From an uncultured delta proteobacterium (lineage in GTDB: Bacteria; Desulfobacterota; RBG-13-43-22), in the NCBI GenBank assembly GCA_963716045.1, contig CAVQSS010000006.1, positions 1,743 through 65,742 on the forward strand: 64,000 nucleotides of DNA, in the 5' to 3' direction. Below the pieces are notes generated by a model. The model did no database searches, was not told the DNA's origin, and saw nothing but the letters and a program-made list of their open reading frames with translations. Position 1 is the stretch's first letter; every line of letters starts with the position of its first letter. Both the position numbers and the translations under genes were made by a program. Shown here one piece after another: positions 1 through 64,000 of the stretch.

Positions 1-294
1 ATCGATCTGGCGGTGCGGATGTCGCCCCTCTGTTATCCCATGCACGACCATTCCGAGCCGTCCCAGACCGCCCAGGGCGGCAACTACAACTGCGGGCTGA
101 TCTCGGGAATGAATATTACCGGAGACCGGAACACCCCGGGTACCACCCCGGCCTCTGTTGGGCTGCCTTTGATCACCACCTTCCCCGACGGCCCGACCGG
201 GCATGGCCCGAACAGCACCGGCCCGGCGGCCGGAGAGGGAGCGGTCACCGGCGTCCGGGCTCTCCGGGGTTCCAAACCAGCGACTAAGAAATAG
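1..294 (+). CDS. 3' end of a multicopper-oxidase-like protein (partial, runs off window start)
   Basis: Frame 1 is open from base 1 to TAG 292-294. The translation has LCYPMHDHSE...GLISGM, which resembles a C-terminal cupredoxin Cu-ligand motif. A second MCO-like gene follows 15 nt later. Confidence 0.4.
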   Translation: MDLAVRMSPLCYPMHDHSEPSQTAQGGNYNCGLISGMNITGDRNTPGTTPASVGLPLITTFPDGPTGHGPNSTGPAAGEGAVTGVRALRGSKPATKK

Positions 295-308
295 AAAAGG
301 AGAAAGAA

Positions 309-1655
309 ATGTCATTCGCCAATCCGGCTCATATAGTTAGACGCCACTCCGTAGTCGGCGAGGAAAATGAATGGGTCAAGATGTTTGACCCGCCCAGGGC
401 CAGTCCCTTTACGCCCGAACTGCTTTTGCCGACCAACCCGGTCCCGGAGGTGATGGCCGCCGCCGGCCTTCAAAGCGTCACCACGCCTCACACCGTCCAG
501 AGGGACCTGCTTAACAGGCTCATCCTCCCCACCTGGGACAACAGGGCGAATGGACTGGAATTCATGACCTTCAGGGATGGGGACAACCCTTCCCTTGACG
601 GCAACTATCCCGGGGGCACCATCCGCATCCCCCGGGGAGCGGTCTTCCATTGCTTTACCAACGGCAAAGGGCCGCCTCCGCATACCATCCACTGGCACGG
701 CCATGAGCCCACGCCCATGAACGACGGGGTGGGACACTGCTCCATGGAGCTGGGGAGCTACACCTACCAGTTGCAGCCCAACTTCATCGGCACCTATTTT
801 CACCACTGCCACCGGAACACCGTGCAGCATTTCGAGTTCGGGCTCTTCGGATTGACGATCATCGATCCGCCCGACGCCTATTTTGCCACTCAAAATTCTG
901 GCGTTCCTATCGGAAGAGGCAACCCGGAACCGGGATTCTCTAACGGGAGGTTCCGGTGCGCGGCCAACGTCTCACAGTTCCCCCAGTTCCTCCCGGGGTT
1001 CAACTCTAACCCCCTTGAATCGGGGGACCCCCATGCCTTTACGGTCCCCTACAACGTGGAGGCCATCTGGGTACTGAGCGCCCGAGACTCACGCTGGAAC
1101 GACCTGGCGGCGGACGCCAGGGCGACCTTCCCCACACACGGCACCATTCCCGGCGTCAACGATCGATTCCAAGAAAACGCCGGCCTAAACGGTTTCTTTG
1201 CCTTTAATGACTACCACGCCGATTACTGGTTTGTCACCGGCGTCCCGGTGCCCGCTCCCTTAGGGGGGAGAGCGAGCATCCCCCAGGGTGTAACCATCCC
1301 CGCGGCCCTGAACAGCGGCGTTTCCGGGACCCAGGTCTCCGTCAACGCCCAGGTGGGCCAGACCATCCTCCTCCGCTGCGTAAATGCCGCCTATAATACG
1401 ATCCGGGTCACCCTCCCGGTGGACGCGGTGATCACGGCCTGGGACGGCCGGGCACTGGGCATTCCCCCCCTGCAACAGTACAACCGGGCCTATCTGGTGC
1501 CGGCCAATACCCCCCAAACCTTCGTCACCGCCCGGCGTTTTGAGGCCCTGATCCGGCCGACTGAAGAACAGAACAGACCCGCCATAGTGGAATTCCTGGA
1601 CACCCGGGGCGGTAATTTACTGATGACCACCGAGATCCCCTTCAGAATCAATTAG
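309..1655 (+). CDS. multicopper oxidase family protein
   Basis: 448-aa ORF with AAGGAGAAAG upstream of the ATG. Motifs HTIHWHGHEP (HxHG type) and YFHHCHRNTVQH (HCH type) match copper-ligand motifs of cupredoxin/MCO proteins. Confidence 0.6.
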   Translation: MSFANPAHIVRRHSVVGEENEWVKMFDPPRASPFTPELLLPTNPVPEVMAAAGLQSVTTPHTVQRDLLNRLILPTWDNRANGLEFMTFRDGDNPSLDGNYPGGTIRIPRGAVFHCFTNGKGPPPHTIHWHGHEPTPMNDGVGHCSMELGSYTYQLQPNFIGTYFHHCHRNTVQHFEFGLFGLTIIDPPDAYFATQNSGVPIGRGNPEPGFSNGRFRCAANVSQFPQFLPGFNSNPLESGDPHAFTVPYNVEAIWVLSARDSRWNDLAADARATFPTHGTIPGVNDRFQENAGLNGFFAFNDYHADYWFVTGVPVPAPLGGRASIPQGVTIPAALNSGVSGTQVSVNAQVGQTILLRCVNAAYNTIRVTLPVDAVITAWDGRALGIPPLQQYNRAYLVPANTPQTFVTARRFEALIRPTEEQNRPAIVEFLDTRGGNLLMTTEIPFRIN

Positions 1656-1774
1656 AATGAATAACATCCCTACCGGCCCCTTCCCCCCAGGGAAGGGGCC
1701 TTTTTATAAACCAACAAAGGGACTTCGATTTTTGGTTCAAATTCAAAATTCGAAACGTAAGGAGGAGGAAAGCC

Positions 1775-2056
1775 GTGAGTAAGAAGATCGAAGTAGAAAC
1801 TGCTGAAGCTTTCGGAAGGACCTTTGTAAAAGGGAATATTCCAGAAATCCATCCAGTCCGTTGCCTGGCGTGCAGGAATTGCGTCAACTTGTGCAAGAAA
1901 CTCGGCCCAAACGTGCTGGACATCGTGGATGGAGTGGCCAAGCCTGTTCACCCGGAAAACTGCATCGGCGATGGCGCGTGCATGGTGGCCTGCCCGACCA
2001 AGGCCATCTTCCTGATGAGCAAGTATGATCCCTCATCGCCGCCAGCCGCAGTATAA
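1775..2056 (+). CDS. 4Fe-4S dicluster ferredoxin-like protein
   Basis: GTG start preceded by AAGGAGGAGG. Cys clusters CLACRNCVNLC and CIGDGACMVACP. Confidence 0.75.
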   Translation: MSKKIEVETAEAFGRTFVKGNIPEIHPVRCLACRNCVNLCKKLGPNVLDIVDGVAKPVHPENCIGDGACMVACPTKAIFLMSKYDPSSPPAAV

Positions 2057-2059
2057 AGG

Positions 2060-2345
2060 TATCTGATCGCCAAGGCCCCAAAGAGAAGATGTAGGTTGGG
2101 TAGAGTGAAACGAAACCCAACAAAGGGGCTATCTCCATTGGGTTTCTCGTTGCTCTACCCAACCTACATCTTCACGGAGTTTATCCTGAGCCGAAAAGCG
2201 AGATCCTTCGCTTCTCTCAGGATGACAGGAAGGCGAAGGGTTCAGGGTGACCAGGCGAAGGACTCAGGGTGGCTTTGCCAGGTTTATCATCCTTAGCGGG
2301 CTCTCTCAGCTTGTCATCCTGATCGACCGAAGGGAGAGAAGGATC
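2060..2345. repeat. composite intergenic repeats: imperfect inverted repeat (2087-2120 / 2138-2171) followed by family B units (GTCATCCTGA / GGATGACAG / GAAGGATCTCG type)
   Basis: Arms agatgtaggttgggtagag...aacccaa and its complement. The family B motif recurs at 14992-15132, 39113-39350 and 57507-57662. ORFs predicted here (2096-2296, 1884-2162) are repeat artefacts. Confidence 0.7.
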
Positions 2346-2372
2346 TCGTTTTTGAGTGGAGTCCAACACGGA

Positions 2373-2663
2373 TTACTGCTTTCTGGCATCCGGCATCGGT
2401 CTTGACCTTGATCCGGTATCGATCTCAGCAACACCGATCTCCACGATCTTATCCCGGCTTTTTTCCCCCTTTACAATCCGGATATCCCCCTTCCGGACTT
2501 GAAAATGGGCGGCCAGGATCTTGATCAGGGCTTCGTTGGCCCGACCCTCGATTGCCGGGGCGGTGAGATAGACCTTGAGGCGGTCTTCTTCGACAACTAC
2601 CTTATTTTGTTTGGCTTTGGGTATTACCCGGATGGAATGGCGCAATGGAGGTTTGTTTTTCAT
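2373..2663 (-). CDS. yggU: YggU/DUF167 family protein
   Basis: 96 aa. IRVIPKAKQNKV...LKVYLTAPAIEGRANEALIKILAAHFQVRKGDIRIVKGEKSRDKIVEI is the typical UPF0235/DUF167 signature. Confidence 0.8.
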   Translation of the reverse strand: MKNKPPLRHSIRVIPKAKQNKVVVEEDRLKVYLTAPAIEGRANEALIKILAAHFQVRKGDIRIVKGEKSRDKIVEIGVAEIDTGSRSRPMPDARKQ

Positions 2664-2824
2664 TCGATGTTGGGCGTTCGATGTTCGATGTTCATTTTAA
2701 TACGAAAATAGCTCCCGTCTTGGGCATCGGGGCTTATAAGGGCGGCCACGGGGGGCCGCCCCTACGATGGGTGTCCTCTCCGGGCCTGGGGTTTTAAAAC
2801 AAAGATAAAATACCATTTTTCCCC

Positions 2825-2857
2825 TTGACATTCCACCATGATCATTTAAATTATAAT
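2825..2857 (+). promoter_or_regulatory. sigma70-like promoter for the small peptide gene
   Basis: TTGACA at 2825-2830. Candidate -10 boxes are TAAATT (2847-2852, 16-nt spacer) or TATAAT (2852-2857, 21-nt spacer, too long). The exact -10 is ambiguous. Confidence 0.45.
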
Positions 2858-2894
2858 AAAATAACCATCGCATGAAGCGAGAAAGGAGCCGGTC

Positions 2895-2957
2895 ATGAAG
2901 ATCCGCAAGGTAGTCAAGGTATCCAAAGGTCTTTGCAAGTGTAAAAAGACCTGCTAA
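2895..2957 (+). CDS. 20-aa Lys/Cys-rich peptide (MKIRKVVKVSKGLCKCKKTC), candidate RiPP precursor
   Basis: ATG preceded by GAAAGGAG with a 6-nt spacer, with a promoter upstream and a terminator immediately downstream. It lies upstream of a radical SAM/SPASM gene. It is too short to appear in the ORF track. Confidence 0.4.
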   Translation: MKIRKVVKVSKGLCKCKKTC

Positions 2958-2983
2958 GGGCTAAAATTATTATCTTTCAGAAA

Positions 2984-3014
2984 AAGGCCGATAGGAGATC
3001 TGTCGGCCTTTTTT
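2984..3014 (+). terminator. rho-independent terminator after the peptide gene
   Basis: 8-bp stem AAGGCCGA / TCGGCCTT with an 11-nt loop, followed by T6 (3009-3014). Confidence 0.65.
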
Positions 3015-3023
3015 CTTATTCAA

Positions 3024-3406
3024 ATGCCCACCACCATGACTCCAAAACGGATTTCCAAGATTATATCTGCCGGCCCTTCTGCGATTATTTCAAGCCAGGA
3101 AACAAGGAAGAACTGCTCTGCCGGGGCGCTCTGGTCGTCGAAAAACTGGTCCGACGGCAGCGTCTTACCCCGGAGAACTTCCGGGGCCTGGATGAAAAGG
3201 AACCGCTGATCCCCCGTCAGGAAACCGATTTGGAGGACGCCGTCTGCGCGGGCTGTCCCTTCCGGGCCGAGGACTGTGATTTCCAGTCCCCCCACCCGCC
3301 TGCCGACTGCCGGCCCTGCGGGGGACTGGTTCTCCTGCACCGGCTTAAAAAACAAGGTTTGATATCGATTCCGGAGTTAGTTGATTTATTCCATGGCGGC
3401 CAATGA
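3024..3406 (+). CDS. Cys-rich hypothetical protein (about 127 aa after repairing a 1-nt indel in the A-run at 3044-3047)
   Basis: Frame 2 is open from 2945 to TGA 3404-3406. It reads TDFQDYICRPFCDYFKPGNKEELLCRGALVVEKL...CAGCPFRAEDCDFQSPHPPADCRPCGGLVLLHRLKKQG, and looks coding but has no in-frame start. ATG 3024 or 3036 lies in frame 3, and one extra A in the run AAAA joins the two frames. The stop overlaps the ATG at 3393 of the rSAM gene. The listed antisense ORF 3020-3355 is its shadow. Confidence 0.45.
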
Positions 3407-4577
3407 CTGGAAAGAGGCTTTTCTGAGCCTTCACCCGCAGGTTTTCCTGAAACGTCTCGAACAGCCCTTTCTCTATCATGTCGGGAGGGATGAATTGTTC
3501 GAAATCGACGAAAAGGCCCTGGAATTCTTAAGCCGGTGCGACGGGACGCGCCGGGGGGCGGAGCTGACCTCCGATGACGACTTTGTATTTTTTTGCCTGG
3601 AGGAAGGGCTGTTGGAAACCTACCCCCAACCGACCCTTAAGACCATTTCCATCGGGGAAGCCCCTTTCCCTTCTCTGCGTTACCTGGAACTGCAACTGCT
3701 TCATCAATGCAATCTGCGCTGCCGCCATTGCTACCTGGGTCCCCCCCGCCCCGGGCGGTTATCCTTGGAGGAGGCCGTCGGCATCACCCGGGAATTTGCC
3801 GCGCGAGGAGGCTTGCGGCTTCTGGTTTCCGGAGGCGAGCCCCTGCTGTATCCCGAACTGCCCGCCTTCCTCGCCCAGACCCAGGGCCTGGGCATCCGTC
3901 GTATCCTGTTAACCAACGGGACCCTGATCACCTCGGAAAACGCCCGTTCCCTTCAGGTGGAAGAGGTGCAGGTCAGCCTGGACGGCTGGCGCACGGGTCA
4001 CGAGGCCATCCGGGGCGTTGGGACCTTTGATCAAACCCTGGCGGGTATCCAGGCCATCCGGGAAGCCGGACTGCCCCTCTCCATCGCCACCATGGTTCAC
4101 CGGAAGAACCTGGATGAATTCGAACCACTGGCCCGTCTGGTGAAAGAAATCGGGGCTATTGATTGGGGGGTGGATCTGCCTTGCCTGGCAGGCTCTTTGC
4201 TGGAACATTCCGATTTGCTGGTTCCTTACGAAGAGGCCGTTCCCTTTTTGAGCTTTTCCTTTGGGGGAGGCTATCATGGCTCCTCGGAGGGGTATGCCTG
4301 TGGACGCCATTTACTGACGGTGTTACCCAACGGGCAGGCGGTCAAGTGCGGCTTTTATGAAGATCAGCCCCTGGGGGATGCCCGCCAGGGCCTGATCGAA
4401 TGTTGGCTGAAGCTTCACCATGTCCCCCTGGAAAAACTGGAATGCCGGGGGTGTCCCGCCCTCGAGGAATGCGCCGGAGGCTGCCGCTACCGGGCCGTTC
4501 AGCCCTTCGGCCGCGACCCACTGATGTGCGCCCTGTATGGGCAGACGAAGGAAAATTTGCCGGAGGGATATCACTGA
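3381..4577 (+). CDS. radical SAM/SPASM domain protein with N-terminal PqqD-like (RRE) extension; putative peptide maturase
   Basis: CNLRCRHCY (CX3CX2C) and a glycine-rich LLVSGGEPLL motif. The C-terminal Cys cluster CGRH..C..CRGCPALEECAGGCRY is SPASM-type. The N-terminal ~90 aa (YHVGRDELFEIDEKALEFLSRCDGTRRGAEL) looks PqqD-like. Start is TTG 3381 or ATG 3393. Confidence 0.85.
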   Translation: MIYSMAANDWKEAFLSLHPQVFLKRLEQPFLYHVGRDELFEIDEKALEFLSRCDGTRRGAELTSDDDFVFFCLEEGLLETYPQPTLKTISIGEAPFPSLRYLELQLLHQCNLRCRHCYLGPPRPGRLSLEEAVGITREFAARGGLRLLVSGGEPLLYPELPAFLAQTQGLGIRRILLTNGTLITSENARSLQVEEVQVSLDGWRTGHEAIRGVGTFDQTLAGIQAIREAGLPLSIATMVHRKNLDEFEPLARLVKEIGAIDWGVDLPCLAGSLLEHSDLLVPYEEAVPFLSFSFGGGYHGSSEGYACGRHLLTVLPNGQAVKCGFYEDQPLGDARQGLIECWLKLHHVPLEKLECRGCPALEECAGGCRYRAVQPFGRDPLMCALYGQTKENLPEGYH

Positions 4578-4584
4578 CAGGTTT

Positions 4585-4679
4585 AAATTCGAATTCCGAA
4601 GTTCGAAATTCGAAACAAATTCAAATGTATTTTGAAAATTTGTGCTTGTTTCGGATTTCGTGCTTCGAATTTCGGATTT
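4585..4679. repeat. family D hairpin (AAATTCGAA / TTTCGGATTT tandem-unit arms)
   Basis: 34-nt arms (4585-4618 and 4646-4679) pair at 31/34 positions, counting 3 G-U pairs on the plus-strand RNA. The loop is 27 nt. Related units occur at 1733-1760, 18484-18530, 37430-37462 and 42040-42106. Confidence 0.75.
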
Positions 4680-4702
4680 AGGCATTACAAAGGAGGTCTA
4701 TA

Positions 4703-5569
4703 ATGGGTAAAATATTAGTCACCGGCTCCACCGGCAACATCGGCAGTCAGTTGGTTCAGCGGCTCAAAGAAAAAAACCTGGAGGTGATCGCCGGGGTCAG
4801 CAGCCTATCCAAGGCCGGGCGCTTCTCCAAACAAAACGTCGATACGGCCATCCTTAATTTCGCCCAACCCGATTCCCTGGAAACGGCCTTCGACGGGGTC
4901 GATCGGTTGTTCCTGCTGCTGCCGCTGGTGGAAGCCATGGTGGATTGGGGCCCGCGGGCCATCGAAGCGGCCAAGAAATCCGGTGTCCGATACGTCCTGC
5001 GGTCATCGGGGATGGGGGCCGATCCGGACACCCCTTATGAACTGGGAAAAACCCACGGGTTGATCGACCAGGCGCTGATGGCCAGCGGTCTGGCCTACAC
5101 TATCGTTCGCCCCAATTCCTTCATGCAGAACTACATCAATTATTTCGGAGGGATGATCAAGGACCGGCAGTCCATCTTCCTGCCCCAAAGCCAGGGGCGC
5201 ATCAGCCTGATCGACGTCCGGGACATCGCGGCCGTGGATGCTGAAATACTGGCCTCTCCCGAAAAGCATTGGGAGAAAACCTATGATCTGACCGGTCCGG
5301 AGGCATTAACCAATGAGGAGATCGCCCGGATCCTCTCCCGGGTCATTGGGAAGCCGATTACCTATGTGGATATCGACGAAGCCGCCGCCCGCCAGGGCCT
5401 GGCCCAAATGGGGATGCCGGAATGGAATATCCGCCTGATGGAGAGCCTGAACCGCCGCATCAAACTGGGGATGACCGCCGAGGTCACCAACTGGGTCCGG
5501 ATAATAGCCGGGAGGCAACCGACAACTTTTGAGCAGTTTGCCCGGGATTATGGGGATGCCTGGAAGTAA
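4703..5569 (+). CDS. NmrA-like/SDR family NAD(P)-binding oxidoreductase
   Basis: AAAGGAGG SD. N-terminal Rossmann motif ILVTGSTGNIGSQLV. Length 288 aa. Confidence 0.8.
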   Translation: MGKILVTGSTGNIGSQLVQRLKEKNLEVIAGVSSLSKAGRFSKQNVDTAILNFAQPDSLETAFDGVDRLFLLLPLVEAMVDWGPRAIEAAKKSGVRYVLRSSGMGADPDTPYELGKTHGLIDQALMASGLAYTIVRPNSFMQNYINYFGGMIKDRQSIFLPQSQGRISLIDVRDIAAVDAEILASPEKHWEKTYDLTGPEALTNEEIARILSRVIGKPITYVDIDEAAARQGLAQMGMPEWNIRLMESLNRRIKLGMTAEVTNWVRIIAGRQPTTFEQFARDYGDAWK

Positions 5570-5572
5570 CGG

Positions 5573-5616
5573 TTAATAATTAACAATTAATTATTGATTA
5601 TTAATAATTTGTCTTT
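5573..5616. repeat. family A AT-rich palindromic repeat (TTAATAATTAACAATTrATTATTGATTATT + ATTTGTCTTTT)
   Basis: One of 10 copies in the window. See the other family A entries. Confidence 0.8.
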
Positions 5617-5620
5617 TCAT

Positions 5621-7286
5621 ATGCTCTTTCTCCGCCACACGCACTTTCTGACTTTTGTCCTTCTTTTCTTTTGCCTGGTCCCTCACCACTCCTGGGGTTC
5701 CAGTCCCGATCCCTCTTTTTGCGCCTCCCCGGAAAACCTTTTGGTCCTTCGCCTTTTTTATCATTCTCCGGAAGATCTTAGGGCCGTGGCCGCCCAATAT
5801 GATATCTGGGAGGCCCATCCCGAAAGGGGTTTCGTGGTCATCGGCACTCGCTGCGGAGAGTTGGAAAAAATCGTCGGTCAGGGCTGGGCGGTGGAGATCG
5901 AATCCACAATGACTCGGGAGACCAAGGTCCAGTCTGCTCGGGCTTCCTCAATTCCCCTGCTACCGGAGCGTGGAAGAGACCTTCGCGGTCCTGCAAAACC
6001 TGGCCGCCACCTATCCGGACTTGACCGAGCTCATCGATATGGGCGACAGTTGGGATAAAAGCACCTCCGGGGGACCGGCCGGATTCGATCTCCAGGTCTT
6101 CCGGATAACCAATAAGAATATACCGGGCCCCAAACCGGTTTTTTTCCTGATGGCCGCCATCCATGGCCGGGAATTGACCACCTCGGAAACCGCCCTCCGT
6201 TTGGCCGAAACCCTGCTGCAACAGTATGGGGTCAACCCTGAGATCACCCTGCTCCTGGATTACCAGGAAATCCAGGTATTACCCCTGACGAACCCCGACG
6301 GCCGGAAATGGGCCGAACAAGGATATTTTTGGCGAAAAAATACCGACTCCCTCGTGGGCTGCACCTTTCCAAACTATGGGGTCGATCTGAACCGAAACCA
6401 TTCCTTCCACTGGGGAGGCGCCGGCACCTCGCCCTGCGATGAGCTCTATCAAGGGCCGGCGGTCGCTTCGGAACCGGAAACCCAGGCCTTACAAGACCAT
6501 GTGCGCCTCCTTTTTCCGGATCAGCGGGGTCCCCTGGATTCGGACCCTGCCCCGGCAGACACCGCCGGCATTTTTATCACCCTCCATTCCTACGGCGGAT
6601 TGGTTCTTTGGCCCTGGGGCTGGAGCGATCAGATCCAGGCCCCCAACGACGCCCAACTCCAGGCGATCGGCATTAAGCTGGCCTCCCTTAATCACTATAC
6701 CGCCAAACAATCGAGCAAATTGTATCCTGCTACCGGGACTTCCGATGACTGGGCCTATGGTGAACTGGGGATCGCCTCTTTTACCTTTGAAATCGGGACC
6801 ACCTTTTTCCAGGATTGTTCGAGTTTTGAAACCGCTATCTGGCCGGACAATTTAAAAGCCCTGCTCTATGCCCTTAAAATAGCCCCTGCTCCCTATCGCC
6901 TGGCCTACGGCCCGGACACCTTGTCCCCTCTGGTCACCCCCCCTGGGGGAAAGCGGGGAGAACCTCTTGAACTGACCGCCCTGATTACCGACCAGCAGAA
7001 TGGGGGCCGTCCCCTTCAGCGGGCGGAATATTTCATCCTGTCCGAGCATCAGGCGACCCCTCCTGGGAATCCAGGGGCGGGACTGCCCCTGACCCCGACC
7101 GACGGCCAGTGGGACAACCCGGTTGAAACAGTCAGGGCCGTCATGGATACCGCCAACCTGGTCCCGGGGAATTATTTAGTCGCCCTTCGGGGCCAGGATG
7201 CGGATGGAAACTGGGGGCCCCTCACCGCGACTTCCTTGCGAATTCACTCTGACTTCCATTTGTTTTTCCCGATCGTTCTTAGATGA
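5621..7286 (+). CDS. secreted M14 zinc carboxypeptidase (frameshifted at C-run 5954-5957)
   Basis: Signal peptide MLFLRHTHFLTFVLLFFCLV. Catalytic motifs HGRELTTSE, NPDGR and DLNRNH. Track ORFs 5594-6058 and 5970-7286 join as ...SARASSIPCYRSVEETFAVL... if CCCC is read as CCC. Confidence 0.75.
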
Positions 7287-7364
7287 ATACTCCCCTTGAC
7301 AGATTCTTTTTGGTGCTTAATTTTAAAACCAATTAACTGAACCCGCCCAAAACATGGGGCCACG

Positions 7365-7400
7365 AGCCGGGTTACTTTAAGGGTGATCCCGGCTTTTTTT
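7365..7400 (+). terminator. rho-independent terminator after the carboxypeptidase gene
   Basis: 7-bp stem AGCCGGG / CCCGGCT (7365-7371 / 7388-7394) followed by a T-run to 7400. Confidence 0.6.
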
Positions 7401-7495
7401 ATGGAGGAAGACAACGATGAAAAGAACGACAGCTTGGCCGATGAAAACCGACTCGGCGCCTGGTAGAACTCTTTGCTCCGGATGCCTTTTCACGG

Positions 7496-8479
7496 TTGGA
7501 TGAAGGCGACGATCAAGCATTCTATTCCCTGGACCGCTTCGTCTCCCACCTGGACTCTTTGGCCCTTTCCACTGTGGAGAAGATCATTAGAGACCTGGTG
7601 GTGGAAGACCGTCCGGTCATCCTGGATCTCATGGCCGGTTGGGATTCCCATATCCCGGAGGGGATCCGGGCGACCCGTCTGGTCGGCCTGGGTTTGAATG
7701 AAAATGAACTTCAGAAGAACAAGGCCCTGACGGAATACAGGATTCATGATCTGAACGAGAACCCGACGCTCCCTTTCCCGGACCGGACCTTTGATGTGGT
7801 GCTGAATACCGTTTCGGTCGACTATCTGACCCAACCTTTGCGGGTATTTGAAGAAGTGCTCCGAGTGCTGAAACCCGGGGGATTATTTCTGGTTATTTTC
7901 TCCAATCGCATGTTCCCCGAGAAGGCGGTCAAGATCTGGCGGGAGGCCAACGAAGAAGAACGGGTCCTTCTGGTAGAGGATTTCTTCAGGGAGGCCGGGA
8001 AGTTTGAAAAACCCGAGCTTTTCATTTCTAAAGGAAAACCCCGGCCCAAAGACGACAAATATGCCCACATGGGAATCGCCAGCGATCCCATTTACGCGGT
8101 CTTCGCCGACAAGATCGGCGGCGACCCATCAAGAAAAAAAAGGAGAATCAACATGCCGACCGCAAGTCGCAAGCTCAGTCCGGAAGAGTTAAAAGAAATT
8201 GAAAAGGGTGTCAAGGATACCCTCTGCTGCCCTTACTGCGGGGAAAAAATGAAGAAATGGGCCGTTCCCGACAACCCCTTTTCTCAGACCTGGGACAATG
8301 AATTCATGTACATCTGCTTCAACGACGCCTGCCCCTACTATGTCCGGGGCTGGGATCACATGGCCCGGGAAATGCAAAAAAGCGTTTCCTACCGCCTCAT
8401 GTACAACCCCGATCGGGATTATTGCCTGCCCATTCCCGTGCCGTCGCCCTTTGCCTTGAAGGAGGGGATTGTGGAGTAA
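7496..8479 (+). CDS. class I SAM-dependent methyltransferase with C-terminal Cys-rich (zinc-ribbon-like) domain
   Basis: VILDLMAGWDSH, LNTVSVDYL and LKPGGLFLVIFSN motifs. The C-terminus has CCPYCGEKMKKW...CFNDACPYY. The start is uncertain: TTG 7496 or CTG 7460, and the frame is open from 7445. Confidence 0.75.
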   Translation: MDEGDDQAFYSLDRFVSHLDSLALSTVEKIIRDLVVEDRPVILDLMAGWDSHIPEGIRATRLVGLGLNENELQKNKALTEYRIHDLNENPTLPFPDRTFDVVLNTVSVDYLTQPLRVFEEVLRVLKPGGLFLVIFSNRMFPEKAVKIWREANEEERVLLVEDFFREAGKFEKPELFISKGKPRPKDDKYAHMGIASDPIYAVFADKIGGDPSRKKRRINMPTASRKLSPEELKEIEKGVKDTLCCPYCGEKMKKWAVPDNPFSQTWDNEFMYICFNDACPYYVRGWDHMAREMQKSVSYRLMYNPDRDYCLPIPVPSPFALKEGIVE

Positions 8480-8791
8480 AACACGAAAACAAAAGGCGTT
8501 TCTGGTTGCTGGTTTAAGGGAACGATAATGGATAACAGCCGAGTTTACGGTCTTTCGTAGGGGAGGGGCCTTCGGCGAGCCCTTCGACAAGCTTAGGGCC
8601 TTGAGTTTACCGAAAGGCTCAGGCGAGCCGTTAATCCCCTCCCGCCCCTCCCCCAACCACAGCCGGGCGGGTATAAAACCCGCCCCTACGAAAAACGCCA
8701 AATAGTCGAACATTGAACATCGAACGCCCAACATCGAATGAAAAACAAACGCTCATTGAACGTTCGATGTTGGAAGTTCGATGTTCGACGT
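8480..8791. repeat. repeat-filled convergent intergenic region, including a family C hairpin at 8705-8789
   Basis: Contains a TTGCTGGTT unit (8494-8516), a GGGGAGGGG...CCCCTCCC inverted segment, a GCGGGTATAAAACCCGC hairpin and the GTCGAACATTGAACATCGAACGCCCAAC hairpin. ORFs 8189-8734 and 8738-9022 are artefacts. Confidence 0.7.
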
Positions 8792-9834
8792 TCATTTCTT
8801 TTCTTTCAGGGTCGGGTCCAGGATTTCCACCTTGGCTTTTTTTCGGAGATCCGCCACGTATTCATTAACGGTCTTTTGAAATTTCTCATTTTTCATCTGG
8901 GCCTCGACCTGCTGGCGAACCTCCGCCAGAGGGGTCACTCCCGGGGGCTTTTTTCCGTAGACCAGGATCAGATGAAAACCGAACTGGGTCTCCACCACGG
9001 GACTGACCTCTCCCTCCTTTAGGGCAAAGGCCGCTGTTTCAAAGGCCGGGACCATCCGGCCTTTTCCAAAATATCCCAAATCGCCGCCCCGGGTCTTACT
9101 CGGGCAATCGGAATAGGTTTTGGCTAATTCGGAGAAATCTTTGCCGGCCTGGACTTCCTTAAGCACGGTTTCTATTTTTTCCTTGGCCTGCTTCTTTTGT
9201 TCCTCGGTGGCCTCCTTGGGCACCTGAATCAGGATGTGGCGTGCCCCTACCAGTTCTCCATGGCGATACCGCTCCTGATTGGCCTGGTAAGCCGCTTCCA
9301 GTTCCGCGTCGGTGACTTTCACCAGCGGCTGGATCTTCTGGCTGATGACGGCCCGGACATAAATATTCTTTTTAATATTGTCCCTGGCCTGGTCCATCGT
9401 CAGTCCCTCTTTGGTCAATTGCTCCTCGAATTTCTCCTTGGAACCGGCTTGTTTTTCAGCCGCTGTCCACATGGCCTCCACCTGCTTGTCCACTTCGGGG
9501 AGGTTCAAGCCCTTCCCTTCCTGATAAAGCAATTCCACGGCCACGAACTGGTCCAGGGCCTTGCGTCGAAGCGCTTCCGGGCCCTCTTTACCGCTTCCTT
9601 TTCTCCAAACTGGCGGCTCATTTCCCGAATCGTCATCTGCAGGTCCCGCTCGTAGATTTTCGTACCCTCAACCACCGCCACCGCCGCCTCGGCTTTGTCC
9701 GACGGGGTTTTTTCCTTGGGGGCGGGAGGGGTCTCCTGCGCCCAAACCGTAAAAGCCATCAAGATGCTCAGGACCCAGGATCCAACCCAAACCACACTTT
9801 GTACTTTTTTTGGCATAACCGCTCTCCATTCCAT
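8792..9834 (-). CDS. SurA/PpiC-type peptidyl-prolyl isomerase (parvulin), secreted; frameshifted at T-run 9587-9589
   Basis: Signal peptide VWVGSWVLSILMAFTVWA. Parvulin domain ARHILIQ...GGDLGYFGKGRMVPAFE...FGFHLILV. The two track ORFs join as ...EKEAVKEGPEALRRKALDQFVAVELLYQ... with one extra base in the run. The start may be Met at 9816. Confidence 0.75.
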
Positions 9835-10065
9835 GATTTCTTTGCCGGGCTGCTTTCGCCCAGGGATTTATTATAACCCATGCCGGAGGCAAAAAAAACC
9901 TTTTTGCAAAACAAAGTCAGATATGCTATTAGGATCAATTGCTTCGGATTAATCGACAATCTCTCCAACTAAAAGGCGTTGCAGGTTGCAAGTTACTGGT
10001 TGCCGGTTAAAGAGACGGATACTGGAGTAAAACCGAACTCCCCTGCGAAAAACGAAAAGAGGGCC

Positions 10066-11346
10066 ATGAAAAACCGAGTCGCCGGGTACTTTGACCCCCA
10101 GGGGGAAACCCTGGCCGTTGACCTTAAAAATGATTTCCAGCTCCGGAAGCTTGGTGAAATCCTTCCTCTGGCCTACCGGGGATCGGCGGCCGTCCGGGAA
10201 AATTTTGACCGCCTGGGCCTGAAAGCCGAAGAAATCCAATCTATCCGGGATCTGGAACGGATCCCGATCACCAAAAAATCGGAGTTGATTGCCATTCAGA
10301 AAGAGCGCCCGCCCTTCGGTGGACGCCTGACCCTTCCTTTAAACCAGCTTAAACGCATCTATGTTTCACCGGGACCCATATTCGACCCCTTGGGCCCAGG
10401 CCGGGCCGATCCCCGCTGCTGCAAGTGTGTTTTTGCCGCCGGAATCCGGCCGGGCGACCTGGTTCAGAATACTTTCTTGTATCATTTTACTCCGTTTGGG
10501 CTATATTTCGATGATGCCCTGGTGGAAATGGGCTGCACCGTAATCCCGGCCGGGGTAGGCAACACAGAACTTCAGGCCCAGGTCATGCAGGCCCTGAAGG
10601 TGAACGGCTATATCGGGACCCCCAGTTTTCTTAAAGCCATCATTGGACAAAGTGGTGGAGTTGGGGTTTGATCCGCAAAAGGACCTGGATTTAAAGTGGC
10701 GGTGGTAGGGGCCGAAATGCTGGCTGAATCCCTCCGGACCGAACTCGAATCCCGGGTGGGCCTGAAGGTCCGCCAGGCCTACGGTACGGCCGACGTGGGC
10801 CTGATCGGCCATGAGTGTCCGGAAAAAAACGGCTATCACCTGTTCGATATGGAAATGCTCTTCGAGGTGGTGGACCCTTCCACCGGACGGCAAATCCCCC
10901 CCGGGGAAATCGGAGAGCTGGTGGTCACCAGCTTCAATCCGGTGTATCCTCTGATTCGCTTCGGCACCGGGGACCTGACCGCCATCGACGATTCTCCCTG
11001 CCCCTGTGGCCGGACAGCTCCCCGTCTGAAAGGGTTGTACGGTCGAGTGGATCAGGTCACCAAGGTCCGGGCCATGTTCATCCATCCCAGCCAGGTGGAT
11101 CAGGTCATTGGCCGGAATCAGGAAGTAGCCCGTTGCCGGGTAGTCGTGACCCAGCAAAACCATCAGGATGAAATGAACTTTCAGATCGAACTGAAGGACG
11201 AGGCGATAGAACCAGAGCCGCTGCTTAAAAAAATGCGGGAAGATATCCGGGAAATCATGCGGCTCCGAGGCGAAGTGGTCATCGTACCCCGGGGGACCAT
11301 CCCCGCCGACGCCAAGAAGATCGAAGACCGGCGGAACTGGGAATGA
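10066..11346 (+). CDS. paaK: phenylacetate-CoA ligase (PaaK) family adenylate-forming enzyme, with two compensating frameshifts near 10641-10650 and 10693-10695
   Basis: Track ORFs 9979-10671 and 10696-11346 share one frame. Between the two shifts another frame reads LDKVVELGFDPQKDLDLK, which fits the family linker. Other motifs are IPITKKSELI, GTPSFL and CPCGRTAPRL. Confidence 0.8.
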
Positions 11347-11357
11347 GGGTTAACCGG

Positions 11358-11403
11358 TTAATAATTAACAATTAATTATTGATTATTGATAATTTGTCTT
11401 TTC
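11358..11403. repeat. family A AT-rich repeat
   Basis: ttaataattaacaattaattattgattattgataatttgtctttt, nearly identical to 5573-5616. Confidence 0.8.
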
Positions 11404-11421
11404 AGGAAAGGAAATCCAGCC

Positions 11422-12579
11422 ATGCAATATAGTCTGACAGAAGAACAGCTCATGCTAAAGGATATGGTCGGCCGATTGGCCAAGGAAAAGATCGCCCCCG
11501 GGGCGGCGGAGCGGGACGAAAAGGGGGAATTCGCCGCGGACATGGTGGAATTGTTTCGCGAAAACGGCCTTTTTGCCGCCGATTTTCCTAAGGAATACGG
11601 CGGGGAGGAAATGGGACTCCTGGCTTTGTGCCTGATTATCGAGGAGGTGGCCAAGGCCTGCGCCTCCAGCTCGCTCATCCTGGCCGTCCATGAACTGGGC
11701 ACCATGCCCATCTTTCTGGCCGGAAATAAAGCGCAGAAGGATAAATACTTCCCCAAACTGGCCACGGGTGAATATCTCGCGGCCTTTGGTCTGACCGAAC
11801 CGAATGCCGGATCCGATGTGTCCGGCCTGACCACCAAGGCCGTCCGGGACGGGGATCATTATGTCCTCAACGGCAGAAAAATTTTTATTTCCCACGGGGA
11901 CGTGGCCCAGGTGGTCTGCGTGGCCGCCAAAACCAACCTGGAGGTCCCCGGCCACAAGGGAATCAGCATGTTTATCGTGGAACAAGGGACCCCGGGCTTT
12001 ATCATCGGCAAGCATGAAAATAAAATGGGGATCCGAGGCTCCTCCACGGTGGAAATCATCCTGGAGGATGTGCGGGTGCCCCGGGAAAACCTGCTCGGTC
12101 AAGAGGGAATGGGCTTTACCATCCTGATGAAGACCCTCGATTTCACCCGTATCCCGGTGGCCGCCCAGGCCCTGGGCATCGCCCAGGGGGCCCTGGACTA
12201 CGCCATCAATTATACCAAGGAGCGCGTCCAGTTCGGGAAACCTGTTTTTGCCAATCAGGGCATCCAGTGGATGATCGCCGAAATGGCCGCCAAACTGGAG
12301 GCCGCCCGGCAACTGACCTACAAGGCCGCCGCCCTGTACCAGACTTTCCCCAAAAATTTAGACCGGATGACGGCCGAAGCCGTCCGCTATTCGGCCATGT
12401 GCAAAATGTTTGCCGCCGACATGGCCATGAGTGTGACCACCGATTGCGTCCAACTGCTGGGGGGTTACGGCTTTATCAAGGAATACCCGGTGGAACGGAT
12501 GATGCGGGACGCCAAGATCACCCAGATCTATGAAGGCACCTCGCAGGTGCAGAAGATGGTGATTGCTTCGACGCTCTAA
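11422..12579 (+). CDS. acyl-CoA dehydrogenase (short/medium-chain type)
   Basis: MQYSLTEEQ..., GLTEPNAGSD, and C-terminal YEGTSQVQKMVIA. The ATG at 11422 is preferred over the repeat-embedded start at 11386. Confidence 0.9.
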   Translation: MQYSLTEEQLMLKDMVGRLAKEKIAPGAAERDEKGEFAADMVELFRENGLFAADFPKEYGGEEMGLLALCLIIEEVAKACASSSLILAVHELGTMPIFLAGNKAQKDKYFPKLATGEYLAAFGLTEPNAGSDVSGLTTKAVRDGDHYVLNGRKIFISHGDVAQVVCVAAKTNLEVPGHKGISMFIVEQGTPGFIIGKHENKMGIRGSSTVEIILEDVRVPRENLLGQEGMGFTILMKTLDFTRIPVAAQALGIAQGALDYAINYTKERVQFGKPVFANQGIQWMIAEMAAKLEAARQLTYKAAALYQTFPKNLDRMTAEAVRYSAMCKMFAADMAMSVTTDCVQLLGGYGFIKEYPVERMMRDAKITQIYEGTSQVQKMVIASTL

Positions 12580-12582
12580 AGG

Positions 12583-12715
12583 CCGTGAGGCGTTAGGCGT
12601 GAGGAGTAAGGGGAAAAAACAACTTTAAGGAAAGAGGTTCTTTGCGCAGGTTGCCTGGTGATAAATTAGTCAGTCCGACTAAAACGCCTTGCTCCTTACG
12701 CCTTGCTCCTTACGG
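12583..12715. repeat. intercistronic long hairpin with tandem-unit arms (GGCGTGAG / CTTACGCC type)
   Basis: Arm 12583-12613 and arm 12687-12715 are complementary apart from a few transitions and mismatches. The spacer is ~73 nt. Confidence 0.7.
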
Positions 12716-12724
12716 GTTTTATCG

Positions 12725-13609
12725 ATGGAAATGATTCTGCAAATCATCGTCAGCGGCCTGGCCACCGGCGGAGTGTACGGATTGATCGCCCTGGGCTTTG
12801 TGCTGATTTACAAGGCCACCAGCGTCCTGAACCTGGCCATGGGCGATTTCATGACCCTGGGTGCCTTCATCTGCCTGACCGTTCTGGAAAAATTTCAGGC
12901 GCCCTTTTATGTGGCCTTCCTGGTTACCCTGCTCTGCGCCTTTATCATCGGAGTGGCCGTGGAACGGGTGATCCTCCGCCCGCTGATCGGGGAGCCGGTC
13001 ATTTCCGTCATCATGGTCACCATCGGTCTGGGCGTGATGTTGCGGGGGATCATGTACATGGTCTGGACCCCCGTCTTTCGGAACTTACCGGCCATATTTC
13101 CCCCCCAGCCGCTCAACCTGGGTTTTGCGATCGTCCCCTCCGGCCTGCTCTGGGGTTTTATCTTTGCCGTCATCGGGACCTTTGTCTTTCTTTTCATCTT
13201 TAAGTTCTCCCGGACCGGAGTGGCCATGCGGGCCACGGCCAACGACCAGCAGGCCGCCCAATCCATGGGCATCAGCGTCCGCTGGGTATTTGCCCTGGCC
13301 TGGAGCTTCGGCGCCATCGCTTCGGTGATCGGAGGGATCGTCATCGGCAATCTTTCCGGCATCAGCGTCTACATGGGGGATATCGGGCTCAAGGTGCTGG
13401 CCGTCATCATTCTCGGAGGATTGGACAGCATCGGAGGCGCCATCCTGGGGGGGTTCATTATCGGGGTCCTGGAAAACCTGGCCGGTTTCTATATCGATCC
13501 CCTGGTCGGCGGGGGAATAAAAAGCGTGGCCCCTTTCTTTTTTCTGGTGGTCATTCTGATGATCCGGCCCTATGGGCTGTTCGGGAAGAAATTGATCGAG
13601 CGGGTATAG
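12725..13609 (+). CDS. livH: branched-chain amino acid-type ABC transporter permease (LivH family)
   Basis: MEMILQIIVSGLATGGVYGLIALGFVLIY. Multi-pass membrane protein of typical length. Confidence 0.9.
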   Translation: MEMILQIIVSGLATGGVYGLIALGFVLIYKATSVLNLAMGDFMTLGAFICLTVLEKFQAPFYVAFLVTLLCAFIIGVAVERVILRPLIGEPVISVIMVTIGLGVMLRGIMYMVWTPVFRNLPAIFPPQPLNLGFAIVPSGLLWGFIFAVIGTFVFLFIFKFSRTGVAMRATANDQQAAQSMGISVRWVFALAWSFGAIASVIGGIVIGNLSGISVYMGDIGLKVLAVIILGGLDSIGGAILGGFIIGVLENLAGFYIDPLVGGGIKSVAPFFFLVVILMIRPYGLFGKKLIERV

Positions 13610-13751
13610 GTTTGTTGCTGGTTACTCGTTGCTGGTTACTGGATAAACAACCTAAATGAATTGTGATGAATCGAATTTTGGACAGGACTTCAATGGATTT
13701 TGTCTCCAATGACTACCAACCGGCAACCAACAACGTGCAACCAGCAACAGG
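13610..13751. repeat. intercistronic long hairpin with tandem-unit arms (TTGCTGGTTAC type)
   Basis: Arm 13610-13642 and arm 13716-13751 are complementary with 5 mismatches. The spacer is ~73 nt. Related half-units occur at 8494-8516 and 9972-10008. Confidence 0.7.
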
Positions 13752-13760
13752 TTCTTGATC

Positions 13761-14804
13761 ATGCGCTGCGGCGATTTTAAAGAATCATATATTCAGGACG
13801 ACGCCATTTTTCAGTCCGGATTCGTCAAGCTTTTTCTGGCCCTCTTTTTTGTTTTCCTCCTGGTCTTTCCCTTTGTGGCCAACGCCTACATGCTCTACCT
13901 GGCCAACATGATCGGATTTGCCGTCATCGGGGCCGTGGGGTTGAACCTGCTCACCGGCTTTACCGGGCAAATATCGCTGGGCCACTCGGCCTTTATCGGG
14001 GTGGGGGCCTATACCTCGGCCATCCTGATCACCAAACTGGGCTTCTCCTTCTGGCTGTCGCTGCCCTTCGCCGGGCTGGTCTCGGCCCTGGCCGGTCTGA
14101 TCATCGGCCTCCCTTCCCTGCGGGTCAAAGGCCTGTATCTCTGCATCGCCACTCTGGCCTCCCAATTCATTCTCGAATTTATTTTTGTGCACTGGGAATC
14201 CATGACCAAGGGGATCACCGGCATTCATATTCCAGCCCCCCAGATCGGCGGTTTCATTTTTTCTACCGAGAAAAAGTTCTATTGGATCACCCTGTTTTTT
14301 GTCATCATCGCCGTGGCCTATGCCCGAAATCTCGTTCGCTCCCGTATGGGCCGGGCCTTTGTGGCCATCCGCGACCGGGACCTGTCGGCCGAAATTATCG
14401 GTATCGATCTCCTGCGATACAAATTGAGCGCCTTCGCCATCAGTTCCTTTTATGCCGGCGTGGCCGGCGCCCTCTGGGTAAGTTTCCTGAAGGTGGTCAC
14501 CCCGGAGCATTTTCCCTTTATCCTGAGCATCCAATTCCTGGCCATGATCATCATCGGGGGAATGGGCAGCATCCTGGGCTCGATCTTCGGCGCCATCTTC
14601 ATGACCATTGTCCCGGAATTTCTGGGCTATGCGGCCACGGTGGTGAAGACGCAGGCGCCCGGGTATGATCAGTTGTTCATTCCCATGAAAGAAGTGATCT
14701 TCGGGGGATTGATTATCCTTTTCCTGATCTTTGAGCCTCATGGACTGGCGGAAATCTGGAACCGTATCAAGAGCGTCTTTCGACTGTGGCCGTTTTCATA
14801 TTAA
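13761..14804 (+). CDS. livM: ABC transporter permease (LivM family)
   Basis: LNLLTGFTGQISLGHSAFIGVGAY motif. Start is ATG 13761 or TTG 13755. Confidence 0.9.
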   Translation: MRCGDFKESYIQDDAIFQSGFVKLFLALFFVFLLVFPFVANAYMLYLANMIGFAVIGAVGLNLLTGFTGQISLGHSAFIGVGAYTSAILITKLGFSFWLSLPFAGLVSALAGLIIGLPSLRVKGLYLCIATLASQFILEFIFVHWESMTKGITGIHIPAPQIGGFIFSTEKKFYWITLFFVIIAVAYARNLVRSRMGRAFVAIRDRDLSAEIIGIDLLRYKLSAFAISSFYAGVAGALWVSFLKVVTPEHFPFILSIQFLAMIIIGGMGSILGSIFGAIFMTIVPEFLGYAATVVKTQAPGYDQLFIPMKEVIFGGLIILFLIFEPHGLAEIWNRIKSVFRLWPFSY

Positions 14805-15303
14805 ACCAGGATTTGGGGCACCTGCCCCAAATCCTGGGATAAAGGCCCTTCAAAAAGACAAATTATTAACAATTATTAATTAAGAATTGATTATTGATTA
14901 TTGGCCAAAAGGTGCCCTCGACTTTATTTACATACTAACCCTCAGGCCCGGGGTGGGCACCCTCGAAGCATGAAAATTTAACCGTTAGATATCCCAGCTT
15001 GTCATCCTGAGCCCTTCGCCTGCTGTCATCCTGAGCGAAGCGAAGGATCTCGTCTTTCGGCTCAGGATAAACTCCGCGAAGGATCTCGTCTTTCGAGCCC
15101 AAAGCTTGCCAGGGGATTCTTCAGAATGACAGTTGCTGGTTATTTACATACTAAACCCAGGCTTCGGGGCCCCTGTCCCCAAGCCTGAAAATAAAAGGGG
15201 GAGACATAAGCCTAACTGCCTGACATTAATAATCAATAATCAATTGTCAATTATTAATTAATCTATAATGTAAACAACCAACCAAAGGAGGAGGGTATTC
15301 ATT
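14805..15303. repeat. 500-nt intercistronic gap packed with repeats
   Basis: Contents in order: a 13-bp perfect hairpin (14806-14837), family A (14853-14902), a GGCCAAAAGGTGCC...CATACTAACCC-hairpin-CATGAAAAT module (14897-14978), family B units (14992-15132), a second CATACTAAACCC module (15143-15192) and family A (15225-15262). Confidence 0.75.
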
Positions 15304-16473
15304 ATGAAAAAAGCGTTACTGTTTGTCATGGTTATGGTGATCTTCCTGGGCGTCTCCCAGATCGTCCAGGCCCAGCAGACCTACACCCTGGGGGCGGTGC
15401 ACCCCTTTACCGGCCGCTTTGCCTTTGCCGGCGTTCACGGCCAGGATGCCATGAAGGACGCCGTGGACATGACCAACGAGGCCGGGGGCATCAACGGCAA
15501 GAAGCTGCAGTATTTCTGGAAGGACGGCGAATACAAGGACGATGTGGGCATTGCCGCCTTCAAAAGCCTCTACACTCAGTACAAACCTCAGATCATGTGG
15601 GGCCAGAGCACCGGCATGACCAAGGCCCTGGGACCGGAGATCAAAGACCGTTATAAGGTGCTGTATTCGGCCTACACCTTTGCCGATGTGGCCGCCAACC
15701 CCAAGGAAAACCCCTATCTGTTCATTCCCGGCCCGACGTATGCGGAAATGTTTGCCGTGCTGCTCAATTACATCGCCAAACAGAAACCCGGGGCGAATGT
15801 GGCCTTCTTTTACAGCGACACCGAATTCGGTCGGGAACCCATTGCCTTCGGCCGGGAGTATGCCAAAAAATTGGGCTTGAAAGTCGTGGCCGAAGAAGTG
15901 ACCAAGGCGGGAGGGGTGGACGTGACCACCAATATCCTGAACATGAAGCAGAAAAACGTGGAATTTTGTATTTTTCAGGGCTATGTGAACGACCCCATTG
16001 CCCAGGTGATGAAACAGTCCAAGGATTACGGGCTGAAGTGTCAGTTCATGGGTACCTTCTGGTCCACCGAAAAACACCTGCTGGATTCGCTGGGCCCTCT
16101 GTCCGATGAATATATCGGGGTCACGGCTTATTCCTTCTATTATCAGGACCAGTACCCCATGATCAAGAAGATTCGGGATTGGGTTCAGAAGCACAACCCC
16201 AAGGGCGCCGACTACCGATCCCAGGCCTACATGCAGGTCTTTATGGGCACCACCCTGATGATCGAGGCCCTCAAGCGGGCGGACAAAGCCGGACCGGTGA
16301 CCGGCGACAGCCTGGTCAAGGCCCTCCAGTCCATCAAGAATTTCGACGTGGGCGGATTGATGCCGCCGGTGACCATCAAGGGCAACAGCATCCCGGTGGG
16401 GCGGGTAGTCAAGGGGAATTCCAAGACCGGCAAGTTTGATCCCATTACGGATTGGATTATTTTAGACCTGTAA
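15304..16473 (+). CDS. ABC transporter substrate-binding protein (LivJ/K-like, periplasmic)
   Basis: AAAGGAGGAGG SD. Signal peptide MKKALLFVMVMVIFLGVSQIVQA. Type I periplasmic binding fold length (389 aa). Confidence 0.9.
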   Translation: MKKALLFVMVMVIFLGVSQIVQAQQTYTLGAVHPFTGRFAFAGVHGQDAMKDAVDMTNEAGGINGKKLQYFWKDGEYKDDVGIAAFKSLYTQYKPQIMWGQSTGMTKALGPEIKDRYKVLYSAYTFADVAANPKENPYLFIPGPTYAEMFAVLLNYIAKQKPGANVAFFYSDTEFGREPIAFGREYAKKLGLKVVAEEVTKAGGVDVTTNILNMKQKNVEFCIFQGYVNDPIAQVMKQSKDYGLKCQFMGTFWSTEKHLLDSLGPLSDEYIGVTAYSFYYQDQYPMIKKIRDWVQKHNPKGADYRSQAYMQVFMGTTLMIEALKRADKAGPVTGDSLVKALQSIKNFDVGGLMPPVTIKGNSIPVGRVVKGNSKTGKFDPITDWIILDL

Positions 16474-16557
16474 GGGTGTAGGACGCAGGGGGTAGGGGGT
16501 AGGGCTGAGGGGAATTCCCCTACACCCCACACCCCACACCCCCAACCCCCAACCCTC
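16474..16557. repeat. G-tract / C-tract inverted element centred on GGGGAATTCCCC
   Basis: Plus strand GGGGGTAGGGGGTAGGGCTGAGGGG (16488-16512) is followed by CCCCTACACCCCACACCCCACACCCCCAACCCCCAACCC (16517-16555). Confidence 0.7.
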
Positions 16558-16561
16558 AAAA

Positions 16562-18478
16562 ATGGCGAATATGACTGAATCCATTAAAACCCTCCCGGGC
16601 CTGCTGAAACGCAACGCCCGGGAGTTCGGGCCGGATAAAGTGGCCCTGCGCGAGAAGGAATTCGGTATCTGGCAGTCCGTTTCCTGGCAGGACTATTTCG
16701 ACCGGATTCGAAGCCTGGCCTTAGGCCTGGTGGAACTGGGGTACGAGAAAGGCGATAAGCTCTCGGTCATCGGGGACAATCGCCCGGAGTGGCTCTATTC
16801 GGAACTGGCCATCCAGGCCTTAGGAGGGGCGGTGGTCGGGATTTACCCTGACAGCCACCTGGAGCAGGTCCGCTATATCATCGACCACTCCGATTCGGTA
16901 TTCATCATGGTGGAGGACCAGGAACAGACCGACAAGATCCTGAACATGATCGATGAGATCCCCAAGGTCAAGAAAGTTATCGTGGATGACCAGAAAGGGA
17001 TGCGCCGCTACGACCACCCGTTGCTCATTCCCCTCATGCGGGTCCTGGAGATGGGCCGGGAGGCGGACCGAAAAGATCCCGCGCTTTTTGACCGGATTCT
17101 GGATCAGGTCAGCGAAGAGGACGTGGCCATGATCCTTTATACCTCGGGGACGACGGGCCTGCCCAAAGGGGTGATGCTCACCCACCGCAACATGGTTCGG
17201 ATGATCGAAAATTTCGATCAGGTGGACCCGGCCTTCCCGACCGACAATCACGTCTCTTTTCTGCCCTTGCCCTGGGTGGGCGAACAGGCCACCGCCGTGG
17301 CCTGGAACCTGTACAAGGGCGTGACCATCAATTTTCCGGAAAAAGTGGAAACCGTCTCCGTGGACATTCGGGACATCGGTCCGAACCTCCTGCTGGCGCC
17401 GCCCCGCCACTGGGAAAAGATGTGTTCCGACATCCAGGTCAAGATCCAGGATGCGGCCTGGATCAAGCGCTTCCTTTATAAACGCTGCATGCCCGTCGGC
17501 TACCGGATGGCTGAATTTCGACTGAAAGGGACCCGACCCGGGGTTCTTTACACCCTGCTGGACAAGGCCTGTTACCTGCTGCTGTTCCGCTCGCTGAAGA
17601 ATTATCTGGGGCTGACCAACCTGCGGAATGTCTACACTGGCGGGGCCCCCATCGGGCCGGAGGTTTTTAATTTTTTCATGGCCCTGGGCATCAACATCAA
17701 GCAGCTTTACGGGCAGACCGAGGTCACCGGCCTGGCCGTGGGACACCGCAACGAAAACGTAAAATTGAATACCGTCGGCGCTCCCATGCCGGAAGTGGAA
17801 CTGAAAATTTCGGATGTGGGAGAAATCCTGATCCAAGGACCGATCGTTTTTAAAGGCTATTACAAAAACGAGGAGGCCACCCGCAAAACCCTGGACGCGG
17901 AAGGGTGGGTCCATACCGGCGATGAAGGCCTCCTGGATGAAGACGGCCAACTGGTCATGATCGACCGGCAGAAAGACGTGATGCGTCTGGGAGACGGCAG
18001 CAAGTTTTCCCCCCAGCTTATTGAAAACAAGTTGAAATTCAGCCCGTATATCAACGAAGCCATGGTGGTGGGCAAGGATCGCCCTTACATCGCGGCCCTG
18101 ATCATCATGGATCTGGGCAACATGGGCAAATGGGCGGAAAACCACAAGATGACCTTTACCACCTTTACCGATCTCTCCCAGAAACCGGAAGTCTACGACC
18201 TGATCGCCGAAGAGATTCGGCAGATCAACCGGTCCCTGCCCAAGGTGGCCCGGGTGAAGCGCTTCGTAATGCTCTATAAGGAATTGGACGCCGACGACGA
18301 CGAGATGACCCGGACCCGAAAGCTCCGGCGGGGCTTCGTGGCCGAACGCTACGCCAATCTGATCGAGGCCCTTTACGAAGACCAGGAGGAACTGGCGGTG
18401 GAGTCCGAGATCCGCTATCAGGACGGGACCGGGTTTACCATGAAGACCCAAGTCAGGATCAAAGAGGTTAAGGACTAA
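16562..18478 (+). CDS. AMP-binding long-chain acyl-CoA synthetase family protein
   Basis: YTSGTTGLPKGV (AMP-binding motif), GQTEVTG and TGDEG. Length 638 aa. Confidence 0.85.
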   Translation: MANMTESIKTLPGLLKRNAREFGPDKVALREKEFGIWQSVSWQDYFDRIRSLALGLVELGYEKGDKLSVIGDNRPEWLYSELAIQALGGAVVGIYPDSHLEQVRYIIDHSDSVFIMVEDQEQTDKILNMIDEIPKVKKVIVDDQKGMRRYDHPLLIPLMRVLEMGREADRKDPALFDRILDQVSEEDVAMILYTSGTTGLPKGVMLTHRNMVRMIENFDQVDPAFPTDNHVSFLPLPWVGEQATAVAWNLYKGVTINFPEKVETVSVDIRDIGPNLLLAPPRHWEKMCSDIQVKIQDAAWIKRFLYKRCMPVGYRMAEFRLKGTRPGVLYTLLDKACYLLLFRSLKNYLGLTNLRNVYTGGAPIGPEVFNFFMALGINIKQLYGQTEVTGLAVGHRNENVKLNTVGAPMPEVELKISDVGEILIQGPIVFKGYYKNEEATRKTLDAEGWVHTGDEGLLDEDGQLVMIDRQKDVMRLGDGSKFSPQLIENKLKFSPYINEAMVVGKDRPYIAALIIMDLGNMGKWAENHKMTFTTFTDLSQKPEVYDLIAEEIRQINRSLPKVARVKRFVMLYKELDADDDEMTRTRKLRRGFVAERYANLIEALYEDQEELAVESEIRYQDGTGFTMKTQVRIKEVKD

Positions 18479-18483
18479 CCAAA

Positions 18484-18530
18484 CATATTTGAATTTATGG
18501 CTCAAATTCGAAACTCGAAATCCGATTTGA
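18484..18530. repeat. family D unit (AAATTCGAAACTCGAAATCCGATTT)
   Basis: Short hairpin TTTGAATTT...AAATTCGAA plus family D units, between the acyl-CoA ligase gene and livG. Confidence 0.55.
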
Positions 18531-18548
18531 AGAAGTAAGGTTATTATA

Positions 18549-19373
18549 ATGACTCAGGCCCAAAATCCCTACTCCCCCGATGAATATCAATTGATCATTG
18601 AGGATATCACTCTGACCTTCGGGGGGATCAACGCCCTTTCCGGGGTCAGCACCGGGGTAAAGAAGGGAGAAATCTTCGCCATTATCGGGCCCAACGGGGC
18701 CGGAAAAACCTGTATCCTCAACTGCATCAACCGCTTTTATCATCCCGAACAGGGGCGGATCCTCTTTGAAGGCCTGGAGATCACCCAGGCCAAGGCCCAT
18801 AAAATCGCCCAACTGGGGATCGCCCGGACCTTCCAGAATGTGGAGCTTTTCGGCCACATGACGGTGATGGACAATATTAAACTCGGCCGCCATGTCCATT
18901 TGAAGTCCGGTTTTCTCTCCGGTGGAATTTATTACGGCAAAACCCGACGGGAAGAGATGGCCCTGCGAAAAGAGATCGAAGAAACGATCATCGATTTGCT
19001 GGAAATCGAGGCCATCCGCAAACGGACCGTCCATACGCTGCCCTACGGGCTGCAGAAGCGGGTGGAGCTGGCCCGGGCCCTGGCCATGAAGCCCAAACTG
19101 CTCCTGCTGGACGAACCGGCCACCGGCATGAACCTGGAGGAAACGGAAGACATGGCCCGTTTTATCCTGGACATCAACGATGAATGGGGGGTGACCATCA
19201 TCCTGATCGAGCACGACATGGGCATGGTCATGGACATCAGCGACCGGATCTGCGTCCTCGATTTCGGGCGCAAGATTGCCGAGGGCCCTCCCCAGGAAAT
19301 CCGGCACAATCCGCAGGTCATCCAGGCCTATCTGGGAGAGGAAACGCTGGCTTACTCGCGGTTGGGCGCTTAG
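18549..19373 (+). CDS. livG: ABC transporter ATP-binding protein (LivG family)
   Basis: Walker A GPNGAGKT, signature LPYGLQKRVE, Walker B LLLLDEP. Confidence 0.9.
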   Translation: MTQAQNPYSPDEYQLIIEDITLTFGGINALSGVSTGVKKGEIFAIIGPNGAGKTCILNCINRFYHPEQGRILFEGLEITQAKAHKIAQLGIARTFQNVELFGHMTVMDNIKLGRHVHLKSGFLSGGIYYGKTRREEMALRKEIEETIIDLLEIEAIRKRTVHTLPYGLQKRVELARALAMKPKLLLLDEPATGMNLEETEDMARFILDINDEWGVTIILIEHDMGMVMDISDRICVLDFGRKIAEGPPQEIRHNPQVIQAYLGEETLAYSRLGA

Positions 19374-19573
19374 CGCGGAGCGCAGAGCGCAGAGAGAAAG
19401 ACGCAGAGCGCAGGGCGCAGAGCGCGGAGCGCCGGAGGAAAAAATAAATGAAAGATGACTTCAAGCCGGTGCCATGAAATCGCAAAAATGCAAAACAATA
19501 TCTTTTGATTTTTTTTTTAATGGTTTTTACGCCCTGCGCTCTGCGCTCCGCGCTCCGCGCTCCGCGTTTTTTT
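19366..19573. repeat. intercistronic long hairpin with GCGCAGA/GCGCGGA tandem-unit arms, ending in a T7 run
   Basis: Arm 19366-19432 overlaps the livG stop. Arm 19530-19566 is complementary and is followed by TTTTTTT (19567-19573), 10 nt before the livF ATG. The spacer is ~95 nt and AT-rich. Confidence 0.7.
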
Positions 19574-19583
19574 AGGCGAAGCC

Positions 19584-20387
19584 ATGGATCCTATACTGGT
19601 CGTCAACAATATCGAAGTCATCTACCATAACGTCATCCTGGTCTTGAAGGGGCTTTCCCTGCAGGTCCAGGAAGGCCAGATCGTGACCGTCCTGGGCAGC
19701 AACGGGGCCGGGAAGACCACTACCTTGAAGGCCATTTCCGGCTTGCTGAAATCCGAAGACGGGGCCGTAACCGACGGCAGCATCACCTTTATGGGCCAGC
19801 GCATCGACCGTCTTTATCCGGAGCAGATTGTGCGCAGGGGCATTTTCCAGGTCATGGAAGGCCGCCGGGTTTTCGACGAATTGAATATCGAGGAAAACCT
19901 GATTGCCGGGGCCCACACCAATAAAAATAAAAAGAAAATGAAAGACGACATCGAGGTGGTTTACCACTACTTCCCCCGGTTGAAGCAGCGCCGCACCGTC
20001 CAGGCCGGCTATATCAGCGGGGGGGAGCAGCAGATGCTGGTCATCGGCCGCTGCCTCATGGCCAACCCCAAACTGATGCTGCTCGACGAACCCTCCATGG
20101 GTCTCGCCCCCCTGTTAGTGGGCGAGATCTTCGAGATCATCAAGCGGATCAACCGGGAGCGGGGGGTGACCATCCTGCTGGTGGAACAGAATGCCCGACT
20201 GGCTCTCTCCATTGCCCACCACGGCTACGTGATGGAAACCGGGCGGATCGTCCTGGACGACACGGTGGAGAAACTAAAAGAAAACGCCGATATCAAGGAA
20301 TTCTATCTCGGTTTGACGGAGGTGGGGAAAACCAAAAGTTACCGGGACGTGAAGCACTATAAGCGTCGCAAGCGCTGGCTGGCCTGA
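19584..20387 (+). CDS. livF: ABC transporter ATP-binding protein (LivF family)
   Basis: Walker A GSNGAGKTT, signature ISGGEQQML, Walker B LMLLDEPS. Confidence 0.9.
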   Translation: MDPILVVNNIEVIYHNVILVLKGLSLQVQEGQIVTVLGSNGAGKTTTLKAISGLLKSEDGAVTDGSITFMGQRIDRLYPEQIVRRGIFQVMEGRRVFDELNIEENLIAGAHTNKNKKKMKDDIEVVYHYFPRLKQRRTVQAGYISGGEQQMLVIGRCLMANPKLMLLDEPSMGLAPLLVGEIFEIIKRINRERGVTILLVEQNARLALSIAHHGYVMETGRIVLDDTVEKLKENADIKEFYLGLTEVGKTKSYRDVKHYKRRKRWLA

Positions 20388-20460
20388 CCCGGGCCTTTCC
20401 GCACTTATCGAGAAAATGGAGTAATTTTTTCTTCGACACCGTTTCCATTTCCACGGAGTA

Positions 20461-20497
20461 AAAAAAAAGGCCTCCAACCGAGCCTTGGAGGCCTTTT
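20461..20497. terminator. bidirectional rho-independent terminator between convergent livF and pilin genes
   Basis: A8, then a 9-bp stem GGCCTCCAA / TTGGAGGCC, then T4. Confidence 0.7.
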
Positions 20498-20518
20498 AAA
20501 CAATAGCAAGTCTGCTGT

Positions 20519-20890
20519 TTAAGGGAAAGCCGGAACACAAGCCTGGGTAATATTGGCCGGGGTGGCCCAGGTGGCCGTACATACCCTTCCGTCGGGGAAG
20601 GTCGCTGTCCAGGGACCGGCGCCGGCGAGAATTCCCTTTTCCGCCAACTGGGCATCCACCAAGGCGGCACTGGGGACCAACGGCGGGTTAGCAACCATGG
20701 CATTGGCATACGCCAGCGAAGCCGCGGCCCGGATCGAACCGACCATGCCATCCCAGGACGCCCTTTCGGCCTGGACACGCAGATCCAGGTACCGGGGTAT
20801 GGCGATGGCCGCCAGAATCCCGATGATCACGATGACTACGATCAATTCGATCATGGTAAAACCTTTGTTGTTCTTCAATCCTTTTGTCAT
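20519..20890 (-). CDS. type IV pilin / pseudopilin with prepilin N-terminal methylation motif
   Basis: MTKGLKNNKGFTMIELIVVIVIIGILAAIAIPRY. AGGAGGAAAG SD. C-terminal Cys pair. Confidence 0.8.
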   Translation of the reverse strand: MTKGLKNNKGFTMIELIVVIVIIGILAAIAIPRYLDLRVQAERASWDGMVGSIRAAASLAYANAMVANPPLVPSAALVDAQLAEKGILAGAGPWTATFPDGRVCTATWATPANITQACVPAFP

Positions 20891-20936
20891 TTTACTTTCC
20901 TCCTTTTTTATTTGTATTTCTGTTGCTAATTTTTAA

Positions 20937-21315
20937 TCAGGGAGACGGATCGCCGATGGTGGCCGGAAACCCATATACCCAGGTATAGGTGGTTCCGTTG
21001 ATCGTGGCCGAAAAAGTGTTTCCCCCCAGTGTTATTCCTCCCGGCGCAGCCAGGGCCTGATAGACCGCATTCGCGTCCAGGGTGCCGATGGTGTTGTTGA
21101 TCGCCGCCTGGGCATAGGCCAGAGAGGCTGCCGACCGCAGGTTCGAGGTCAGCCCGTCCCGAACGGAACGCTGGGCCTGGGCCTGTAAATCCATAAACCG
21201 GGGAACGGCTATTGAGGCCAAAATCCCGATGATCACGATCACCACGAGCAGTTCGATCATGGTGAACCCCTGATCATGGCGGCCAGTTTTCTGATTCGAG
21301 GCCTTTGCTTTGCAT
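20937..21315 (-). CDS. second type IV pilin-like protein (frameshifted at T-run 21287-21290)
   Basis: The ORF 20937-21260 begins inside the conserved segment MIELLVVIVIIGILASIAVPRF. The leader MQSKGLESE..GRHDQGFT is recovered from ATG 21315 if one base of the run is removed. The exact start is uncertain. Confidence 0.65.
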
Positions 21316-21420
21316 TTTGAAGATCGGATATCAAACTCCTCTTATATTCTTTAGGCCGCCCGACCCGTTCTACCGTTATATCGGCCCCTCTTTTCAGTCC
21401 CTTTAATCTTTTTATAATAA

Positions 21421-22659
21421 TTATTTTTTTTGGGCTAATTTGGTCAGGTCCCACATAGGCAGAAAGATCCCCAAGGCCAGGAACAAAACCATGGCTCCCA
21501 TGCCGATAACCAATATGGGTTCGAGCATGGAAGTCAAATTCTTGACCCCATAGTCCACTTCCCGGTCGTAATAGTCAGAGACTTTGCCCAGGACGCGGTC
21601 CAAGGCCCCCGAGGACTCCCCGATGGCGAACATATGGTAGACCAGGGGGGGAAAGACCTGGGAGCGCCGCATCCGCTCCCACATATCCGCCCCTTCCTTC
21701 ACCCCTTCCTTGACCTCATTGACCTTAGAGGTCAAATAGGAATTGCCAAAGGTCTTGGCCGAGATATCCAGGTTCAGGATAACCGGCAGACCGCTGTTGT
21801 AAAGATTCACGAAGGTCCGAACGAACCGGGACATGTAAATCTTCATAAAAAGCTGGCCAAAGACGGGGAATCGCAGTTTGATTCGATCCCACCACATGAG
21901 CCCTTTGGGGGTCCTCAATAGCAGCTTGAATCCGATCCAGACACCGACCACCAGCATGGTCACCCAGTACCAGTAATCCCGAAAATACACACTCAGATTC
22001 ATCAGTATTTTTGTCGGCAGCGGCAGATCCAGTTTAGAGGCCTTAAAGATCCCCATGAACTTGGGGACAATAAAGGTGACCGCCAGAACGAAGGCCCCGG
22101 CCATGGCTATGACCACGAATTTGGGATACCGGGTAGCCGACTTGATATCGGCCCGGATCTTGATTTCAAAATCCACCAGATTGGCCAGTCGATCAAAAAC
22201 CAACTCCAGGTTTCCCGAAGATTCCCCGGACTCGATCAGGCTGACGTACAGTTGGTCAAACACCTTGGGGAACTTGGCCATGGCTACGGATAGATTCTTG
22301 CCTTCCTTGATCTGTTCGACGATCTCCCGAATAATCTGCTGGAAGTAGGGATTGGTGGTCTGTTCCCCCAGCAGGGTGAGGGAGTTTTGAATGGGGACAC
22401 CGGCGCCATACAGGGTCCCCAGTTGTCGGGAAAAATAGACCAACTCTTTCAGGTTAACGGTATTCTTGTACTGATGCAGTTTGCGGGACAACCAGACCAT
22501 CAGCGGGGGAGCACCCTGCTCGGAAACCGGCTGAATATTGACCGGTATAAAACCCATTTCCCCGATCTTGGTGACGATGAAGGCCTTGTCCCGCCCCTCC
22601 AGTTGCCCGGAGACCAGTTTGCCCGAGTGATCCCGGGCCTTATACGCGAAAACCGCCAT
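21421..22659 (-). CDS. pilC: type II secretion system F family / type IV pilus assembly protein PilC
   Basis: 412 aa with duplicated GspF domains and 3 TM segments. Confidence 0.9.
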   Translation of the reverse strand: MAVFAYKARDHSGKLVSGQLEGRDKAFIVTKIGEMGFIPVNIQPVSEQGAPPLMVWLSRKLHQYKNTVNLKELVYFSRQLGTLYGAGVPIQNSLTLLGEQTTNPYFQQIIREIVEQIKEGKNLSVAMAKFPKVFDQLYVSLIESGESSGNLELVFDRLANLVDFEIKIRADIKSATRYPKFVVIAMAGAFVLAVTFIVPKFMGIFKASKLDLPLPTKILMNLSVYFRDYWYWVTMLVVGVWIGFKLLLRTPKGLMWWDRIKLRFPVFGQLFMKIYMSRFVRTFVNLYNSGLPVILNLDISAKTFGNSYLTSKVNEVKEGVKEGADMWERMRRSQVFPPLVYHMFAIGESSGALDRVLGKVSDYYDREVDYGVKNLTSMLEPILVIGMGAMVLFLALGIFLPMWDLTKLAQKK

Positions 22660-22684
22660 ACCGTTTCCCCTTAACCATTTGAGA

Positions 22685-22714
22685 TTAATAATTTATAATT
22701 GATTATTAATTATT
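22685..22714. repeat. family A AT-rich repeat
   Basis: ttaataatttataattgattattaattatt, between pilB and pilC. Confidence 0.7.
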
Positions 22715-24395
22715 TCGGCAATTCCCGGAGCGTCACCCGGTTCAGTTCTTCAACCGAGGTGATCCCCTTTATCACTTTGGCCACCCCGTCTTCCCGCAGC
22801 GTCTTCATGCCCTGGGTACGGCGCGCGGTTTCGGCCACCAAGGCGGGAGAAGCCTTTTGCAGCATCAATTCCTTGATTTCGGGATCCGCGATCAGTAATT
22901 CATAAAGCCCCAGGCGGCCCCGATACCCGGAATTTTTGCAGAGCCGGCAGCCTTTGGGCTGCTGCAGGACCAATTCTCTATTAGTGGGGAACCCCAGATC
23001 TACCAGATTTTCCGGGGTGGCCTGATACGATTCTTTGCATTCCGGACAGAGCTTCCGGATCAGCCGCTGGGCCAGCACTCCTTCGACGGAGGAGGCGATC
23101 AAAAATGGAGGGATGCCCATCTCCCCCAAACGGATTAAAGTGCTGGGGGCGTCGTTGGTATGGATGGTGCTGAAGACCAGGTGTCCGGTCAGTGCCGCCT
23201 GCACGGCAATATTGGCGGTTTCCCCGTCCCGGATTTCACCAACCATCACGATATCGGGGTCCTGCCGGAGTATGGACCTCAGCCCGCCGGCAAAGGTCAG
23301 CCCGGCCTTGGGGTTGACCTGGGCCTGGCGAATACCCTGAAGGCGGTATTCAACCGGGTCCTCCAGGGTGATTACATTTTTTTGCGGGTCGTTGATGCTG
23401 TTCAAGGTGGCGTACAGGGTAGTGGTCTTCCCGCTCCCGGTAGGCCCGGTGACCAGCACGAACCCGTAAGGGATATGGATCAGATAAAGAAATTTTTTGA
23501 AATCTTCCGGCAGGAAGCCCAGGTCTTCCAGGGTTAATAGGATACTGGACTGATCCAGGAGCCGCAGGACCACATTTTCACCGTGAATGGTCGGAAAACT
23601 GGATACCCGAACGTCAATATTATGACTATTGGAGGAAAAATGGAATCGGCCGTCCTGAGGGCTTCGCCGTTCGGCAATGTCCAACTTGGACATTATTTTA
23701 ATCCTGGAAGTCACCGGATTGGTGTACTTGCCCTGCAGGGGTGTGGTTTCCCGGAGCATGCCGTCCACCCGGTAGCGGATGCGCAACTGGTTTTCTTCCG
23801 GTTCAATATGGATGTCGCTGGCCCGGTCCCGAACCGCCTCAGAGAGGATCAGGTTCACCAGTTGGCTGATCGGGCCCTCTTCAATTTCTTCTTCGACCTT
23901 GGCTGAATCTTCATCTTCCTCCGCGGAGACGGACTCCACCGAAGATTGGTTCCGGGATAATAACGACCCCCCGTACAATTCCTCGATGGCCCGCTGGATC
24001 TCTTCTTCCAGGGCGATCACCGGTATGATAGTCAGCTTGGTCCGGATGGACAACTCGTCGATGGCCAGGATGTTGAGCGGGTCGGACATGGCCACGGTGA
24101 GCGACTTGCCGTCTTCCCGGATCGGGACCAATGTGTAATTTTCGGCCACGGTTTGCGGGACCAGCAGGATCAGTTTCTTGTCGATGGTCTGACTCGACAA
24201 ATCAATATAGGGAATGCGCAACTGTTGCGAGAGGGTCCGCATGATATCTTCTTCCGCAACGAAACCCTGTTTAATCAACAGCCGACCCAATCGTTCCCGG
24301 GTGACCTTCTGCAAGGCAATGGCCTCTTCCAGCTTTCCCTGATCGATCAAGCCGGCTTCCAGTAAAATGTCACCCAGGCGCTTCTTTGCAATCAT
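22710..24395 (-). CDS. pilB: GspE/PilB family type IV pilus assembly ATPase
   Basis: Walker A GPTGSGKTTT, LEDPVEY, GEIRD, and a C-terminal CPxC...C..C zinc motif. Length 561 aa. Confidence 0.9.
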   Translation of the reverse strand: MIAKKRLGDILLEAGLIDQGKLEEAIALQKVTRERLGRLLIKQGFVAEEDIMRTLSQQLRIPYIDLSSQTIDKKLILLVPQTVAENYTLVPIREDGKSLTVAMSDPLNILAIDELSIRTKLTIIPVIALEEEIQRAIEELYGGSLLSRNQSSVESVSAEEDEDSAKVEEEIEEGPISQLVNLILSEAVRDRASDIHIEPEENQLRIRYRVDGMLRETTPLQGKYTNPVTSRIKIMSKLDIAERRSPQDGRFHFSSNSHNIDVRVSSFPTIHGENVVLRLLDQSSILLTLEDLGFLPEDFKKFLYLIHIPYGFVLVTGPTGSGKTTTLYATLNSINDPQKNVITLEDPVEYRLQGIRQAQVNPKAGLTFAGGLRSILRQDPDIVMVGEIRDGETANIAVQAALTGHLVFSTIHTNDAPSTLIRLGEMGIPPFLIASSVEGVLAQRLIRKLCPECKESYQATPENLVDLGFPTNRELVLQQPKGCRLCKNSGYRGRLGLYELLIADPEIKELMLQKASPALVAETARRTQGMKTLREDGVAKVIKGITSVEELNRVTLRELPK

Positions 24396-24610
24396 ATCCA
24401 GACGCTTCCCCCTAAAATCGATCCTTTATACTTGGACTCCCTATTTGGAACCCTATCGAGCTCCTTATTTGCAAGATCCATTCCTAATGAAAATTGCCGG
24501 ATATCAATCATCTAATCGGCAAAGAGGTCCAAACCCTTTACTTCCATCCCTATTATTTGTATCGCCTCGGTGAATTTTCATGCTATAGTTAAAACAAATC
24601 AGTAAGTTCA

Positions 24611-25603
24611 ATGAGGAATATTCTTTTGAGAAGACCGGCGCAAAACCCCCAAAAACCTTTAAGGGCCTTGGGAGTCGATTTAGGCGGAACACGAATAAAA
24701 GTCGGAGTGGTGGACGAACAGGGTCGGCTGTCTAATTTTAAAAAATTTTTTACCCGCGTGGACTTAGGCCGGGAAGCCCTGATCCGAAGGATCATCCGGA
24801 TCGTTCAAAAGAGTCTATCGGAGGATGCTGACTCCCAAAACCCCCCGGCGGCCATAGGCCTGGGAGCTGCCGGGATGATCGATGTCCGGAAGGGCCTGGT
24901 ACTCCTCTCCCCCAATTTCCCGGACTGGCAGCATGTTCCCCTGGCCCGATTGATCAGCGAAGAAACCGGGCTCCCTGCCTTTTTGGATAACGATGCCAAC
25001 GCCGTCACCTATGGAGAAAAATGGGTCGGCGCCGGGAAAGATATGAACAATTTTGCCTGCTTAACCTTGGGCACGGGAGTGGGCAGCGGACTTATGCTTG
25101 ACGGCCGCTTGTGGTATGGAAGTCAGGGAAGCGGGCCGGAAATCGGCCACATGACCATCCATCCCCGGGGCCGGCGCTGTTTGTGCGGCAATCGGGGTTG
25201 TCTGGAAACCCTCGCTTCCGCCGGTTGGCTGGTGAAAACGGCCGCAAAGAAAATGGGAGCTAATCCCCTCTTGAAAGACCGGACGGGCTTCACTTCCAAG
25301 GACCTTTACCGGCAGGCGCTTCAAGGGGACCTTTTTTGCCGGGGCCTCTTTGAAAACCTGGGAGAGGTCCTGGGGATTGCCATTGCCAACTTGACCCATA
25401 TCCTGAGCCTGGAGGGGGTCGTTTTGGGAGGAGGTCTCAGCCGATCGGCTACTATTTTCTTGCCTTCTTTGAAGAAAGAATTTAAAAAGCGGTTAACGCT
25501 GGTCGCCCCCGAAAAAATTAAAATACGCGTCTCCCGGTTGCAGGAAAAAGGCGGGGTCCTGGGGGCCGCCGGAATCGCCCTGGAACGATTAAATAAAGGA
25601 TAA
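24611..25603 (+). CDS. ROK family glucokinase/sugar kinase
   Basis: LGVDLGGTRIKVGVV and the ROK zinc motif GHMTIHPRGRRCLCGNRGCLE. Confidence 0.85.
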   Translation: MRNILLRRPAQNPQKPLRALGVDLGGTRIKVGVVDEQGRLSNFKKFFTRVDLGREALIRRIIRIVQKSLSEDADSQNPPAAIGLGAAGMIDVRKGLVLLSPNFPDWQHVPLARLISEETGLPAFLDNDANAVTYGEKWVGAGKDMNNFACLTLGTGVGSGLMLDGRLWYGSQGSGPEIGHMTIHPRGRRCLCGNRGCLETLASAGWLVKTAAKKMGANPLLKDRTGFTSKDLYRQALQGDLFCRGLFENLGEVLGIAIANLTHILSLEGVVLGGGLSRSATIFLPSLKKEFKKRLTLVAPEKIKIRVSRLQEKGGVLGAAGIALERLNKG

Positions 25604-25606
25604 CCA

Positions 25607-26269
25607 ATGGCTGCTCAAAAAAAATCCATTAGCCGAAAAGAACTGCTGAAGAAACCGGATGAGTTTATTACCACTTCCAATAAAATCGCCAATTGGGTCA
25701 CGGCCCACTACCAGAAGGTTATTTGGATGGGGGCGGTTCTCGTTCTGGGAGCGGGGGCCTTTTTTGGCTACCGGGCCTATGACGCCCACCAGGAAAGACA
25801 AGGCCGGGAGGCCTATTTCACCGCCCTGGAAATGTCGGACATCCCCCAAAGAATAAAGAAATTATCGAGTGTCACCACCGATTATTCCGGCACTCAGGGC
25901 GCCCAAAAAGCCTGGATCTCCCTGGGACATCTTTATTATCAGCAGAAAGACTTCACCGGGGCGTTGAACGCCTACCGATCGGCCTTGAGCCGGGGGAAAC
26001 TCCCCCCGGAATTTCAGTCCCTGATCAATGAAAGCCTGGCCTACGTTCTGGAAGAGAAAGGGGACCTCAAAGGGGCCGCCGACGCTTTCAGTCAATTACT
26101 GAAAGGATCCGATCCCTTGCTCAAAGAAAACGCGAATTTGAACCTGGCCAGGGTTCAGGTCAAGCTGGGCCAAACCAAAGAAGCTAAGAGCACCTATCAG
26201 GCCTTCCTCAAATCCTTCCCCGATTCCATTTATGCCCCTTTGGTCAGAGACCGGTTGGCCAAGATGTGA
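25607..26269 (+). CDS. TPR-repeat membrane-anchored protein (YfgM-like)
   Basis: One N-terminal TM segment (VIWMGAVLVLGAGAFFGY) followed by TPR-like repeats. Confidence 0.6.
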   Translation: MAAQKKSISRKELLKKPDEFITTSNKIANWVTAHYQKVIWMGAVLVLGAGAFFGYRAYDAHQERQGREAYFTALEMSDIPQRIKKLSSVTTDYSGTQGAQKAWISLGHLYYQQKDFTGALNAYRSALSRGKLPPEFQSLINESLAYVLEEKGDLKGAADAFSQLLKGSDPLLKENANLNLARVQVKLGQTKEAKSTYQAFLKSFPDSIYAPLVRDRLAKM

Positions 26270-26333
26270 GCCGCCTACGGCCAAATTCGATATTCGGCGT
26301 TTTTTTACTAAAATGTTCAGCTTTGAACTGGCC

Positions 26334-26365
26334 CTTCGCCCCCGAGGGCGAAGCGTCTTATTTTT
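26334..26365 (+). terminator. possible terminator
   Basis: 8-bp stem CTTCGCCC / GGGCGAAG with a CCGA loop, followed by CGTCTTATTTTT. Confidence 0.45.
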
Positions 26366-26463
26366 CCTTGACAAGCTATTCCAAAAATTATAACGTAGCT
26401 ATAATATAACTATTTATTATAAATTTTTTTCGTTTTGAAAAAAAATTTATAGGGGGGATTGAT

Positions 26464-28311
26464 ATGCACGCACTATTGTCGGGAAAAGCGGGAGACCGCA
26501 TGCTGTTGCTGGGCAACGAAGCCATTGTCCGGGGGGCGCTGGAGGCCGGACTGGCCTTCGCCACCGCTTATCCCGGGACACCCTCTTCGGAGGTGCCCTT
26601 GAATTTTTTTCAGATCAGGCAGGAAACAGACCTGTATTTCGAATATTCCACCAATGAAAAGGTGGCGCTGGAAGTGGCCGCCGGGGCCGCCGTCTCCGGA
26701 CTGCGGACCATGGTGACCATGAAACACGTGGGCGTAAATGTGGCCGCCGACCCCTTGATGACCCTGGCCTACACCGGGGTAACCGGCGGGATGGTCATTT
26801 TGACCGCCGACGACCCCTCCTTGTTCTCCAGTCAGAACGAACAGGACAACCGTTTTTACGCCCGGCTTTCCGGCCTGCCCATGCTGGAGCCCACCACCCC
26901 CCAGGAAGCCAAAGACATGACGATCTATGCCTTTGCCCTCTCCGAACAGTTAAACCTGCCGGTCTTGCTGCGGACCACCACCCGGATCAACCACTCCCGG
27001 GGCATTGTCACCCTGGGAGAGATGACACCTCGACGGACGAAAGGAAATTTCGTCAAAGACCCCTTCAGCTACGTCACCGTCCCGGCCGTTTCCCGGAATC
27101 TGCACGTGAAACTTCTCAAAAAATACGATCAGGCCCTGGAAGAGGCCAATCGTTCTTCTTTCAACGCCATTATCGGCCAGGGGAAATTCGGGATCATCAC
27201 CCAGGGGGTCAGCTTCTGTTATGTCCAGGATGCCCTGGAGGAAATGAAGGTCACCGGGGCCTTCTCCGTCTTGAAGGTCGGCTTCTCCTATCCCTTTCCC
27301 GAAAAACTGGTCGAAGAATTCCTAACCCGGGTGGACAAAGTCCTGGTGGTGGAAGAACTGGAAGCCATCATGGAGGAGGCCGTTCGGGCCGCGGCCCAGA
27401 GGATCGGGCGTCAGATCCCCATCGAGGGGAAAGGGCAGGGCCTGCTGACCCGCCTCTACGAATATGAACCGGTCCGGGTCAAGACATCCATAGCCCAATA
27501 TTTTGACCTGCCTTACCAGAAAAAAGAACCGCTGGAAGTCGCGGATGTCCCCGCTCTGCCCGGCCGGCCGCCCAACCTCTGCCCGGGCTGCCCGCATCGT
27601 TCCACTTTTTATGCCGTCAAAAAAGTGGCCGGCGAAGAGGCCATCTACCCCACCGATATCGGCTGCTATACCCTGGGGGTCCTTCCCCCCTTGAGTGTGG
27701 CCGATTTCGTCATCTGCATGGGATCGAGTGTCAGTTCAGCCGCCGGGTTCTCCCGGGCCACGGACAAGCCGGTCATCGCCTTCATCGGCGACTCCACTTT
27801 TTTCCACAGCGGGATAACCGGGTTGATCAATGCCTTCCATAACAACCATCGATTCACCCTGATCATCCTGGACAACGGGACGACGGCCATGACCGGCCAC
27901 CAGCCCCATCCGGGGGTGGACTCTTCCCTGCTGGGCCGACCGAACAACCAGGTTTCCATAGAAGCCCTGGTCAAGGGGATCGGGATTAAGATGGTCACCG
28001 TGGTAAATCCCAAAAAAGTAAAAGAGACCATGGAGGCCGTCACGAAATCTCTGGCTTTCGACGGGGTATCCGTGATCATTTCCCAGGAAATCTGCCCCCT
28101 CTACGCCCGGCGGGTGCTGCCGCCCTCCAAGGCCAAGACCTTCACGGTCAACGAAAGCCGCTGCAAGAACCACCGGGACTGCGTCAATCTTTTTGCCTGT
28201 CCGGCTTTTTATATTGAAGAGGATCGGGTCAAAATCAACGAGAAGCTGTGTATCGGCTGTGCCGTCTGCGCTCAGGTCTGCCCTGAACATGCAATCCTGC
28301 CCCGCAAATAA
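26464..28311 (+). CDS. iorA: indolepyruvate:ferredoxin oxidoreductase alpha subunit
   Basis: 615 aa with TPP-binding GDSTFFHSG and C-terminal ferredoxin motifs CRNHRDCVNLFACP and CIGCAVCAQVCP. Confidence 0.9.
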   Translation: MHALLSGKAGDRMLLLGNEAIVRGALEAGLAFATAYPGTPSSEVPLNFFQIRQETDLYFEYSTNEKVALEVAAGAAVSGLRTMVTMKHVGVNVAADPLMTLAYTGVTGGMVILTADDPSLFSSQNEQDNRFYARLSGLPMLEPTTPQEAKDMTIYAFALSEQLNLPVLLRTTTRINHSRGIVTLGEMTPRRTKGNFVKDPFSYVTVPAVSRNLHVKLLKKYDQALEEANRSSFNAIIGQGKFGIITQGVSFCYVQDALEEMKVTGAFSVLKVGFSYPFPEKLVEEFLTRVDKVLVVEELEAIMEEAVRAAAQRIGRQIPIEGKGQGLLTRLYEYEPVRVKTSIAQYFDLPYQKKEPLEVADVPALPGRPPNLCPGCPHRSTFYAVKKVAGEEAIYPTDIGCYTLGVLPPLSVADFVICMGSSVSSAAGFSRATDKPVIAFIGDSTFFHSGITGLINAFHNNHRFTLIILDNGTTAMTGHQPHPGVDSSLLGRPNNQVSIEALVKGIGIKMVTVVNPKKVKETMEAVTKSLAFDGVSVIISQEICPLYARRVLPPSKAKTFTVNESRCKNHRDCVNLFACPAFYIEEDRVKINEKLCIGCAVCAQVCPEHAILPRK

Positions 28312-28434
28312 ATAGTAGCGCAGTCTGGAATCGGGCCTTCATGGCCGCCGAGACCCGGCGGCCATATCCGATAGGCGGGGGTATCCACCCAAAAGGGCGA
28401 AGCATTAAATTAAAAAGAGCAGAGGTTATCTTTA

Positions 28435-29031
28435 ATGGAAACTAAAAGAATCGTTTTCGTAGGAGTTGGCGGGCAAGGGAACCTCTTATCCTCCCAGGCC
28501 TTAGGGGAAGCCGCCATGCTGGCCGGCATGCCGGTCAATGTGAGTGAAGTGCACGGAATGGCCCAGCGGGGCGGTGTGGTGGAGTCGGCCGTGGTCATGG
28601 GCGGGGCCTTAAGCTCCATCGTCTCCGATGGGGAAGCCGATGTGCTCATGAGTTTTGAGCCCTCGGAAACCCTCCGGGCCCTGGCCAAATGCAGCCCTGA
28701 ATCCACGGTAATCACCAATGTCGTGCCCCTGGTCCCTTTTACCGTGGCCGTCGGGAAGGGGGCTTATCCCGATATCAAGGCCTCCCTGGAGCTGATCCGG
28801 AAAAAAGTAAAACGCCTGATCGCCCTGAACGCCAACGCCTTGGCGGAAGAAGCCGGCTCGGCCATGGCGGTCAACATCGTCATGCTGGGCGCCCTGGCGC
28901 AGAGCGGCATCCTGCCCCTGACCCGGGACCACTTCCTGGCGGCTTTGAAGAAAACCATCAAAAAGAAACTGCTGGAGGTCAACCTGAAGGCCTTTGATCT
29001 GGGCTATGAAGCGGCGGCCAAAATGGCCTAA
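28435..29031 (+). CDS. iorB: indolepyruvate oxidoreductase beta subunit
   Basis: VGVGGQGNLLSSQALGEAA...EVHGMAQRGG, the typical gamma/IorB domain. Confidence 0.85.
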   Translation: METKRIVFVGVGGQGNLLSSQALGEAAMLAGMPVNVSEVHGMAQRGGVVESAVVMGGALSSIVSDGEADVLMSFEPSETLRALAKCSPESTVITNVVPLVPFTVAVGKGAYPDIKASLELIRKKVKRLIALNANALAEEAGSAMAVNIVMLGALAQSGILPLTRDHFLAALKKTIKKKLLEVNLKAFDLGYEAAAKMA

Positions 29032-29703
29032 CTACCCGTTCTGATTGGACGAACCATTATCCTTGGACCTATACGGTTCCAGTTCCTTGAGAAACTCGGG
29101 ATCTACGGCAAATCCGTTGGCCGCGGCCAGGTCAAGGTGCTGAATGGCCTTCCGATGTTCCCCCTTTTCCAGGTAGCCTAAGGCGAGGTTGTTATGGGCG
29201 ACCCCAAAATGCGGCGCCAATTCCAGGGCCTTCAAAGAGGCGGCGATACTGTCCTCCACCCGCCCTTTCATAAAATAAGCGCTGGCCAGGGTAGTCTGGG
29301 CCTGGACAAACTGGGGGTTGATTTCCACCGCCTTTTCCAGGATGTCGATGGCCGCGTCGACGTCCCCTTTTTGCAGGTAGGCGAAGCCCACGTTTCCGTA
29401 AGGAACAGAAAACTTGGGCCGCACTTTGATGGCATCGAGATTAAGACGAATACAGTTCTCCACGTCGCCCTGTTGGAAATAAAGCCCGCCTAAATCCACA
29501 TAGGCCTCAGCCAGGGAAGGGCTGCTTTGAATGGCGGCCAGAAATTCTCCCTTGGCTTCCTCCCACAGCCCTTTGCTGACCAGGGCCACCGCCAGGTTGT
29601 AGTGGGTGGTCCCGCAGTCCATATTCTTGTCCAGGGCGAGCTTAAGTTCCGCGATGTATTCATCCGTATTTTGGGTCCGAGTCAGGATCAGGGGTTCGTT
29701 CAT
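29032..29703 (-). CDS. tetratricopeptide repeat protein
   Basis: Six or so 34-aa TPR units (AxxxLGxxYxxxGxxxxAIxxxxxAxxxxP). Confidence 0.75.
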   Translation of the reverse strand: MNEPLILTRTQNTDEYIAELKLALDKNMDCGTTHYNLAVALVSKGLWEEAKGEFLAAIQSSPSLAEAYVDLGGLYFQQGDVENCIRLNLDAIKVRPKFSVPYGNVGFAYLQKGDVDAAIDILEKAVEINPQFVQAQTTLASAYFMKGRVEDSIAASLKALELAPHFGVAHNNLALGYLEKGEHRKAIQHLDLAAANGFAVDPEFLKELEPYRSKDNGSSNQNG

Positions 29704-29803
29704 TATTCTTTCCTTTCTAAGGCCTTCCGGAACCGATTGACAAGTCCGGGGCCGGTTCTTATCCTATTTTAAACAATTAAACAAGCGAAAAAAAAGGGAA
29801 ACC

Positions 29804-30163
29804 ATGTACCAGCAATTCAGGCGACGGGAATCCGAGATCCCCCGCTGCCCTTTCTGCCAACAAGCCTTTGGTCGTCCCCCCGCCAAATTACCCAGGAGCC
29901 AGGGCGATTTTTTTAAATGGACCTGCTCCTGCGAGGCCATCGGGGTGTACGATTCCACCGGGAACAATCTGGGCGAGGCCCTGATGGAGGGCCTGGTTTT
30001 AGCCAGCCGGGACGACTGGGACAAAGCCCTTTCCCTGGAAGCGGACCAGGACTATTCGATCAAGCACCTGGAAGGCTATAACCCCTTCGAACACCGGGTC
30101 CTGGGCGGCAAATGGACCTATAAGTCCGGCAGGGGGGCCTTCATCTTTATCAAACTCCTTTAA
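29804..30163 (+). CDS. hypothetical protein with CPFC...CSC motif
   Basis: 119-aa ORF with coding-like composition. No recognisable family. Confidence 0.5.
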   Translation: MYQQFRRRESEIPRCPFCQQAFGRPPAKLPRSQGDFFKWTCSCEAIGVYDSTGNNLGEALMEGLVLASRDDWDKALSLEADQDYSIKHLEGYNPFEHRVLGGKWTYKSGRGAFIFIKLL

Positions 30164-30164
30164 A

Positions 30165-30257
30165 CTGGAGTAGAGGAGTAATGGAGTAATGGAGTGCTGC
30201 CTTGAAAACAATACTCCAGTACTCCAACACTCCAATACTCCGACACTCCAATACTCC
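30165..30257. repeat. long hairpin with GGAGTAAT / ACTCCAAT tandem-unit arms
   Basis: Four GGAGTrnT units (30165-30199) face five ACTCCrAy units (30209-30257). It sits between convergent genes. Confidence 0.7.
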
Positions 30258-30312
30258 CATTCAACGTCCTTCGATATTAATAATAGAATCTGAGAATTCT
30301 TGGCTAAAAATC

Positions 30313-30645
30313 TTATTTTCTTATTTTTTCGGCATACCAGACGGCAAATTCGTACATTCCCCGATACTTTTCATCGTCATTGACCAATCCCAGGCAAATC
30401 TCCCAGACCCCCTGGCCGAAATGATTGCTATAGGACTCCTGCGGACAAGTGGCCAAGAAAGCCTTGGTCAATTCCGTGGCCGTAGCATTCATTTTACCCT
30501 TGCGTAGATCGATGGGGTCGTTGGGTTCAATAAAAGGGTCCCAGCGCTCATAGCCCTTTTTCAGTACCACCTTTTGTTGCCGGGGGGACATGTGGTCAAA
30601 GATGGCTTTTTTCTTTTCTTCCCTTTCAGGAATTGACGACGGCAT
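30313..30645 (-). CDS. hypothetical protein (110 aa), last gene of the YcaO operon
   Basis: ORF overlapping the YkgJ gene end by 20 nt, which suggests translational coupling. No recognisable family. Confidence 0.55.
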   Translation of the reverse strand: MPSSIPEREEKKKAIFDHMSPRQQKVVLKKGYERWDPFIEPNDPIDLRKGKMNATATELTKAFLATCPQESYSNHFGQGVWEICLGLVNDDEKYRGMYEFAVWYAEKIRK

Positions 30646-31315
30646 CCTGCAGACTCCTTTTGGCTAATAGACGAAAAAAATCTTCGTGATATTCGGTCAG
30701 TAAGGCCTCGGAAACCGGGACCACCAGCCCGTTCAATTTCTGGTCCGGGTCCGCGATCCCGGCCTCCCCCAACAAATATCGGGAGAGCGAAAAAAGCCGG
30801 TCGTTGATCCGGTCCAGATGGACTGTGGGATAAGTCCGTCCGGATTCAAATCCAGCAAGCTCGCAGATGCGGGGTTCCCCCTGGATGGCCGTGGGGATCC
30901 CGTATACCCGGCAGGTGATCGGCCGGAAGGCATAGAGATCGCAGCCTTCCGAGGCGTTCAGCAGGGGACAACGGACCCGCTGCTCCGCCAGATACCAAAG
31001 CAATTCCTGGTCCGTTTTCCCTTCCCGCAGCCTCATCCGGTGCAGTTTGTGCTTGATCTGATAAAACTGCCGGTCGGCCGTCTCCGCGCGCTCGGTGACG
31101 GAAAGACGATCCTCATCTGATAATTCCCAATGAAAATGAGCATTTAAATAAAAGGCTTCGACCAGGGTCAGGTCGAACACCGCGGAACAGCAGTCCGAAC
31201 AACCCCGACGACAGCGGACCTGATCCGGATGGGTCTCCTGAACCCGGCCGACGGCCCGGTCCACTTCCTGAACCAGGGCTTCATATTTTTCAAAGACGGA
31301 TTTATAGTCGAACAT
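30626..31315 (-). CDS. YkgJ family cysteine-cluster protein (UPF0153)
   Basis: CRRGCSDCCSAVF plus a second Cys group (CPLL...C, CRVYG), typical of the YkgJ Zn/Fe-chelating domain. Confidence 0.7.
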   Translation of the reverse strand: MFDYKSVFEKYEALVQEVDRAVGRVQETHPDQVRCRRGCSDCCSAVFDLTLVEAFYLNAHFHWELSDEDRLSVTERAETADRQFYQIKHKLHRMRLREGKTDQELLWYLAEQRVRCPLLNASEGCDLYAFRPITCRVYGIPTAIQGEPRICELAGFESGRTYPTVHLDRINDRLFSLSRYLLGEAGIADPDQKLNGLVVPVSEALLTEYHEDFFRLLAKRSLQDAVVNS

Positions 31316-31332
31316 GAATAGGGCTTTCTACA

Positions 31333-31370
31333 ATCGGACCGATCGGTCGGATCCGACCGATCGGTCCGAT
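31333..31370. repeat. 38-nt perfect palindrome between the YcaO and YkgJ genes
   Basis: atcggaccgatcggtcgga|tccgaccgatcggtccgat, which is its own reverse complement. It is built from CGGWCCGAT units and has no flanking T-run. Confidence 0.85.
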
Positions 31371-31390
31371 CATTATTGGGTTTTCACCGT

Positions 31391-33129
31391 TCAAGAAGGC
31401 TGCTCCAACCGGGCCGAAAGTCGTTCAATATTCGTTCGGGCAAAATCAATGGTCGGGTCCAGCTCCAGGGCGATCCGGTAGCAGTGGATGGCCTCCTGAA
31501 TATGCCCCAATTCCCTCAAGTTGGAGCCGATATTGGCATAATCGATCCCCGACCCCGGGTCAATTTCGATGGCCCGCTCAAAAGCCTCGATGGCCTGATG
31601 ATGTTCCTTGATCTTAAAATAGCAAAACCCGAGGCATTATAAATCTCCTTTTGGGCATCGTTGAAGGATCTGGCCTTATTCAAGGACTCGATAGCCTCCT
31701 CGAACCGCTCCTGGTCTTTCAGACAGACTCCGATATGACAATGGATGCTGCTGAGATCGATATCCCGGGGCTGTTGGCTGAGGGCTTGCCGTAAATGAAC
31801 CAGGGCCTCCGCCGGATGTTCATTCCGCTCCAGGGCGAATCCCATGAAAAAATTGACCTCGTACCGGTTCGGAAAGGCCTGGTGAATCTTCCGGAGTTCC
31901 CGGACCGCCTCCTCCGGATCTTCCATCATGGAAACCAGTTTGGACAAATGAAATAAAACACCCGTGTGCCGGGTACGATCTCTGAAATGTGCCCCCGGAA
32001 TGATGGTGTATACGGCCGGAATCGCCAGCCTGGGGTGCGTCGTGTTCACCATATAGACTTCCAGCCCTACCCGTCCCAAGGCCTGGACGCAGGCCTCGAT
32101 TTCCAGCCTGATATTGTCCTGGGTTAAGTTCGGCAGTTCTTGGATGGAGACCGTTCCAGGGTTGGTCATCACGTATTGGGCCTCTTCCAGCCGCTGATAC
32201 TTGGGCAGGGTGGGACGGTATTGAGTCCGGTTGACAAAGTCGCCCGCTAATTGAGCGATCTCGGTCACGGCCCGAATCAGGGATTTCTCCGGATTGGGAG
32301 TGGTTCCGGCGGTAAAAACAATCTCGCTTTTTTCCGGGAAGGTGGCCGGGTCATAGGCCAGGGAACCCACGGTGGGGATCCCCGTATCCAGGCTGAAGTC
32401 TTTCAGGAATAATTTGACCCCCAGCCGGTCAAATTTATCGATGAGTTCCCGCGCCGCCGGGTCCGTAACCGACTCCGGATCGATAGAGGGCGTGAGCAGA
32501 AAATCGTGGCTGATCACTGAGGAGACATGGCGTTCCAACACTTCGCACAGTCCCTGGAGAACAGCCTCCTCCTGGGTATTTCCGGCCGAAGGGCCGTTGT
32601 ATTCATGGATCAGGTAAAACCAGTCGATGGGTACTAAAACGTCTTTCTTCAGGGTCAGGTTGTGGGCCCAGACCCAAGCCAGGGGGATAGTCTCCCAGAC
32701 CGCCCGGATTTGTTCCAGATCCGGAGATTGATCGTAAAAACACAAGGCCAGTGATTCTCAGGGAATGGCCTGTTCTTTGATGTGTTGATAGGTCTCGGTG
32801 ATGAAATCTCTCCTCCGGATAAAGGAAAAGAAACTGAACCGCTCGACCAGCTCCATTAAAGCGCTGGCCTCGGATTGTTCCGGGGTCCCCCCTTTCCCCA
32901 TCTGTTTTTGGGTCCCGATAACCTGTACCGCGTCCGACCCGCAACGGCTGATATAAATCGGGATCCCCAGACGCCCCGTATCGATCCGGACCGTTTCTTT
33001 CAGAATATCCAGGTCAATTTCCTTTAACCGGGCGCGCACCCGTTCGATGGTTTCCCGAGGGGGATTCGCCTTCTCCTGATCATAAGTATATGATTTAAAA
33101 CAATCTTTTAATTCTATCCCCGAATGCAT
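31391..33129 (-). CDS. YcaO-domain protein with C-terminal TPR repeats; interrupted by an in-frame TGA (32758-32760) and one frameshift (near 31633-31635)
   Basis: GKGGTPEQSEASALMELVERFS and NGPSAGNTQEEAVLQGLCEVLERH are YcaO signatures. ORFs 32758-33129 and 31516-32745 are in the same frame. The TPR tail continues in another frame as LGFCYFKIKEHHQAIEAFERAIEIDP...LEQPS to TGA 31391-31393. Confidence 0.75.
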
Positions 33130-33214
33130 CGCCTAACTCCTTCAAAAAAACTTGACCTTTTCCGGTAGCGAGGTTATCACCTAACGTAAACCGACAATTC
33201 ATCCTTCAAACGCA

Positions 33215-33656
33215 ATGATCCAAATCCACGAAATCATCCTGAAAAGCGAAAAGGAAAGCGGCAACCTGCTCATTTTAAAGGAGCACGCCCTGGCCGAATC
33301 CTCGTTGATCATGTTCGTGGGAGAACCTGAATTATTGGCCATTGCCAAAGAAAAAGGGCTGATCCAAACCCCGCGTCCCTTAACCCATGAACTTTATCTC
33401 TCCATCCTGGAAAAGGCGGGCGTCGAATTCGTCCGGGTCGAGATCTATGATCATTAAGGACCAGACCTACTTCGCCGATGTGGTCTATCGATTGAACCAG
33501 GAAGAGATCAGCGCCGATTCCCGCCCCAGTGACGCCATCGCCCTGGGCATGCATCAAAACATCCCTATTTTGGTCGAACCGCGTCTTTTAAACAAAACGC
33601 TCTCCCTGAATCAACTGGATACCCTGAAGGAATTTATCAGGACCGCAACCTTTTGA
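33215..33656 (+). CDS. bifunctional nuclease (DUF151) family protein, frameshifted near 33447-33457
   Basis: IMFVGEPELLAIA...RPLTHEL in the first ORF and DSRPSDAIALGMHQNIPILV in the second. Together they form one ~145-aa protein. Confidence 0.7.
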
Positions 33657-33713
33657 GATTGGAATTTACTCCCATGACGCTTCGTCCTTTTGGGTGGGCA
33701 CCCCCCTATCGTG

Positions 33714-33930
33714 TGTGGCCGCGGGGTTTCGGCGAAAGGGTTTTCCAAAAGTACTCCGGACTTCGATCCCGGGCCAAAGTTACTAACTTTATTTAAAGCA
33801 GGCCCATACTCTGAGTCTTTTGATGCCTCCCAGGCTGGCCCTGCCTCCTGGAAGATTTGAAAACAAGGGGGCCGGGTTAGAACCGATAAAGCAATGTGGA
33901 AAACCCTTTCGCCGAAACCCCGCGGCCACA
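33714..33930. mobile_element. MITE-like element: 34-bp perfect terminal inverted repeats flanking ~149 bp
   Basis: tgtggccgcggggtttcggcgaaagggttttcca (33714-33747) is the exact reverse complement of 33897-33930. There is no ORF inside. It is a single copy in this window. Confidence 0.5.
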
Positions 33931-33981
33931 AAGGCCCGATTAGGGCGAATAACCTTTCCTATTATCCAGTATCGGTCCTTC

Positions 33982-34383
33982 TTAACCTGTAACCGCCAAC
34001 GCCCGGACAAATACTTTTCTGTTCCGCGGGCCGTCAAACTCGCAGAAAAATATCGCCTGCCAGGTCCCTAGAACCATCCGCTCCTTCTCCACCAGAACCG
34101 TCACGGAAGAGCCCATCAGACTGGCCTTGATATGGGCCGGCGAATTCCCCTCCCTATGCTGATAGGCCCCCTTAAAAGGGATCACCTGGTTCAGGGAATT
34201 GAGGATGTCTTCCTGGACACTGGGATCGGCCCCCTCGTTGATGGTCACACCGGCCGTGGTATGGGGGACAAAGACGGTAACCAGGCCCTCCTTGAGACCC
34301 GACCGGTCCAGGGCTTTTTGGACCTCCGGGGTGATGTCGATGAACTCGGTCCGCCTGCCGGTGATTACGGAAAACGATGTCAT
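33982..34383 (-). CDS. yjbQ: YjbQ family secondary thiamine-phosphate synthase enzyme (UPF0047)
   Basis: VFVPHTTAGVTINEGADPSV...GNSPAHIKASLMGSS signature. Confidence 0.85.
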   Translation of the reverse strand: MTSFSVITGRRTEFIDITPEVQKALDRSGLKEGLVTVFVPHTTAGVTINEGADPSVQEDILNSLNQVIPFKGAYQHREGNSPAHIKASLMGSSVTVLVEKERMVLGTWQAIFFCEFDGPRNRKVFVRALAVTG

Positions 34384-34392
34384 GGGGCCTTC

Positions 34393-35627
34393 CTACTTTT
34401 TTACCCAATGGGGGAGGATGAGTCCCCCCTCCGTGCGGGTTTCGGCATCTGCAGCAGGTGCGCTCTTTTCTTCCTCAATCTCCTGAAATTCCTTTTCGAT
34501 CAACCAGCACAGGAAAGGGCTTTCCCGACCCTCCCGGTCTGAAGTTTCGACTCCTATCCGGGCCGCCGCCGAAAACAGGGTTCGGGACAGTTCGGGGTCC
34601 GCTTTCAGCCAGTAAAGATAGGCTACCTCTTCCAGGTGACGATGGAGGTTCTCAACCCGAGCGGGAGTGAAAAAATCCGCCGCCGTCTGCTGAATGACGG
34701 CCTGAAAACGCTCATTCCGCTGGCCGGCGTTAAGGACCAGGGGACTGCTGTAAATCTCCTGAAGTTTCTGGGCACAGGAAGATAAGCGGTCAGGAGGCAG
34801 TTGAAAGGCCATCAGCTCCGGAATCGATTTCAGGGATTCCCAATCCCCTCCGGCGCGATTGTCCTGTTCATCCCTGGGAATCAAGTCCCTGATGATCGGC
34901 CGGGTGGCGAAGGGCCCCATGGTTTCCAGATAATTCATCAATACCGAGTAAATCTTTTTATCATCGGTTTCCAAGGCCGGGGATCGGGCATAGGCCTCCC
35001 GCAGCAGAAATACAACCTGATCCGGATCGGCCGGATAAAAAGAGTAGCCGGAGGTTTCCTCGCTTTCCTCCAAAAGAGGCTTTACCTTTTTCTGGAAACC
35101 TCCAGGGCCGTCAGGTCTTCCAGACCCTGATCCCAGTTAGCCAGGGCAAAGACCAAAATTCTTCCTTGGGGGACCCGGGGGACCACCAAAGTCAGCATCC
35201 GACTACCCAGAGGGTCAAAGTCCGATAAGTAGCCATCTACGGGCAGGGATTCGGCTTGCCTCAGAATAGCCGGGCCTGTTTTTTGGTTTTCCGCCTCCTT
35301 TGGGACTTCAAGTCCCTGCTGGCTTAATTGGTACAGTGCGCCCTTAATTCTGCGCCGCAGGGCTGAACTCTTTGTCTGGTCCTTTAACCGGGTTAAGAAT
35401 AAGGCGATCGGCTCATCTTTTTGGGCCGCGGTCCGGGAAAGAAAAGCTTCGGCCAGTGCGGGATCGGCTTCCAAACCGGGCAGAAGTTCTTCAATAAGCC
35501 CAGGTAAAAGATCGGTTTTCTCCCGAACGGTCTCCAATCGTCGAAAGAAATAATCCACTTTTCCCTGGAAGGTCGGATCTTTCCTTTTCCCCTCTTTTGG
35601 CTTCTGCCGTTTGAAACGCCCGGTCAT
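34393..35627 (-). CDS. hypothetical protein (~410 aa), frameshifted at T-run 35087-35091
   Basis: Track ORFs 35082-35627 and 34393-35073 join as ...LTALEVFQKKVKPLLEESEETSGYSFYP after a one-base correction. No recognisable family. It is the first gene downstream of the sigma54 promoter. Confidence 0.55.
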
Positions 35628-35745
35628 TCGGATTCTCCTGATAACATGCTATAATTACATATAATTTTATTTTTTGTCCAGAAAAAAATGATGCCGGGTA
35701 AGCAAAATGGCGTTTTGGTCGGTAAATAGTAGATCGATCAAAAGT

Positions 35746-35776
35746 ATAAAGCCAACCCTTTTGGAGTTGGCTTTAT
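35746..35776 (-). terminator. 11-bp perfect hairpin in the 5' leader downstream of the sigma54 promoter (terminator/attenuator-like)
   Basis: ATAAAGCCAAC / GTTGGCTTTAT with a 9-nt loop. On the minus strand it is followed by ACUUUUG. Confidence 0.4.
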
Positions 35777-35818
35777 GAGAAAAGGAGAAAAGAGATTGTT
35801 TACTTGTCTTTCTATGAT

Positions 35819-35834
35819 TGCATAAGGCATGCCA
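35819..35834 (-). promoter_or_regulatory. sigma54 (-24/-12) promoter
   Basis: The minus strand reads TGGCATGCCTTATGCA, against the consensus TGGCACG-N4-TTGCW. The GG-N10-GC spacing is exact. It lies ~190 nt upstream of ATG 35627 and directly downstream of an NtrC-type activator gene. Confidence 0.7.
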
Positions 35835-36040
35835 ACTTCCCTATTTATCTGAAAATATAATATAACTTACTGATATATTTAAATTTATACAATTTGGTTG
35901 TTAGGCGACTGGAAGGAAACTCTCCTCAAATAATTGAAACAAGTTCGAAAAATTGAACGGACCAACGGGCTTCTCCTGGGGCAAGAAACAATAACTATTT
36001 GATTAAATTATATAATTTTTGTTCAATAATTTGAACATCG

Positions 36041-37408
36041 CTATTGGTCCAGATTGAACTTCTTGATCTTATAAAAAAGCAAGTTTCGGGCAATCCCCAA
36101 TAGATCCGCCGCATGGGATTGAACATGACTTGTTTTGGCTAAGGCGTCGAGGATCATTTTCTTTTCTACCATCTCCAGGACTTCATTCAGCTTCAAACCC
36201 GGGGGAATAATCTGGTCAGCCGACCAGTCCTGGCTTGTCTGGCCCTTGGGCTGGATAGGAAGGTCCTCCACGCGAATCAAAGAACCGGAGGCCAGGATAA
36301 CGGCCCGCTCGAGCATATTCTCCAATTCCCGGATATTCCCCGGCCAGGGGTAATCCATGATGACGGTCATCGCCTCGGGACTCAGGGTGGGGGTCTCTTT
36401 ATTCAGTTCTTTGGAAAAACGCTCCAGAAAATAACGAGTCAGCAAAGGCAGATCGTCCCGCCGGTCTCTTAAGGGCGGTACCTCGATGTGGACTACGTTT
36501 AGTCGATAATATAAGTCCTCCCGGAAGGCCCCTCGGGGGATTTCCTCTTTCAGGTCCCGGTTGGAAGCGGCTATCAAGCGTACATCCACCTTGATGGTTT
36601 TATTGCCGCCCACCCGTTCAAATTCCCGGTTTTGCAAAACCCGCAACAGGGTGACCTGAACGCTGGGGGCCATTTCTCCCACCTCATCCAAGAACAGGGT
36701 CCCCCCATCGGCGATTTCGAATCGGCCCTTCCGTTGGCTGGTGGCCCCGGTAAAGGACCCCCGTTCGTGACCGAACAATTCACTTTCCAACAAGGTTTCC
36801 GCTAAAGCCGAGCAGTTGACCGAAATCAGGGGCTTGTCTCTCCGGGGACTCTGGGCGTGAATGGCCCGGGCCACCAATTCCTTGCCGGTGCCGGACTCTC
36901 CGGTAACCAGGACCGTCGCCTTGGTCACAGCCACCTTCTGAATGAGATCGCGAACCTGTTGAATGGGCGGGCTATTTCCAATTAAATCCGAGGGTCCGAA
37001 TTTAGCCTTTAATTCCTGGGAAAGAAAACGGTTCTCCTTGATCACCCTCCACATTTTTAAGGCCGTGGCAACGGTTTTCTTCAAGCTTTCGTTGTCGAAC
37101 GGTTTGGAAATATAATCAAAAGCCCCTTTCTTCATGGCCTCAACCGCTTTTTCCACGGTGCCGAAGGCGGTCATCATAACCACCGGCAATTGAGGATCTT
37201 TCTGCTTCAGTTTTTCCAATAACTCCAAACCGCTCATCCCCGGCATTTTCATATCGGTGACGACCAAGTCCAATTCCGTTTCGTTAAGCATTGCCAAAGC
37301 GTTGGCGCCGGATTGGGCCGTCAACACCTCGTAGCCCTCATCGACCAGCAATTCCTTCAGCACCAGGAGATAATTTTTTTCGTCGTCAACAACTAATAAG
37401 GTTTCCAT
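36041..37408 (-). CDS. sigma54-dependent Fis-family response regulator (NtrC type)
   Basis: REC domain (DDEKNYL...D..MPGMSG), AAA+ domain (GESGTGKE, GSFTGA, FLDEVGEM, ESELFGHE) and a C-terminal HTH. Confidence 0.9.
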   Translation of the reverse strand: METLLVVDDEKNYLLVLKELLVDEGYEVLTAQSGANALAMLNETELDLVVTDMKMPGMSGLELLEKLKQKDPQLPVVMMTAFGTVEKAVEAMKKGAFDYISKPFDNESLKKTVATALKMWRVIKENRFLSQELKAKFGPSDLIGNSPPIQQVRDLIQKVAVTKATVLVTGESGTGKELVARAIHAQSPRRDKPLISVNCSALAETLLESELFGHERGSFTGATSQRKGRFEIADGGTLFLDEVGEMAPSVQVTLLRVLQNREFERVGGNKTIKVDVRLIAASNRDLKEEIPRGAFREDLYYRLNVVHIEVPPLRDRRDDLPLLTRYFLERFSKELNKETPTLSPEAMTVIMDYPWPGNIRELENMLERAVILASGSLIRVEDLPIQPKGQTSQDWSADQIIPPGLKLNEVLEMVEKKMILDALAKTSHVQSHAADLLGIARNLLFYKIKKFNLDQ

Positions 37409-37558
37409 TTGTTTCGGCCTTCGACGGACTCAGTCGAGTCGATTTCGTGTTTCGGATTTATAGGTTTTTATTAAACCCCCAGGCCCCGCCTAAGGGACAC
37501 CCGTGATTCATGAAAATAGTTTATCTATTCGTTGTTTCGTAGCTACGAAACCAGATAA

Positions 37559-37600
37559 CATTAATAATTAATAATCAATTGTTAATTATTAATTATTAAC
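37559..37600. repeat. family A AT-rich repeat
   Basis: cattaataattaataatcaattgttaattattaattattaac, between the kinase and regulator genes. Confidence 0.75.
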
Positions 37601-37606
37601 GGGTGT

Positions 37607-39053
37607 TCAGCCAGTAGTCGCCCGGGGCAAGACGATCCGGACCGCCACGCCTCCCTGGGCACTATTCTCCAGCCTAATCCTGCCCTGATGGGCCTCTATG
37701 GTATTTTTAACAATTGCCAGGCCCAGTCCACTTCCTTTTTCTTTGGTAGTAAAAAAGGGATCAAAGGCTTTTTCCAGGGCCTCCGGGGAAAGACCCGATC
37801 CGGTATCACTAATCTCCACTTCCACTTCTTGGGGATGGTGGCGGACGGCCAGGCTCAAGGTTCCTCCTTCCGGCATGGCCTGCAGCGCGTTGAGCAGGAT
37901 ATTCAGAAAAGTCCGGTAGAGTAGATCCGGATCCGCGAAGAGGGGCTGCCTCGAGAGGGGAAGGGATTTGGTGATCGTTATTCCCTTCTTCTGAATCTCC
38001 GGTTCCAGGAATTGCAGATTTTTTTCCAAAAGCCTTCCCAATTCAACCGGTTGATATTGTACTACCTGCGGACGGGCAAAATCCAGGAATTCAGTGACGA
38101 TCCGGTTTAAACGCACCGACTCTTCACCAATTACGGAGGCCAGTTGGTTTTCCGGATCGTATTGCCTGACCTTTTTTTCAAGCAAGTCGGCAGTGCTGCG
38201 GATGATCCCTAAAGGATTTTTAATTTCGTGGGAAACCGAAGCGATCATCGCTCCCAGGCTGGCCATTCTTTCGGACTGGTGCAACTTTTCCACTAGTTTT
38301 TTGCGTTCCTCCGCCCTTTTTTCAATGATCGTTTCCCCCCGTTTGACAATAAAGAGCAAAACGACAAACAATAGGAGAAACAAGGAGACGGAAATCAGGA
38401 CCAACAGGTATTGGTCCCAGAGGATATCCTGGTAATCGCCGGAAATGTCCTGGGTAATTTCAAAGACCCCCAAAATCTGACCGTCCCGTTTGGCCGTCGG
38501 GCTTTCCACCCGGAAAGGGATAGTGGTGATCAACTTCTTGGTCGGCGGGATCTCCCGGGGCCAGACCTCCAAAAAAACATCCTCGCTGATCAGCCGGGAG
38601 CTGTGTTGACCTTTCATGGCCTTACGGTAGTCTGTGCCGCCCACCTCTTTTTTCCCGACCAGACTTCGGTCGGTGCTGTAGGCCAGGACATTCCGGGGGT
38701 CATAGATATTTACTGTTTCGATCTTGAAACTGAACAGGGTATTGCGGATAAGCTGATCGAGGTGATTGAATTGATCCGTGTTTCTCAATTGAACCTGGCC
38801 GAACTTAAAGGTCACCGGGACCACGAAGTTAAAAAAAACCTGGTGGTTTAGATTTTCAGCCAGGAGCAGAGCGAAGGCCTCGGTTTTCTTCAGCAGCGCC
38901 TTTTCCGAGCGCTGAGTGATCAGATAAGCCAGGGAAAAGGCAAAGATCAGCATGACCAGGAAGCTGCTCAGGAAAAAGTACTTGACCAGCTTGAAAGGTT
39001 TTACACTGTCCGGGTTTACCTTGTTGGATTTAATGGGGAATTCCTTTCTTCAT
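37607..39053 (-). CDS. sensor histidine kinase (frameshift near 39043-39047 at the N-terminus)
   Basis: HisKA SHEIKNPL and HATPase motifs (N box LNILLNA, G boxes DTGSG and GSGLGL). The true start is probably ATG 39053 (MKKEFPIKSNK...), joined after removing one base. The track ORF starts at 38953. Confidence 0.8.
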
Positions 39054-39112
39054 ACGTACCTTGACTATCCGAAACACCTTTGAACGGTTCTTAAAAAGGC
39101 ACCAAAACTGGT

Positions 39113-39350
39113 TATTGTCATTCTGAGTACATTCGCTTCGCTCAGTATGAACTCCGCGAAGAATCTCTGGTTTTCAACAAGTCACGATATCAGATCCTTC
39201 CCGAGTCTATTCTGAGCCGAAGACCGAGATCCTTCGCGGAGTCTACCCCGCTGGGAGGTCCGAGATCCTTCGCTTCGCTCAGGATGACAAGAGCGGGGCT
39301 CAGGATGACAGGCGAAGGACTCAGGATGACCAACGCGGGGCTCAGGGTGA
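39113..39350. repeat. family B repeat cluster
   Basis: GTCATTCTGAG, CTCAGGATGAC and GAGATCCTTCGC units repeated about 6 times. Confidence 0.75.
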
Positions 39351-39365
39351 AAAAGGAAGGGGTTA

Positions 39366-40805
39366 TTAAAGCTTATATTTCCCTTCGCTTTTCATGAAGG
39401 GTCCCCAGCCCTGTATTTGGTCCTCGAAACCTTTTCGGCCCAATAAGGCATAGGCCAGCACCTTCCCCTGTTCCACCCCGGGTTGATCCAGGGGGTCGAT
39501 GGTCAGGAGCTGTCCGCAAAGATAGGTTTCGAGTTCTAAGAGAAACAACAACTGCCCGACGGTGAAGGGGTTGATTCTCGGCAAGATAATCAAAAGACTG
39601 GGACGGCCATTTTTTGCCAGGCTCATCCGGGTAGCCTGTAATTCGGCCTGGATCAACTCGTTTAAAGAGTGCCCGCCCAAGCAGGCCAGCGCTTCGGTCT
39701 CGGGGTACATTTTGGGGATGGGCAGCAACCCCGCATAATTTTTTACCCCCACCAGGGTCAGCACTTTGTCGGGAGGCCCTTCCAGATACAATTGCAATTG
39801 CGAATGTTGGTCCGTGGCGCCTAAGGCTACAATGGGGGTCTGCCCGGTCGAAACCTCCTGGCCCTGTTGGTTAAACCGTTTTCCCAGACTCTCGGCCCAA
39901 AGCTGGACAAACCATTCCCCGACGCCTTTTAAGGCATCCACATAGGGCATAAAGACCCGGATGGATTTTTGCTTCTTTTGATAGGCCAGGTAGGCCAAGG
40001 CAGCGCCAAGGCAGGCGGGGTTTTTCAGGACCTCTTCATTCCGGCAGCGTTGTTCCATTTCCCGGGCACCGGCCAGAAGTTCACTGATGTCGATACCCAC
40101 CATGGCCGCCGGCAACAACCCCACGGCGGAAAATACGGAAAACCTTCCACCCAGCAGAGGGGGGATTGAAAAACTGGCGATTTGTTCGTCCTGGGCGATC
40201 TTCCGCAGAATTCCTTTGGTCGGATCGGTGGTAATCACCAGATGGTCCACTTCCTTCTTATTCCCCAATCGTTTTTTGAGGATCTCGCGGACGATCAGAA
40301 ACTGACTCATGGTTTCGGCCGTCCCACCGGATTTGCTGATCACGTTGAAAAGGGTTTTTCGGATATCGACCATGTCCAGCAGGGCCTTAAAGCCGTCGGG
40401 ATCCACATTGTCGCAGACGAAAAGACGGGAAAAGCCCTTGCGCATGGTACGCGACTGCAGGTTGTAGTGAGGATGGTTCAAGGCAGTTTGCAGGGCCCTG
40501 GTCCCCAGCGCCGACCCACCGATCCCCAATACCACAAAATTTTCCACCCAGCCTTTAACCTGGCGGGTATATTTTTTGAGCTCGTTGATCAGGGAAGGAT
40601 GGAAGGGCATCGTTAAAAAAGGAAGCTGGTCATCGGTTCGCTTCTTCGAAAGGTCCTGATGAATCTCCTGGAACCTGGGGATCAAGGCCTTGATTTCCTC
40701 CTCGATAATTCCCGCCCCCGGATCCAACGGAGGGGCCATCATCAGGTTATAATCCAGTTCCAACTTCATTTCTTCCACCCAACTTGGATCCTGCCACCGT
40801 TTCAT
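39366..40805 (-). CDS. pgi: glucose-6-phosphate isomerase
   Basis: VLGIGGSALG, SKSGGTAET, GGRFSV and the LGATDQHSQLQL motif. Met 40805 is preceded by GAGGGAG. The upstream extension to 40997 overlaps the next gene and is rejected. Confidence 0.85.
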   Translation of the reverse strand: MKRWQDPSWVEEMKLELDYNLMMAPPLDPGAGIIEEEIKALIPRFQEIHQDLSKKRTDDQLPFLTMPFHPSLINELKKYTRQVKGWVENFVVLGIGGSALGTRALQTALNHPHYNLQSRTMRKGFSRLFVCDNVDPDGFKALLDMVDIRKTLFNVISKSGGTAETMSQFLIVREILKKRLGNKKEVDHLVITTDPTKGILRKIAQDEQIASFSIPPLLGGRFSVFSAVGLLPAAMVGIDISELLAGAREMEQRCRNEEVLKNPACLGAALAYLAYQKKQKSIRVFMPYVDALKGVGEWFVQLWAESLGKRFNQQGQEVSTGQTPIVALGATDQHSQLQLYLEGPPDKVLTLVGVKNYAGLLPIPKMYPETEALACLGGHSLNELIQAELQATRMSLAKNGRPSLLIILPRINPFTVGQLLFLLELETYLCGQLLTIDPLDQPGVEQGKVLAYALLGRKGFEDQIQGWGPFMKSEGKYKL

Positions 40806-40993
40806 GGAGTTACGCTCCCTCAAAATATAATGCCAACAAGGTTTATCCCCTGATTGGCTCAAAAACCTGTTCCACTTAACTAACCTACAACTCCTTTCGA
40901 AGCACCTTATTAGCGCTTGGGAGCAGGGGGGATTTGCAGAGCCCAGCCTTTCTTTCAGTTTCCTTGTGGAGCTGAGACTCCATGTACCAGGCG

Positions 40994-41311
40994 TCAAGGC
41001 GTTTCAGTTAAGACAACCCGGCTGTCAAACCGCAAGACCTTAAGGCCTAAACCGGATGAATATTGGTCACGGTGTTTATCCTTTTGGAGATGATTTCCCT
41101 CCAAGTGCTGGGATCCGTCCACCTCTACAACCAACTTTACCCTGGGGGCGAAAAAATCAACGATATGCCGACCTAGGGGTTTTTGTCTATAAAACTGTAC
41201 CCCGAGAATTCGTTTCCCCGCAGGCGATGCCACAGATCTTGTTCACTCTCTGTTAGGTTCCTGCCGTAAATCTCGGGCCGGAATTCTTAGATTTTCCGAA
41301 TACCGCAGCAT
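40994..41311 (-). pseudogene. DUF559 (endonuclease-like) family gene broken by two frameshifts
   Basis: Three frames together give ARDLRQEPTESEQDLWHRLRGNEFSG / FYRQKPLGRHIVDFFAPRVKLVVEVDGSQH...LRF, the typical DUF559 pattern. Confidence 0.6.
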
Positions 41312-41431
41312 GCCTGACTCCGGGTTTAAATCCCCCTAAACCCCCCTTTTTCTAAGAGGGGAGTTTAATAATCCCCTGCCTTTAAGAACATAGGTAACCC
41401 TTTTGACCTAACATGATATATCCGAAATACC

Positions 41432-41870
41432 TCACTTCTCGGAGACACGCACCGCCAGCGCCTGGGCGTGGCGATTGGTGAAGAGCCAGTAGTCCCGGCC
41501 CTCCCCGAAATGGAATTCCCAGGCCGAAGAGGAATCTTCCTGTTCCGAAGACCAGGCACAGCAACCGGATAATTTAAAGGCGGAGATCCAGGACCCCCGG
41601 CTCCTAGATCCCTGAAGTTCGGCCCGGGTCGGCAGCCGCCAGTCCGAGAAACCTCCCAGTTTTAAACTTCCGGCATATTCCCCGGCCTGGTGCCAGGTCA
41701 TCCTCTCCCCGGGATCGGGTGCCCATTGCCGGCCGGTCCGGTTGTCGGTGATGATTCCCAGGGTGACCGGTTGAAATCGATCTTTTTCTTCGATCCGGGT
41801 TGGTTTCCCCGCAACCGAACAGCAGGAGCGCTAAAAAGACCCCACACCCTACTCGGTTCAATCCATCCAT
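41432..41870 (-). CDS. DUF1566 (Lcl C-terminal domain) lipoprotein, frameshifted at C-run 41807-41810
   Basis: Lipobox LLLFGC in ORF 41604-41870 and MTWHQAGEYAGSLKLGGFSDWRLPTRAEL in ORF 41432-41701. They join through the frame reading GKPTRIEEKDRFQPVTLGIITDNRTGRQW. Confidence 0.6.
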
Positions 41871-41904
41871 TCCCGGCCTTTATTGACACGAAAATAGCCT
41901 TTCA

Positions 41905-41985
41905 AATCCCCCTAAATCCCCCTTTACTAAAGGGGGACTTTGACTCCCCCCTTAAGAAAAAGGGGGGCTGGGGGGGATTTCTAGC
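41905..41985. repeat. family E repeat (CCCCCTTTAnnAAGGGGGA hairpin units)
   Basis: atccccctaaatccccctttactaaagggggactttgactccccccttaagaaaaagggggg. A related copy lies at 41325-41375. Confidence 0.65.
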
Positions 41986-42039
41986 TTCGGTGCGCCCCTC
42001 TAAACACGAAGATCTATAAAAACGGAAGGGTTTTAATTA

Positions 42040-42106
42040 AGAACATTTGAATTTCGGATTTTCGAGCTTGTTTCGGATTTCGTACTTCGAATTTCGAATT
42101 TGAAGT
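42040..42106. repeat. family D repeat
   Basis: tttgaatttcggattttcgagcttgtttcggatttcgtacttcgaatttcgaatttgaag. Confidence 0.7.
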
Positions 42107-42125
42107 CTTGCATACTATCATTACC

Positions 42126-43472
42126 CTACCCCTTCTCCGGATTCAACCTCTTTCTCCAAAAAGCCAGCCGTTCCCCCACCGTTTTTTCATACCCCCGGTC
42201 CGTGGGCCGGTAATACTTCCGGCCTATCAAGGCTTCCGGCAGATACTCCTGAGGCGCCAGGGCCTCGGGATAATCATGGGCATAACGGTATCCCCGACCG
42301 TATCCCAACCCTTTCATCAGCTTGGTTGGGGCATTGCGGATGTGCAACGGTACCGGGAGGGACTGGGTTTTGGCTATATCCTCCTGAACCGCGCCGTAAC
42401 CCCGGTAGAGGGCGTTGCTCTTAGGGGCCGTAGCCAGATAAACCGCGGCCTGGACCAGGGCCAGTTCGCCCTCGGGCGATCCCAGGAAATGGTAGGCCTC
42501 TTTAGCCGCCAGGGCTTGGGATAAGGCCTGGGGATCAGCCAGCCCCACATCTTCCGTGGCGAAACGAATCAACCGGCGGGCGATAAACAGGGGGTCTTCC
42601 CCGGCAGTGAGCATGCGGGCCAGCCAGTAGAGGGCGGCATCCGGATCGCTGCCCCGCAGGCTTTTATGAAGGGCCGAGATGAGGTTATAATGCTCTTCCC
42701 CGGCCTTATCATATTGGAGGGCCTTTTTCTGGATGGCCTCCTCCATGACCGCCAGGGTGATCCGGGGACCCTCCGGCGCCTCCGGGTTGGTTAAGGCCTG
42801 GGCCTGTTCCAGGGTGTTCAGGGCGATGCGGGCATCGCCATCCGCCTTCCACTTCAGCAGCTCCAGGGCCTCGGGATCGATGGTCAATGGAGAATGTCCC
42901 AGCCCCCGCTCCGGATCGACAAGGGCCTGGTCGATAATCTTTCCCAGGTCTTCGGCGGCCAGTCGTTTCAGCACCAAGACCTTGGTCCGGGAGAGCAGCG
43001 GGGCGATCATTTCAAAAGAGGGATTCTCGGTAGTCGCCCCGACCAGAGTGATCAGTCCCCGCTCCACGTGCGGCAGGAAGGCGTCCTGCTGGGCCTTGTT
43101 GAAACGGTGAATTTCGTCCACGAAAAGAATGGTTTTCCGGTTTTCAGCCCGCAACCGCTCCTCGGCCTCCTTGACTACTTCCCGAAGCTCCTTGACTCCG
43201 GAAAGCACTGCGGAAAACTGGACGAAATGCGCCTTGGAGTAGAGGGCGACCATCCGGGCCAAGGTCGTTTTCCCGGACCCCGGGGGTCCCCATAAGAGGA
43301 CGGAAAAAATCCGGCCGCTTTCCAGCATGCTCCGCAGGAATTTCCCCGGGCCCAATAGATGGTTTTGCCCGATAAATTCCTCCAGCCTGCGAGGCCGCAT
43401 TCGCTCGGCTAAGGGCACGTTCTCCCACCTCTCCCTTTTCTCAGTTAGCGACAAATCCTTTATCATTTCCAT
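42126..43472 (-). CDS. rarA: replication-associated recombination protein A (AAA ATPase)
   Basis: Walker A GPPGSGKTTLA, Walker B FVDEIHRFNK, and the MgsA C-terminal region YDKAGEEHYNLISALHKS. Confidence 0.9.
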   Translation of the reverse strand: MEMIKDLSLTEKRERWENVPLAERMRPRRLEEFIGQNHLLGPGKFLRSMLESGRIFSVLLWGPPGSGKTTLARMVALYSKAHFVQFSAVLSGVKELREVVKEAEERLRAENRKTILFVDEIHRFNKAQQDAFLPHVERGLITLVGATTENPSFEMIAPLLSRTKVLVLKRLAAEDLGKIIDQALVDPERGLGHSPLTIDPEALELLKWKADGDARIALNTLEQAQALTNPEAPEGPRITLAVMEEAIQKKALQYDKAGEEHYNLISALHKSLRGSDPDAALYWLARMLTAGEDPLFIARRLIRFATEDVGLADPQALSQALAAKEAYHFLGSPEGELALVQAAVYLATAPKSNALYRGYGAVQEDIAKTQSLPVPLHIRNAPTKLMKGLGYGRGYRYAHDYPEALAPQEYLPEALIGRKYYRPTDRGYEKTVGERLAFWRKRLNPEKG

Positions 43473-43567
43473 CGTATCCCCAACCGGCCCTCTCTCTTTT
43501 TTCTCTCTTCTGTTTCTTCTCTTCCTCTCTCTGTTTCTCTTCTTCTTCTTTCTCTTCCCTCTTCGTC

Positions 43568-44274
43568 TTAACTTTCCCCCAAATATGCCCGACGAACGGC
43601 ATCCTGGGCCAGCAGATCCGGCCCTTTTCCTTCCAGGACAATCCGGCCGATCTCCAGCACGTACGCGTAATCGGCTACTTCCAGCGCCCCCCAGGCATTT
43701 TGCTCGATGAGCAGAATGGTGGTCCCCGCCTCATGTATTTTCCGGATCACACCGAAAACCTCGGCCACCAACTGGGGCGCCAGTCCCAGCGAAGGTTCAT
43801 CCATCATCAGTAGCTTTGGGGAGGCCATCAGGGCCCGACCCAGGGCCAACATCTGCTGTTCCCCTCCGGAAAGGGTCCCGGCCCGCTGACGCTTCCGGTC
43901 TTCCAACCGGGGGAATACGGAGTAAACCCACTCCAGGTCTTTTTTAAAGGCAGCATCCCGCGGGCGGGAGTAGGCCCCCAGTTTCAGGTTTTCCAGGACT
44001 GAAAGATTGGAAAAGACCTTGCGCCCCTCCGGCACCAGGCTGATGCCCAACCGAGTGATGTCATGGACCGGCTTCCGGGTTATTTCCTGTCCCTGGAAGG
44101 ATATCCTCCCCCCACCGGGCGCACCAGGCCGGCCACCGTCCGCAGGGTCGTACTTTTCCCGGCCCCGTTGGCCCCGATCAAAGTGACGATTCGTCCTTGG
44201 GGGACCTTGAAAGAGATACCCTTCAGGCCTTCGATACCCTGATAGCGGACCTGGAGATCAGTGACTTCGAGCAC
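43568..44274 (-). CDS. livF: ABC transporter ATP-binding protein (LivF family), frameshifted in C-run 44109-44114
   Basis: Walker A GANGAGKST lies in ORF 44080-44274. LSGGEQQML and LLMMDEPS lie in ORF 43568-44050. They join as ...RPVGG(G)RISFQGQEITRKPVHDITRLGISLVPEGR. Confidence 0.8.
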
Positions 44275-44293
44275 GGGGTGGATTGGTTCTTTC

Positions 44294-44634
44294 TAATTAG
44301 TAATTAAGAATTGACTATTGATTATTGGCCCCGGTGCCGGTTAAGGAGGCCATTTTCGCACTAAACCCCCCATGCCCCAGGGGGGGCACACCAACGCATG
44401 AAACTATCCGGCATACTGGTCATTGCGAGAAAGAGAAGCGACGAAGCAATCCCCCAGTTAGATTACAACGCTCCCCAAGCTCATCGGGGGATTGCTTCGC
44501 TTCGCTCGCAATGACGGGAGGGGGCGGCCACCCCAAATGAACGTCGAACATTGAACATCGAACGCCCAACTCCGAATGAAAAACAACCCTCCATTAAACA
44601 TTCGATGTTGGAAGTTCGATGTTCGACGTTCCTA
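44294..44634. repeat. composite repeat region
   Basis: Contents: family A (44294-44327), a diverged GGCC..GGTGCC...ACTAAACCCC...GCATGAAA module (44326-44412), the inverted repeat CATTGCGAG...GGGGATTGCTTCG...CTCGCAATGAC (44420-44515) and a family C hairpin (44543-44627). Confidence 0.7.
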
Positions 44635-45422
44635 CTAATTCCCTATTCCGGCAGCCCTTTTTTGCTTCCTCCCCAGATAGGCCTCGATCACCCGGGGGTC
44701 ATGCTGAATTTCCCGGGGTGTTCCCTCGGCAATCGTGGCCCCATAGTCCAGGACCTTCACCCATCGCAGAGCCCGGCCACAAAGCGCATATCGTGTTCGA
44801 TCACCAGGACGGACAGGTCAAAATCACGGCGGATTTGACGGATAAGATCCATCAGCCCCTCAGTTTCCCTGGGGTTCATGCCGGCGGCCGGTTCATCCAA
44901 CAGTAGTAGTTGCGGCCGGGTGGCCAGGGCCCTGGCGATCTCCAGCTTCCGCTGCTGGCCGTAGGTCAGGGAGCGGGCCGGGGCTTCCGCCTTCTCCGCC
45001 AGTCCCATCCGTTCCAGGATACCCCGAGCCTCGCGCTGCATGGATCCCTCTTCCTGGCGATAGCGGGGGTATTGGAAAACCGCCCCCCAGAAAGAGGATC
45101 GCAGGCGGCCGTGAAAGGCCATCAAAACGTTTTCCAGCACGGTCATCTCCGGCAGCAGGCGGATGTTCTGAAAGGTACGTCCTATTCCCTCCCGGCAAAC
45201 GGCGTGGGGCGGCCAGCCGGTAATCTCCCGGCCGTTGAAACGGATCAGCCCAGTCCGGGGTTTCAGTACTCCGGTAATCAGATTGAACACCGTAGTTTTT
45301 CCGGCCCCGTTCGGTCCGATCAGCCCCATGATCTTCCCCAAACCCACCTGCCAGGAAAAATCGTTGACGGCCATCAGCCCTTCAAATGAAAGCGTCAGGT
45401 GACGGATCTCCAGCAGGGTCAT
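44635..45422 (-). CDS. livG: ABC transporter ATP-binding protein (LivG family), frameshifted at C-run 44760-44762
   Basis: MTLLEIRHL..., Walker [10 protein letters not shown], signature [17 protein letters not shown]. The C-terminus [30 protein letters not shown] lies in another frame. The ATG overlaps the livM stop. Confidence 0.8.
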
Positions 45423-46384
45423 GGCCTTCGGCGCAACACCTTGTCCCAGGAAAATTCCCTCCGGCCCATGAGGCCCTCCCGGGCGAAGAGGATGACCACC
45501 AGTAGAATAACGGAAAACAGGACCATGCGCATCCCTGGAATTCCCGGCACTTGCCAGGGTCCGAGGTGCATCGGTTCTTCCACCCAGCGGAGCCATTCCC
45601 CGCCCCAGGTGATCAGGGCCGCGGCGATGACCGATCCGCTGATGCTGCCCAACCCCCCCACTACAATCATGATCAGGAGATTGAAGGTCAGGAAGAAAGA
45701 AAACAGGGTAGGTGAAATGGTGGTGATGAGGTGGGCCAAGAGCCCACCGCCCAGGCCGCCGAAAAATGCGCTGAGGATGAAGGCCAGCATCTTGTGCCGG
45801 AAGACGTTGATTCCCATGGCCGCCGCCGCCAGCTCGTCCTGGCGGATGGCCTTCAGCGCCCGGCCGTAGCTGCTCCTAACCAGCCGGGCCACGAAAAAGA
45901 CGGTTAGAAGCGCCACCCCCCAGGACCACCAGAGATTGGTATGGGGGGGAAGGCCCTTGAGACCCAAGGGCCCGTTGGTAACCGACTGGAGGTTGTTGGC
46001 CGCTACCCGGACCACTTCCCCGAACCCCAGGGTCACGATAGCCAGGTAATCCCCTTTGACCCGGAAGACGGGAAACCCGATCAGAAAACCAAAAAAGGCC
46101 GCCGCCAATCCCCCCGCCAGCAGGGCCAGGGGAAAAGGCAGGCAGATCTGGTTGAGCGGCCAGATCAGGGGCACGATGATAAAAGAAATCCCTTTTTCTT
46201 CCGGGGTCAGGGTCAGCAGTGCGGCGGTATAAGCCCCCAGGGCGATGAAGGCGTTGGGGGCCAGGGAAAACTGCCCGGCGACCCCATTGACCAGGTTGTA
46301 ACTCACGGCCAGTGAAATAAAAATGCCGACCAGGCTCAGGATCCGGATCTGGTACTCCGAACCGAACCGGCTAAAAAAAAACAA
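45419..46384 (-). CDS. livM: ABC transporter permease (LivM family); 5' end uncertain
   Basis: NLVNGVAGQFSLAPNAFIALGAY. The listed TTG start sits directly on a T9 homopolymer (46373-46381). The N-terminus may extend to ATG 46513 through further indels. Confidence 0.8.
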   Translation of the reverse strand: MFFFSRFGSEYQIRILSLVGIFISLAVSYNLVNGVAGQFSLAPNAFIALGAYTAALLTLTPEEKGISFIIVPLIWPLNQICLPFPLALLAGGLAAAFFGFLIGFPVFRVKGDYLAIVTLGFGEVVRVAANNLQSVTNGPLGLKGLPPHTNLWWSWGVALLTVFFVARLVRSSYGRALKAIRQDELAAAAMGINVFRHKMLAFILSAFFGGLGGGLLAHLITTISPTLFSFFLTFNLLIMIVVGGLGSISGSVIAAALITWGGEWLRWVEEPMHLGPWQVPGIPGMRMVLFSVILLVVILFAREGLMGRREFSWDKVLRRRP

Positions 46385-46408
46385 GACGGCTCAGCAGGAG
46401 CAGCACAC

Positions 46409-47396
46409 TCAGCAAGGAAGGCAATTATTCCGGTCTTGGCTTGAAGTCAATGGTCCACCTTTACAGCCCTTCGCATTGGTGCTCGCTGCCGCGGCATAAC
46501 GGTTTAGTCTCATCGGCAGCTTTTCGCCGAAAAGACCCGTCGGCCTGAAGAGGAGAATGATAATCAGCAGGACAAAGGCCAGGGCATCCCGGTAACCCGC
46601 CAGGGAAGGGAGCCAGGCGACCAGGAGTATTTCCAGGATTCCCAGAATCAGCCCTCCGGCCACGGCGCCGAACACGTTCCCGATTCCCCCCAGGACCGCC
46701 GCCACAAAAGCCTTCAGACCCGGGATAATCCCCATCAGGGGATTGATCTGGGGATATTTCATGGCCCAGAGAATCCCACCGGCCGCTGCCAGGGCCGAAC
46801 CCAGCGCAAAAGTCAGGCTGATGACCCGGTTTACCGGAATGCCCATCAAGGCTACGGTTTCCATATCCCGGGAAACGGCGCGCATGGCCAGACCGATCCG
46901 GGTCTTATAGATAATACACAAAAACCATGGCCAGGATGACCAGGGTGATGGCCAGGGTCCAGAGGCTCAGGCTGAGTATCCGGACCCCGCCCCATTCGAA
47001 GACTTCCCCCAGCACGGGCGGTCGGTAAAACGCCTTGGGCCGGCCGCCGAAGACGACCAAACCCAAATTCTCCAGCAGGAAGGAAACGCCGATGGCCGCG
47101 ATCAGGGCTGAAATCCGGGGGGCCCGGCGGACGGGCAGATAGGCCCCTCGGTCGATAGCCACTCCCAACAGCGCGGTCAGCGGCAGGGCGATGAGAGCGG
47201 CCAGCCACCAGGGCAGGGCAAACTGCACCAACCCGAAATAGGCCAAGTAGGTGGCCACCATCAAGACATCGCCGTGGGCGAAATTGATCAGGCGCAGTAT
47301 CCCGTAGACCAAAGTGTACCCGATGGCGATCAAGGCATAGAGACAGCCCAGGTTGAGGCCATTGATGACTTGTTGAACCAGCTCCGCCCCGATCAT
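46409..47396 (-). CDS. livH: ABC transporter permease (LivH family), frameshifted at A-run 46920-46924; 3' end uncertain
   Basis: MIGAELVQQVINGLNLGCLYALIAIGYTLVYG. ORFs 46905-47705 and 46409-46921 join as ...ILAMV(L)CIIYKTRIGLAMRAV. A further A-run shift near 46520 would end it at TGA 46510-46512, overlapping ATG 46513. The ATG at 47396 overlaps the stop of the upstream gene. Confidence 0.75.
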
Positions 47397-48226
47397 GATC
47401 GCTCTCTGGAGAGGATCCACAGGATCTCCCCACCCAGGACAAAAAGCAGGCAGGAATAATAGATCCAGACAATAAAGACCACCAGCAGGCCCAATGATCC
47501 GTAAACCGCGGCAAAGGAATTGATGTAATTCACATAAATTCGAAAGAGGTATTTGGCCATCTCCCACAGGCCGGCAATGAGCAGGGCCGAAAGAAAGGCG
47601 GCCCGGCTGGATGGTCTTCGGGTGGGCAAGAAACGGAAAAGGATAAAGAACATCAAAACCGAAAAAGAATAGGCCACCAGGATCCCGGCCGTCCAGCCCC
47701 ACCACTTCAGGTCCAACAAAGGAGGCAGCCCCAGCTTAACCGGGATCGTCCGGATCAGATCGAAAATGCCGCTCAAGATAATGGACAGAAGGAATAAAAC
47801 CCCGGTGATCAATACATAAATCAGGTCATGAAGTTTCTCCCGCAGGTAGCTATGATGGGAGACGATCTCCAGGGTCTTGTTCAGGACGGTTCGAATGGAA
47901 CCGAAAAGGCGCATGGCGGTCCAGATCAATCCTAAGAAACCCACTAACCCGACGATCTGGCGGTCCTTGACCAGGTTCAGGATATTGGAGGTCAATTTAG
48001 GGGAGGCCTGGGGAAGCATCCGGACCAGATAGGTTCGAACATAATTCAAAATCTCCTGGGAGGAATGGAGAAAAAAACCCAGTAAAGAAAGGATAACCAA
48101 GATCAGGGGGATGAAGCAGATCAGGAAGTCAAAGGCCAACCCGGAGGCTAAAAAAAAGATGTTATCCTGATCCAGTTTCTGGAACCATCCCCGCGATTTT
48201 CGGGGCGAACGTGTTTTTGACCTCAT
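47393..48226 (-). CDS. YihY/BrkB family membrane protein
   Basis: FFLASGLAFDFLICFIPLILV and six predicted TM segments. Confidence 0.8.
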   Translation of the reverse strand: MRSKTRSPRKSRGWFQKLDQDNIFFLASGLAFDFLICFIPLILVILSLLGFFLHSSQEILNYVRTYLVRMLPQASPKLTSNILNLVKDRQIVGLVGFLGLIWTAMRLFGSIRTVLNKTLEIVSHHSYLREKLHDLIYVLITGVLFLLSIILSGIFDLIRTIPVKLGLPPLLDLKWWGWTAGILVAYSFSVLMFFILFRFLPTRRPSSRAAFLSALLIAGLWEMAKYLFRIYVNYINSFAAVYGSLGLLVVFIVWIYYSCLLFVLGGEILWILSRERS

Positions 48227-48570
48227 GGGGCTTCTTTTTTACCCACGGCTTCAATCTTTTTCCCCGCCCTTTCAATGCGTTCCATCGACCTTTCGGTTCT
48301 TTTAGAGGCCTCCTCCAAGCGCCGGAGGGTCTCCTGGTTTTTCCGCTCCGTCTCCAGAAGGCGCTGCTCCGTTTCCTCCAGCTTTCGGATCAAGGTTTCC
48401 ATCTCTTTAACCTCTTCCGTTCGGTCGCCCGGTTTCCGCGCCTCTTGGGTTTGAATCCTTCTGGCCGGGGCCTCATACCCGCTGATCACCTGCTTAGACG
48501 ACGAACAGCCGCTGAACATTACCAAAATCCCAAGCCCGGCCATTAAAAAAACCGCGATCTTTTTTTTCAT
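48223..48570 (-). CDS. lipoprotein with coiled-coil region
   Basis: MKKKIAVFLMAGLGILVMFSGC lipobox. The stop overlaps the next start. The upstream part of track ORF 48223-48633 lies in a repeat. Confidence 0.6.
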   Translation of the reverse strand: MKKKIAVFLMAGLGILVMFSGCSSSKQVISGYEAPARRIQTQEARKPGDRTEEVKEMETLIRKLEETEQRLLETERKNQETLRRLEEASKRTERSMERIERAGKKIEAVGKKEAP

Positions 48571-48616
48571 GTCTTCATCCTTAGTAGGAAAATAGAATTC
48601 GGTTCCACTTAGGCAT

Positions 48617-48816
48617 TCATTAATAATTAACAATTGATTATCTAATTATTAACAATTTGTCTTTTTGAAGGGCCTTATTTTCATGCTTCGGGGTGCCCAC
48701 CCCGGACATGGGGGTTAGTATGTAATAAACGATGGCACCTTTTGGCCAATAATCAATAATCAACTCTTGATTTTTAATTAATAATTAACAATTGATTATT
48801 GATTATTAATAATTTG
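48617..48816. repeat. composite repeat: family A (48620-48666), inverted copy of the CATACTAACCC/GGCACCTTTTGGCC module (48668-48745), family A double copy (48747-48816)
   Basis: 48668-48745 is about 85% identical to the reverse complement of 14897-14975. Confidence 0.8.
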
Positions 48817-49480
48817 CCGGTCCCAGATCCCGCAAGGGGCAATCCCCGCAAAGCGGCGCCTTTTTCTTGCAATAGGTATTGCCCGTCCGGACCAGGAGGG
48901 CATGAAATTCGTTGAACAGAGGTACATCTTCCGGCAAGGCCTCCATAAAAAAGGAACGCAAGCCCTCATAGTCGGATTCCTCGGGAACCAATTGGTGACG
49001 GGACAAGATCCGATAGGTGTAAGTATCCACCACAAAGGTGGGCTTCCCCAGGGCGTACAATAGTATGCTGTCCGCTGTTTCCGGCCCAACGCCCCGAATA
49101 TTCAACAGTTGATCCCGCGCCTCTTCCAGAGGCTGCTCCGCCAAGGCCTCGATTTTGCCTTGGTATTCCTCTTGGAGAAAATGAAAAAAATTCTTTAGGC
49201 GCCGGGCCTTGACTCGATAATATCCAGCCGGCCGGATCCACTCGGCCAATTGCTCTTCCCCCATTTGCGTCAGCCGCTCAACCGACAGGGCCCCCTCCAC
49301 CCTTAACCGGCCCAACGCCTGCTCCACATTACGCCAGGAGGTGTTTTGGGTTAGAATGGCCCCGACGATAACCTCCAAGGAAGTCTCCCCTGGCCACCAG
49401 CCGCTTGGCCCTAAGGAAGAATGGAGACGTTCATAGATCGCCAGCAATTGGGATCGCGCAACCGACGGCATATCAGGCAT
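48806..49480 (-). CDS. endonuclease III domain (HhH-GPD) protein with C-terminal Fe-S Cys cluster
   Basis: WWPGETSLEVIVGAILTQNTSW, GVGPETADSILLYA and C..K.P.CG.CPL. The start could be 49480, 49471 or 49522. Confidence 0.8.
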   Translation of the reverse strand: MPDMPSVARSQLLAIYERLHSSLGPSGWWPGETSLEVIVGAILTQNTSWRNVEQALGRLRVEGALSVERLTQMGEEQLAEWIRPAGYYRVKARRLKNFFHFLQEEYQGKIEALAEQPLEEARDQLLNIRGVGPETADSILLYALGKPTFVVDTYTYRILSRHQLVPEESDYEGLRSFFMEALPEDVPLFNEFHALLVRTGNTYCKKKAPLCGDCPLRDLGPANY

Positions 49481-49609
49481 TATAGCAAAGCACCTTGAAA
49501 TTGACAACGCCTTACCGGGCACCTCTTGGCTCTTGCTTTGCCCCCTTGACGAATTCGGGAAAATAGCCTAAAGTTCCACCTACCTTACGGAAGAATCAGG
49601 GTTTTCGGG

Positions 49610-51679
49610 ATGACGGCCAAAGAATCACGACTGCGCAAAATACGAAACATCGGTATAATGGCCCACATCGATGCCGGCAAGACCACTTTGACCGAGCGCA
49701 TCCTCTATTATACCGGCAAATCCTACAAAATCGGGGAGGTCCATGACGGGGAGGCGATCATGGACTGGATGCCCGAAGAACAAGAACGGGGCATCACCAT
49801 CACTTCGGCCGTGACCACCTGCCAATGGCTGAATCAGACCATCAACATTATCGACACCCCCGGCCACGTGGATTTCACCATAGAAGTGGAGCGGTCCTTG
49901 CGTATTTTAGACGGGGCGGTGGCTGTTTTCTGCGCCGTGGGCGGAGTGGAGCCCCAGTCGGAGACTGTCTGGCACCAGGCGGACAAGTACCATGTGCCGC
50001 GAATCGCCTTTATCAACAAACTCGACCGGGTGGGCGCGGATTTCCAGGGGACCGTTTCCCAGATCAAAGATAAATTGGGAGCCCAGCCCGTTATCCTGCA
50101 CCTGCCCTGGGGGAAAGAAGAAAGTTTCCAGGGGACCATCGATTTGATCCATCTTACCGCCCTAAAATGGAATGAAGACACCATGGGGGCCGAGTTTGAC
50201 ACGCAGCCCATCCCGACCGAACTGCGGGCGGAGGCCGCCTTGTACCGGGAAAAATTACTGGAAATACTGGCCGACCTGGATGAATCCCTCCTGGAGCGTT
50301 ATCTGGGCGGCGAAACCATTGAAGCAGAATCCCTGCTCCCGGTGATTCGTAAAGGAACCATCGAATTAAAAATCGTTCCGGTCTTCTGCGGGGCCGCCTT
50401 AAGGAACAAAGGCGTCCAGCCGCTGCTGGACGGCATCGTGCATTTTCTTCCGAATCCCCTGGATATCCCGCCGGTGAGCGGTCAGAATCCAAACACCAAA
50501 ACCCTGGAAAACCGGCCTCCCCGGGACGACGCCCCTTTTGCCGGGCTGGCCTTTAAAATCAGCATGGACCAGGGACGAAAGCTCACCTACCTGAGGATCT
50601 ATTCCGGCATCCTGAATGTGGGCCAGGAAGTATACAGCCCCCTGAAAAAAACCCGGGAACGGGTGGCCCGTATACTGCGCATGCATGCCAACAAGCGGGA
50701 ACGGATCGAACAGGCCCGGGCCGGGGACATCATCGGGATCATCGGTTTAAAAAGCTCCGCCACCGGCGATACCTTGACCGATCCCGATCATCCCATCATT
50801 CTGGAAGCCATTGATGTGTACGAGCCGGTCCTTTCTCTGGCCATTGAACCCAAGACCTCCGGCCAGCAGGATAAAATCATCGACGTGCTGGGGAAAATGG
50901 CCGAGGAAGACCCCACCTTTCATTTTCGTCTGGACGAGGATTCCGGTCAAACGGTTATCTCCGGCATGGGAGAACTGCATCTGGAAGTACTGGTTCACCG
51001 ACTGGAAAGGGAATATAACCTGGCGGTCAACATCGGGAAACCCCAGGTCGTCTACCGGGAAACCATCCGGCAATCCGCCGAGGTGGAAGAGGTCTTTGAT
51101 CGGGAACTGGGAGGTGTCCATCACCAGGCCCAGGTCAACCTCCAATTGATCCCCAACACCCGCGGGGAAGGAAACCTCTTTATGAGCCTGGTCCCGGAGG
51201 AAACGGTCCCCGCCACCATCGTTGAAGCCGTCGAGGCGGCCGTGAATGAATCCTGCACCTCCGGGGTGCTTCAGGGATTCCCGGTGGTCGATATCAAGGT
51301 AATACTGACCAAAGCACAGACCACGGAAAGCCAATTTTCGGAGATGGGCTTTCGGGTGGCGGCCGCCATGGCCTTTCGTAACGGCTGTCAAAAAGCCCAG
51401 CCGGTACTCCTGGAACCGATCATGCAATTGGAAATCATCGTGCCCGACGAATTCTTAGGGGAGGTGATCGGGGATTTAAACAGCCGCAAAGGGAAAATTG
51501 AAAAAATCACCTCACGCAAAAAAATCCAGCAGGTCCGGGCCATGGCCCCGCTTTCTTTGATGTTCGGCTATTCAACGGCCCTGCGGTCGGCCAGTCAGGG
51601 AAGGGCGACATTTACCATGCATTTTTCGCATTACAATCCGGCATCTCCGGCTTCCGCCGGCGGCCCGGGGAAAACCTAA
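49610..51679 (+). CDS. fusA: elongation factor G (EF-G paralog)
   Basis: [26 protein letters not shown]. Length 689 aa. Confidence 0.9.
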
Positions 51680-51718
51680 CCAAAAATTCGTGAAAATATA
51701 CTATTATAAAGGACCCGA

Positions 51719-53377
51719 ATGGAAACAACAGAACTGAAAGACGCGCCTTCGGCAGACGAAGCGGAATTAACCCCTGCCCCTTCCGTCGAACATCCGGAAG
51801 AAGCCAGTTTTGCGGAACTCTTCGAATCCCGCCCATCCATGACGGGCCGGAAAAAGCTCCAACCGGGAGATCCGGTCCGGGGAAAGGTTGTTCTGATCAC
51901 CCGGGACACGGTGTTCATCGATTTCGGCTATAAGGCCGAGGGCTGGGCAACAATCGAGGATTTTGTGGACGCCGATGGCCGGTCCACCATCGACGTCGGC
52001 TCCGAGGTTTCCCTCACCTTTATCGAATATACCCCTTCCGGGATCCACCTGGGGACCAGCCTGCGGAAAGCCCTCGGAACGCCCGGACGGGAGGTGCTCC
52101 AGCGGGCCTACGAGGCGGACCTCCCGGTAGAAGGGCTGGTCCTCAAGGTCAATAAAGGGGGATTGGAAGTGGATATTGGCGGCGCCCGAGCTTTTTGTCC
52201 CCTTTCCCAGATTGACATTCATTACTGCGAAAATCCGGAAGCCCTGGTGGGGACCAACCAGAAATTCCAGGTGTTGCGGATTGAGGAGGAGGGGCGAAAC
52301 GTGCTCCTTTCCCGCCGCGCCGTGCTTCAGGAGGAACGGGAAGCCCAGGCCGCCAAGGTGAGAGAAACCCTGGCCGTAGGGGCGGTTCTGGACGGCACGG
52401 TAACCCGGTTGACCACCTTCGGCGCCTTCGTAGATCTGGGCGGACTGGAGGGATTATTGCACATTTCCGAAATTTCAAGACAGCAGGTCGCCGACCCCGC
52501 CGACCGCCTCCAAACCGGACAGTCGGTCAGAGTCCAGGTCTTGCGCCTGGAGCAGGGGGAAAAAGGGGAGGAACGAATCAGTTTATCCATGAAAATCCTG
52601 GAACCGGATCCCTGGCAGGAGGAACTCCCCTTTCAGGAAGGAGCCCTGGTCCCCGCTCAGGTACGCCATTTAACCCCTTACGGAGCTTTTGTGGAATTGA
52701 CCCCGGGTCTGGAAGGGTTGATTCATATCTCGGAGATCTCCGACCGGCGGATTACCCATCCCAAACAGGTGCTCAGCCCCGGGGAGACCGTAACGGTCAA
52801 AATATTAGAGATTGACCGGGATCGCCAGCGGGTTTCCCTGTCGCTGAAAGCGGCCTCTTTCCCGGCGGATGACCCGGAGTCCGAACTTTCCGAGACCCGC
52901 ACCGGAGATGTGATCCGCCGCAGCCGACGGCCGGATGAATCGGGGTCCGAAGACCGGGATTCATTCCCCTTCCCCTCTGGCGGAAATGAAATCCCGATGG
53001 ACGGGCCTTCCCTCGCCGTTCCGGCTTCCCCCCTGACACCCCGGGTAGGCCTGATCACCCGGGGGATCATTCGCACCGTCAAACCCTACGGCCTCTTTTT
53101 GGATTTACCGGAATTGGGATCCCGGGTTCGCGGTCTGCTCCACCAGAGCAACCTGGCCACCGGCGCCGGATCTTTCTCGAAAGGATTGAAGGAAGGGGAG
53201 GAGTTGGAAGTGGAAATCATCAAGATCGATGAGCAGGGCCGGATCTCCCTGTCCCAGCAGTCGGTCATAGAAAACAGAGAACGGTCCGAATTGAAACAAT
53301 ACCTGGGGCAGGAGAAAGGAACCGGCGCCCTGGGGACCATGGCCGATCTGTTTAAAAAATTCAATAAACCGGGATAA
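51719..53377 (+). CDS. rpsA: 30S ribosomal protein S1-like (multiple S1 RNA-binding domains)
   Basis: At least five S1 repeats (G..V.G.V..i...GafV.l....GllHiSEis). Confidence 0.85.
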   Translation: METTELKDAPSADEAELTPAPSVEHPEEASFAELFESRPSMTGRKKLQPGDPVRGKVVLITRDTVFIDFGYKAEGWATIEDFVDADGRSTIDVGSEVSLTFIEYTPSGIHLGTSLRKALGTPGREVLQRAYEADLPVEGLVLKVNKGGLEVDIGGARAFCPLSQIDIHYCENPEALVGTNQKFQVLRIEEEGRNVLLSRRAVLQEEREAQAAKVRETLAVGAVLDGTVTRLTTFGAFVDLGGLEGLLHISEISRQQVADPADRLQTGQSVRVQVLRLEQGEKGEERISLSMKILEPDPWQEELPFQEGALVPAQVRHLTPYGAFVELTPGLEGLIHISEISDRRITHPKQVLSPGETVTVKILEIDRDRQRVSLSLKAASFPADDPESELSETRTGDVIRRSRRPDESGSEDRDSFPFPSGGNEIPMDGPSLAVPASPLTPRVGLITRGIIRTVKPYGLFLDLPELGSRVRGLLHQSNLATGAGSFSKGLKEGEELEVEIIKIDEQGRISLSQQSVIENRERSELKQYLGQEKGTGALGTMADLFKKFNKPG

Positions 53378-53410
53378 CCCCTAAAGCTGTTGTTTTCATA
53401 CCAAACGAAA

Positions 53411-53484
53411 ATTGAACATCGAACATCGAACGCCCAACCTCGAATAGGGGAAAAATAATTAATAATTAATTGTTAATTATTAAC
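53411..53484. repeat. partial family C unit (53411-53447) plus family A repeat (53455-53484)
   Basis: attgaacatcgaacatcgaacgcccaacctcgaat followed by taattaataattaattgttaattattaac. Confidence 0.7.
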
Positions 53485-53520
53485 CGTTTCGTTTCTATTT
53501 CATATTAATCGGGAGGCCCC

Positions 53521-53838
53521 ATGACCCTGATGGAATTCTCCATTATCCCTTTGGACCAGGGATCCAGCTTCAGCGCCTCTGTGGCCCGGGTGCTGACGGT
53601 AGTGTCCGAAAGCGGACTGGATTACCAGTTGACCCCAATGGGTACGGTAGTGGAAGGGGAATGGGACGACCTCTGGTTGCTCCTGACCCGGTGCTTTCGC
53701 CTGCTGGAAAAGGACTCCGACCGGATCAGCCTCCAGGTGAAATTCGACTACCGGAAAGGGCCCGGCGGAAGAATCGGAAGTAAGGTCCGCAGCGTGGAAC
53801 AAAAGGCCGGAAGACCGCTGAAGACCACCCCCCGCTGA
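53521..53838 (+). CDS. MTH1187/YkoF family thiamine-binding protein (UPF0045)
   Basis: MEFSIIPLDQGSSFSASVARVL...LDYQLTPMGTVVEGEWDDL. Confidence 0.8.
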   Translation: MTLMEFSIIPLDQGSSFSASVARVLTVVSESGLDYQLTPMGTVVEGEWDDLWLLLTRCFRLLEKDSDRISLQVKFDYRKGPGGRIGSKVRSVEQKAGRPLKTTPR

Positions 53839-54074
53839 GAAGCCTCTGCGATTAAGAAACCTCCCACATGCCCCTGATAGGGCCTTTGTTCCGGATTTCA
53901 CAAAACACTTCCCGTGCGGGATTTCTCCCGTTGCTCGGTCTAAACAAAAATCCCTGGCAGAGAATTGATTATCTATTGACAGGGGATAGAATATTGAGTA
54001 AGAAAAAGGGACTTTGTCCTAAGTGAAGTATTCTGGCTCTTTATAAACCACCCTTTTCCCTCAAGGAGGTCGTC

Positions 54075-54761
54075 ATGACGTTTACTTCTTTTGTCGAAGG
54101 ACCCCTAGTCTGGATCGCCTTTTTAACCTTCCTCGTCGGAAGCGCCCTGCGCTTACTCTTTTTCATTACCCTAAGTACCAAAAAGGACAAACCTGTTTAC
54201 CGCTATTTCAGTTTTAAATGGATGAGTCTTTCCATCCTTCGCTGGTTACTCCCCTTAAATGTGGACATTAAAAAAACCCCCGTCTTTACCATTCTGGGAT
54301 ACGTCTTTCATGTCTGTCTCCTGGCGGTTCCCATCTTCTTCAGCGCCCATGTGACCCTCTGGCAGGAAAGCCGCTTTGGCTGGAGCTGGTGGCAGATGCC
54401 GGACAACTGGGCGGATTGGATGACCCTGATTTTAATCGCCATCACCATTTTCTTTATCGTGCGAAGAATAGTTCTGGCCGAAGTCCGGATCATCAGCACC
54501 GCCTCGGATTACCTTCTCTTGATCGTCTGTGCCCTGCCTTTCATCACCGGCTACATCAACACCCACCCGGACGGCAGCGCCTACGCCTGGGTGACCTCGG
54601 CCCTGCCTTTCTATGGGCAGTACACCACCATCATCCACATCCTGACCGGTGAACTGATGTTGATTCTGGTCCCTTTTTCCAAATTATCCCACTGGATCTT
54701 GTTTTTTGTTTCCCGCTCGGTCATCGGTATTGAATTCGGGCGAAGGAACTATTCCGTTTAA
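54075..54761 (+). CDS. NarI/DsrM-like integral membrane cytochrome b subunit
   Basis: AAGGAGG SD, five or six TM helices, and conserved His residues (GYVFHVCLL, IIHILTG, SKLSH). Confidence 0.7.
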   Translation: MTFTSFVEGPLVWIAFLTFLVGSALRLLFFITLSTKKDKPVYRYFSFKWMSLSILRWLLPLNVDIKKTPVFTILGYVFHVCLLAVPIFFSAHVTLWQESRFGWSWWQMPDNWADWMTLILIAITIFFIVRRIVLAEVRIISTASDYLLLIVCALPFITGYINTHPDGSAYAWVTSALPFYGQYTTIIHILTGELMLILVPFSKLSHWILFFVSRSVIGIEFGRRNYSV

Positions 54762-54806
54762 CCCAAACCCAAAATATTTGAAATATTTTTATGGAGGGAT
54801 AAGCAT

Positions 54807-56135
54807 ATGGCTGAAGCGCAAACCCAACCGATGACCATCAACCCGGAATCCATTCGCCAGGCGGTGGACGTCCGGATGAATGCCCGCCTCAAGATGTGGA
54901 TGCGGATCTGTGCCCACTGCGGTCTCTGTGCGGATACCTGCCACTTCTACACCGCCAAAAACAAAGACCCCCGGATGGTGCCCTCTTTCAAGGCCCAGAA
55001 ATTAAAAAAACTGGTAAAGAAAAAAGGGCAGGTCGACGAGAAATTTATGCAGGAACTCTACGACACGGCCTACGGGGAGTGCACCCTCTGCCGCCGCTGC
55101 ACCCTTTATTGCCCCTTCGGGATAGATATGGCCATGATGGTGGCTACGATGAGAGGAATATTGACCTCTCAGGGAATGACCCCGGAAGGGTTGAAGGCGG
55201 CGATTCAGAATTATTTGGATACCGGCAACCAGATGGCGGTCTCCGAAGAGGACTGGGTGGAGACCCTGAAATGGATGGAGGAGGAACTGCAGGAAGAACT
55301 GCCCGGCGCCACCATCCCCATCGATAAGAAGGGCGCCAAGATTATGTACACCGTCAATGCCCGGGAGCCTAAATATTATCCCCAGGATATTCAGTTGGCG
55401 GCCAAGATCTTTCATGTGGTCGGAGAAGACTGGACCTTCCCCAGCAAGCCGGGCTGGGATGATACCAACCTGGCCATGTTTGCCGGGGATATCAAGACGG
55501 CCGGTTATATCGTCAAATTAATTAAAGAAGCCGCGGAGGAACTGCAGGTCCAACGGGTCGTCATAACCGAGTGAGGCCACGCGCTTAGGGCCGTTCAGTT
55601 TGAAGGGCCGATCTGGTTGAATGCCGATTACAAGTTCGAGGTTGTTCACAGTATAAAACTCTTTGCCGAGTATATCCGCGAGGGCCGACTGAAGTTTACC
55701 CGAAAACTCACCGAGCCGATTACCTATCAGGACCCCTGCAATGTTTCCCGAAGCGGCGGCCTGGCCGATGAAGCCCGGTTCATTATCAGCCATATCGCCG
55801 AAGACTTCCGGGAAATGACCCCCCACGGAAACGAAGCGTACTGCTGCTCCGGCGGCGGGGGCGCCATCCCCATGGGTCCCCCTTTTAAAAAGCGCCGCAT
55901 GGAGGCCGGGAAAGTGAAGGCCGATCAGATCCGGGCCACCGGCGCCAAGATCGTCATCTGCCCCTGCCACAACTGCTATGACCAGTGCCGCGACCTGGGA
56001 AAAGAATACGACCTGGGAATCAAGATCATGTCCTTCAAAGAGATTTTCGAGGAGATCATGTACATCCCCGAGGAACTGAAGGCCAAGGAAGAAGAAGAAA
56101 CGGAAGAAGGTGAAGATAAAGGGGCGGAAGAATAA
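54807..56135 (+). CDS. DsrK/HdrD-like Fe-S oxidoreductase, probable selenoprotein (Sec at codon 256, TGA 55572-55574)
   Basis: Two ferredoxin motifs (CAHCGLCADTC, CTLCRRCTLYCP) and CCG-type motifs (PCNVSR, CCSGGGG, CPCHNC). Track ORFs 54807-55574 and 55617-56135 are in the same frame and split only by TGA, giving VVITE-U-GHALRAVQFEG. Confidence 0.75.
55589..55609 (+). promoter_or_regulatory. SECIS-like stem-loop
   Basis: GGCCGUUCA-GUU-UGAAGGGCC, with 8 bp and one G/G mismatch. It begins 14 nt after the UGA, and the apical GUU loop is 23 nt from it. Confidence 0.55.
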
Positions 56136-56175
56136 ACTGCCCGCCCGCCGTTCCTTGGCGCAGACAACAAAACTT

Positions 56176-56214
56176 AAAAAGGCGCACCCTCTTATCGGTT
56201 GCGCCTTTTTATTT
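56176..56214 (+). terminator. rho-independent terminator after the dsrMK-like genes
   Basis: A5, then stem GGCGCA / TGCGCC (56181-56186 / 56200-56205), then T5. Confidence 0.6.
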
Positions 56215-56392
56215 GCTTACCTGGGGTTGTCGTATGAAAATAGACCATTAACTTGTGACGAAGCGGTTATTCGTAGCGGCGACCACGCCACCCAATCTCC
56301 AACCAGCACACTCCCAGCCCTATAATACCTCCAACTTATTGACATAAAAGGTACTTCCCTTGTACCGAGGCCTCCGGACCGGGCGCAAAGAG

Positions 56393-56421
56393 TTGACAAG
56401 CCCCCTTCTTTCGGGTAGCAT
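56393..56421 (+). promoter_or_regulatory. sigma70-like promoter of gap
   Basis: TTGACA (56393-56398), a 17-nt spacer, then TAGCAT (56416-56421). It is ~60 nt upstream of the ATG, which has an AGAGGAG SD. Confidence 0.5.
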
Positions 56422-56479
56422 TTTACCAAATTCCCCATAATTATTGATCCACTAACCTTTTTAAAAAGAGGAGCATGCC

Positions 56480-57478
56480 ATGTCCATCAAGGTCGCTATA
56501 AACGGGTTTGGAAGAATTGGGAGGCTGGTGTATCGAGCCGGTTTCAAGAGCAACGCGGTTGAATTCGTGGCCGTCAATGATCTGGCCGACGCCCGGACCC
56601 TGGCCCATCTCCTGAAATACGATTCGGTCCACGGGATCCTGAACGCGGAAGTCAAGGCCGTTGAAAACGCCATTCGGGTGGACGGGAAGGAAATCAAGAC
56701 CTTCGCCATGAAGGATCCCTCGGAACTGCCCTGGAAGGCCCTGGGAGTCGATGTGGTCCTGGAGAGCACCGGCAAATTTACCGACCGGGCGGGCGCCGAA
56801 AAACACCTTCTGGCCGGGGCCAAAAAAGTGGTCATTTCCGCGCCGGCCAAAAACCCGGATGTTACGGTGGTCTTTGGCATTAACCCGGAGCAGTACGACA
56901 AAACCCTACACCACGTCATCTCCATGGGTTCCTGCACCACCAACTGCCTGGCCCCGGTGGTCCGCATCCTGCAGAGGGAATTCGGGGTGGAGTACGGCCT
57001 GATGACCACGATTCATGCCTATACCAACGATCAGGTCATCCATGACGAGCCGCACAAGGACCTGCGCCGGGCCCGGGCGGCCGCCTTGTCCATGATCCCC
57101 ACCACCACCGGGGCGGCCAGGGCCATCGCCGAGGTCATCCCGGAAATGAAAGGCCGACTGGACGGCCTGGCCATTCGGGTGCCTGTGCCCAATGTCTCCC
57201 TGGTCGATTTCGTGGCGACTTTATCCAGGACCACCAGTAAGGACGAAGTCAATTCCAAGTTCAGAGAATATGCCGCCGGGCCCTTGAAGGGCATCCTGCG
57301 CTGCTCCGAGGAGGAACTGGTATCCCTGGATTTTAACGGGGACCCCCATTCCTCGATCGTGGACCTGCCCAACACCACCGTGATCGGCGGCACCATTGTC
57401 AAGGTCCTTTCCTGGTATGACAATGAATGGGGCTTTTCCAACCGGATGCTGGAGCTTTTATCCTTTATAATGAAATGA
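56480..57478 (+). CDS. gap: type I glyceraldehyde-3-phosphate dehydrogenase
   Basis: INGFGRIGRLV, active site SCTTNCLAP, and WYDNEWGFSNR. Confidence 0.95.
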   Translation: MSIKVAINGFGRIGRLVYRAGFKSNAVEFVAVNDLADARTLAHLLKYDSVHGILNAEVKAVENAIRVDGKEIKTFAMKDPSELPWKALGVDVVLESTGKFTDRAGAEKHLLAGAKKVVISAPAKNPDVTVVFGINPEQYDKTLHHVISMGSCTTNCLAPVVRILQREFGVEYGLMTTIHAYTNDQVIHDEPHKDLRRARAAALSMIPTTTGAARAIAEVIPEMKGRLDGLAIRVPVPNVSLVDFVATLSRTTSKDEVNSKFREYAAGPLKGILRCSEEELVSLDFNGDPHSSIVDLPNTTVIGGTIVKVLSWYDNEWGFSNRMLELLSFIMK

Positions 57479-57506
57479 GGGTTTCACAAAAAGTGTATGC
57501 GCCAGT

Positions 57507-57662
57507 TATTGTCATTCTGAGCGAATGCGAAGAATCTTGTTTTTTCAACAGGTTGCAAAATCCTTCGCGGAGTTTACCCTGAGCCGAAAGACGAGATCCT
57601 TCGCTTCACTCAGGATGACAGGAGGCGAAGGGCTCAGGATGACAAGCGAAGGGTCCAGAATA
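57507..57662. repeat. family B repeat cluster
   Basis: gtcattctgagcgaatgcgaagaatct..., gagatccttcgcttcactcaggatgacag..., ctcaggatgacaag. Confidence 0.75.
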
Positions 57663-57718
57663 ACCTAATTCGAATTTACAGATTCTCTTTCTTGACAGAA
57701 TAAAAGTCTTAAAACCTT

Positions 57719-60700
57719 ATGCCCAATACTGAGAATACTTTTATCTCCAGCGCCTTGCAGGCCAATCTGGAGCGAACCGCCGCTACGGTGGAAATCCCCG
57801 AAAAATACCGGGTCCTGCTCGACATTACCCGGGAGCACTACGGCGTTTTCAAACGAACCCAGGACCTCCTGACGGAAATGAATCATCCTTTCGTGAACTG
57901 GGAGATCGTCCTGAAGCAACTGCGCGCCCTCTCCCTGGGCGACTTCCATGACTTTAACCGCCATGAGAAAGGGTTGGAAGCGCTGGAAACCTTCGTCGAA
58001 ATTTACTTCGAGGTGATCCGTTCCTCCGCCGGGGAAGAAACCCGGGAAACAGCCCTCCGTTACCTCTTTGATTTTCTGGACCTGATCCTGTCCAAGAGCG
58101 GCGGATCGATCGAACGGAATCAAACCCTCTTTCCCGGGCTCATCGCCCGACTCCTCGATTTATCCCGACAGGAGGTTCTCCTTTTCCGGAAAGGTTCGAC
58201 CTATGGGAAGAAGCTCCTGCAGACGGCCCGGGAGCAGTCGTTTTCGTTCGACGGCCTCCCCCTGGATCACTTTCTTCTTCAGGTCTTCCGGGCTACCTAC
58301 TCCTTCTGGCTCGAACAACCCGATCCCCGGGATTGGTTCAACCAGGAAGGGGAGGAGGCTTCCGCCCTCTTCGGCTACGATGCCATCGTCAAGCCCTTGA
58401 CGCATCGGTCGATGGCCGCCCTGCTGGAGGAGTTGAAATCGCTGCCGGAAAGGCCCGGGCCGGAGACCGGCAAGGAAACGGAAGACTACCTGAACCGGCC
58501 CGACTACACCCAGATTGTCGAAGGCTATCTGTTGGTGGCCGACGAACTGGAACGGTCCGGCCTCTATGCCGGCCGGGAATACCTGATCAAACTGGATTTT
58601 CTCTTCCATATCATCAATGTCCCGGCCCTGGCCGATATCCACGGCCGGACGCTGATCGAGATCAACCGCTGTCTGGCCCTGGTGTTCCGGGAGAAAACGC
58701 CGGAGAATTTGAACGATTTTGTTCGCAACGTGTTCCAGCTTTTGAAAAAGTGCACCACCTGTTATCAGTACCGCAGCACCGTCCTGAATTGCATCACTAC
58801 CGTGGCCCGGGAAGTCTTCAAACTGAACCATCACCCCCTGGCGGACACCTTCATCGAGGAGCTGATTGCCTTCGGGTTTCAACATCCGCGGCTCGCCGGC
58901 GCCAATACGGATTGGCAGATCAAGGTCAACCCGGCCCACATCGAGAATATCCGTTCCTGGCTGGAAATCATTGCCCTGAAACCGCGGTGGACCCGGCGGC
59001 TGCTCTCGGCCCTGATCATCAACCTGAAGCTGGCCGGGGTCTTCGTCCGAGATACGGACCTGCTCCAGAAGAACATTTCAACCCTGCTCAACGCTCCTAT
59101 CGGCCCGGCCTTCAATCTGGTCAAGCAACTCCTGCGGTTGTTCCCCATCTACTTCACCGAGATCGGGGCCGAAGGAGAGCTGCGGGAAATTTCCACCGAG
59201 GTGGACGAGATCGCCTTCCGGCAGGATCCGGTCGTCCATTTTCTTCGTAAACAATCGCATGTGGAAAGCAACAGCCTGCTGGTCGCCTTCCTGGAGGACG
59301 CCTTTCGCTACTGGGCCACCGGGAAAAAGTCCTTTCTCCGGGTCCATCTCCCGGAAGAAGTGTATGCCCAGACCCCCGAAGGCGCTCGGGAGACTCGCGG
59401 CCTGCAGACGATCTTCCAAACGCTATTGGGAAAGCTGCGCTCCGACCCCCAGGGTTTCCTGAATTGGGACGGCCCCCGGATAGCCAAAGAGATCCAGGGG
59501 GTGGCCGAGACGCCGGAAAAGGACCGGGAGCGGGCCAGGCTGCTCATCCGGTTCTACCAACTGCTCTATAAGAAATACAACCCCCAGCATATCGATCTGC
59601 TGAAGGACCTGGAGACCTCCTACCTCTTTGAAGCGGCGAAAGTCCGGGACCTCAGACGCCATCTCCAGAACAAGAAACAGGACAAGAGCCTGGCCGTCAT
59701 CCTGGACTTCCTCCTCCAACTGAAGAAGGTGATCCTTTCCCCCGAGAAGACCGAGTATGTGGAGAACATCTACCGCAAGCGCCATATTGCCGCCGGCATC
59801 CCTTCCATGTACGGCACCTATCGTGAAAAAAAATTTGAGGCCCTGGGACTTTCCCTGCGTCTGGAGAGTCTGGCCACGCTGCTCTTTGAAGAACTGATCC
59901 AGTCTTTCAACCTGAAATTTATCACCAAAAGCACCCTGGCGCGCATCCACCAGTACCTCTGGCTCTATGTCAAGGCCCTCGACCTGGAAGGGGTGGCCGT
60001 TGAAGGACTTTCGGCCAAGATGAAGTATGTCAGCCACGCCCTGGAGATCAAACAGTTTTCCATCGACCAGTATATCGACATCTTCCAGTTCATCTCCAAG
60101 GGCATTCAAGACATTATCCGGGAATATTACCTCGAGGTGCACCGCCCCAACCTGCCTTTGATCATTGCTCAAATTTTAAAGGAAGATAGCTCCGCCTTTG
60201 GAGGGCGGGCCGCAGCCCGGGAGGAAGAACTCTTCTATCAGATCTCCGAAAATTTTATCCGCACCGCCATATCGTCGGCCTTCGGCCTCCAGGTGCTGGA
60301 TAATTTCATCAACCAGATCCTGCGCACCCTGCAGGCCGAATTGGAAAAATTTAAGGAGAACAAGCAGATCCTGACCCTGGTGATGGCCTACGAACCGGAG
60401 ACGGCCATCACCCCCTTGTACCGACGCGACAAAAAACTGGACAACCAGATCCGCCTCGGCAACAAAGGCTATTTTCTCAAAGAGCTGTCCTCCATGGGGT
60501 TCCCCGTGCCCCCCGGCTTTGTCCTGACTACCGAGGTCTTCCGCCGGATCGAAGCCCTGCTGGGCTACCAGTACATCATGGATGATCTGAACGTCCGCAT
60601 CGTCCGGGAGATCCGGCGTCTGGAACGGATGGTCGGACGCCATTTCGGAGACCCCCAGAATCCGCTCCTGCTAAGCGTCCGCAGCGGCGCCACCATCTCG

Positions 60701-61936
60701 CTCCCGGGCATGATGCAATCCATCTTGAATGTGGGCATCAACGAAAGGATCGCCGAGGGCTTAAGTCAAAAAAAAGAATTTTCCTGGGCGGCCTGGGATT
60801 CCTATCGGCGGTATCTGCAGAGCTACGGGATGTTGCGGGGTCTGGATCGGAATTTCTTTGATTCCCTGATCGACACCTTTAAACAGCGCTACGGGGTCAG
60901 CCGTAAGATCCAGTTCTCCCCGGATCAGATGCGGTTGGTCGCCCTGGCTTATAAACGGGCCTTGGAAGATAAGGGCCTGGAAGTGCCCGAACGTCCCTGG
61001 GATCAGCTCCAGGACGCCATTCTTCGGGTCATCGACTCCTGGAATTCCGAGCAGGCCCGCATTTACCGCCGTCAGATGCGCCTGTCGGATGAATGGGGAA
61101 CGGCGGTCATCGTGCAGACCATGATTTTCGGCAACTTGAACAACCAATCCGGGTCGGGGGTAATTTTTACCCGGGATCCGAAAAGCTCCGCCTCCGGCAT
61201 CAATTTGTACGGCGATTTCATTTTCGGGGTTCAGGGAGACGACATTGTTTCGGGACTGGTGGCCACCTATCCCATATCGGAGAAACAACGGTTGAATGAA
61301 AGGAAGGACACGGCCATTTCTCTGGAGGCCAATTTCCCCGAGATATTCGGGCAACTGCTCCGTCTTTGCGAAATCCTGATCTATGAGAAACGGTTCAATC
61401 ACCAGGAGATCGAATTTACCTTTGAAAAGGCCGCCCGGGAGGGCCTCTATATCCTGCAGACCCGGGAGATGGTCCAGCGGGAAACCACCAAGCTGCCTAT
61501 TTTCAAAGAAACCCCGGCCTTGAAGACCAGCCTGCTGGGTACCGGCATCGGGGTAAGCGGGGGGGCGTTATCGGGCCGGGCGGTCTATTCCGAAGAGGAG
61601 ATCCGGCAGTATCGTGAAAGCGAACCGGATACGCCGCTCATCCTGATTCGTCCCGATTCCGTACCCGACGACGTGGGGGTTTTGCTTCAGGTGGAAGGGC
61701 TCCTGACGGCCAGGGGGGGCAGCACCTCCCATGCCGCGGTCACGATCCCTCAACTCAACAAGGTCGGCGTGGTGGGATTCACGAAATTAAGCGTCTATGA
61801 AACCAGAGGCTACAGCACCGTGGACGGCCAAACCATCCGCGGAGGGGATTTCATTTCTATTGACGGCTGGAGCGGCGCCGTCTACCAAGGCCGCCACGAG
61901 CGGGAAGCCCAGATGTCCAACCGGGTGACGCTATAA
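57719..61936 (+). CDS. 1405-aa protein: ~850-aa uncharacterised N-terminal region fused to PPDK-like ATP-grasp and phosphohistidine swivel domains (no PEP/pyruvate TIM-barrel domain)
   Basis: The C-terminal third matches pyruvate phosphate dikinase motifs: LGNKGYFLKELSSMGFPVPPGF, LLLSVRSGATISLPGMMQSILNVG, WGTAVIVQTMIFGN, SGSGVIFTRDP, GVQGDDIVSG, and the swivel LLTARGGSTSHAAV. The protein stops shortly after the swivel domain. Confidence 0.8.
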   Translation: MPNTENTFISSALQANLERTAATVEIPEKYRVLLDITREHYGVFKRTQDLLTEMNHPFVNWEIVLKQLRALSLGDFHDFNRHEKGLEALETFVEIYFEVIRSSAGEETRETALRYLFDFLDLILSKSGGSIERNQTLFPGLIARLLDLSRQEVLLFRKGSTYGKKLLQTAREQSFSFDGLPLDHFLLQVFRATYSFWLEQPDPRDWFNQEGEEASALFGYDAIVKPLTHRSMAALLEELKSLPERPGPETGKETEDYLNRPDYTQIVEGYLLVADELERSGLYAGREYLIKLDFLFHIINVPALADIHGRTLIEINRCLALVFREKTPENLNDFVRNVFQLLKKCTTCYQYRSTVLNCITTVAREVFKLNHHPLADTFIEELIAFGFQHPRLAGANTDWQIKVNPAHIENIRSWLEIIALKPRWTRRLLSALIINLKLAGVFVRDTDLLQKNISTLLNAPIGPAFNLVKQLLRLFPIYFTEIGAEGELREISTEVDEIAFRQDPVVHFLRKQSHVESNSLLVAFLEDAFRYWATGKKSFLRVHLPEEVYAQTPEGARETRGLQTIFQTLLGKLRSDPQGFLNWDGPRIAKEIQGVAETPEKDRERARLLIRFYQLLYKKYNPQHIDLLKDLETSYLFEAAKVRDLRRHLQNKKQDKSLAVILDFLLQLKKVILSPEKTEYVENIYRKRHIAAGIPSMYGTYREKKFEALGLSLRLESLATLLFEELIQSFNLKFITKSTLARIHQYLWLYVKALDLEGVAVEGLSAKMKYVSHALEIKQFSIDQYIDIFQFISKGIQDIIREYYLEVHRPNLPLIIAQILKEDSSAFGGRAAAREEELFYQISENFIRTAISSAFGLQVLDNFINQILRTLQAELEKFKENKQILTLVMAYEPETAITPLYRRDKKLDNQIRLGNKGYFLKELSSMGFPVPPGFVLTTEVFRRIEALLGYQYIMDDLNVRIVREIRRLERMVGRHFGDPQNPLLLSVRSGATISLPGMMQSILNVGINERIAEGLSQKKEFSWAAWDSYRRYLQSYGMLRGLDRNFFDSLIDTFKQRYGVSRKIQFSPDQMRLVALAYKRALEDKGLEVPERPWDQLQDAILRVIDSWNSEQARIYRRQMRLSDEWGTAVIVQTMIFGNLNNQSGSGVIFTRDPKSSASGINLYGDFIFGVQGDDIVSGLVATYPISEKQRLNERKDTAISLEANFPEIFGQLLRLCEILIYEKRFNHQEIEFTFEKAAREGLYILQTREMVQRETTKLPIFKETPALKTSLLGTGIGVSGGALSGRAVYSEEEIRQYRESEPDTPLILIRPDSVPDDVGVLLQVEGLLTARGGSTSHAAVTIPQLNKVGVVGFTKLSVYETRGYSTVDGQTIRGGDFISIDGWSGAVYQGRHEREAQMSNRVTL

Positions 61937-61961
61937 AAAAGGCTAATCCCTCCCACCGTAT

Positions 61962-63239
61962 CTACAGCAACTGCTTATGCACGTGGACAGCCAGGTCCCC
62001 CAATCGGTTGGTGTAGCTCCCATATTCGTTATCATACCAGCCGAAAATTTTGGCGTGGACCACCGGCACCCGGAGGCAATTCTGGGGCAGGGAGGGGATG
62101 GCCTGCGGAGACAGACCGGGGATCCAGGCACAATCGATGTCGATAAACGAGGTCCGGGTATGGTTCATCTGTCCCTCGATCACTACCGCGGCATCCATCC
62201 CAATGAGATCGCTGGAGACATTTTGATCCAGGGAAAAGACCAGCAGGTTTTCCGGGTCCCGCTCCCCCGCTTGCTGATAGATCCGATTGATCGTGTTCGT
62301 ATCCAGCGGCAGAGGCGACCCGTCCGGGTTCATCTTGCTTTGGAAGGTGACATTCAGCACAATCAGGGATTCCGTGTTGGTGGGAACCCGGATGGAGTCG
62401 GCCATGAAACCGATGTTCTTGACCTCCGGGATGACCTCCGCCAGGGCGTCGGCGGCGCCAGTGGAGGTGAGAATGATATTGTTCAGAATGCTTCGATTTT
62501 TCCTCAGGTCCTTCTCCCCCGCTTTCGGCATGGAATCGAGGACCGCCTGGGTATTGGTTGCGGCATGAACCGTAGACATGGAGGCGGTCAGGATCTTGTT
62601 GGTGGCCTCGTTATCCAGCAGGGGTTTGATCATGTGGGCCAGGCAGGTGGTCGTACAGGAAGCGGCCGACAACACCTGGTGGGCCTTTTTATCAAAAGCC
62701 GTGTGGTTGATCCCGCAAATAAGCATGATCGCGTCATCCGGAACGGAGAGGGCCTTGTTCTTGATCTTAAAAGGAGAGGAATTGATGGCGATTCGGGCCC
62801 CGGCCGCCAGATGCCCCCGGAGGGAACCTCCCGGGTCGTCAGGGGGAACCGTGGGGTCCTTGAATTTACCGGTAGTTTCTACGACGATGTCCACTCCGTA
62901 GTCCCGCCATTTAATCTCCGCAGGAATCCGCGACTCCCGGAGAACGGTGACCGGAAGGCCGTCGATCAGCAGCTTGCCGGCCTTTTCGTCCACGATCTCG
63001 ATGAATCGTTGGGCTTTGATCCCGTAGAGAAACCGGTGCAATAGCCCGTAGGTGGAATCGGTTTCAATCCGCTGCGCGATGGCCTGCAGTCCCGTGCCTA
63101 CTTCCCGCCCGGTATTGACCACGATCTCCTGGAAATATTTTCGCCCCAGGTGATGCCAGAGGGTCAGCTTGCCGATCCGGCCCAAACCGTTAATCCCAAT
63201 GACGGGTTTTTTATTTTCAAACACCTCAACGCGCGCCAT
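61962..63239 (-). CDS. long-form glyceraldehyde-3-phosphate dehydrogenase-like protein (425 aa)
   Basis: INGLGRIGKL, active-site-like SCTTTCLAH, and WYDNEYGYTNR-like GWYDNEYGSYTNR, with insertions relative to the 332-aa gap. Confidence 0.8.
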   Translation of the reverse strand: MARVEVFENKKPVIGINGLGRIGKLTLWHHLGRKYFQEIVVNTGREVGTGLQAIAQRIETDSTYGLLHRFLYGIKAQRFIEIVDEKAGKLLIDGLPVTVLRESRIPAEIKWRDYGVDIVVETTGKFKDPTVPPDDPGGSLRGHLAAGARIAINSSPFKIKNKALSVPDDAIMLICGINHTAFDKKAHQVLSAASCTTTCLAHMIKPLLDNEATNKILTASMSTVHAATNTQAVLDSMPKAGEKDLRKNRSILNNIILTSTGAADALAEVIPEVKNIGFMADSIRVPTNTESLIVLNVTFQSKMNPDGSPLPLDTNTINRIYQQAGERDPENLLVFSLDQNVSSDLIGMDAAVVIEGQMNHTRTSFIDIDCAWIPGLSPQAIPSLPQNCLRVPVVHAKIFGWYDNEYGSYTNRLGDLAVHVHKQLL

Positions 63240-63285
63240 GATGCACCCCCTATAAGTAATCTTAAAAGATTAAAATACAGCCCGA

Positions 63286-63675
63286 TTAAAAAACCGATTG
63301 GATATCTGTCTGCGAAAAATCTGCTCCCTTAAACAAAAGAGGTTCCCCGGAGTACTTGGCCAAGGCGTAAGCGCAGCAATCGCCGATATTAAGGCCGGCA
63401 GGATGATTTCCTTTGCCATAAACCCGCCAGGCTGTTCGGGCTATATCGGATTGGTCCGGGTTCATCGCCACGATTTCTATTTGAGCCCGGTGCAATAGAA
63501 GATCCAGTTCACGAGCGCCGGCCTCTCCTTTTTTGGCTTCGATCACGATGGCCGTTTCCAGCCAATTAAATACACTGATCAGACGTCGGGGATCGGCGGC
63601 AATCGCCCTGGCCAATCGTTCCGCTTCTTCTTCCAGAAGCAGAAGAGCAACCAGTGCGGACGAGTCTATGACCAC
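63286..63675 (-). CDS. vapC: type II toxin VapC (PIN domain ribonuclease)
   Basis: VVIDSSALVALLL with an acidic residue pattern. The GTG start overlaps the TAG stop of the upstream antitoxin by 1 nt. Confidence 0.85.
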   Translation of the reverse strand: MVIDSSALVALLLLEEEAERLARAIAADPRRLISVFNWLETAIVIEAKKGEAGARELDLLLHRAQIEIVAMNPDQSDIARTAWRVYGKGNHPAGLNIGDCCAYALAKYSGEPLLFKGADFSQTDIQSVF

Positions 63676-63941
63676 TATTCCGGGACCCCTCTCTGATCAT
63701 AGCCCAGTATTCGATCGGGAGTCCGGGGGTCCAGGTCGGGAAGGCGACTGCAGCGTTCGGCGATCTTCATCACTTCAGCGGTAAGATCCATGGTTGCCCT
63801 CTTCCCCTGCATCCGTTCCAGGCGGTCTTCTATCGCCGTAATGATGGCCTGAGTAATGGTCTCCCCGCTCTTAGAGGCCAATTCCCTGGCCAGTTTTTCC
63901 GCCTTGGGGTTATGAATACTTAGAGCCATATTAGATCCCAT
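63675..63941 (-). CDS. vapB: type II antitoxin VapB (PSK/Rv0623-like)
   Basis: MALSIHNPKAEKLARELASKSGETITQAIITAIEDRLER. The start is Met 63941 or 63929. Confidence 0.75.
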   Translation of the reverse strand: MGSNMALSIHNPKAEKLARELASKSGETITQAIITAIEDRLERMQGKRATMDLTAEVMKIAERCSRLPDLDPRTPDRILGYDQRGVPE

Positions 63942-63963
63942 CAGGTTATATATTATTTATAAT

Positions 63964-63992
63964 TTTATATAGTATATAAATAAAGTTGTCAA
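63964..63992 (-). promoter_or_regulatory. sigma70-like promoter of vapBC
   Basis: Minus strand TTGACA (63992-63987), a 17-nt spacer, then TATAAA (63969-63964). An AT-rich palindromic region overlaps it and could be an operator. Confidence 0.5.
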
Positions 63993-64000
63993 ACTTTAAT

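Follow-up and report, generated by a model that had tools for sequence, protein, structure and literature searches.

Genes and expression signals at the locus

The window, by which we mean the whole 64,000-nucleotide stretch of DNA analysed here, carries a three-gene cassette on its forward strand, encoding a Lys/Cys-rich peptide (MKIRKVVKVSKGLCKCKKTC, the product of a 63-nt ORF), a Cys-rich accessory protein and a radical SAM (rSAM)/SPASM enzyme (Table 1). Loci with this gene order (peptide, Cys-rich protein, rSAM) are hereafter called type A. A sequence-only reading of this DNA had described the short ORF together with a TTGACA hexamer followed by an AT-rich -10 region, a Shine-Dalgarno site 6 nt before the ATG and a hairpin ending in T6 after the stop codon, and all of these were recovered, with the ORF translating as expected and GAAAGGAG as the ribosome-binding site. 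The promoter scores 10 of 12 matches in sigma-70-like scoring. TTGACA lies at an equal distance from the peptide gene in loci L003, L004 and L005, the promoter of L005 being TTGACA-16-TATAAT, and 24 of the 65 type A loci have an exact TTGACA between -100 and -36, compared with none in control regions. A GGAG, GAGG or AGGA motif is found 5' of 89 of the 106 distinct peptide genes.

Table 1. Features of the cassette, with positions counted from the first nucleotide of the window
Feature	Position	Strand	Basis or detail
Sigma-70-like promoter	2825..2852	+	TTGACA 2825-2830, 16-nt spacer, TAAATT 2847-2852
Shine-Dalgarno site GAAAGGAG	2881..2888	+	Read from the sequence, 6 nt 5' of the ATG
Peptide gene, precursor-like, 20 aa, MKIRKVVKVSKGLCKCKKTC	2895..2957	+	Pattern matches in metagenomes and codon use
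Intrinsic-terminator-like hairpin and T6, stem core GGCCGATAG/CTGTCGGCC	2980..3014	+	dG, shuffles, homologous loci
Cys-rich accessory protein gene (~122 aa in homologs)	3036..3406	+	Conserved frame about 3041-3406; frame out of register with the ATG
rSAM N-terminal domain, residues 1-95, acidic	3393..3677	+	AF2 model: RRE-like winged-helix topology
Radical SAM core	3678..4298	+	PF04055; CX3CX2C at 3708-3731 (C106, C110, C113)
SPASM domain and C-terminal tail	4299..4577	+	TIGR04085; seven invariant Cys

The hairpin, which begins no more than 22 nt after the peptide ORF and separates it from the Cys-rich and rSAM genes, has a predicted free energy of -22.3 kcal/mol (z = -4.56), and none of 200 shuffled sequences was as stable. 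It was not among the terminators listed by a simple terminator scan. A GGCCGA..TCGGCC hairpin is retained in L003, L004, L005 and L126, its seventh pair varying between T.G, C-G and T-A, and 44 of the 68 distinct type A loci have a hairpin followed by a T-run. A leaky terminator between precursor and maturase, as anticipated from the sequence, is therefore a common layout where the peptide gene comes first; however, it is not universal, since in the rSAM-first order described below the peptide gene directly follows the rSAM gene. A search of the whole window against Rfam at gathering thresholds gave no match, indicating that the region of the short ORF is not a known RNA element, and neither Pfam nor NCBIfam contains a family for the 20-aa peptide.

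Two gene models had to be revised. The interval 3024-3406, previously taken as a single ORF of ~127 codons, comprises 383 nt and does not form a single reading frame: the ATG codons at 3024 and 3036 lie in frame 0, which reaches a stop at 3209, whereas the conserved Cys-rich frame ends with the TGA at 3404-3406 and has no ATG, GTG or TTG before 3230. Alignment with the closest homologs places the loss of one base directly after the ATG at 3036, near 3041, and by this comparison the Cys-rich gene in the window is frameshifted as sequenced. For the enzyme, a start at ATG 3393 giving 394 aa replaces the proposed TTG at 3381 (398 aa), as the close homologs are all 394 aa long and align with full coverage. 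The stop codon of the Cys-rich gene, located directly 5' of the rSAM gene, overlaps the start of the latter.

Conservation and gene order of the peptide gene

A degenerate DNA pattern for the peptide, in which some residues (including K15 and K17) were fixed and others left free, occurs once in the window, compared with 0.00 expected from 100 shuffles, and matched at least 120 metagenome loci encoding 88 distinct 20-aa peptides. Although free in the pattern, I3 and K5 are invariant among these 88 peptides, and V/I6, K/R8 and S/T19 are almost so. Synonymous codon use is unconstrained, with ATC, ATT and ATA all used for I3, AAG (54) and AAA (52) for K5, and TAA, TGA and TAG all serving as stops. 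The retention of residues at free positions while codons vary synonymously implies selection at the protein level; on this comparative evidence the 63-nt ORF is a genuine gene, strongly conserved and under amino-acid-level purifying selection, and the possibility of a chance ORF was rejected. Because the pattern fixed both K15 and K17, their conservation was judged only from loci retrieved through their proteins. All such loci (L001, L003-5, L126-128 and L130-132), obtained without the pattern, carry the peptide, and GLCKCKxSC is present in every protein-retrieved locus among L001, L003-5, L130, L131 and L132. Three Cys are invariant in the peptide. L025, L036, L044 and L074 each carry tandem copies of the peptide gene.

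The same rSAM family adjoins the peptide gene in about 100 of 124 loci from diverged genomes and in two gene orders, the co-location expected of a precursor/maturase pair. The type A order of the window was found in 58 loci, with eight more ending at a contig edge and two in which the peptide gene is followed by the rSAM gene. In the other order (32 loci), the rSAM gene comes first, the peptide ATG lies 1-2 nt past the rSAM stop, an ATP-grasp-like gene follows, and the Cys-rich protein is absent. Around 10% of the peptide genes have no rSAM gene within several kb, so the peptide could have a life of its own. The linkage that the sequence-only reading had put forward for checking by synteny holds down to 41-46% enzyme identity and extends to a Nitrospinae MAG. 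A contig search with a single rSAM query returned only two loci, among them the Nitrospinae locus L001 (46% identity). The carriers are MAGs of Desulfobacterota/Thermodesulfobacteriota and Nitrospinae, and with the peptide beside an rSAM gene in more than 100 environmental genomes, the predicted peptide-modification system is widespread.

The rSAM/SPASM enzyme and its Cys-rich partner

The central part of the enzyme belongs to the radical SAM superfamily (PF04055, 77.4 bits against a cutoff of 29.5), and its CX3CX2C motif, CNLRCRHC, is invariant in 56 homologs. The assignment of the C-terminal Cys cluster to the SPASM type was also borne out: TIGR04085 matches residues 303-370 with 34.2 bits (cutoff 27), and C303, C319, C351, C354, C360, C364 and C379, located according to the motif C-x9-15-G-x4-C ... 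C-x2-C-x5-C-x3-C ... C, are invariant in the same 56 homologs. PF13186 gave no match to the enzyme at E <= 1. No NCBIfam equivalog model was exceeded. The best matches, AhbD (95.5 bits, cutoff 500), NirJ2 (86.1, cutoff 500) and NirJ (72.4, cutoff 515), span core residues 102-263 only, and as these models, like those of PqqE and MftC, score far under their cutoffs, the enzyme does not group with the non-peptide rSAM enzymes. The closest PDB sequences were SkfB, BlsE, PqqE, CteB and SuiB, of which BlsE, a cytosylglucuronate decarboxylase, is a non-peptide enzyme. A structural search with the AF2 model (pLDDT 87) yielded SuiB (E 2e-14, 452 columns), SkfB, TigE, PqqE and anSME as the best PDB folds, and the best full-length matches were the peptide maturases SuiB, SkfB and TigE. 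The family comprises thousands of members from sediment and groundwater anaerobes.

The N-terminal extension of the enzyme had been likened to a PqqD-type RiPP recognition element (RRE). This likeness did not hold at the level of sequence models: PF05402 (PqqD) has no match in the window enzyme at E <= 1 and matches only one of 20 diverse N-terminal domains of the family, at E = 0.26, and a profile of the domain found no credible RRE match among PDB sequences, Pfam and NCBIfam. The predicted topology, in contrast, is compatible with the winged-helix fold of an RRE, which has three strands and three helices. The AF2 model of the domain (pLDDT about 76-96) contains strands at residues 10-13, 17-21, 25-29 and 34-37 and helices at 40-47, 55-58 and 62-70, and the full-length search gave alignments of about 450-460 columns for SuiB and TigE alone, both of which bear an RRE, compared with 331-366 for PqqE, anSME and SkfB. 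The mean net charge of the domain is -6.1, as against +6.9 for the peptides. We infer from the predicted structure that the domain is RRE-like, and, given its failure in PqqD/RRE sequence models, the putative docking mode is drawn from the predicted fold.

The Cys-rich protein, 119-123 aa in homologs with N-termini MTSK or MPK, has seven conserved Cys (C11, C15, C28, C70, C73, C80 and C94). It is an orphan family: it corresponds to no family in Pfam or NCBIfam, and a Foldseek search of the PDB with its model (pLDDT 77) returned nothing below E = 4. In 19 loci, with 17 distinct peptides, it is joined in frame to the rSAM N-terminus, and a 50% cluster library contains Cys-rich-rSAM fusions of 497-506 aa and a Cys-rich-cupin fusion. 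Its absence from the rSAM-first order implies that the core reaction does not depend on it.

A candidate peptide-modification system and its relation to known systems

Taken together, the cassette probably constitutes a three-gene RiPP-type peptide-modification system, with the peptide as the putative substrate of the rSAM enzyme. The promoter at 2825 would drive a short abundant transcript encoding the 20-residue peptide, and part of the transcription would pass the hairpin into the Cys-rich and rSAM/SPASM genes. The peptide may dock on the acidic RRE-like domain with its basic N-terminal half, M-K-I-[KR]-K-[VI]-x-[KR], and bring the invariant C-terminal half, G-L-C-K-C-K-x-[ST]-C, into the active site, where a 5'-deoxyadenosyl radical would take a hydrogen, leading to at least one intramolecular cross-link, with the electron handled by the auxiliary SPASM clusters. 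The likeliest products are Cys-sulfur-to-carbon thioethers like those of sactipeptides (Cys-S to C-alpha) and ranthipeptides (C-beta/gamma). The Cys-rich protein could act as a metal or Fe-S accessory domain, serving either to supply the enzyme with electrons or to present the peptide. Since the cassette is accompanied by no conserved protease or exporter and the peptide is kept in its entirety across phyla, the product probably remains full-length and functions in the physiology of the cell that makes it, as has been suggested for SCIFF peptides, rather than being a fast-evolving bacteriocin.

It is also conceivable, but in our judgement unlikely, that the peptide is not a substrate and instead acts unmodified as a small partner whose CxCxxxC motif binds a metal or Fe-S, for instance to carry metal, sulfur or electrons, working with the rSAM enzyme, the Cys-rich domain and a cupin on another substrate. 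The three invariant Cys of the peptide and the seven of its partner domain would suit this role, as would the small, often poly-His-tailed cupins encoded 3' of the rSAM gene in 20 of the 37 type A loci with room for them and the stand-alone peptide genes of L021 and L065, which adjoin hypA/hypB/hypF and a [NiFe]-hydrogenase gene; a precedent is Dph3, the small Cys-rich electron donor to the radical SAM enzyme Dph1-Dph2. However, a cluster cannot be held by three Cys alone, and the invariant basic half of the peptide, together with the acidic RRE-like domain, agrees with recognition of a leader. Tandem copies and a terminator between the peptide gene and the enzyme are moreover typical of RiPP precursors, and several peptide maturases are among the closest folds. 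Considerably less probable is a relationship like that of QhpD to its substrate QhpC, in which the rSAM enzyme would act on the ~122-aa Cys-rich protein and the 20-aa peptide would serve another role. The conserved Cys of this protein and its position directly 5' of the rSAM gene, with the stop/start overlap, would agree with this, but fusion to the enzyme N-terminus in 19 loci would be unusual for a substrate, the protein also occurs fused to a cupin, and it is missing from all 32 rSAM-first loci, which retain the peptide.

The strong terminator hairpin so close to the ORF and 5' of the enzyme genes, recurrent as it is among type A loci, could suggest a regulatory leader whose translation controls the terminator by attenuation, the peptide itself being functionless. 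This explanation, to which we give hardly any credence, was rejected on the comparative data: all 20 residues are conserved while codons drift, the ORF lies 3' of the rSAM gene in 32 loci, stand-alone and tandem copies exist, and no alternative anti-terminator pairing was seen. It is just as improbable that the enzyme is of a non-peptide kind, for instance an anaerobic sulfatase maturase or a haem enzyme of the AhbD/NirJ type, with the ORF as an incidental neighbour. AhbD and NirJ2 are its best NCBIfam matches, IMG annotates one homolog as 'AdoMet-dependent heme synthase', and an AhbD-like rSAM gene lies 5' of the peptide in L125, L107 and L001; nevertheless, the AhbD/NirJ scores are far under cutoffs of 500-650 and confined to the core, the peptide is linked to the enzyme in about 100 loci, and no sulfatase or haem genes are conserved beside the rSAM gene.

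Modification of short peptides by rSAM enzymes has yielded cofactors such as PQQ and mycofactocin as well as entire natural-product classes. By analogy with those cofactors, it is possible, though rather doubtful, that the modified 20-mer has a conserved physiological function in anaerobic Desulfobacterota and Nitrospinota, as a metallopeptide or a cofactor derived from a peptide and not as an antibiotic-type product. It would be made by a dedicated rSAM enzyme with a new seven-Cys metal domain, and in many lineages would work with a poly-His cupin. The peptide, the Cys-rich protein and the enzyme family are named by no curated Pfam or NCBIfam model and by no paper found; our literature search returned no description of the system, although the family could still figure as an unnamed cluster in the rSAM-RiPP atlas. 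The precursor stands at the lower size limit, with almost every residue kept across phyla, and is accompanied by a domain with no known relative. The system is small enough for direct testing with a synthetic 20-mer and one or two proteins. Such work would bring to light either a new type of cross-link or a new, conserved small molecule in the metabolism of anaerobes, and an uncalled 63-nt gene and thousands of entries now named 'radical SAM protein' or 'hypothetical protein' could then be annotated.

Among known systems, PqqA/PqqE/PqqD and MftA/MftC/MftB likewise combine a very short, cross-phylum precursor with an rSAM/SPASM enzyme and a domain that binds the peptide (putative in the present system), and share a housekeeping-like distribution. 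However, the PqqE and MftC models score 66.9 and 64.8 bits (cutoffs 381 and 265), the peptide has neither the Glu/Tyr nor the Val-Tyr motif, and the cassette lacks the downstream tailoring genes of either pathway. The sactisynthase SkfB is the best PDB sequence match (E 3.5e-21) and the second-best fold family, and the substrates of SkfB/AlbA contain thioether-forming Cys, as the 20-mer is predicted to do, whereas the StsB and AlbA models give 78 bits (cutoff 625) and 49 bits (cutoff 850), and SkfB has a twitch domain in place of the full seven-Cys SPASM found here. SuiB/StrB, which installs the Lys-Trp cross-link of streptide, is the best full-length fold match (E 2e-14, TM 0.66, 452 aligned columns), with an identical order of recognition domain (putative here), rSAM core and SPASM. 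Its precursor SuiA is also very short, about 22 aa. Sequence identity is nevertheless only 15-17%, the putative recognition domain here is invisible to sequence models, and the lack of Trp in the peptide makes streptide-type Lys-Trp chemistry impossible. The SCIFF peptides and their maturases (Tte1186/CteB; TIGR03973/TIGR03974), which are ranthipeptide systems, differ in several respects: the peptide is ~45 aa with six Cys, compared with 20 aa and three Cys in a CxCxxxC motif at the extreme C-terminus; TIGR03974 reaches 9.5 bits (cutoff 425) on the SPASM region and is absent from the whole-protein top matches; and SCIFF is found in Clostridia rather than in Desulfobacterota/Thermodesulfobacteriota and Nitrospinae MAGs and has no counterpart of the orphan Cys-rich domain. 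Both systems nonetheless pair a short, strongly conserved, Cys-rich ribosomal peptide with an rSAM/SPASM enzyme, are spread across an entire group of anaerobes and have no conserved protease or exporter, and CteB is among the PDB sequence matches of the enzyme. The peptide/rSAM pair is therefore best read, as a prediction from its genes, as a new RiPP-type family comparable to SCIFF.

Conservation and expression signals of the peptide gene

The comparative evidence shows that the 20-aa open reading frame (ORF) is a real gene. A 20-codon ORF occupies the same place in all four loci retrieved through the enzyme (enzyme identity of 90, 73 and 63%, and 46% in a Nitrospinae MAG), the peptides listed for these loci are MKIRKVVKVSKGLCKCKKTC, MKIRKVVKLSKGLCKCKKTC, MQIRKVKRAARGLCKCKKTC and MKIKKVEKVSKGLCKCKSSC, and the DNA differences between the peptide genes fall mostly at synonymous sites. 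Scanning of a metagenome collection with the pattern ATG-N30-GGN YTN TGY AAR TGY AAR-N6-TGY-stop yielded at least 120 loci, against about 0.25 chance matches expected by our own information-content estimate; the window contains one occurrence (0.00 expected). Among the matches listed, 129 peptide genes encode 88 distinct peptides. At the positions left free by the pattern, I3 and K5 are invariant among these peptides, position 6 is V or I in 86 of the 88, position 8 is always K or R, and position 19 is S or T in 86. The same listed matches use all three I3 codons (ATC, ATT and ATA), AAG and AAA about equally for K5, and all three stop codons, and 89 of 106 distinct peptide genes have an SD-like motif upstream. 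GLCKCKxSC was also found, independently of the pattern, in three more loci retrieved through divergent Cys-rich-radical SAM (rSAM) fusion proteins.

The ORF and the expression signals described in the sequence-only reading are present in the window: TTGACA with an AT-rich -10 region, the Shine-Dalgarno sequence GAAAGGAG 6 nt ahead of the ATG, and, after the stop codon, a hairpin ending in T6 (dG -22.3 kcal/mol, z-score -4.6; 0 of 200 shuffles fold as well). The peptide gene starts a transcription unit, because the upstream gene (2373-2663) lies on the opposite strand. No known RNA family was detected in the whole window (Rfam). The divergent intergenic region also contains a GC-rich hairpin and one copy of a dispersed, REP-looking repeat, GGGCGTTCGATGTTCGA, which has seven matches in the window at up to three mismatches (0.28 expected). 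Farther upstream lies a multicopper-oxidase-like ORF, whose homolog in metagenome locus L003 (1-2698) matches Cu-oxidase_3; two such genes are consecutive there.

Coordinates of features in the window and in metagenome loci (L-numbers)
Feature	Location	Strand	Remark
Multicopper-oxidase-like ORF	309-1655	+	448 aa
Repeat GGGCGTTCGATGTTCGA	2672-2688, 8713-8729(-), 8758-8788, 44551-44567(-), 44610-44626, 53419-53435(-)		Intergenic; one copy just upstream of peptide promoter
GC-rich hairpin	2737-2764		TAAGGGCGGCC / GGCCGCCCCTA, 6-nt loop; upstream of peptide promoter
Promoter-like TTGACA	2825-2830	+	16-nt spacer, then TAAATT; upstream of peptide gene
Peptide gene	2895-2957	+	63-nt ORF encoding MKIRKVVKVSKGLCKCKKTC
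Hairpin with T6	2980-3014		After peptide stop
Imperfect inverted repeat	4584-4680		43 nt, 79% complementary, TTCGAA-type units
~303-aa ATP-grasp-like gene	L026 10661-11572; L088 4300-5211; L123 2676-3587		Follows peptide gene in type B
Poly-His cupin genes	L131 3997-4356; L130 3160-3489; L086 (peptide +1865..+2212)		Up to 9 His; downstream of rSAM
Second rSAM, AhbD/NirJ-like	L125 (peptide -1419..-34), L107, L001	Same as peptide gene	455-461 aa; directly upstream of peptide gene
Stand-alone peptide genes	L021 ~2441; L065 ~4566		Between TetR-like and SDR genes

Gene orders and accessory proteins

Gene order was tallied over at least 124 loci besides the window, including those listed from the pattern scan. 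The window's order, peptide, Cys-rich gene, rSAM (type A), was found in 58 of the 124 loci listed; in eight the contig ends after peptide and Cys-rich gene, two have the peptide directly before the rSAM gene, and 32 have the rSAM gene before the peptide (type B). In about 9-14 loci no enzyme gene was matched despite sufficient room, and the remaining loci are not long enough for a call. The peptide ATG of type B loci starts 1-2 nt past the rSAM stop; four loci carry tandem peptide copies. Of 68 distinct type A loci, 44 have a hairpin with a T-run after the peptide gene, and an exact TTGACA precedes this gene in 24 of 65 type A loci, versus none in control regions and none of 29 type B loci. 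Stand-alone peptide genes, which occur in other contexts, show that the peptide gene can be unlinked from the enzyme gene; in two such loci no rSAM gene lies within several kb, and the neighbours include a [NiFe]-hydrogenase large-subunit gene and hypA/hypB/hypF.

The peptide and the rSAM/SPASM enzyme form the minimal conserved unit, to which lineages add their own accessories (Cys-rich domain, cupin, ATP-grasp-like protein and, in some cases, a second rSAM/SPASM enzyme). The Cys-rich gene had been read as a 127-aa ORF (3024-3406), a span of 383 nt that is not one ORF: the frame of ATG 3024/3036 stops at 3209, and no ATG, GTG or TTG occurs before 3230 in the Cys-rich frame, whose stop is TGA 3404-3406. 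Close homologs begin with ATG ACG TCC AAA (L126-128) or ATG CCC AAA ACG (L003), and alignment with the window (ATG AC- TCC AAA ACG) places one missing base near 3041 (~3036-3045, right after the ATG), which may reflect either misassembly or a genuine frameshift. The protein matched no Pfam or NCBIfam family, and its model (pLDDT 77) no PDB fold. Searching 1.84 billion representatives with a profile returned 242 members, mostly of 110-130 aa, with some 497-506-aa rSAM fusions and one cupin fusion; seven Cys (C11, C15, C28, C70, C73, C80 and C94) and DCDF and PCGG motifs are conserved. In 19 metagenome loci, with 17 distinct peptides, the domain forms an in-frame fusion with the N-terminus of the rSAM, and in 38 it is a separate protein; the fusion pattern argues for a role as an enzyme subunit. 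Type B loci lack the domain. It also forms the C-terminus of a 474-aa response-regulator/PAS/HisKA_3 protein (P0223), which is either a true sensor fusion or the product of a merged gene call.

Of the 37 type A loci with enough sequence after the rSAM gene, 20 have a small Cupin_2-like gene there, in many cases with a poly-His tail; none is present in the window. The poly-His tails, and a fusion of the Cys-rich domain to such a cupin (P0256), point to metal binding. In type B, a ~303-aa gene with weak YheC/D-type ATP-grasp similarity (E 6e-4) follows the peptide in all 20 loci with room, succeeded by genes for a 94-aa membrane protein, an ABC ATPase and an FtsX-type permease; these neighbours hint at C-terminal or side-chain ligation and export in this subtype. 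The second AhbD/NirJ-like rSAM in Nitrospinae-type loci could be either a haem-pathway neighbour with no relation to the system or an additional tailoring enzyme.

The radical SAM/SPASM enzyme

The enzyme, previously put at 398 aa, comprises 394 aa from ATG 3393, like all close homologs, and its start overlaps the Cys-rich stop by 14 nt. It matches PF04055 (77 bits), its C-terminal region passes TIGR04085 (SPASM; 34.2 bits, cutoff 27), and the CX3CX2C motif and SPASM-type Cys cluster noted earlier are borne out, the motif and all seven SPASM Cys being invariant in 56 homologs. No NCBIfam equivalog came near its own cutoff (best AhbD, 95.5 versus 500, with NirJ2, ScmE, StsB, PqqE and MftC also below). 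The nearest solved structures by sequence are SkfB, BlsE, PqqE, CteB and SuiB. The AlphaFold model (pLDDT 87, pTM 0.86) best matches SuiB (E 2e-14, TM 0.66, 452 aligned columns), followed by SkfB, TigE, viperin, PqqE, BlsE and anSME. Alignments of ~450-460 columns were obtained only with SuiB and TigE, both of which bear an RRE, suggesting that the first 95 residues take the position of the recognition domain in those enzymes. The proposed PqqD-type RiPP recognition element (RRE) thus stands as a structural inference rather than a demonstrated membership, because this domain matched neither PqqD models nor PDB sequences. It is acidic (mean net charge -6.1 in 20 diverse members); the peptides average +6.9.

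The family is large: searches gave 3540 clusters at E<=1e-5 (window enzyme as query) and 2824 at E<=1e-30 (type B enzyme as query), annotated throughout as "radical SAM protein" and nothing more specific. Named sources are Syntrophales, Syntrophaceae, Desulfobacterales, Thermodesulfobacteriota, other Deltaproteobacteria MAGs and Nitrospinae. An inverted repeat that directly follows the rSAM stop, ahead of an NmrA-like gene, may be either a long terminator or a further repeat element.

Proposed function and relation to known systems

A peptide, an rSAM/SPASM enzyme and variable accessories are the anatomy of a RiPP system. In the proposed model, the recognition sequence would be the peptide's basic N-terminal half and the core would be the invariant GLCKCKx[ST]C; radical chemistry would introduce intramolecular cross-links, most probably thioethers, and the Cys-rich domain would be a metal or Fe-S accessory. 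Alternatively, the peptide could be an unmodified metal-binding partner, the Cys-rich protein the real rSAM substrate, the ORF a regulatory leader peptide, or the rSAM a non-peptide enzyme. All four are less likely, because the peptide is universal while accessories vary, it is found upstream or downstream of the enzyme, and selection acts on its amino-acid sequence.

The modified peptide would be expected to stay full-length inside the cell and to have a physiological role, as for SCIFF, since its entire sequence is conserved across phyla and no conserved protease or exporter accompanies the system; a peptide-derived cofactor or metallopeptide is possible. The family is not represented in NCBIfam 20.0 or Pfam, and the literature searched contained no description of it or of its motif; large rSAM-RiPP surveys beyond that search may include it among their unnamed clusters. 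The combination of an rSAM/SPASM enzyme with a short Cys-containing precursor is already known; this system is distinguished by a 20-residue precursor conserved nearly residue by residue across phyla, an orphan seven-Cys partner domain and a recurrent poly-His cupin.

Follow-up and report, generated by a model that had tools for sequence, protein, structure and literature searches.

Heptameric repeats of the STRR type were reportedly described in cyanobacteria by Mazel in 1990 and, as cited in PMC2858038, by Vioque in 1997. Heptamer arrays designated STRR and TAACTGA are present in cyanobacteria and Beggiatoaceae (PMC4679880), paired inverted GGGAATC heptamer repeats have been described in Xanthomonas (Rehm et al. 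2015, PMC4692102), and paired tandem hepta- and octanucleotide "global regulator sites" are known from Geobacter metallireducens (Aklujkar et al. 2009, PMC2700814). The stretch of DNA analyzed here (the window, 64 kb; about 64 kb of the host genome was examined) contains an amino-acid-transporter operon in which long hairpins fill the intergenic spaces, the arms being complementary runs of 7-base repeats. An earlier, sequence-only reading had noted these hairpins and knew of no described class with such a construction, which the three publications above show to be wrong.

All of the hairpin coordinates given in that reading were located in the sequence, and folding was examined by comparing RNAfold results with those for dinucleotide shuffles. 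The z-scores ranged from -2.8 to -8.2 and only 0 or 1 of 200 shuffles folded as well as the hairpins. Paired arms were 74 to 91% complementary and enclosed loops of 4 to 325 nt. The features of the operon were as follows.

12577 to 12721, + strand: acd-livH hairpin (dG -65.9, z -6.4)
12582 to 12611, + strand: acd-livH 5' arm, CGTGAGG-type heptamers
12687 to 12715, + strand: acd-livH 3' arm, 2.2 copies of the perfect 14-mer ACGCCTTGCTCCTT
13611 to 13751, + strand: livH-livM hairpin (z -3.9), arms 83% complementary
13613 to 13642 and 13720 to 13749, + strand: livH-livM arms, GTTGCTG/GTTACTC and CAACCAG
14806 to 14837, + strand: livM-livK simple stem-loop, 14-bp stem and 4-nt loop (z -6.9)
14861 to 15269, + strand: livM-livK composite element, AT-rich heptamer arms enclosing nested small repeats
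16473 to 16557, + strand: livK-ligase hairpin (z -2.8), AGGGGGT and CCCCACA heptamers
16474 to 16512 and 16517 to 16557, + strand: livK-ligase arms, NNNNAGG/AGGGGGT and CCCCACA/CCCCAAC
18504 to 18525, + strand: lig-livG solo array, AAATTCG-type heptamers
19360 to 19583, + strand: livG-livF hairpin (dG -102.4, z -4.9)
19366 to 19432, + strand: livG-livF 5' arm, 8.7 copies of AGCGCAG, beginning inside the last livG codons
19433 to 19529, + strand: livG-livF spacer, 97 nt between the arms
19530 to 19566, + strand: livG-livF 3' arm, 4.4 copies of GCGCTCC, followed by a T7 run at 19567 to 19573
20465 to 20497, unstranded: candidate operon terminator downstream of livF, a short GC-rich hairpin with A and T runs on its flanks

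TRF detected a period of 7, 14 or 21 at all four repeat-armed operon hairpins; at acd-livH there were 3.0 copies of period 7 and 2.2 copies, at 100%, of period 14. The unit was 7 nt long nearly everywhere and the 14-nt unit is two heptamers, so that the tandem arms reported earlier were confirmed but their 7- to 14-nt range was not; the unifying feature, that the arms are heptanucleotide arrays, had been missed. The base of the acd-livH helix extended from the acd stop codon (12577 to 12579) to 4 nt before the livH ATG (12725), and that of the livG-livF helix reached the livF ATG (19584). The presence of hairpins at most operon junctions held for five loci but not for the lig-livG spacer, in which the solo array at 18504 to 18525 had no partner arm and formed no hairpin (z +0.5). 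Similarly, 14806 to 14837 had been assigned the same architecture but lacked tandem-repeat arms and is a copy of a dispersed family, ACTAAMCC-stem-loop-GAAAAT, rather than a heptamer hairpin. The adjacent composite element has arms at 14861 to 14903 and 15225 to 15269 (91% complementary over 32 nt), within which two further ACTAAMCC hairpin copies and one GTCATCCTGAGC element are nested; relative to the related genome L081, an insertion accounts for about 213 nt of it.

The junction hairpins were also considered as intrinsic terminators, which have a short GC-rich stem, a loop of 3 to 8 nt and a U tract, and this assignment was rejected. No terminator-like site was reported on the + strand at any junction hairpin; a T tail (T7) was present only at livG-livF, whose stem has a 97-nt loop. 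The hairpin at 20465 to 20497 is likely the operon terminator and is conventional, not being built of heptamers. Folding of the antisense strand was equal or better at three of four junctions. A search of Rfam produced no matches at the gathering threshold, and the far sub-threshold matches were only to eukaryotic miRNA-precursor models, that is, to generic long hairpins.

These elements are not specific to the operon. Throughout the window, TRF detected about 30 arrays of period 7, 14 or 21 with differing units. A total of 28 period-7 arrays were counted, 27 of them intergenic, while intergenic DNA makes up only 16% of the window; period 6 was represented by 12 arrays (1 intergenic and 11 coding), period 8 by 4 and periods of 9 or more by none. 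The operon arrays resembled STRR-like repeats in having a head-to-tail 7-nt unit in at least three copies, and the window arrays did so in their non-coding location and over-representation relative to other periods, but in place of a few fixed units per genome there were at least 10 units in 64 kb. The paired arrays had the construction of the Xanthomonas and Geobacter types, lying on opposite strands, convergent, at variable distance and able to form a stem-loop. Most of the arrays are of this paired-heptamer (STRR-like) kind, comprising two complementary, convergent arrays with the G/purine-rich one first. This order was observed in about 17 to 23 cases versus 2, and the same polarity was seen in Desulfobacterota and other sampled MAGs. 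Like architecture outside the operon, reported earlier for three of the following four loci, was confirmed at all three.

4585 to 4679, + strand: AAATTCG/TTTCGGA hairpin between two co-directional genes (z -8.2)
8706 to 8793, unstranded: TCGAACA/GTTCGAT hairpin between convergent genes, orthologous to positions 2324 to 2409 of the relative L001
30166 to 30257, unstranded: GGAGTAAT/CAATACTC hairpin of 8-nt units between convergent genes (z -7.7)
31333 to 31371, - strand: palindrome of ATCGGACCG 9-mers, 9/18-nt units with period 18 (z -6.9)

The arms had also been thought to be locus-specific. This may hold for the acd-livH, livH-livM and livK-lig arms, for which the 2.1 Mb sampled (about 64 kb of it from this genome) contained no paralog, but it does not hold for three other classes. 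The AAATTCG class recurs at 42066 to 42101 and in L071, AT-rich ATTAATA/ATTGATT arrays occupy at least eight places in the window, and the TCGAACA class is multicopy, with arms and spacer common to 8690 to 8810 and 44520 to 44650 (second full copy at 44539 to 44631) and partial copies at 2650 to 2710 and 53390 to 53450.

The livK-ligase spacer was strongly structured, whatever its sequence, in 44 of 47 syntenic operons (94% with z below -2; median z of -4.6). The control livM-livK spacer had a median z of -0.3, with 17% below -2. Operons of this family conserve a strong stem-loop directly after livK, and among the hairpins it alone looks like something that the operon needs and conserves. Protective 3' hairpins of the malE-malF type are an established mechanism for the binding-protein genes of ABC operons (PMC5927463). 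By analogy, the livK-ligase heptamer hairpin is most likely a 3' protective structure, which would make livK mRNA more stable than that of the downstream genes.

The same junctions were compared in close relatives with 83 to 97% identity in the ligase (including L001, L081 to L083, L002 and L025). Homologous elements were present in these independent assemblies, and the relatives' junctions varied in length and had heptamer hairpins of other units or nothing. The livK-lig unit was GGGTGTA in the window and L001, NNCGAGG in L081 and L083, and AGGCAYG in L002, L025 and L082; that of livG-livF was GCGCAGA, AAGGTNC, TAGCTCA or CACAAAG depending on the genome, with a TGATG overlap in L003. The livH-livM element was missing in L001, where TAG and ATG abut, and GCGCRGA arrays were found at two different junctions of this genome. 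The window and L001 had the unit type in common at livK-lig and livG-livF and differed by array-length indels, a length polymorphism with preservation of type. Overall, genomes of 8 to 12% divergence differed by the gain, loss or replacement of elements as cassettes with sharp boundaries, and the flanks of a replaced element were about 92% identical right up to its boundary.

The distance between the window and L001 at 4-fold sites was 0.257. Arms were 73 to 87% identical with many indels, and the livG-livF spacer was 80% identical, slightly above the 4-fold sites (74%). As judged from these alignments, arms and spacers drift at about the neutral rate, with array-length indels in addition. Approximately 19% of stem positions were mismatched, and the numbers of sense G·U and A·C mismatches (47 versus 39; p = 0.45) indicated no sense-strand bias and no strand-specific wobble signal. 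Each arm changed copy number independently. Consistent with arms that are separate arrays, the 3' arm of acd-livH is an exact duplication of a 14-mer, and pairing in several registers scored about equally. The relatives' lig-livG and livG-livF junctions were mostly tight or overlapping (-29 to +28 nt and -1 to +11 nt, respectively) and livH-livM was tight in several lineages (range, 0 to 350 nt). At the sites of the acd-livH, livH-livM and livG-livF hairpins, relatives have tight or overlapping junctions. Expanded lig-livG and livG-livF spacers of other lineages were structured in about half of cases, and solo arrays were present at livH-livM there.

With moderate confidence, we regard the junction hairpins as the local part of a population of intergenic heptamer arrays that extends through the lineage, in which the livK hairpin is protective and the others are mostly passengers. 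Most elements look like DNA-level products rather than conserved RNAs because units are replaced, divergence is nearly neutral and there is no sense G·U bias. The elements would be made and reshaped at the DNA level, with replication slippage of 7-nt units as one process, palindrome-templated (template-switch) copying probably keeping the arms complementary, and whole elements being copy-pasted; short-patch recombination may also act. At the RNA level, where we infer every step for this organism, elements transcribed within the operon would fold into stem-loops enclosing the whole spacer, and the stop codon of one gene and the start codon of the following one would be kept 0 to 10 nt apart across the helix base. 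This proximity would explain why elements are tolerated where relatives have translationally coupled junctions. For the hairpins at acd-livH, livH-livM and livG-livF, passenger status is the most likely: they would be tolerated and have at most modulatory effects, and the repeat-generating mechanism that had been offered earlier as the alternative fits these three better. Against this DNA-level account, slippage alone leaves the complementary pairing of the arrays and their G/purine-first order unexplained; the latter rule implies that transcripts are under selection or that some directed process, left unspecified by our explanation, is at work.

In a different account, close to the first inference of the sequence-only reading, all of the junction hairpins are selected RNA elements, comparable to REP/BIME, that tune segmental mRNA stability, processing or translational coupling. 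Only structure would be under selection, with sequence free to vary and slippage supplying the raw material. We consider this unlikely. Every element folds strongly, the hairpin design survives complete sequence replacement at the same junctions, structure is also present in about half of the expanded spacers at lig-livG and livG-livF elsewhere, the G-first polarity could reflect transcript selection, and several protective hairpins within one operon have a precedent (PMC5927463). Furthermore, arrays were present in 7 of 7 operon spacers but in only 6 of 25 other co-directional spacers of the window, a post hoc comparison suggestive of something beyond passive tolerance. The REP/BIME-like role was nevertheless upheld at livK-ligase only. 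As a general explanation it was unsupported because the relatives' junctions are tight, the elements are present, absent (as at livH-livM in L001) or replaced among close relatives, divergence is about that of 4-fold sites and no wobble bias was detected; the stem mismatches and the solo arrays, both here and at livH-livM in other lineages, also argue against it.

Rather less probable is that the elements are small non-autonomous mobile elements (MITE- or REP-like), with the heptamer arrays as terminal inverted repeats and a transposase or RAYT-type insertion preferring the stop/start junction. Like MITEs, they are small and intergenic, have inverted-repeat ends and show insertion polymorphism, close relatives differing by sharp cassettes. 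The TCGAACA class is truly multicopy with arms and spacer conserved, recurrence is also seen for the AAATTCG and AT-rich classes, the same junctions harbor other small repeats that are clearly dispersed, and Geobacter IS elements lie at fixed distances from such sites (PMC2700814). However, most operon arms were not multicopy in the sampled sequence, and comparison of the empty livH-livM site of L001 (GGGTTTAG followed directly by ATGCG) with the filled site of the window detected no target-site duplication. The arms here are internally repetitive, with arrays that change length independently, and begin at or inside the stop codon; the end of the gene runs into the first unit from 19366 onwards and, as TAAGG units, at acd-livH and livK-lig. 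At least four different elements at one junction would also require repeated independent insertions.

The G/purine-first rule in unrelated genomes and the strict 7-nt register suggest a further option, which we judge to be quite improbable: that the hairpins are not a by-product of slippage but are written by a dedicated mechanism or maintained for some factor with a 7-nt reading step along nucleic acid. If, for example, a break received heptamer repeats by templated addition at its two 3' ends, exactly the polarity and symmetry seen would result. If so, operon junctions would be programmable sites carrying a structure-only element that is continually rewritten.

It is highly improbable that the arrays serve as DNA-level binding sites for IHF/HU or another nucleoid or global regulatory protein, or that they offer single-stranded binding sites to a cold-shock or other protein whose footprint is 7 nt. 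They match the Geobacter class 1 to 3 sites, the GTTGCTYN of which resembles the livH-livM arm GTTGCTG/GTTACTC (PMC2700814), a GGAWT-like core recurs across phyla (PMC4692102), CspB binds one heptamer per domain according to a work cited in PMC4679880, and the stem mismatches lack strand bias. However, the units differ wholly between loci and between relatives at one locus, a diversity that a single sequence-specific protein would hardly accommodate. In addition, the sequence evolves at the neutral rate, and the Geobacter IHF/HU assignment is itself a guess. Finally, random low-complexity sequence or an assembly artefact, which the low-complexity arms and a source that is probably a metagenome-assembled genome might suggest, is effectively refuted by the shuffles, the specific, intergenic-only 7-nt period and the homologous elements in independent assemblies.

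Comparison with the known systems places these elements as follows. The stem-loop just downstream of a substrate-binding-protein gene resembles the stable structures of REP/BIME and malE-malF (Dar and Sorek 2018, PMC5927463); here structure is conserved across the operon family (47 examined) and stabilization is proposed by analogy. REPs form a conserved, RAYT-linked family of palindromes of about 35 nt in hundreds of copies, whereas the hairpins here are heptamer-built and free of a consensus, no palindrome being shared among those of the operon. The STRR and TAACTGA arrays are alike in their 7-nt period, intergenic location, variable copy number and the shorter spacers of array-less relatives, and a translational or post-transcriptional role was suggested for them, but they are mostly direct (solo) arrays of few fixed units, with an inverted pair in only 1 of 170 sets in the Maribeggiatoa genome (PMC4679880). 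In Geobacter, also a Desulfobacterota-type deltaproteobacterium like the present host, the sites similarly have three to five tandem 7- to 9-nt units in opposite-strand pairs at variable distance, are in some cases intercistronic (proB-proA) and are absent from the sister species; they differ in falling into three or four classes of 8 to 24 pairs each, with a guessed function (IHF/HU binding) and no hairpin or RNA reading offered (PMC2700814). The Xanthomonas repeats have one genome-wide G-quadruplex-capable unit, whereas units here vary by locus and relative. They are otherwise alike: tandem heptamers that are nearly all intergenic, mostly between co-directional genes near the upstream 3' end, 70 to 75 convergent, stem-loop-capable pairs per genome with the G-rich array first, and array lengths that vary across related species while the type is kept (PMC4692102). 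The paired heptamer architecture is therefore one already known from Xanthomonas, Geobacter and cyanobacteria, a kind of repeat with fast turnover.

Pfam searches confirmed the gene order of the operon, which is laid out in the window as follows.

9979-10671 and 10696-11346, PaaK-like gene, in two ORFs
11386-12579, acyl-CoA dehydrogenase gene (acd)
12725-13609, livH
13761-14804, livM
15304-16473, livK, encoding the periplasmic binding protein
16562-18478, AMP-binding ligase gene (lig)
18549-19373, livG
19584-20387, livF
20465-20497, conventional terminator-like hairpin

Within the PaaK-like gene, AMP-binding_C_2 was matched only in the second ORF (10696-11346). L001, a comparison locus from another genome, has the same split, and hence sequencing error is an unlikely cause of the split. 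Direct reading of the sequence detected no clear Shine-Dalgarno motif for livH, livM, the ligase gene or livF. BLAST matches to the livF/livG regions of L001 (65 to 69% nucleotide identity over 240 to 307 nt) at 43632-44971 (minus strand) and 48634-48805 suggest a second, minus-strand liv-type ABC cluster; AT-rich heptamer arrays and ACTAAMCC hairpins also occur at junctions near this candidate cluster.

All of the hairpins listed by the sequence-only reading were located where that reading had placed them, and every one folded much better than its dinucleotide shuffles, with z values of -6.4, -3.9, -6.9, -2.8 and -4.9 for the five operon hairpins; outside the operon, the values were -8.2, -7.7 and -6.9. 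The lig-livG spacer contained a solo array only, with no structure (z of +0.5). An Rfam scan produced no matches at the gathering threshold, and an E-value scan returned sub-threshold miRNA-precursor look-alikes and nothing else. A terminator reading of the junction hairpins was rejected, as a terminator scan flagged none of them on the plus strand.

The hairpin at 14806-14837, which had been grouped with the repeat-armed hairpins, belongs instead to a dispersed small family in which ACTAAMCC and (CAT)GAAAAT flank a variable stem-loop of 12 to 14 bp. This family has no Rfam match and is a frequent neighbor of AT-rich heptamer arrays. Copies were found at the following positions.

Window: 14800-14843, 14934-14977, 15150-15192, 37470-37517, 44360-44406 and 48677-48719 (minus strand)
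L081, a close relative: 277-318 and 411-454
L002, another relative: 377-427 and 7094-7141

The orthologous copy after livM exhibited two compensatory pair changes between the window and L001 on one side and L081 on the other. Several copies of a further repeat family, GTCATCCTGAGC...GAAGGATCTC, were also detected.

Window: 2170-2350, 14995-15135, 39080-39360 and 57510-57660
L001: 11946-12083

Relative to L081, the livM-livK spacer of the window has an insertion of ∼213 nt, and one of these copies is contained in it; another fills the lig-livG junction of L001.

The common feature uniting the hairpins is a 7-nt period. Across the whole window, TRF detected about 30 arrays with periods of 7, 14 or 21 and many different units. 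An independent scan identified 28 period-7 arrays, 27 of them intergenic, with intergenic DNA making up 16% of the window. Period 6 was represented by 12 arrays (11 coding) and period 8 by 4, while the same scan found no arrays of period 9 or more in the window. Since heptamer arrays are spread through the window, the operon hairpins belong to a genome-wide population and are not an operon-specific device, and the original observation, though real, had been drawn too narrowly around the operon. In a post hoc comparison, arrays were present in all 7 operon spacers (11347 to 19583) versus 6 of the 25 co-directional spacers elsewhere. Divergent (promoter) spacers showed only a trend toward depletion (1 of 7 versus 17 of 37; Fisher p = 0.21). 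A long CT-rich polypyrimidine tract with 21/35-nt periodicity was observed between two minus-strand genes (43489-43568).

Not all of the arms are locus specific. Three unit classes recur in the window: TCGAACA qualifies as a genuine multicopy element whose copies have both arms and spacer in common, AAATTCG occurs a second time at 42066-42101, and AT-rich ATTAATA/ATTGATT arrays occupy at least 8 places. Conversely, no paralogs of the acd-livH, livH-livM or livK-lig arms were detected in 2.1 Mb of fetched loci. At acd-livH, the 3' arm consists of a perfectly duplicated 14-mer, and pairing of arms in several registers gave near-equal scores. The arms thus behave as arrays independent of each other.

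The source of the window is an uncultured, Desulfomonilaceae-like deltaproteobacterium. Operon order was kept in MAG and metagenome loci with 58 to 97% identical ligases, but the junctions were not. The livK-lig arms are GGGTGTA/CCCCACA in the window and L001, NNCGAGG/CCTCGNN in L081 (97% amino acid identity) and L083, and AGGCAYG/CCTTGCG in L002, L025 and L082. At livG-livF, the arms were variously GCGCAGA, AAGGTNC, TAGCTCA or CACAAAG, and L003 has a TGATG stop/start overlap. The lig-livG spacer is 70 nt in the window, is 199 nt with a different repeat in L001 and is overlapping in L081. The livH-livM junction of L001 is empty, with TAG directly abutting ATG, and no target-site duplication was seen on comparing this site with the filled site of the window. 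In many lineages (L003, L090, L091, L092, L093, L097, L098 and L112), solo, unpaired arrays of the GGATTGC/GGAATGC type lie directly 3' of the livH stop codon.

Comparison of the window with L081 detected a sharp replacement of 16460-16590, with flanks ∼92% identical right up to the edges. The replaced cassette (1720-1880 in L081) comprises the livK-lig hairpin together with the initial ∼9 ligase codons. The form present in L081 is similar to the one in L083, a more distant locus, in conflict with the gene tree. At 4-fold sites, the window and L001 differed by 0.257; the arms of common hairpins were 73 to 87% identical, with many array-length indels in addition, and the livG-livF spacer was 80% identical. 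Set against the 4-fold sites, these identities indicated that hairpin sequences drift at approximately the neutral rate. The final codons of livG are GGGCGCTTAG in the window (19340-19373) and GGGCGCGTAA in L001, but genomes whose arrays are of other types have GGGAGCGTAA or GGGAGCATAA there; synonymous sites at the livG end look as though they have been homogenized toward the adjoining GCGCNNA array.

Among 47 syntenic operons, the livK-lig spacer was almost always 55 to 300 nt and strongly structured; z had a median of -4.6 and was under -2 at 94% of loci. For livM-livK, the control spacer, the median was -0.3, and 17% of values were under -2. The post-livK structures are stems of 10 to 22 bp located a few bases 3' of the stop codon. 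Most of them have no U tract, and they are not related in sequence; the hairpin is built of heptamers in the window's clade and again in L109 and L115. In E. coli, protection of binding-protein mRNA by a 3' hairpin has been established at malE-malF and in four other ABC transport operons (PMC5927463), and the livK-lig pattern is that expected if a 3' hairpin gives livK mRNA a higher stability than the remainder of the operon.

Tight spacing is the norm at the lig-livG (-29 to +28 nt) and livG-livF (-1 to +11 nt) junctions, and hairpins there are lineage-specific gains. In predicted folds, the base of the helix brings the upstream stop codon within 0 to 10 nt of the next ATG. Closing of the stem-loop would keep stop and start spatially adjacent at formerly coupled junctions, and a stem-loop may be tolerated there because of this adjacency. 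Overall, a stem-loop appears to be required at one junction and is most likely just tolerated at the remaining ones; a suggested REP-like role is supported for the livK-lig hairpin and unsupported for the others.

A stem-mismatch test for selection on the sense RNA covered 22 junction hairpins, drawn from both the window and its relatives; in this test, an A·C mismatch on the sense strand corresponds to a G·U pair on the antisense strand. The tally was 506 Watson-Crick pairs, 47 sense G·U pairs, 39 A·C mismatches and 34 transversion mismatches, with no excess of sense G·U over A·C (p = 0.45), and antisense folds were equal or better at 3 of 4 operon junctions. These results argued against sense-strand selection and gave no sign that the sense transcript is the molecule under selection.

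A newly noticed regularity was the polarity of the arms. When inverted heptamer pairs were detected regardless of strand in 161 sequences, the 5' arm was purine rich in 23 pairs, pyrimidine rich in 2 and neutral in 11 (∼17 versus 2 with homologues removed; p = 7e-4). The polarity was identical on both strands and therefore belongs to the element itself. A purine-first order is not an expected outcome of slippage. Rho loads at exposed C-rich, G-poor stretches, and selection against exposing such an arm as a candidate loading site is a possible explanation; a directed generating mechanism is another possible candidate. The polarity rule provides a concrete, testable clue to the origin of heptamer repeats or the reason for their tolerance.

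The operon constitutes a compact natural experiment, with the same six junctions comparable across a graded series of relatives. A conserved structural need, the post-livK hairpin, can be met by sequences wholly replaced between near relatives, a warning that sequence conservation is a poor guide for finding such elements.

Heptamer repeats (STRR) were recognized decades ago, and many bacterial genomes contain them in excess; no account of their origin or function is known to be generally accepted. Vioque reportedly described an STRR inside RNase P RNA in 1997. Textbook inverted heptamer-array hairpins were also found in unrelated genomes, at 12837-12952 of L065 (Oscillochloris sp.), in L071 and L022, and at several places in L125, where unit classes such as GAGAATT are reused at several loci; one such hairpin, in a Chloroflexi isolate, has four TTGAATG units facing four of TTCAACA. 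Although the sequence-only reading knew of no element class with this construction, it has already been described (PMC4692102, PMC2700814, PMC4679880). Rehm et al. reported over-representation of heptameric repeats in intergenic DNA of Xanthomonas and Nostoc, with 70 to 75 convergent, stem-loop-capable GGGAATC array pairs per Xanthomonas genome and, between species, variable array length with preserved type (PMC4692102). The solo livH-livM arrays have a GGAWT-like core, as do the repeats of Nostoc (GGGGATT) and Xanthomonas (GGGAATC). In Geobacter metallireducens, Aklujkar et al. described sites of 3 to 5 tandem octa- or heptanucleotide units, in classes of 24, 21 and 8 pairs; the two members of a pair occupy opposite strands with variable spacing, one site is located between proB and proA, and the authors guessed at IHF/HU binding (PMC2700814). 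MacGregor described intergenic TAACTGA heptamer arrays, with shorter spacers in relatives lacking them (PMC4679880). The elements thus represent a kind that is known but under-studied, the paired heptamer array, here in a new lineage, and differ from those described in the unusual diversity of their units.

Follow-up and report, generated by a model that had tools for sequence, protein, structure and literature searches.

The stretch of DNA analysed here (the window) comprises 64,000 nucleotides of contig CAVQSS010000006.1 from an uncultured delta proteobacterium of the phylum Desulfobacterota. It harbours the gene for a giant dikinase-like protein, termed BIG, which is composed of a novel N-terminal domain, followed by an ATP-grasp domain of the pyruvate phosphate dikinase (PPDK) type and a swivel phospho-His domain. 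The gene is flanked by a canonical and a divergent GAPDH gene, the latter termed gapL:

56,480 to 57,478, plus strand: canonical type I GAPDH, 332 aa, directly upstream of BIG (TIGR01534, 429 bits, above cutoff)
57,719 to 61,936, plus strand: BIG, whole gene, 1,405-aa dikinase-like protein (uninterrupted ORF, ATG start; Pfam, NCBIfam)
57,719 to 58,855, plus strand: BIG residues 1-379, helical N-terminal arm, weakly conserved (AlphaFold model 1; block conservation)
58,856 to 60,388, plus strand: BIG residues 380-890, all-alpha conserved core of the novel domain (invariant columns, block conservation)
60,401 to 61,480, plus strand: BIG residues ~895-1254, PPDK-type ATP-grasp nucleotide-binding domain (Pfam PPDK_N, PPDK alignment, Foldseek)
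61,481 to 61,933, plus strand: BIG residues 1255-1405, linker and swivel phospho-His domain (Pfam PEP-utilizers, alignment to PPDK)
61,962 to 63,239, minus strand: GapL, 425-aa divergent type I phosphorylating GAPDH (Pfam Gp_dh_N, Gp_dh_C; TIGR01534)

Pfam assigns PPDK_N to BIG residues 912-1254 (E 6e-29) and the PEP-utilizers mobile domain to residues 1306-1383 (E 6e-11), and nothing else in the whole protein at E <= 0.1. Residues 912-1399 align with residues 17-516 of C. symbiosum PPDK (1KBL; E 4e-78), and these cassette matches are far beyond chance. The TIM barrel of 1KBL, which starts at about residue 535, has no counterpart in BIG in this alignment. A sequence-only reading of the window had described a PPDK motif series, the absence of the PEP/pyruvate TIM barrel and an ORF ending about 60 aa past the swivel His. 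All of the quoted motifs were located in the translation, the missing barrel is borne out by Pfam and the 1KBL alignment, and 67 residues lie between H1338 and the end. The motifs occupy the following residues of BIG:

914-917: GNKG
929-934: PVPPGF
986-991: SVRSGA
996-999: PGMM
1002-1006: ILNVG
1128-1139: TAVIVQTMIFGN
1145-1154: GSGVIFTRDP
1172-1179: QGDDIVSG
1329-1341: LTARGGSTSHAAV

The swivel motif reads GGSTSHAAV and contains the catalytic histidine H1338 (codon CAT at 61,730 to 61,732), while T1336 occupies the position of the PPDK regulatory threonine in the alignment; both residues are at least 90% conserved across the BIG family. Residue by residue, K916 and R988 of the ATP-grasp domain correspond to K22 and R92 of C. 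symbiosum PPDK, the PGMM loop to G101-M103, R1030/R1031 to R135, and E1230, E1232, Q1247 and R1249 to D321, E323, Q335 and R337. Every catalytic residue of the PPDK ATP-grasp/swivel-His cassette is retained. By residue conservation, the ATP/His chemistry appears intact, and BIG would be a PPDK-derived phosphohistidine dikinase capable of catalysis. In Foldseek, the cassette matches 1KBL with 32% identity (E 4e-31, rmsd 3.1 Å over 544 columns), and PEP synthase and rifampin phosphotransferase (RPH) with 16-18% identity. The NCBIfam bit scores of BIG are 357 for PPDK (TIGR01828, cutoff 843), 60 for PEP synthase, 39 for RPH (NF041857, cutoff 999) and 302 for NF004531, a TIM-barrel-less, 534-aa PPDK-like family (cutoff 456). 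Since both measures place the cassette closest to PPDK, with PEP synthase and RPH well behind, a PPDK-like use of Pi and PPi is probable.

The N-terminal domain, in turn, resembles nothing described in the databases searched. Residues 1 to ~890 match no Pfam or NCBIfam family, residues 1-900 match no PDB sequence up to E <= 10, and profile searches against the PDB yielded no homologue; profile matches to designed helical repeats reflect composition, not homology. AlphaFold predicts a confident, non-repetitive all-alpha fold, and internal repeats were looked for and are absent. When two AlphaFold models of the region were compared to the PDB with Foldseek, all matches had TM-scores <= 0.2, and the sole, weak resemblance at this level is to helical protein-binding solenoids. 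The sequence-only reading had noted an unrecognised N-terminus of ~850 aa; the lack of matches holds, while the boundary really lies at about residue 890. Furthermore, an alignment of this region with a known dikinase substrate domain was found neither in Pfam and NCBIfam nor in the PDB and Foldseek searches.

Against 48 distant relatives, residues 1-379 show a mean identity of 0.14-0.32 per 50-aa block, and the core at residues ~400-550 and ~650-750 is conserved to the same degree as the catalytic domains. The conserved core includes two small beta-hairpins (residues 392-403 and 681-702) and the motifs DTDLxQ (445), IGAEGELR (482), FLRKQxHVESN (508) and KRHIAxGIPSMYGxY (687). Among 49 sequences at 26-55% identity, its invariant residues are D445, P476, G486, R489, D496, R510, K511, H514, K619, Y620, K687, H689, S696, G699, G758, R848 and D861. 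Arg, Lys, His, Asp and Glu are prominent in this set, which would fit a site where a phosphoryl group is passed to an anionic ligand with the aid of Mg2+. The domain is fused to the dikinase cassette in all distant full-length relatives whose domains were checked. This constant fusion and a core conserved like an active site support a novel third module, as suggested earlier; the substrate binding attributed to it at the time, and an acceptor other than pyruvate, are putative. We propose that the core at residues 380-890 is an acceptor- or partner-binding site. In the AlphaFold model of BIG the His domain sits at the ATP-grasp site, and the model is therefore silent on docking upon the N-terminal domain.

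Full-length homologues with the same architecture number more than 120 (59-96% identity), and the BIG family comprises about 590 representative clusters from at least five phyla, with the cultured bacterium Thermodesulfatator atlanticus among the carriers. In one subclade, a hemerythrin sensor domain is added at the N-terminus. Family members are usually named PPDK by the sources, and literature searches found no publications on the family. As the C-terminal truncation resembles a broken PPDK, we considered that BIG might be an assembly or annotation error or a decaying gene, in which a PPDK fragment was joined by chance to an unrelated ORF. Nothing was found in support of this reading, which is hardly credible: the uninterrupted ~1,400-aa architecture recurs in the close homologues and in the representative clusters, which stem from independent assemblies and a cultured isolate, BIG is strongly conserved over its full length with intact catalytic residues, and the family distribution refutes artefact and decay alike.

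The most informative feature, overlooked by the sequence-only reading, is the near-obligate pairing of BIG with gapL. At 75 of the 80 loci with room downstream of BIG, gapL is located within 3 kb, and at 69 within 420 bp. Sixty-four pairs are convergent and 11 co-directional (gaps of -13 to 264 bp); the convergent arrangement is found in the window, with a 25-bp gap, and in its clade, the co-directional one in distant clades. The pair occurs alone in unrelated gene contexts and persists despite transposase insertion. In searches starting from GapL, BIG adjoins in four out of four places, which all derive from a single Syntrophales population of an anaerobic digester and share an identical GapL sequence. 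The canonical upstream GAPDH gene is a neighbour kept in the window's clade and T. atlanticus, not family-wide. The gene order is gap-BIG-gapL-pgk-tpi-secG in T. atlanticus and BIG-gapL-gap-pgk-tpi-secG at locus L098 and, by tblastn and ORF-family assignment, at locus L100; at locus L001 (92% identical to the window), tpi and pgk are located downstream of gapL. A separate downstream ORF supplying the PEP/pyruvate domain had been named earlier as an alternative source of the barrel. ORF clustering revealed no TIM-barrel partner near BIG among 107 related loci, and when 1.7 Mb (112 loci and the window) were scanned for PEP/pyruvate barrel motifs, only two isolated matches turned up, both attributable to chance.

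GapL reaches 291 bits on TIGR01534 (cutoff 367), and its best PDB match (E 4e-34) shows about 30% identity. The catalytic C149 and H176 and the phosphate-site residues T179, R195 and R231 are retained, and GapL should thus handle GAP and 1,3-bisphosphoglycerate (1,3-BPG). Asp32 is missing from the sequence, which reads VNTGRE instead; given Thr-Gly-Arg in this place, GapL is probably NADP(H)-linked. Compared to canonical GAPDH, GapL contains six insertions. We propose that BIG and GapL form a two-gene functional unit, with GapL as a dedicated GAPDH paralogue.

Several known systems share parts of this design. PPDK (EC 2.7.9.1, 1KBL) has in common with BIG the ATP-grasp domain including a PPDK-specific helical subdomain, the linker and swivel His domain with GG-x-TSHAAV, and all nucleotide, Pi and His catalytic residues. 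However, PPDK possesses the PEP/pyruvate TIM barrel, whereas BIG features the extra 890-residue domain and the GAPDH-paralogue neighbour. VadK (Rv1127c) of M. tuberculosis is likewise a PPDK derivative without TIM barrel; it autophosphorylates on His422 in an ATP- and Mg-dependent manner, captures methylcitrate synthase and dehydratase in pull-downs and adjusts the flux through their pathway (PMC13400623). In contrast to BIG with its large conserved third domain, the actinobacterial VadK comprises about 490 aa without an added domain, and its partners are methylcitrate-cycle enzymes. RPH (PMC4844700) also has three modules, with a swivel His domain that shuttles the beta-phosphate between an ATP-grasp domain and a non-TIM acceptor domain; it yields AMP and Pi with water as co-acceptor, in antibiotic resistance rather than central metabolism. 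The acceptor domain of RPH is placed between the other two instead of N-terminally, and is unrelated in fold. No glucan, water dikinase (GWD) occurs among the Foldseek matches to BIG at E <= 0.001 or among the 50 matches listed. The N-region of GWD1 contains CBM45 starch-binding modules. GWD1 (~1,460 aa; PMC13553574) is similar to BIG in size and in combining a large N-terminal substrate-recognition region with phospho-His and PPDK-type nucleotide domains, yet is a plant/algal enzyme with water as co-acceptor; its domain order is N-region, His, ATP domain. The two-component aromatic dikinases phenylphosphate synthase and HpeHI (PMC12167813) employ a PPDK/PEPS-type ATP-grasp domain and a His carrier for acceptors other than pyruvate, namely phenolic hydroxyls, on separate subunits; unlike BIG, they are without the all-alpha 890-residue domain and a GAPDH partner. 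9GOJ (HpeHI) is a weak Foldseek match to the BIG cassette (E 2e-4).

At the pathway level, PGK + GAPDH and further pairs of a carboxylate kinase and an acyl-phosphate reductase, such as Ask + Asd and ArgB + ArgC, are analogues of the proposed couple: the donor enzyme forms an acyl phosphate, which is reduced by the adjoining GAPDH-fold dehydrogenase. By analogy to PGK and GAPDH, BIG and GapL may act in the same manner. PGK and BIG are unrelated in sequence and fold; PGK, a two-domain Rossmann-like kinase, works with ATP/ADP directly, whereas BIG would employ a phospho-His relay and ATP + Pi / AMP + PPi.

Very probably, BIG is a new kind of dikinase that descends from PPDK and is functionally coupled to GapL. 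In the proposed mechanism, the ATP-grasp domain would bind ATP, H1338 would accept the beta-phosphoryl group and Pi the gamma-phosphoryl group to form PPi, as in PPDK. The swivel His domain would then move to a conserved polar cluster in the N-terminal core (D445/D447, E485-R489, R510-K511-H514, K619-Y620, K687-R688-H689, R848, D861), where the phosphoryl group would pass to an anionic acceptor. The likeliest acceptor would be the carboxylate of 3-phosphoglycerate (3-PG), and the resulting 1,3-BPG would be reduced by GapL to glyceraldehyde-3-P; in the reverse direction, BIG and GapL would yield ATP from AMP and PPi. This 3-PG/1,3-BPG chemistry is put forward tentatively, and the full statement, a PPDK-derived dikinase acting with GapL at the 3-PG/1,3-BPG/GAP step, is likewise one we hold possible rather than probable. 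Arithmetic with textbook standard values gives about +4 kJ/mol for ATP + Pi + 3-PG -> AMP + PPi + 1,3-BPG, compared to about +19 kJ/mol for the PGK and +16 kJ/mol for the PPDK reaction, and the proposed reaction would therefore be feasible both ways. In the dikinase superfamily, the phosphoryl group is known to pass to enol or hydroxyl oxygens, to water and to Pi; we are aware of no member that phosphorylates a carboxylate, which counts against 3-PG. Moreover, a 3-PG site of 890 residues would be unusually large, an anabolic GAPDH partner equally suits a gluconeogenic PEP-forming enzyme, and hemerythrin sensor domains are commoner in regulators. Since pgk and BIG share an operon in T. atlanticus, at L098 and, by family assignment, at L100, BIG does not replace PGK.

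Alternatively, BIG might interconvert pyruvate and PEP with the all-alpha domain as a non-homologous substitute for the TIM barrel, and thus form with GapL a co-located gluconeogenic pair of a PEP-forming enzyme and an anabolic, probably NADPH-dependent GAPDH; the co-regulated gluconeogenic genes pckA/gapB of Bacillus subtilis offer a parallel. The intact and specifically PPDK-like cassette, the glycolytic and gluconeogenic genes around BIG, the missing Asp32 of GapL with its hint at NADP(H), and hosts that are autotrophs or syntrophs dependent on gluconeogenesis agree with this, and the invariant Arg, Lys, Asp and Glu are also compatible with PEP/pyruvate plus Mg2+. Nevertheless, we regard the pyruvate/PEP reading as unlikely: exchanging a working 340-residue TIM barrel for an unrelated 890-residue domain at the opposite terminus, for the same reaction, is unparsimonious, BIG scores far under the PPDK equivalog cutoff, and neither the choice of GapL over enolase or phosphoglycerate mutase nor the pair travelling alone is explained.

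That BIG is paired one to one with just one enzyme gene also recalls a regulator and its target. BIG might, like VadK (PMC13400623), autophosphorylate on H1338 and modulate, scaffold or phosphorylate GapL without making a metabolite, its helical N-terminal domain binding GapL and possibly sensing a signal. The score on the TIM-barrel-less NF004531, the faint solenoid resemblance, the hemerythrin domain of one subclade and the conserved insertions of GapL as possible docking surfaces fit such a role, to which we assign a low probability: the core equals the catalytic domains in conservation, and its ~17 invariant residues, most of them charged or His and clustered in loops, suit a catalytic site better than an interface, the domain is no repeat solenoid and all its TM-scores are 0.2 or below, a 1,400-residue regulator would be costly within the housekeeping gap-pgk-tpi operon of T. 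atlanticus, and the VadK mechanism is itself a working model only. About as improbable is a dikinase for another triose-level molecule, such as D-glyceraldehyde or dihydroxyacetone (triokinase-like, feeding GapL or TPI) or glycerate, or for one not yet considered. Here, BIG would deliver GAP or DHAP, on which the adjoining GapL or TPI could act directly, the novel domain is compatible with varied acceptors, and all relatives characterised so far act on hydroxyl or enol oxygens, e.g., RPH (PMC4844700), HpeHI (PMC12167813) and GWD (PMC13553574). Yet free trioses have no obvious source in chemolithoautotrophs or fatty-acid syntrophs, a dedicated GAPDH paralogue is unexplained where a canonical copy exists, and the strongly cationic invariant set suggests an anionic rather than a neutral ligand.

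The near-constant pairing of this dikinase-like gene with gapL suggests that the sugar metabolism of anaerobic bacteria includes a step, or a point of control, that has yet to be described. If the 3-PG reading is true, BIG and GapL would constitute a PPi-linked, PGK-independent bypass of the GAPDH/PGK step.

BIG is encoded by an uninterrupted open reading frame (ORF) of 1,405 codons that begins with ATG, and it is flanked in the window by two genes of the glyceraldehyde-3-phosphate dehydrogenase (GAPDH) family:

56480-57478, plus strand: canonical GAPDH (gap), 332 aa, directly upstream of BIG
57719..61936, plus strand: BIG, dikinase-like protein
61962-63239, minus strand: gapL, coding for GapL, a divergent GAPDH paralogue of 425 aa, directly downstream of BIG, convergent and 25 bp apart

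The C-terminal part of BIG is a dikinase cassette of the pyruvate, phosphate dikinase (PPDK) type. All motifs quoted in the sequence-only reading are found between residues 914 and 1341, and Pfam places PPDK_N at residues 912-1254 (E 6e-29) and the PEP-utilizers mobile domain at 1306-1383 (E 6e-11), with no other Pfam domain in the protein even at E <= 0.1. Residues 17-516 of the Clostridium symbiosum PPDK (1KBL) align with BIG 912-1399 (E 4e-78), and the alignment to PDB sequences halts at PPDK residue 516-517. The swivel domain reads GGSTSHAAV (PPDK: GGMTSHAAV), with H1338 as the catalytic histidine. Residue-by-residue alignment to 1KBL/9PZL indicates that BIG keeps all nucleotide, Pi and His residues of PPDK, namely K22, R92, the PGMM loop (G101-M103), R135, D321/E323 (QEIEFTFE in BIG), Q335/R337 (LQTR), T453 and H455. 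In an AlphaFold model of residues 206-1405, the dikinase half and 1KBL superimpose over 544 columns (rmsd 3.1 A, 32% identity; Foldseek). By homology, BIG is an ATP-binding protein in which a phosphoryl group is predicted to pass from ATP to H1338, and its mode of action is that of the swivel-His dikinases. The PEP/pyruvate TIM barrel had been reported missing, and it is: there is no Pfam PEP-utilizers_C match, and the TIM barrel of PPDK has no counterpart in BIG because only 67 residues follow H1338.

The cassette falls below the NCBIfam cutoffs of all dikinase models compared, among which PPDK is the nearest.

Table. Scores of BIG against NCBIfam dikinase models (all below cutoff)
PPDK, TIGR01828: 357 bits; equivalog cutoff 843 bits
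Truncated PPDK, NF004531 (PRK05878): 302 bits; cutoff 456 bits
PEP synthase, NF005057: 60 bits; cutoff 598 bits
PEP synthase, TIGR01418: 56 bits; cutoff 740 bits
Rifampin phosphotransferase, NF041857: 38.8 bits; cutoff 999 bits

The domain architecture differs as well. PPDK shares the ATP-grasp and swivel-His domains with BIG but continues into a C-terminal TIM barrel, which is also present in PEP synthase (pyruvate, water dikinase), whose equivalog cutoffs BIG misses by far. VadK and the truncated PPDKs (NF004531) consist of the cassette only (about 490-534 aa), whereas BIG adds a conserved domain of 890 residues. In rifampin phosphotransferase (RPH) the RIF-binding domain sits between the ATP-grasp and His domains, and the Foldseek alignment with BIG (16-18% identity) is confined to the cassette. 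Glucan water dikinase (GWD) runs from a CBM-containing N-region through the His domain to a C-terminal nucleotide domain, in contrast to the order N-domain, ATP-grasp, His in BIG, and a CBM or GWD match appeared neither with Pfam nor among the listed Foldseek matches in the PDB. BIG therefore lies outside the PPDK, PEP synthase, RPH, GWD and VadK families, since for each of them a defining feature that was tested (TIM barrel, domain order, acceptor domain or score cutoff) is lacking in BIG.

The region that precedes the cassette had been described as some 850 unrecognisable residues. No known domain was found there, in agreement with that description, but the boundary lies further downstream, at about residue 890. 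Residues 1-890 have no Pfam or NCBIfam match at E <= 0.1, a phmmer search with residues 1-900 found no PDB sequence at E <= 10, and a family profile built from 49 diverse members matched nothing in the PDB over positions 380-880. The profile did match designed helical repeats at positions 40-370, which reflects helical composition and not relationship. AlphaFold2 modelled residues 1-900 confidently (pLDDT 80.8, pTM 0.72, alignment of 61 sequences) as all-alpha apart from a pair of small hairpins (392-403 and 681-702). Residues 206-1405 were modelled as well, with pLDDT 84.3 and pTM 0.73; the pLDDT of the conserved loops rose in this second model, a gain confounded by the deeper alignment (65 sequences). 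The N-terminal part of either model has no Foldseek match in the PDB at E <= 1e-3. Karyopherin, CRM1 and mTOR-type solenoids were discarded as homologues (E > 1e-3, TM <= 0.2), as was a repeat solenoid, given that hhalign comparisons among seven segments never exceeded a probability of 6%. The search for an alignment to the substrate domain of a known dikinase, spanning Pfam, NCBIfam, PDB sequences and Foldseek, came back empty, and the proposal of a novel third module is borne out to the extent that no known domain or fold was found. The sequence-only interpretation is supported in part, since neither this search nor the one for a nearby TIM-barrel ORF (below) refuted it; binding of a substrate by the module and an acceptor other than pyruvate are conjectural. 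In BIG the swivel-His cassette has apparently been put to use again, this time with a further type of third module, an all-alpha domain of about 890 residues and new fold.

Conservation was assessed in 49 full-length relatives (26-55% identity). Seventeen N-terminal positions are invariant (D445, P476, G486, R489, D496, R510, K511, H514, K619, Y620, K687, H689, S696, G699, G758, R848 and D861), and residues conserved to at least 90% include H56, H407, D447, E485, T493, R501, D503, H507, E682, R688, Y698, Y701, E703 and R714. The family shares four N-terminal motifs: DTDLxQ, IGAEGELR, FLRKQxHVESN and KRHIAxGIPSMYGxY. Blocks 401-550 and 651-750 have a mean identity of 0.44-0.55, on a par with the ATP-grasp and His domains, while blocks 101-350 and 551-600 are weakly conserved (0.13-0.20). 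The charged and histidine residues in the N-terminal loops look like a catalytic or ligand-binding site, putatively for an anionic, Mg-dependent ligand. In the model the His domain is docked on the nucleotide domain, as in 1KBL, and the 2R82 state fits at 14.4 A; with the His domain placed at the ATP-grasp site, the model carries no information on the destination of the phosphate.

The closest homologues, at least 120 of them, are all about 1,400 aa long and 59-96% identical to BIG over 100% of its length. An exhaustive search with residues 1-900 returned 590 representative clusters at E <= 1e-3 (207 of them at E <= 1e-30), in which full-length members measure 1,350-1,540 aa. All seven distant relatives checked carry PPDK_N, and the PEP-utilizers domain is present in the four that are complete, the other three stopping short of that region. 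As far as is visible, the novel domain is therefore always fused to the dikinase cassette. In one subclade (search representatives P0142, P0135 and P0129; positions 8480-8875 of locus L097) the N-terminus is extended by a hemerythrin (HHE) domain of some 140 aa, which brings these proteins to as much as 1,540 aa and hints at O2, redox or iron sensing. The sequence of L097, the single locus available for this subclade, breaks off at the 3' end of the gene. Among the named sources are Thermodesulfobacteriota (Syntrophales, Syntrophorhabdaceae, Smithella), Candidatus Delongbacteria, Myxococcota and Miltoncostaeaceae, as well as a cultured organism, Thermodesulfatator atlanticus. This distribution excludes an artefact. 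Where the sources name the proteins, they call them PPDK, PEP synthase or “PEP/pyruvate-binding domain-containing protein”, which are labels and not evidence. Literature searches turned up no paper on the family, and an exact-sequence look-up found neither BIG nor GapL of the window on record.

The genetic surroundings of BIG were compared in 107 loci (27 genome and 80 metagenome) gathered by homology to its N-terminal domain. ORF clustering across these loci revealed no conserved gene family other than GapL, and no separate ORF for a PEP/pyruvate TIM barrel. A PEP-utilizers_C motif scan of 1.7 Mb (112 loci plus the window) gave two isolated chance matches only; clustering and scan both speak against a TIM barrel supplied in trans from the neighbourhood. 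Pairing was counted in the 80 loci whose sequence continues for 1.5 kb or more downstream of BIG: GapL lies within 3 kb in 75/80 and within 420 bp in 69/80. The two genes are convergent in 64 pairs and co-directional in 11 (gaps of -13 to 264 bp), the latter all in a distant clade with 35-39% N-terminal identity. Searching from the GapL side, BIG adjoins in 4/4 places, which represent one exact GapL sequence and one anaerobic-digester Syntrophales population.

Table. Gene order at selected loci
T. atlanticus (L108, with BIG at 10001-14224; GCA_000421585.1, ATXH01000004.1): gap-BIG-gapL-pgk-tpi-secG, on one strand with short spacers; Pfam-annotated neighbours
L098: BIG-gapL-gap-pgk-tpi-secG; Pfam-annotated neighbours
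L100: gene order as in L098; tblastn and ORF-family assignment
L001 (92% identity to the window): gapL, then tpi and pgk further on; Pfam-annotated neighbours
L110: BIG-gapL, then dnaE-pfk-pyk
L111, L112, L113-L116: BIG and gapL pair alone amid unrelated genes

In L116, an anaerobic-digester contig, a DDE transposase (8420-9808) is inserted between gapL and BIG, which lie 168 bp apart in the sister contigs L113-L115. Given the pairing across such varied contexts, the unit of conservation is the pair of BIG and GapL, and the pair has a looser affinity for the lower-glycolysis operon.

Several further features were observed around these genes. Short direct and inverted repeats are clustered in the gap-BIG spacer of the window (57500-57665): a unit of some 19 nt (GCGAAGGGCTCAGGATGAC-like) is present three times, and TTGTCATTCTGAGC / GCTCAGGATGACAA make up an inverted repeat of 14 nt. 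These repeats look like REP-type intergenic elements. Counts of promoters and terminators around BIG are no higher than in shuffled sequence. Beside gapL lies a PIN-domain toxin gene (63286-63675, minus strand) that, together with an adjacent 88-aa ORF (63675-63941, minus strand), probably forms a toxin-antitoxin pair; the PIN gene is also found in L003 and is absent from L001, where tpi and pgk come further on. In T. atlanticus (L108, 1-9960) an rpoN-hpf-ptsN(EIIA-Ntr)-rapZ-EIIA(Man) cluster precedes gap-BIG-gapL-pgk-tpi-secG. Genes for nitrogen-PTS-type phosphocarriers next to a PEP-utilizers His-domain protein were seen in this organism only, and their proximity is probably a coincidence.

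Upstream of gap, a Fer4 ORF and a CCG ORF share one frame and are split by a TGA at 55572-55574. They jointly match HmcF/TmcB (positions 33-282 and 307-456 of the 457 of the NCBIfam profile), and the in-frame TGA is conserved with its flanks (VVITE-TGA-GHALRAVQFEGPIW) in L001-L003. The two ORFs probably represent a selenocysteine-containing HdrD-like subunit and not a pseudogene. Three carbon-metabolism genes elsewhere in the window fit an anaerobe with AMP/PPi-generating activation reactions. The features are:

16562-18478, plus strand: AMP-forming acyl-CoA ligase
26464-28311, plus strand: 2-oxoacid:ferredoxin oxidoreductase-type protein (POR_N, TPP_enzyme_C, Fer4)
39366-40997, minus strand: phosphoglucose isomerase
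54075-54761: TmcC/HmcE-type membrane anchor gene, upstream of the Fer4 ORF
54807-56135, plus strand: Fer4 ORF (54807-55574) and CCG ORF (55617-56135)

GapL is about 30% identical to GAPDHs of solved structure (best E 4e-34, PDB). On the type I equivalog model TIGR01534 (cutoff 367 bits) it scores 291 bits, below the cutoff, and the upstream GAPDH scores 429 bits, above it. Relative to canonical GAPDH, GapL has six insertions, of which the longest, close to the C-terminus, measures about 29 residues. In a set of 72 GapL sequences the catalytic Cys149 and His176 (SCTTT, TVHA), T179, R195, R231, the KDLRK-R and IRVPT motifs and GWYDNEYG are kept. Given the conservation of these catalytic and phosphate residues, GapL should be a phosphorylating dehydrogenase that acts on a phosphorylated triose. 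The NAD-specifying Asp32 is replaced by Thr in the window protein (VNTGRE), within an N-x-G-R signature conserved throughout the family, and the replacement suggests the use of NADP(H).

In descriptive terms, BIG combines the known ATP-grasp/His cassette with a third module of new fold and has a new conserved genetic partner; it is very probably a new dikinase, derived from PPDK, whose function is coupled to that of GapL. From its specific affinity to PPDK, Pi and PPi would be the co-substrate pair, and, judging from architecture and conservation, the swivel domain would carry the phosphate to the conserved cluster of the N-terminal core. No partner but GapL is constant; its phosphate sites are intact and its reaction would involve GAP, NAD(P)H, Pi and 1,3-BPG, which makes coupling via 3-PG/1,3-BPG the most economical. 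The acceptor step would then be 3-PG + E-His~P <-> 1,3-BPG + E-His, with GapL using up or supplying the 1,3-BPG. Based on textbook values and our own arithmetic, the standard free energy of ATP + Pi + 3-PG -> AMP + PPi + 1,3-BPG is about +4 kJ/mol, so that the reaction is feasible both ways; textbook values for the PGK and PPDK reactions are about +19 and +16 kJ/mol, respectively. Removal of PPi would draw the BIG reaction towards gluconeogenesis, which would suit autotrophs and syntrophs. Several points count against 3-PG: we know of no precedent for a carboxylate acceptor in the dikinase superfamily, PGK is encoded in the BIG operon of T. atlanticus and L098, and a site for 3-PG would hardly require so large an N-terminal domain. 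This specific chemistry is offered as a tentative and somewhat doubtful proposal. The fuller notion, that BIG is a “3-phosphoglycerate, phosphate dikinase” with an acceptor domain of new fold, which together with its dedicated GapL provides a PPi-linked alternative to phosphoglycerate kinase, is rather unlikely.

Other readings of the pair were considered. BIG might be an analogue of PPDK in which a non-homologous domain binds pyruvate, with an anabolic GAPDH as its gluconeogenic partner. The genomic context and the PPDK-like cassette agree with such a role, which is however unparsimonious in evolution and leaves the specific, portable pairing with GapL unexplained; we consider it quite improbable. 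A hydroxyl acceptor at the triose level other than 3-PG (glyceraldehyde, DHA or glycerate) matches the chemistry known from the dikinases RPH (PMC4844700), HpeHI (PMC12167813) and GWD (PMC13553574), but lacks an obvious physiological rationale and is given a similarly low probability.

Alternatively, BIG may be a sensor or scaffold that acts on GapL, in the manner of VadK from Mycobacterium tuberculosis. VadK, derived from PPDK and devoid of the TIM barrel, phosphorylates itself at His422, recovers PrpC and PrpD in pull-downs and adjusts methylcitrate flux (PMC13400623). The residues that such autophosphorylation requires are present in BIG. The helical N-terminal domain, the hemerythrin fusions of one subclade and the one-to-one partner gene gapL are in line with a regulator, whereas the active-site-like conservation of the N-terminal region and the operon position of BIG argue against it, and a regulatory role appears as improbable as the two alternative acceptors.

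The family has no pyruvate/PEP-binding domain, yet most of its labelled members are named “pyruvate, phosphate dikinase”, “PEP synthase” or “PEP/pyruvate-binding protein”. Metabolic reconstructions that count BIG as PPDK may therefore err at the PEP-pyruvate node, which concerns Syntrophales, Syntrophorhabdales, Thermodesulfobacteria and other anaerobes. If the 3-PG reading were true, BIG would constitute a third pyrophosphate-dependent step of glycolysis/gluconeogenesis, after PPi-PFK and PPDK, and the first case of a carboxylate acceptor in the dikinase superfamily. Together with GapL it would convert 3-PG to GAP, powered by ATP -> AMP + PPi, or yield ATP from AMP and PPi with 1,3-BPG. The near-obligate pairing of BIG and GapL, at times within a gap-pgk-tpi operon, suggests that hosts living near the thermodynamic limit and dependent on AMP/PPi chemistry have a reaction or control point not described so far. 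The cultured host T. atlanticus opens BIG to direct biochemistry, and the competing readings are separable by simple assays. BIG represents a widespread, mis-annotated and uncharacterised family in central carbon metabolism.
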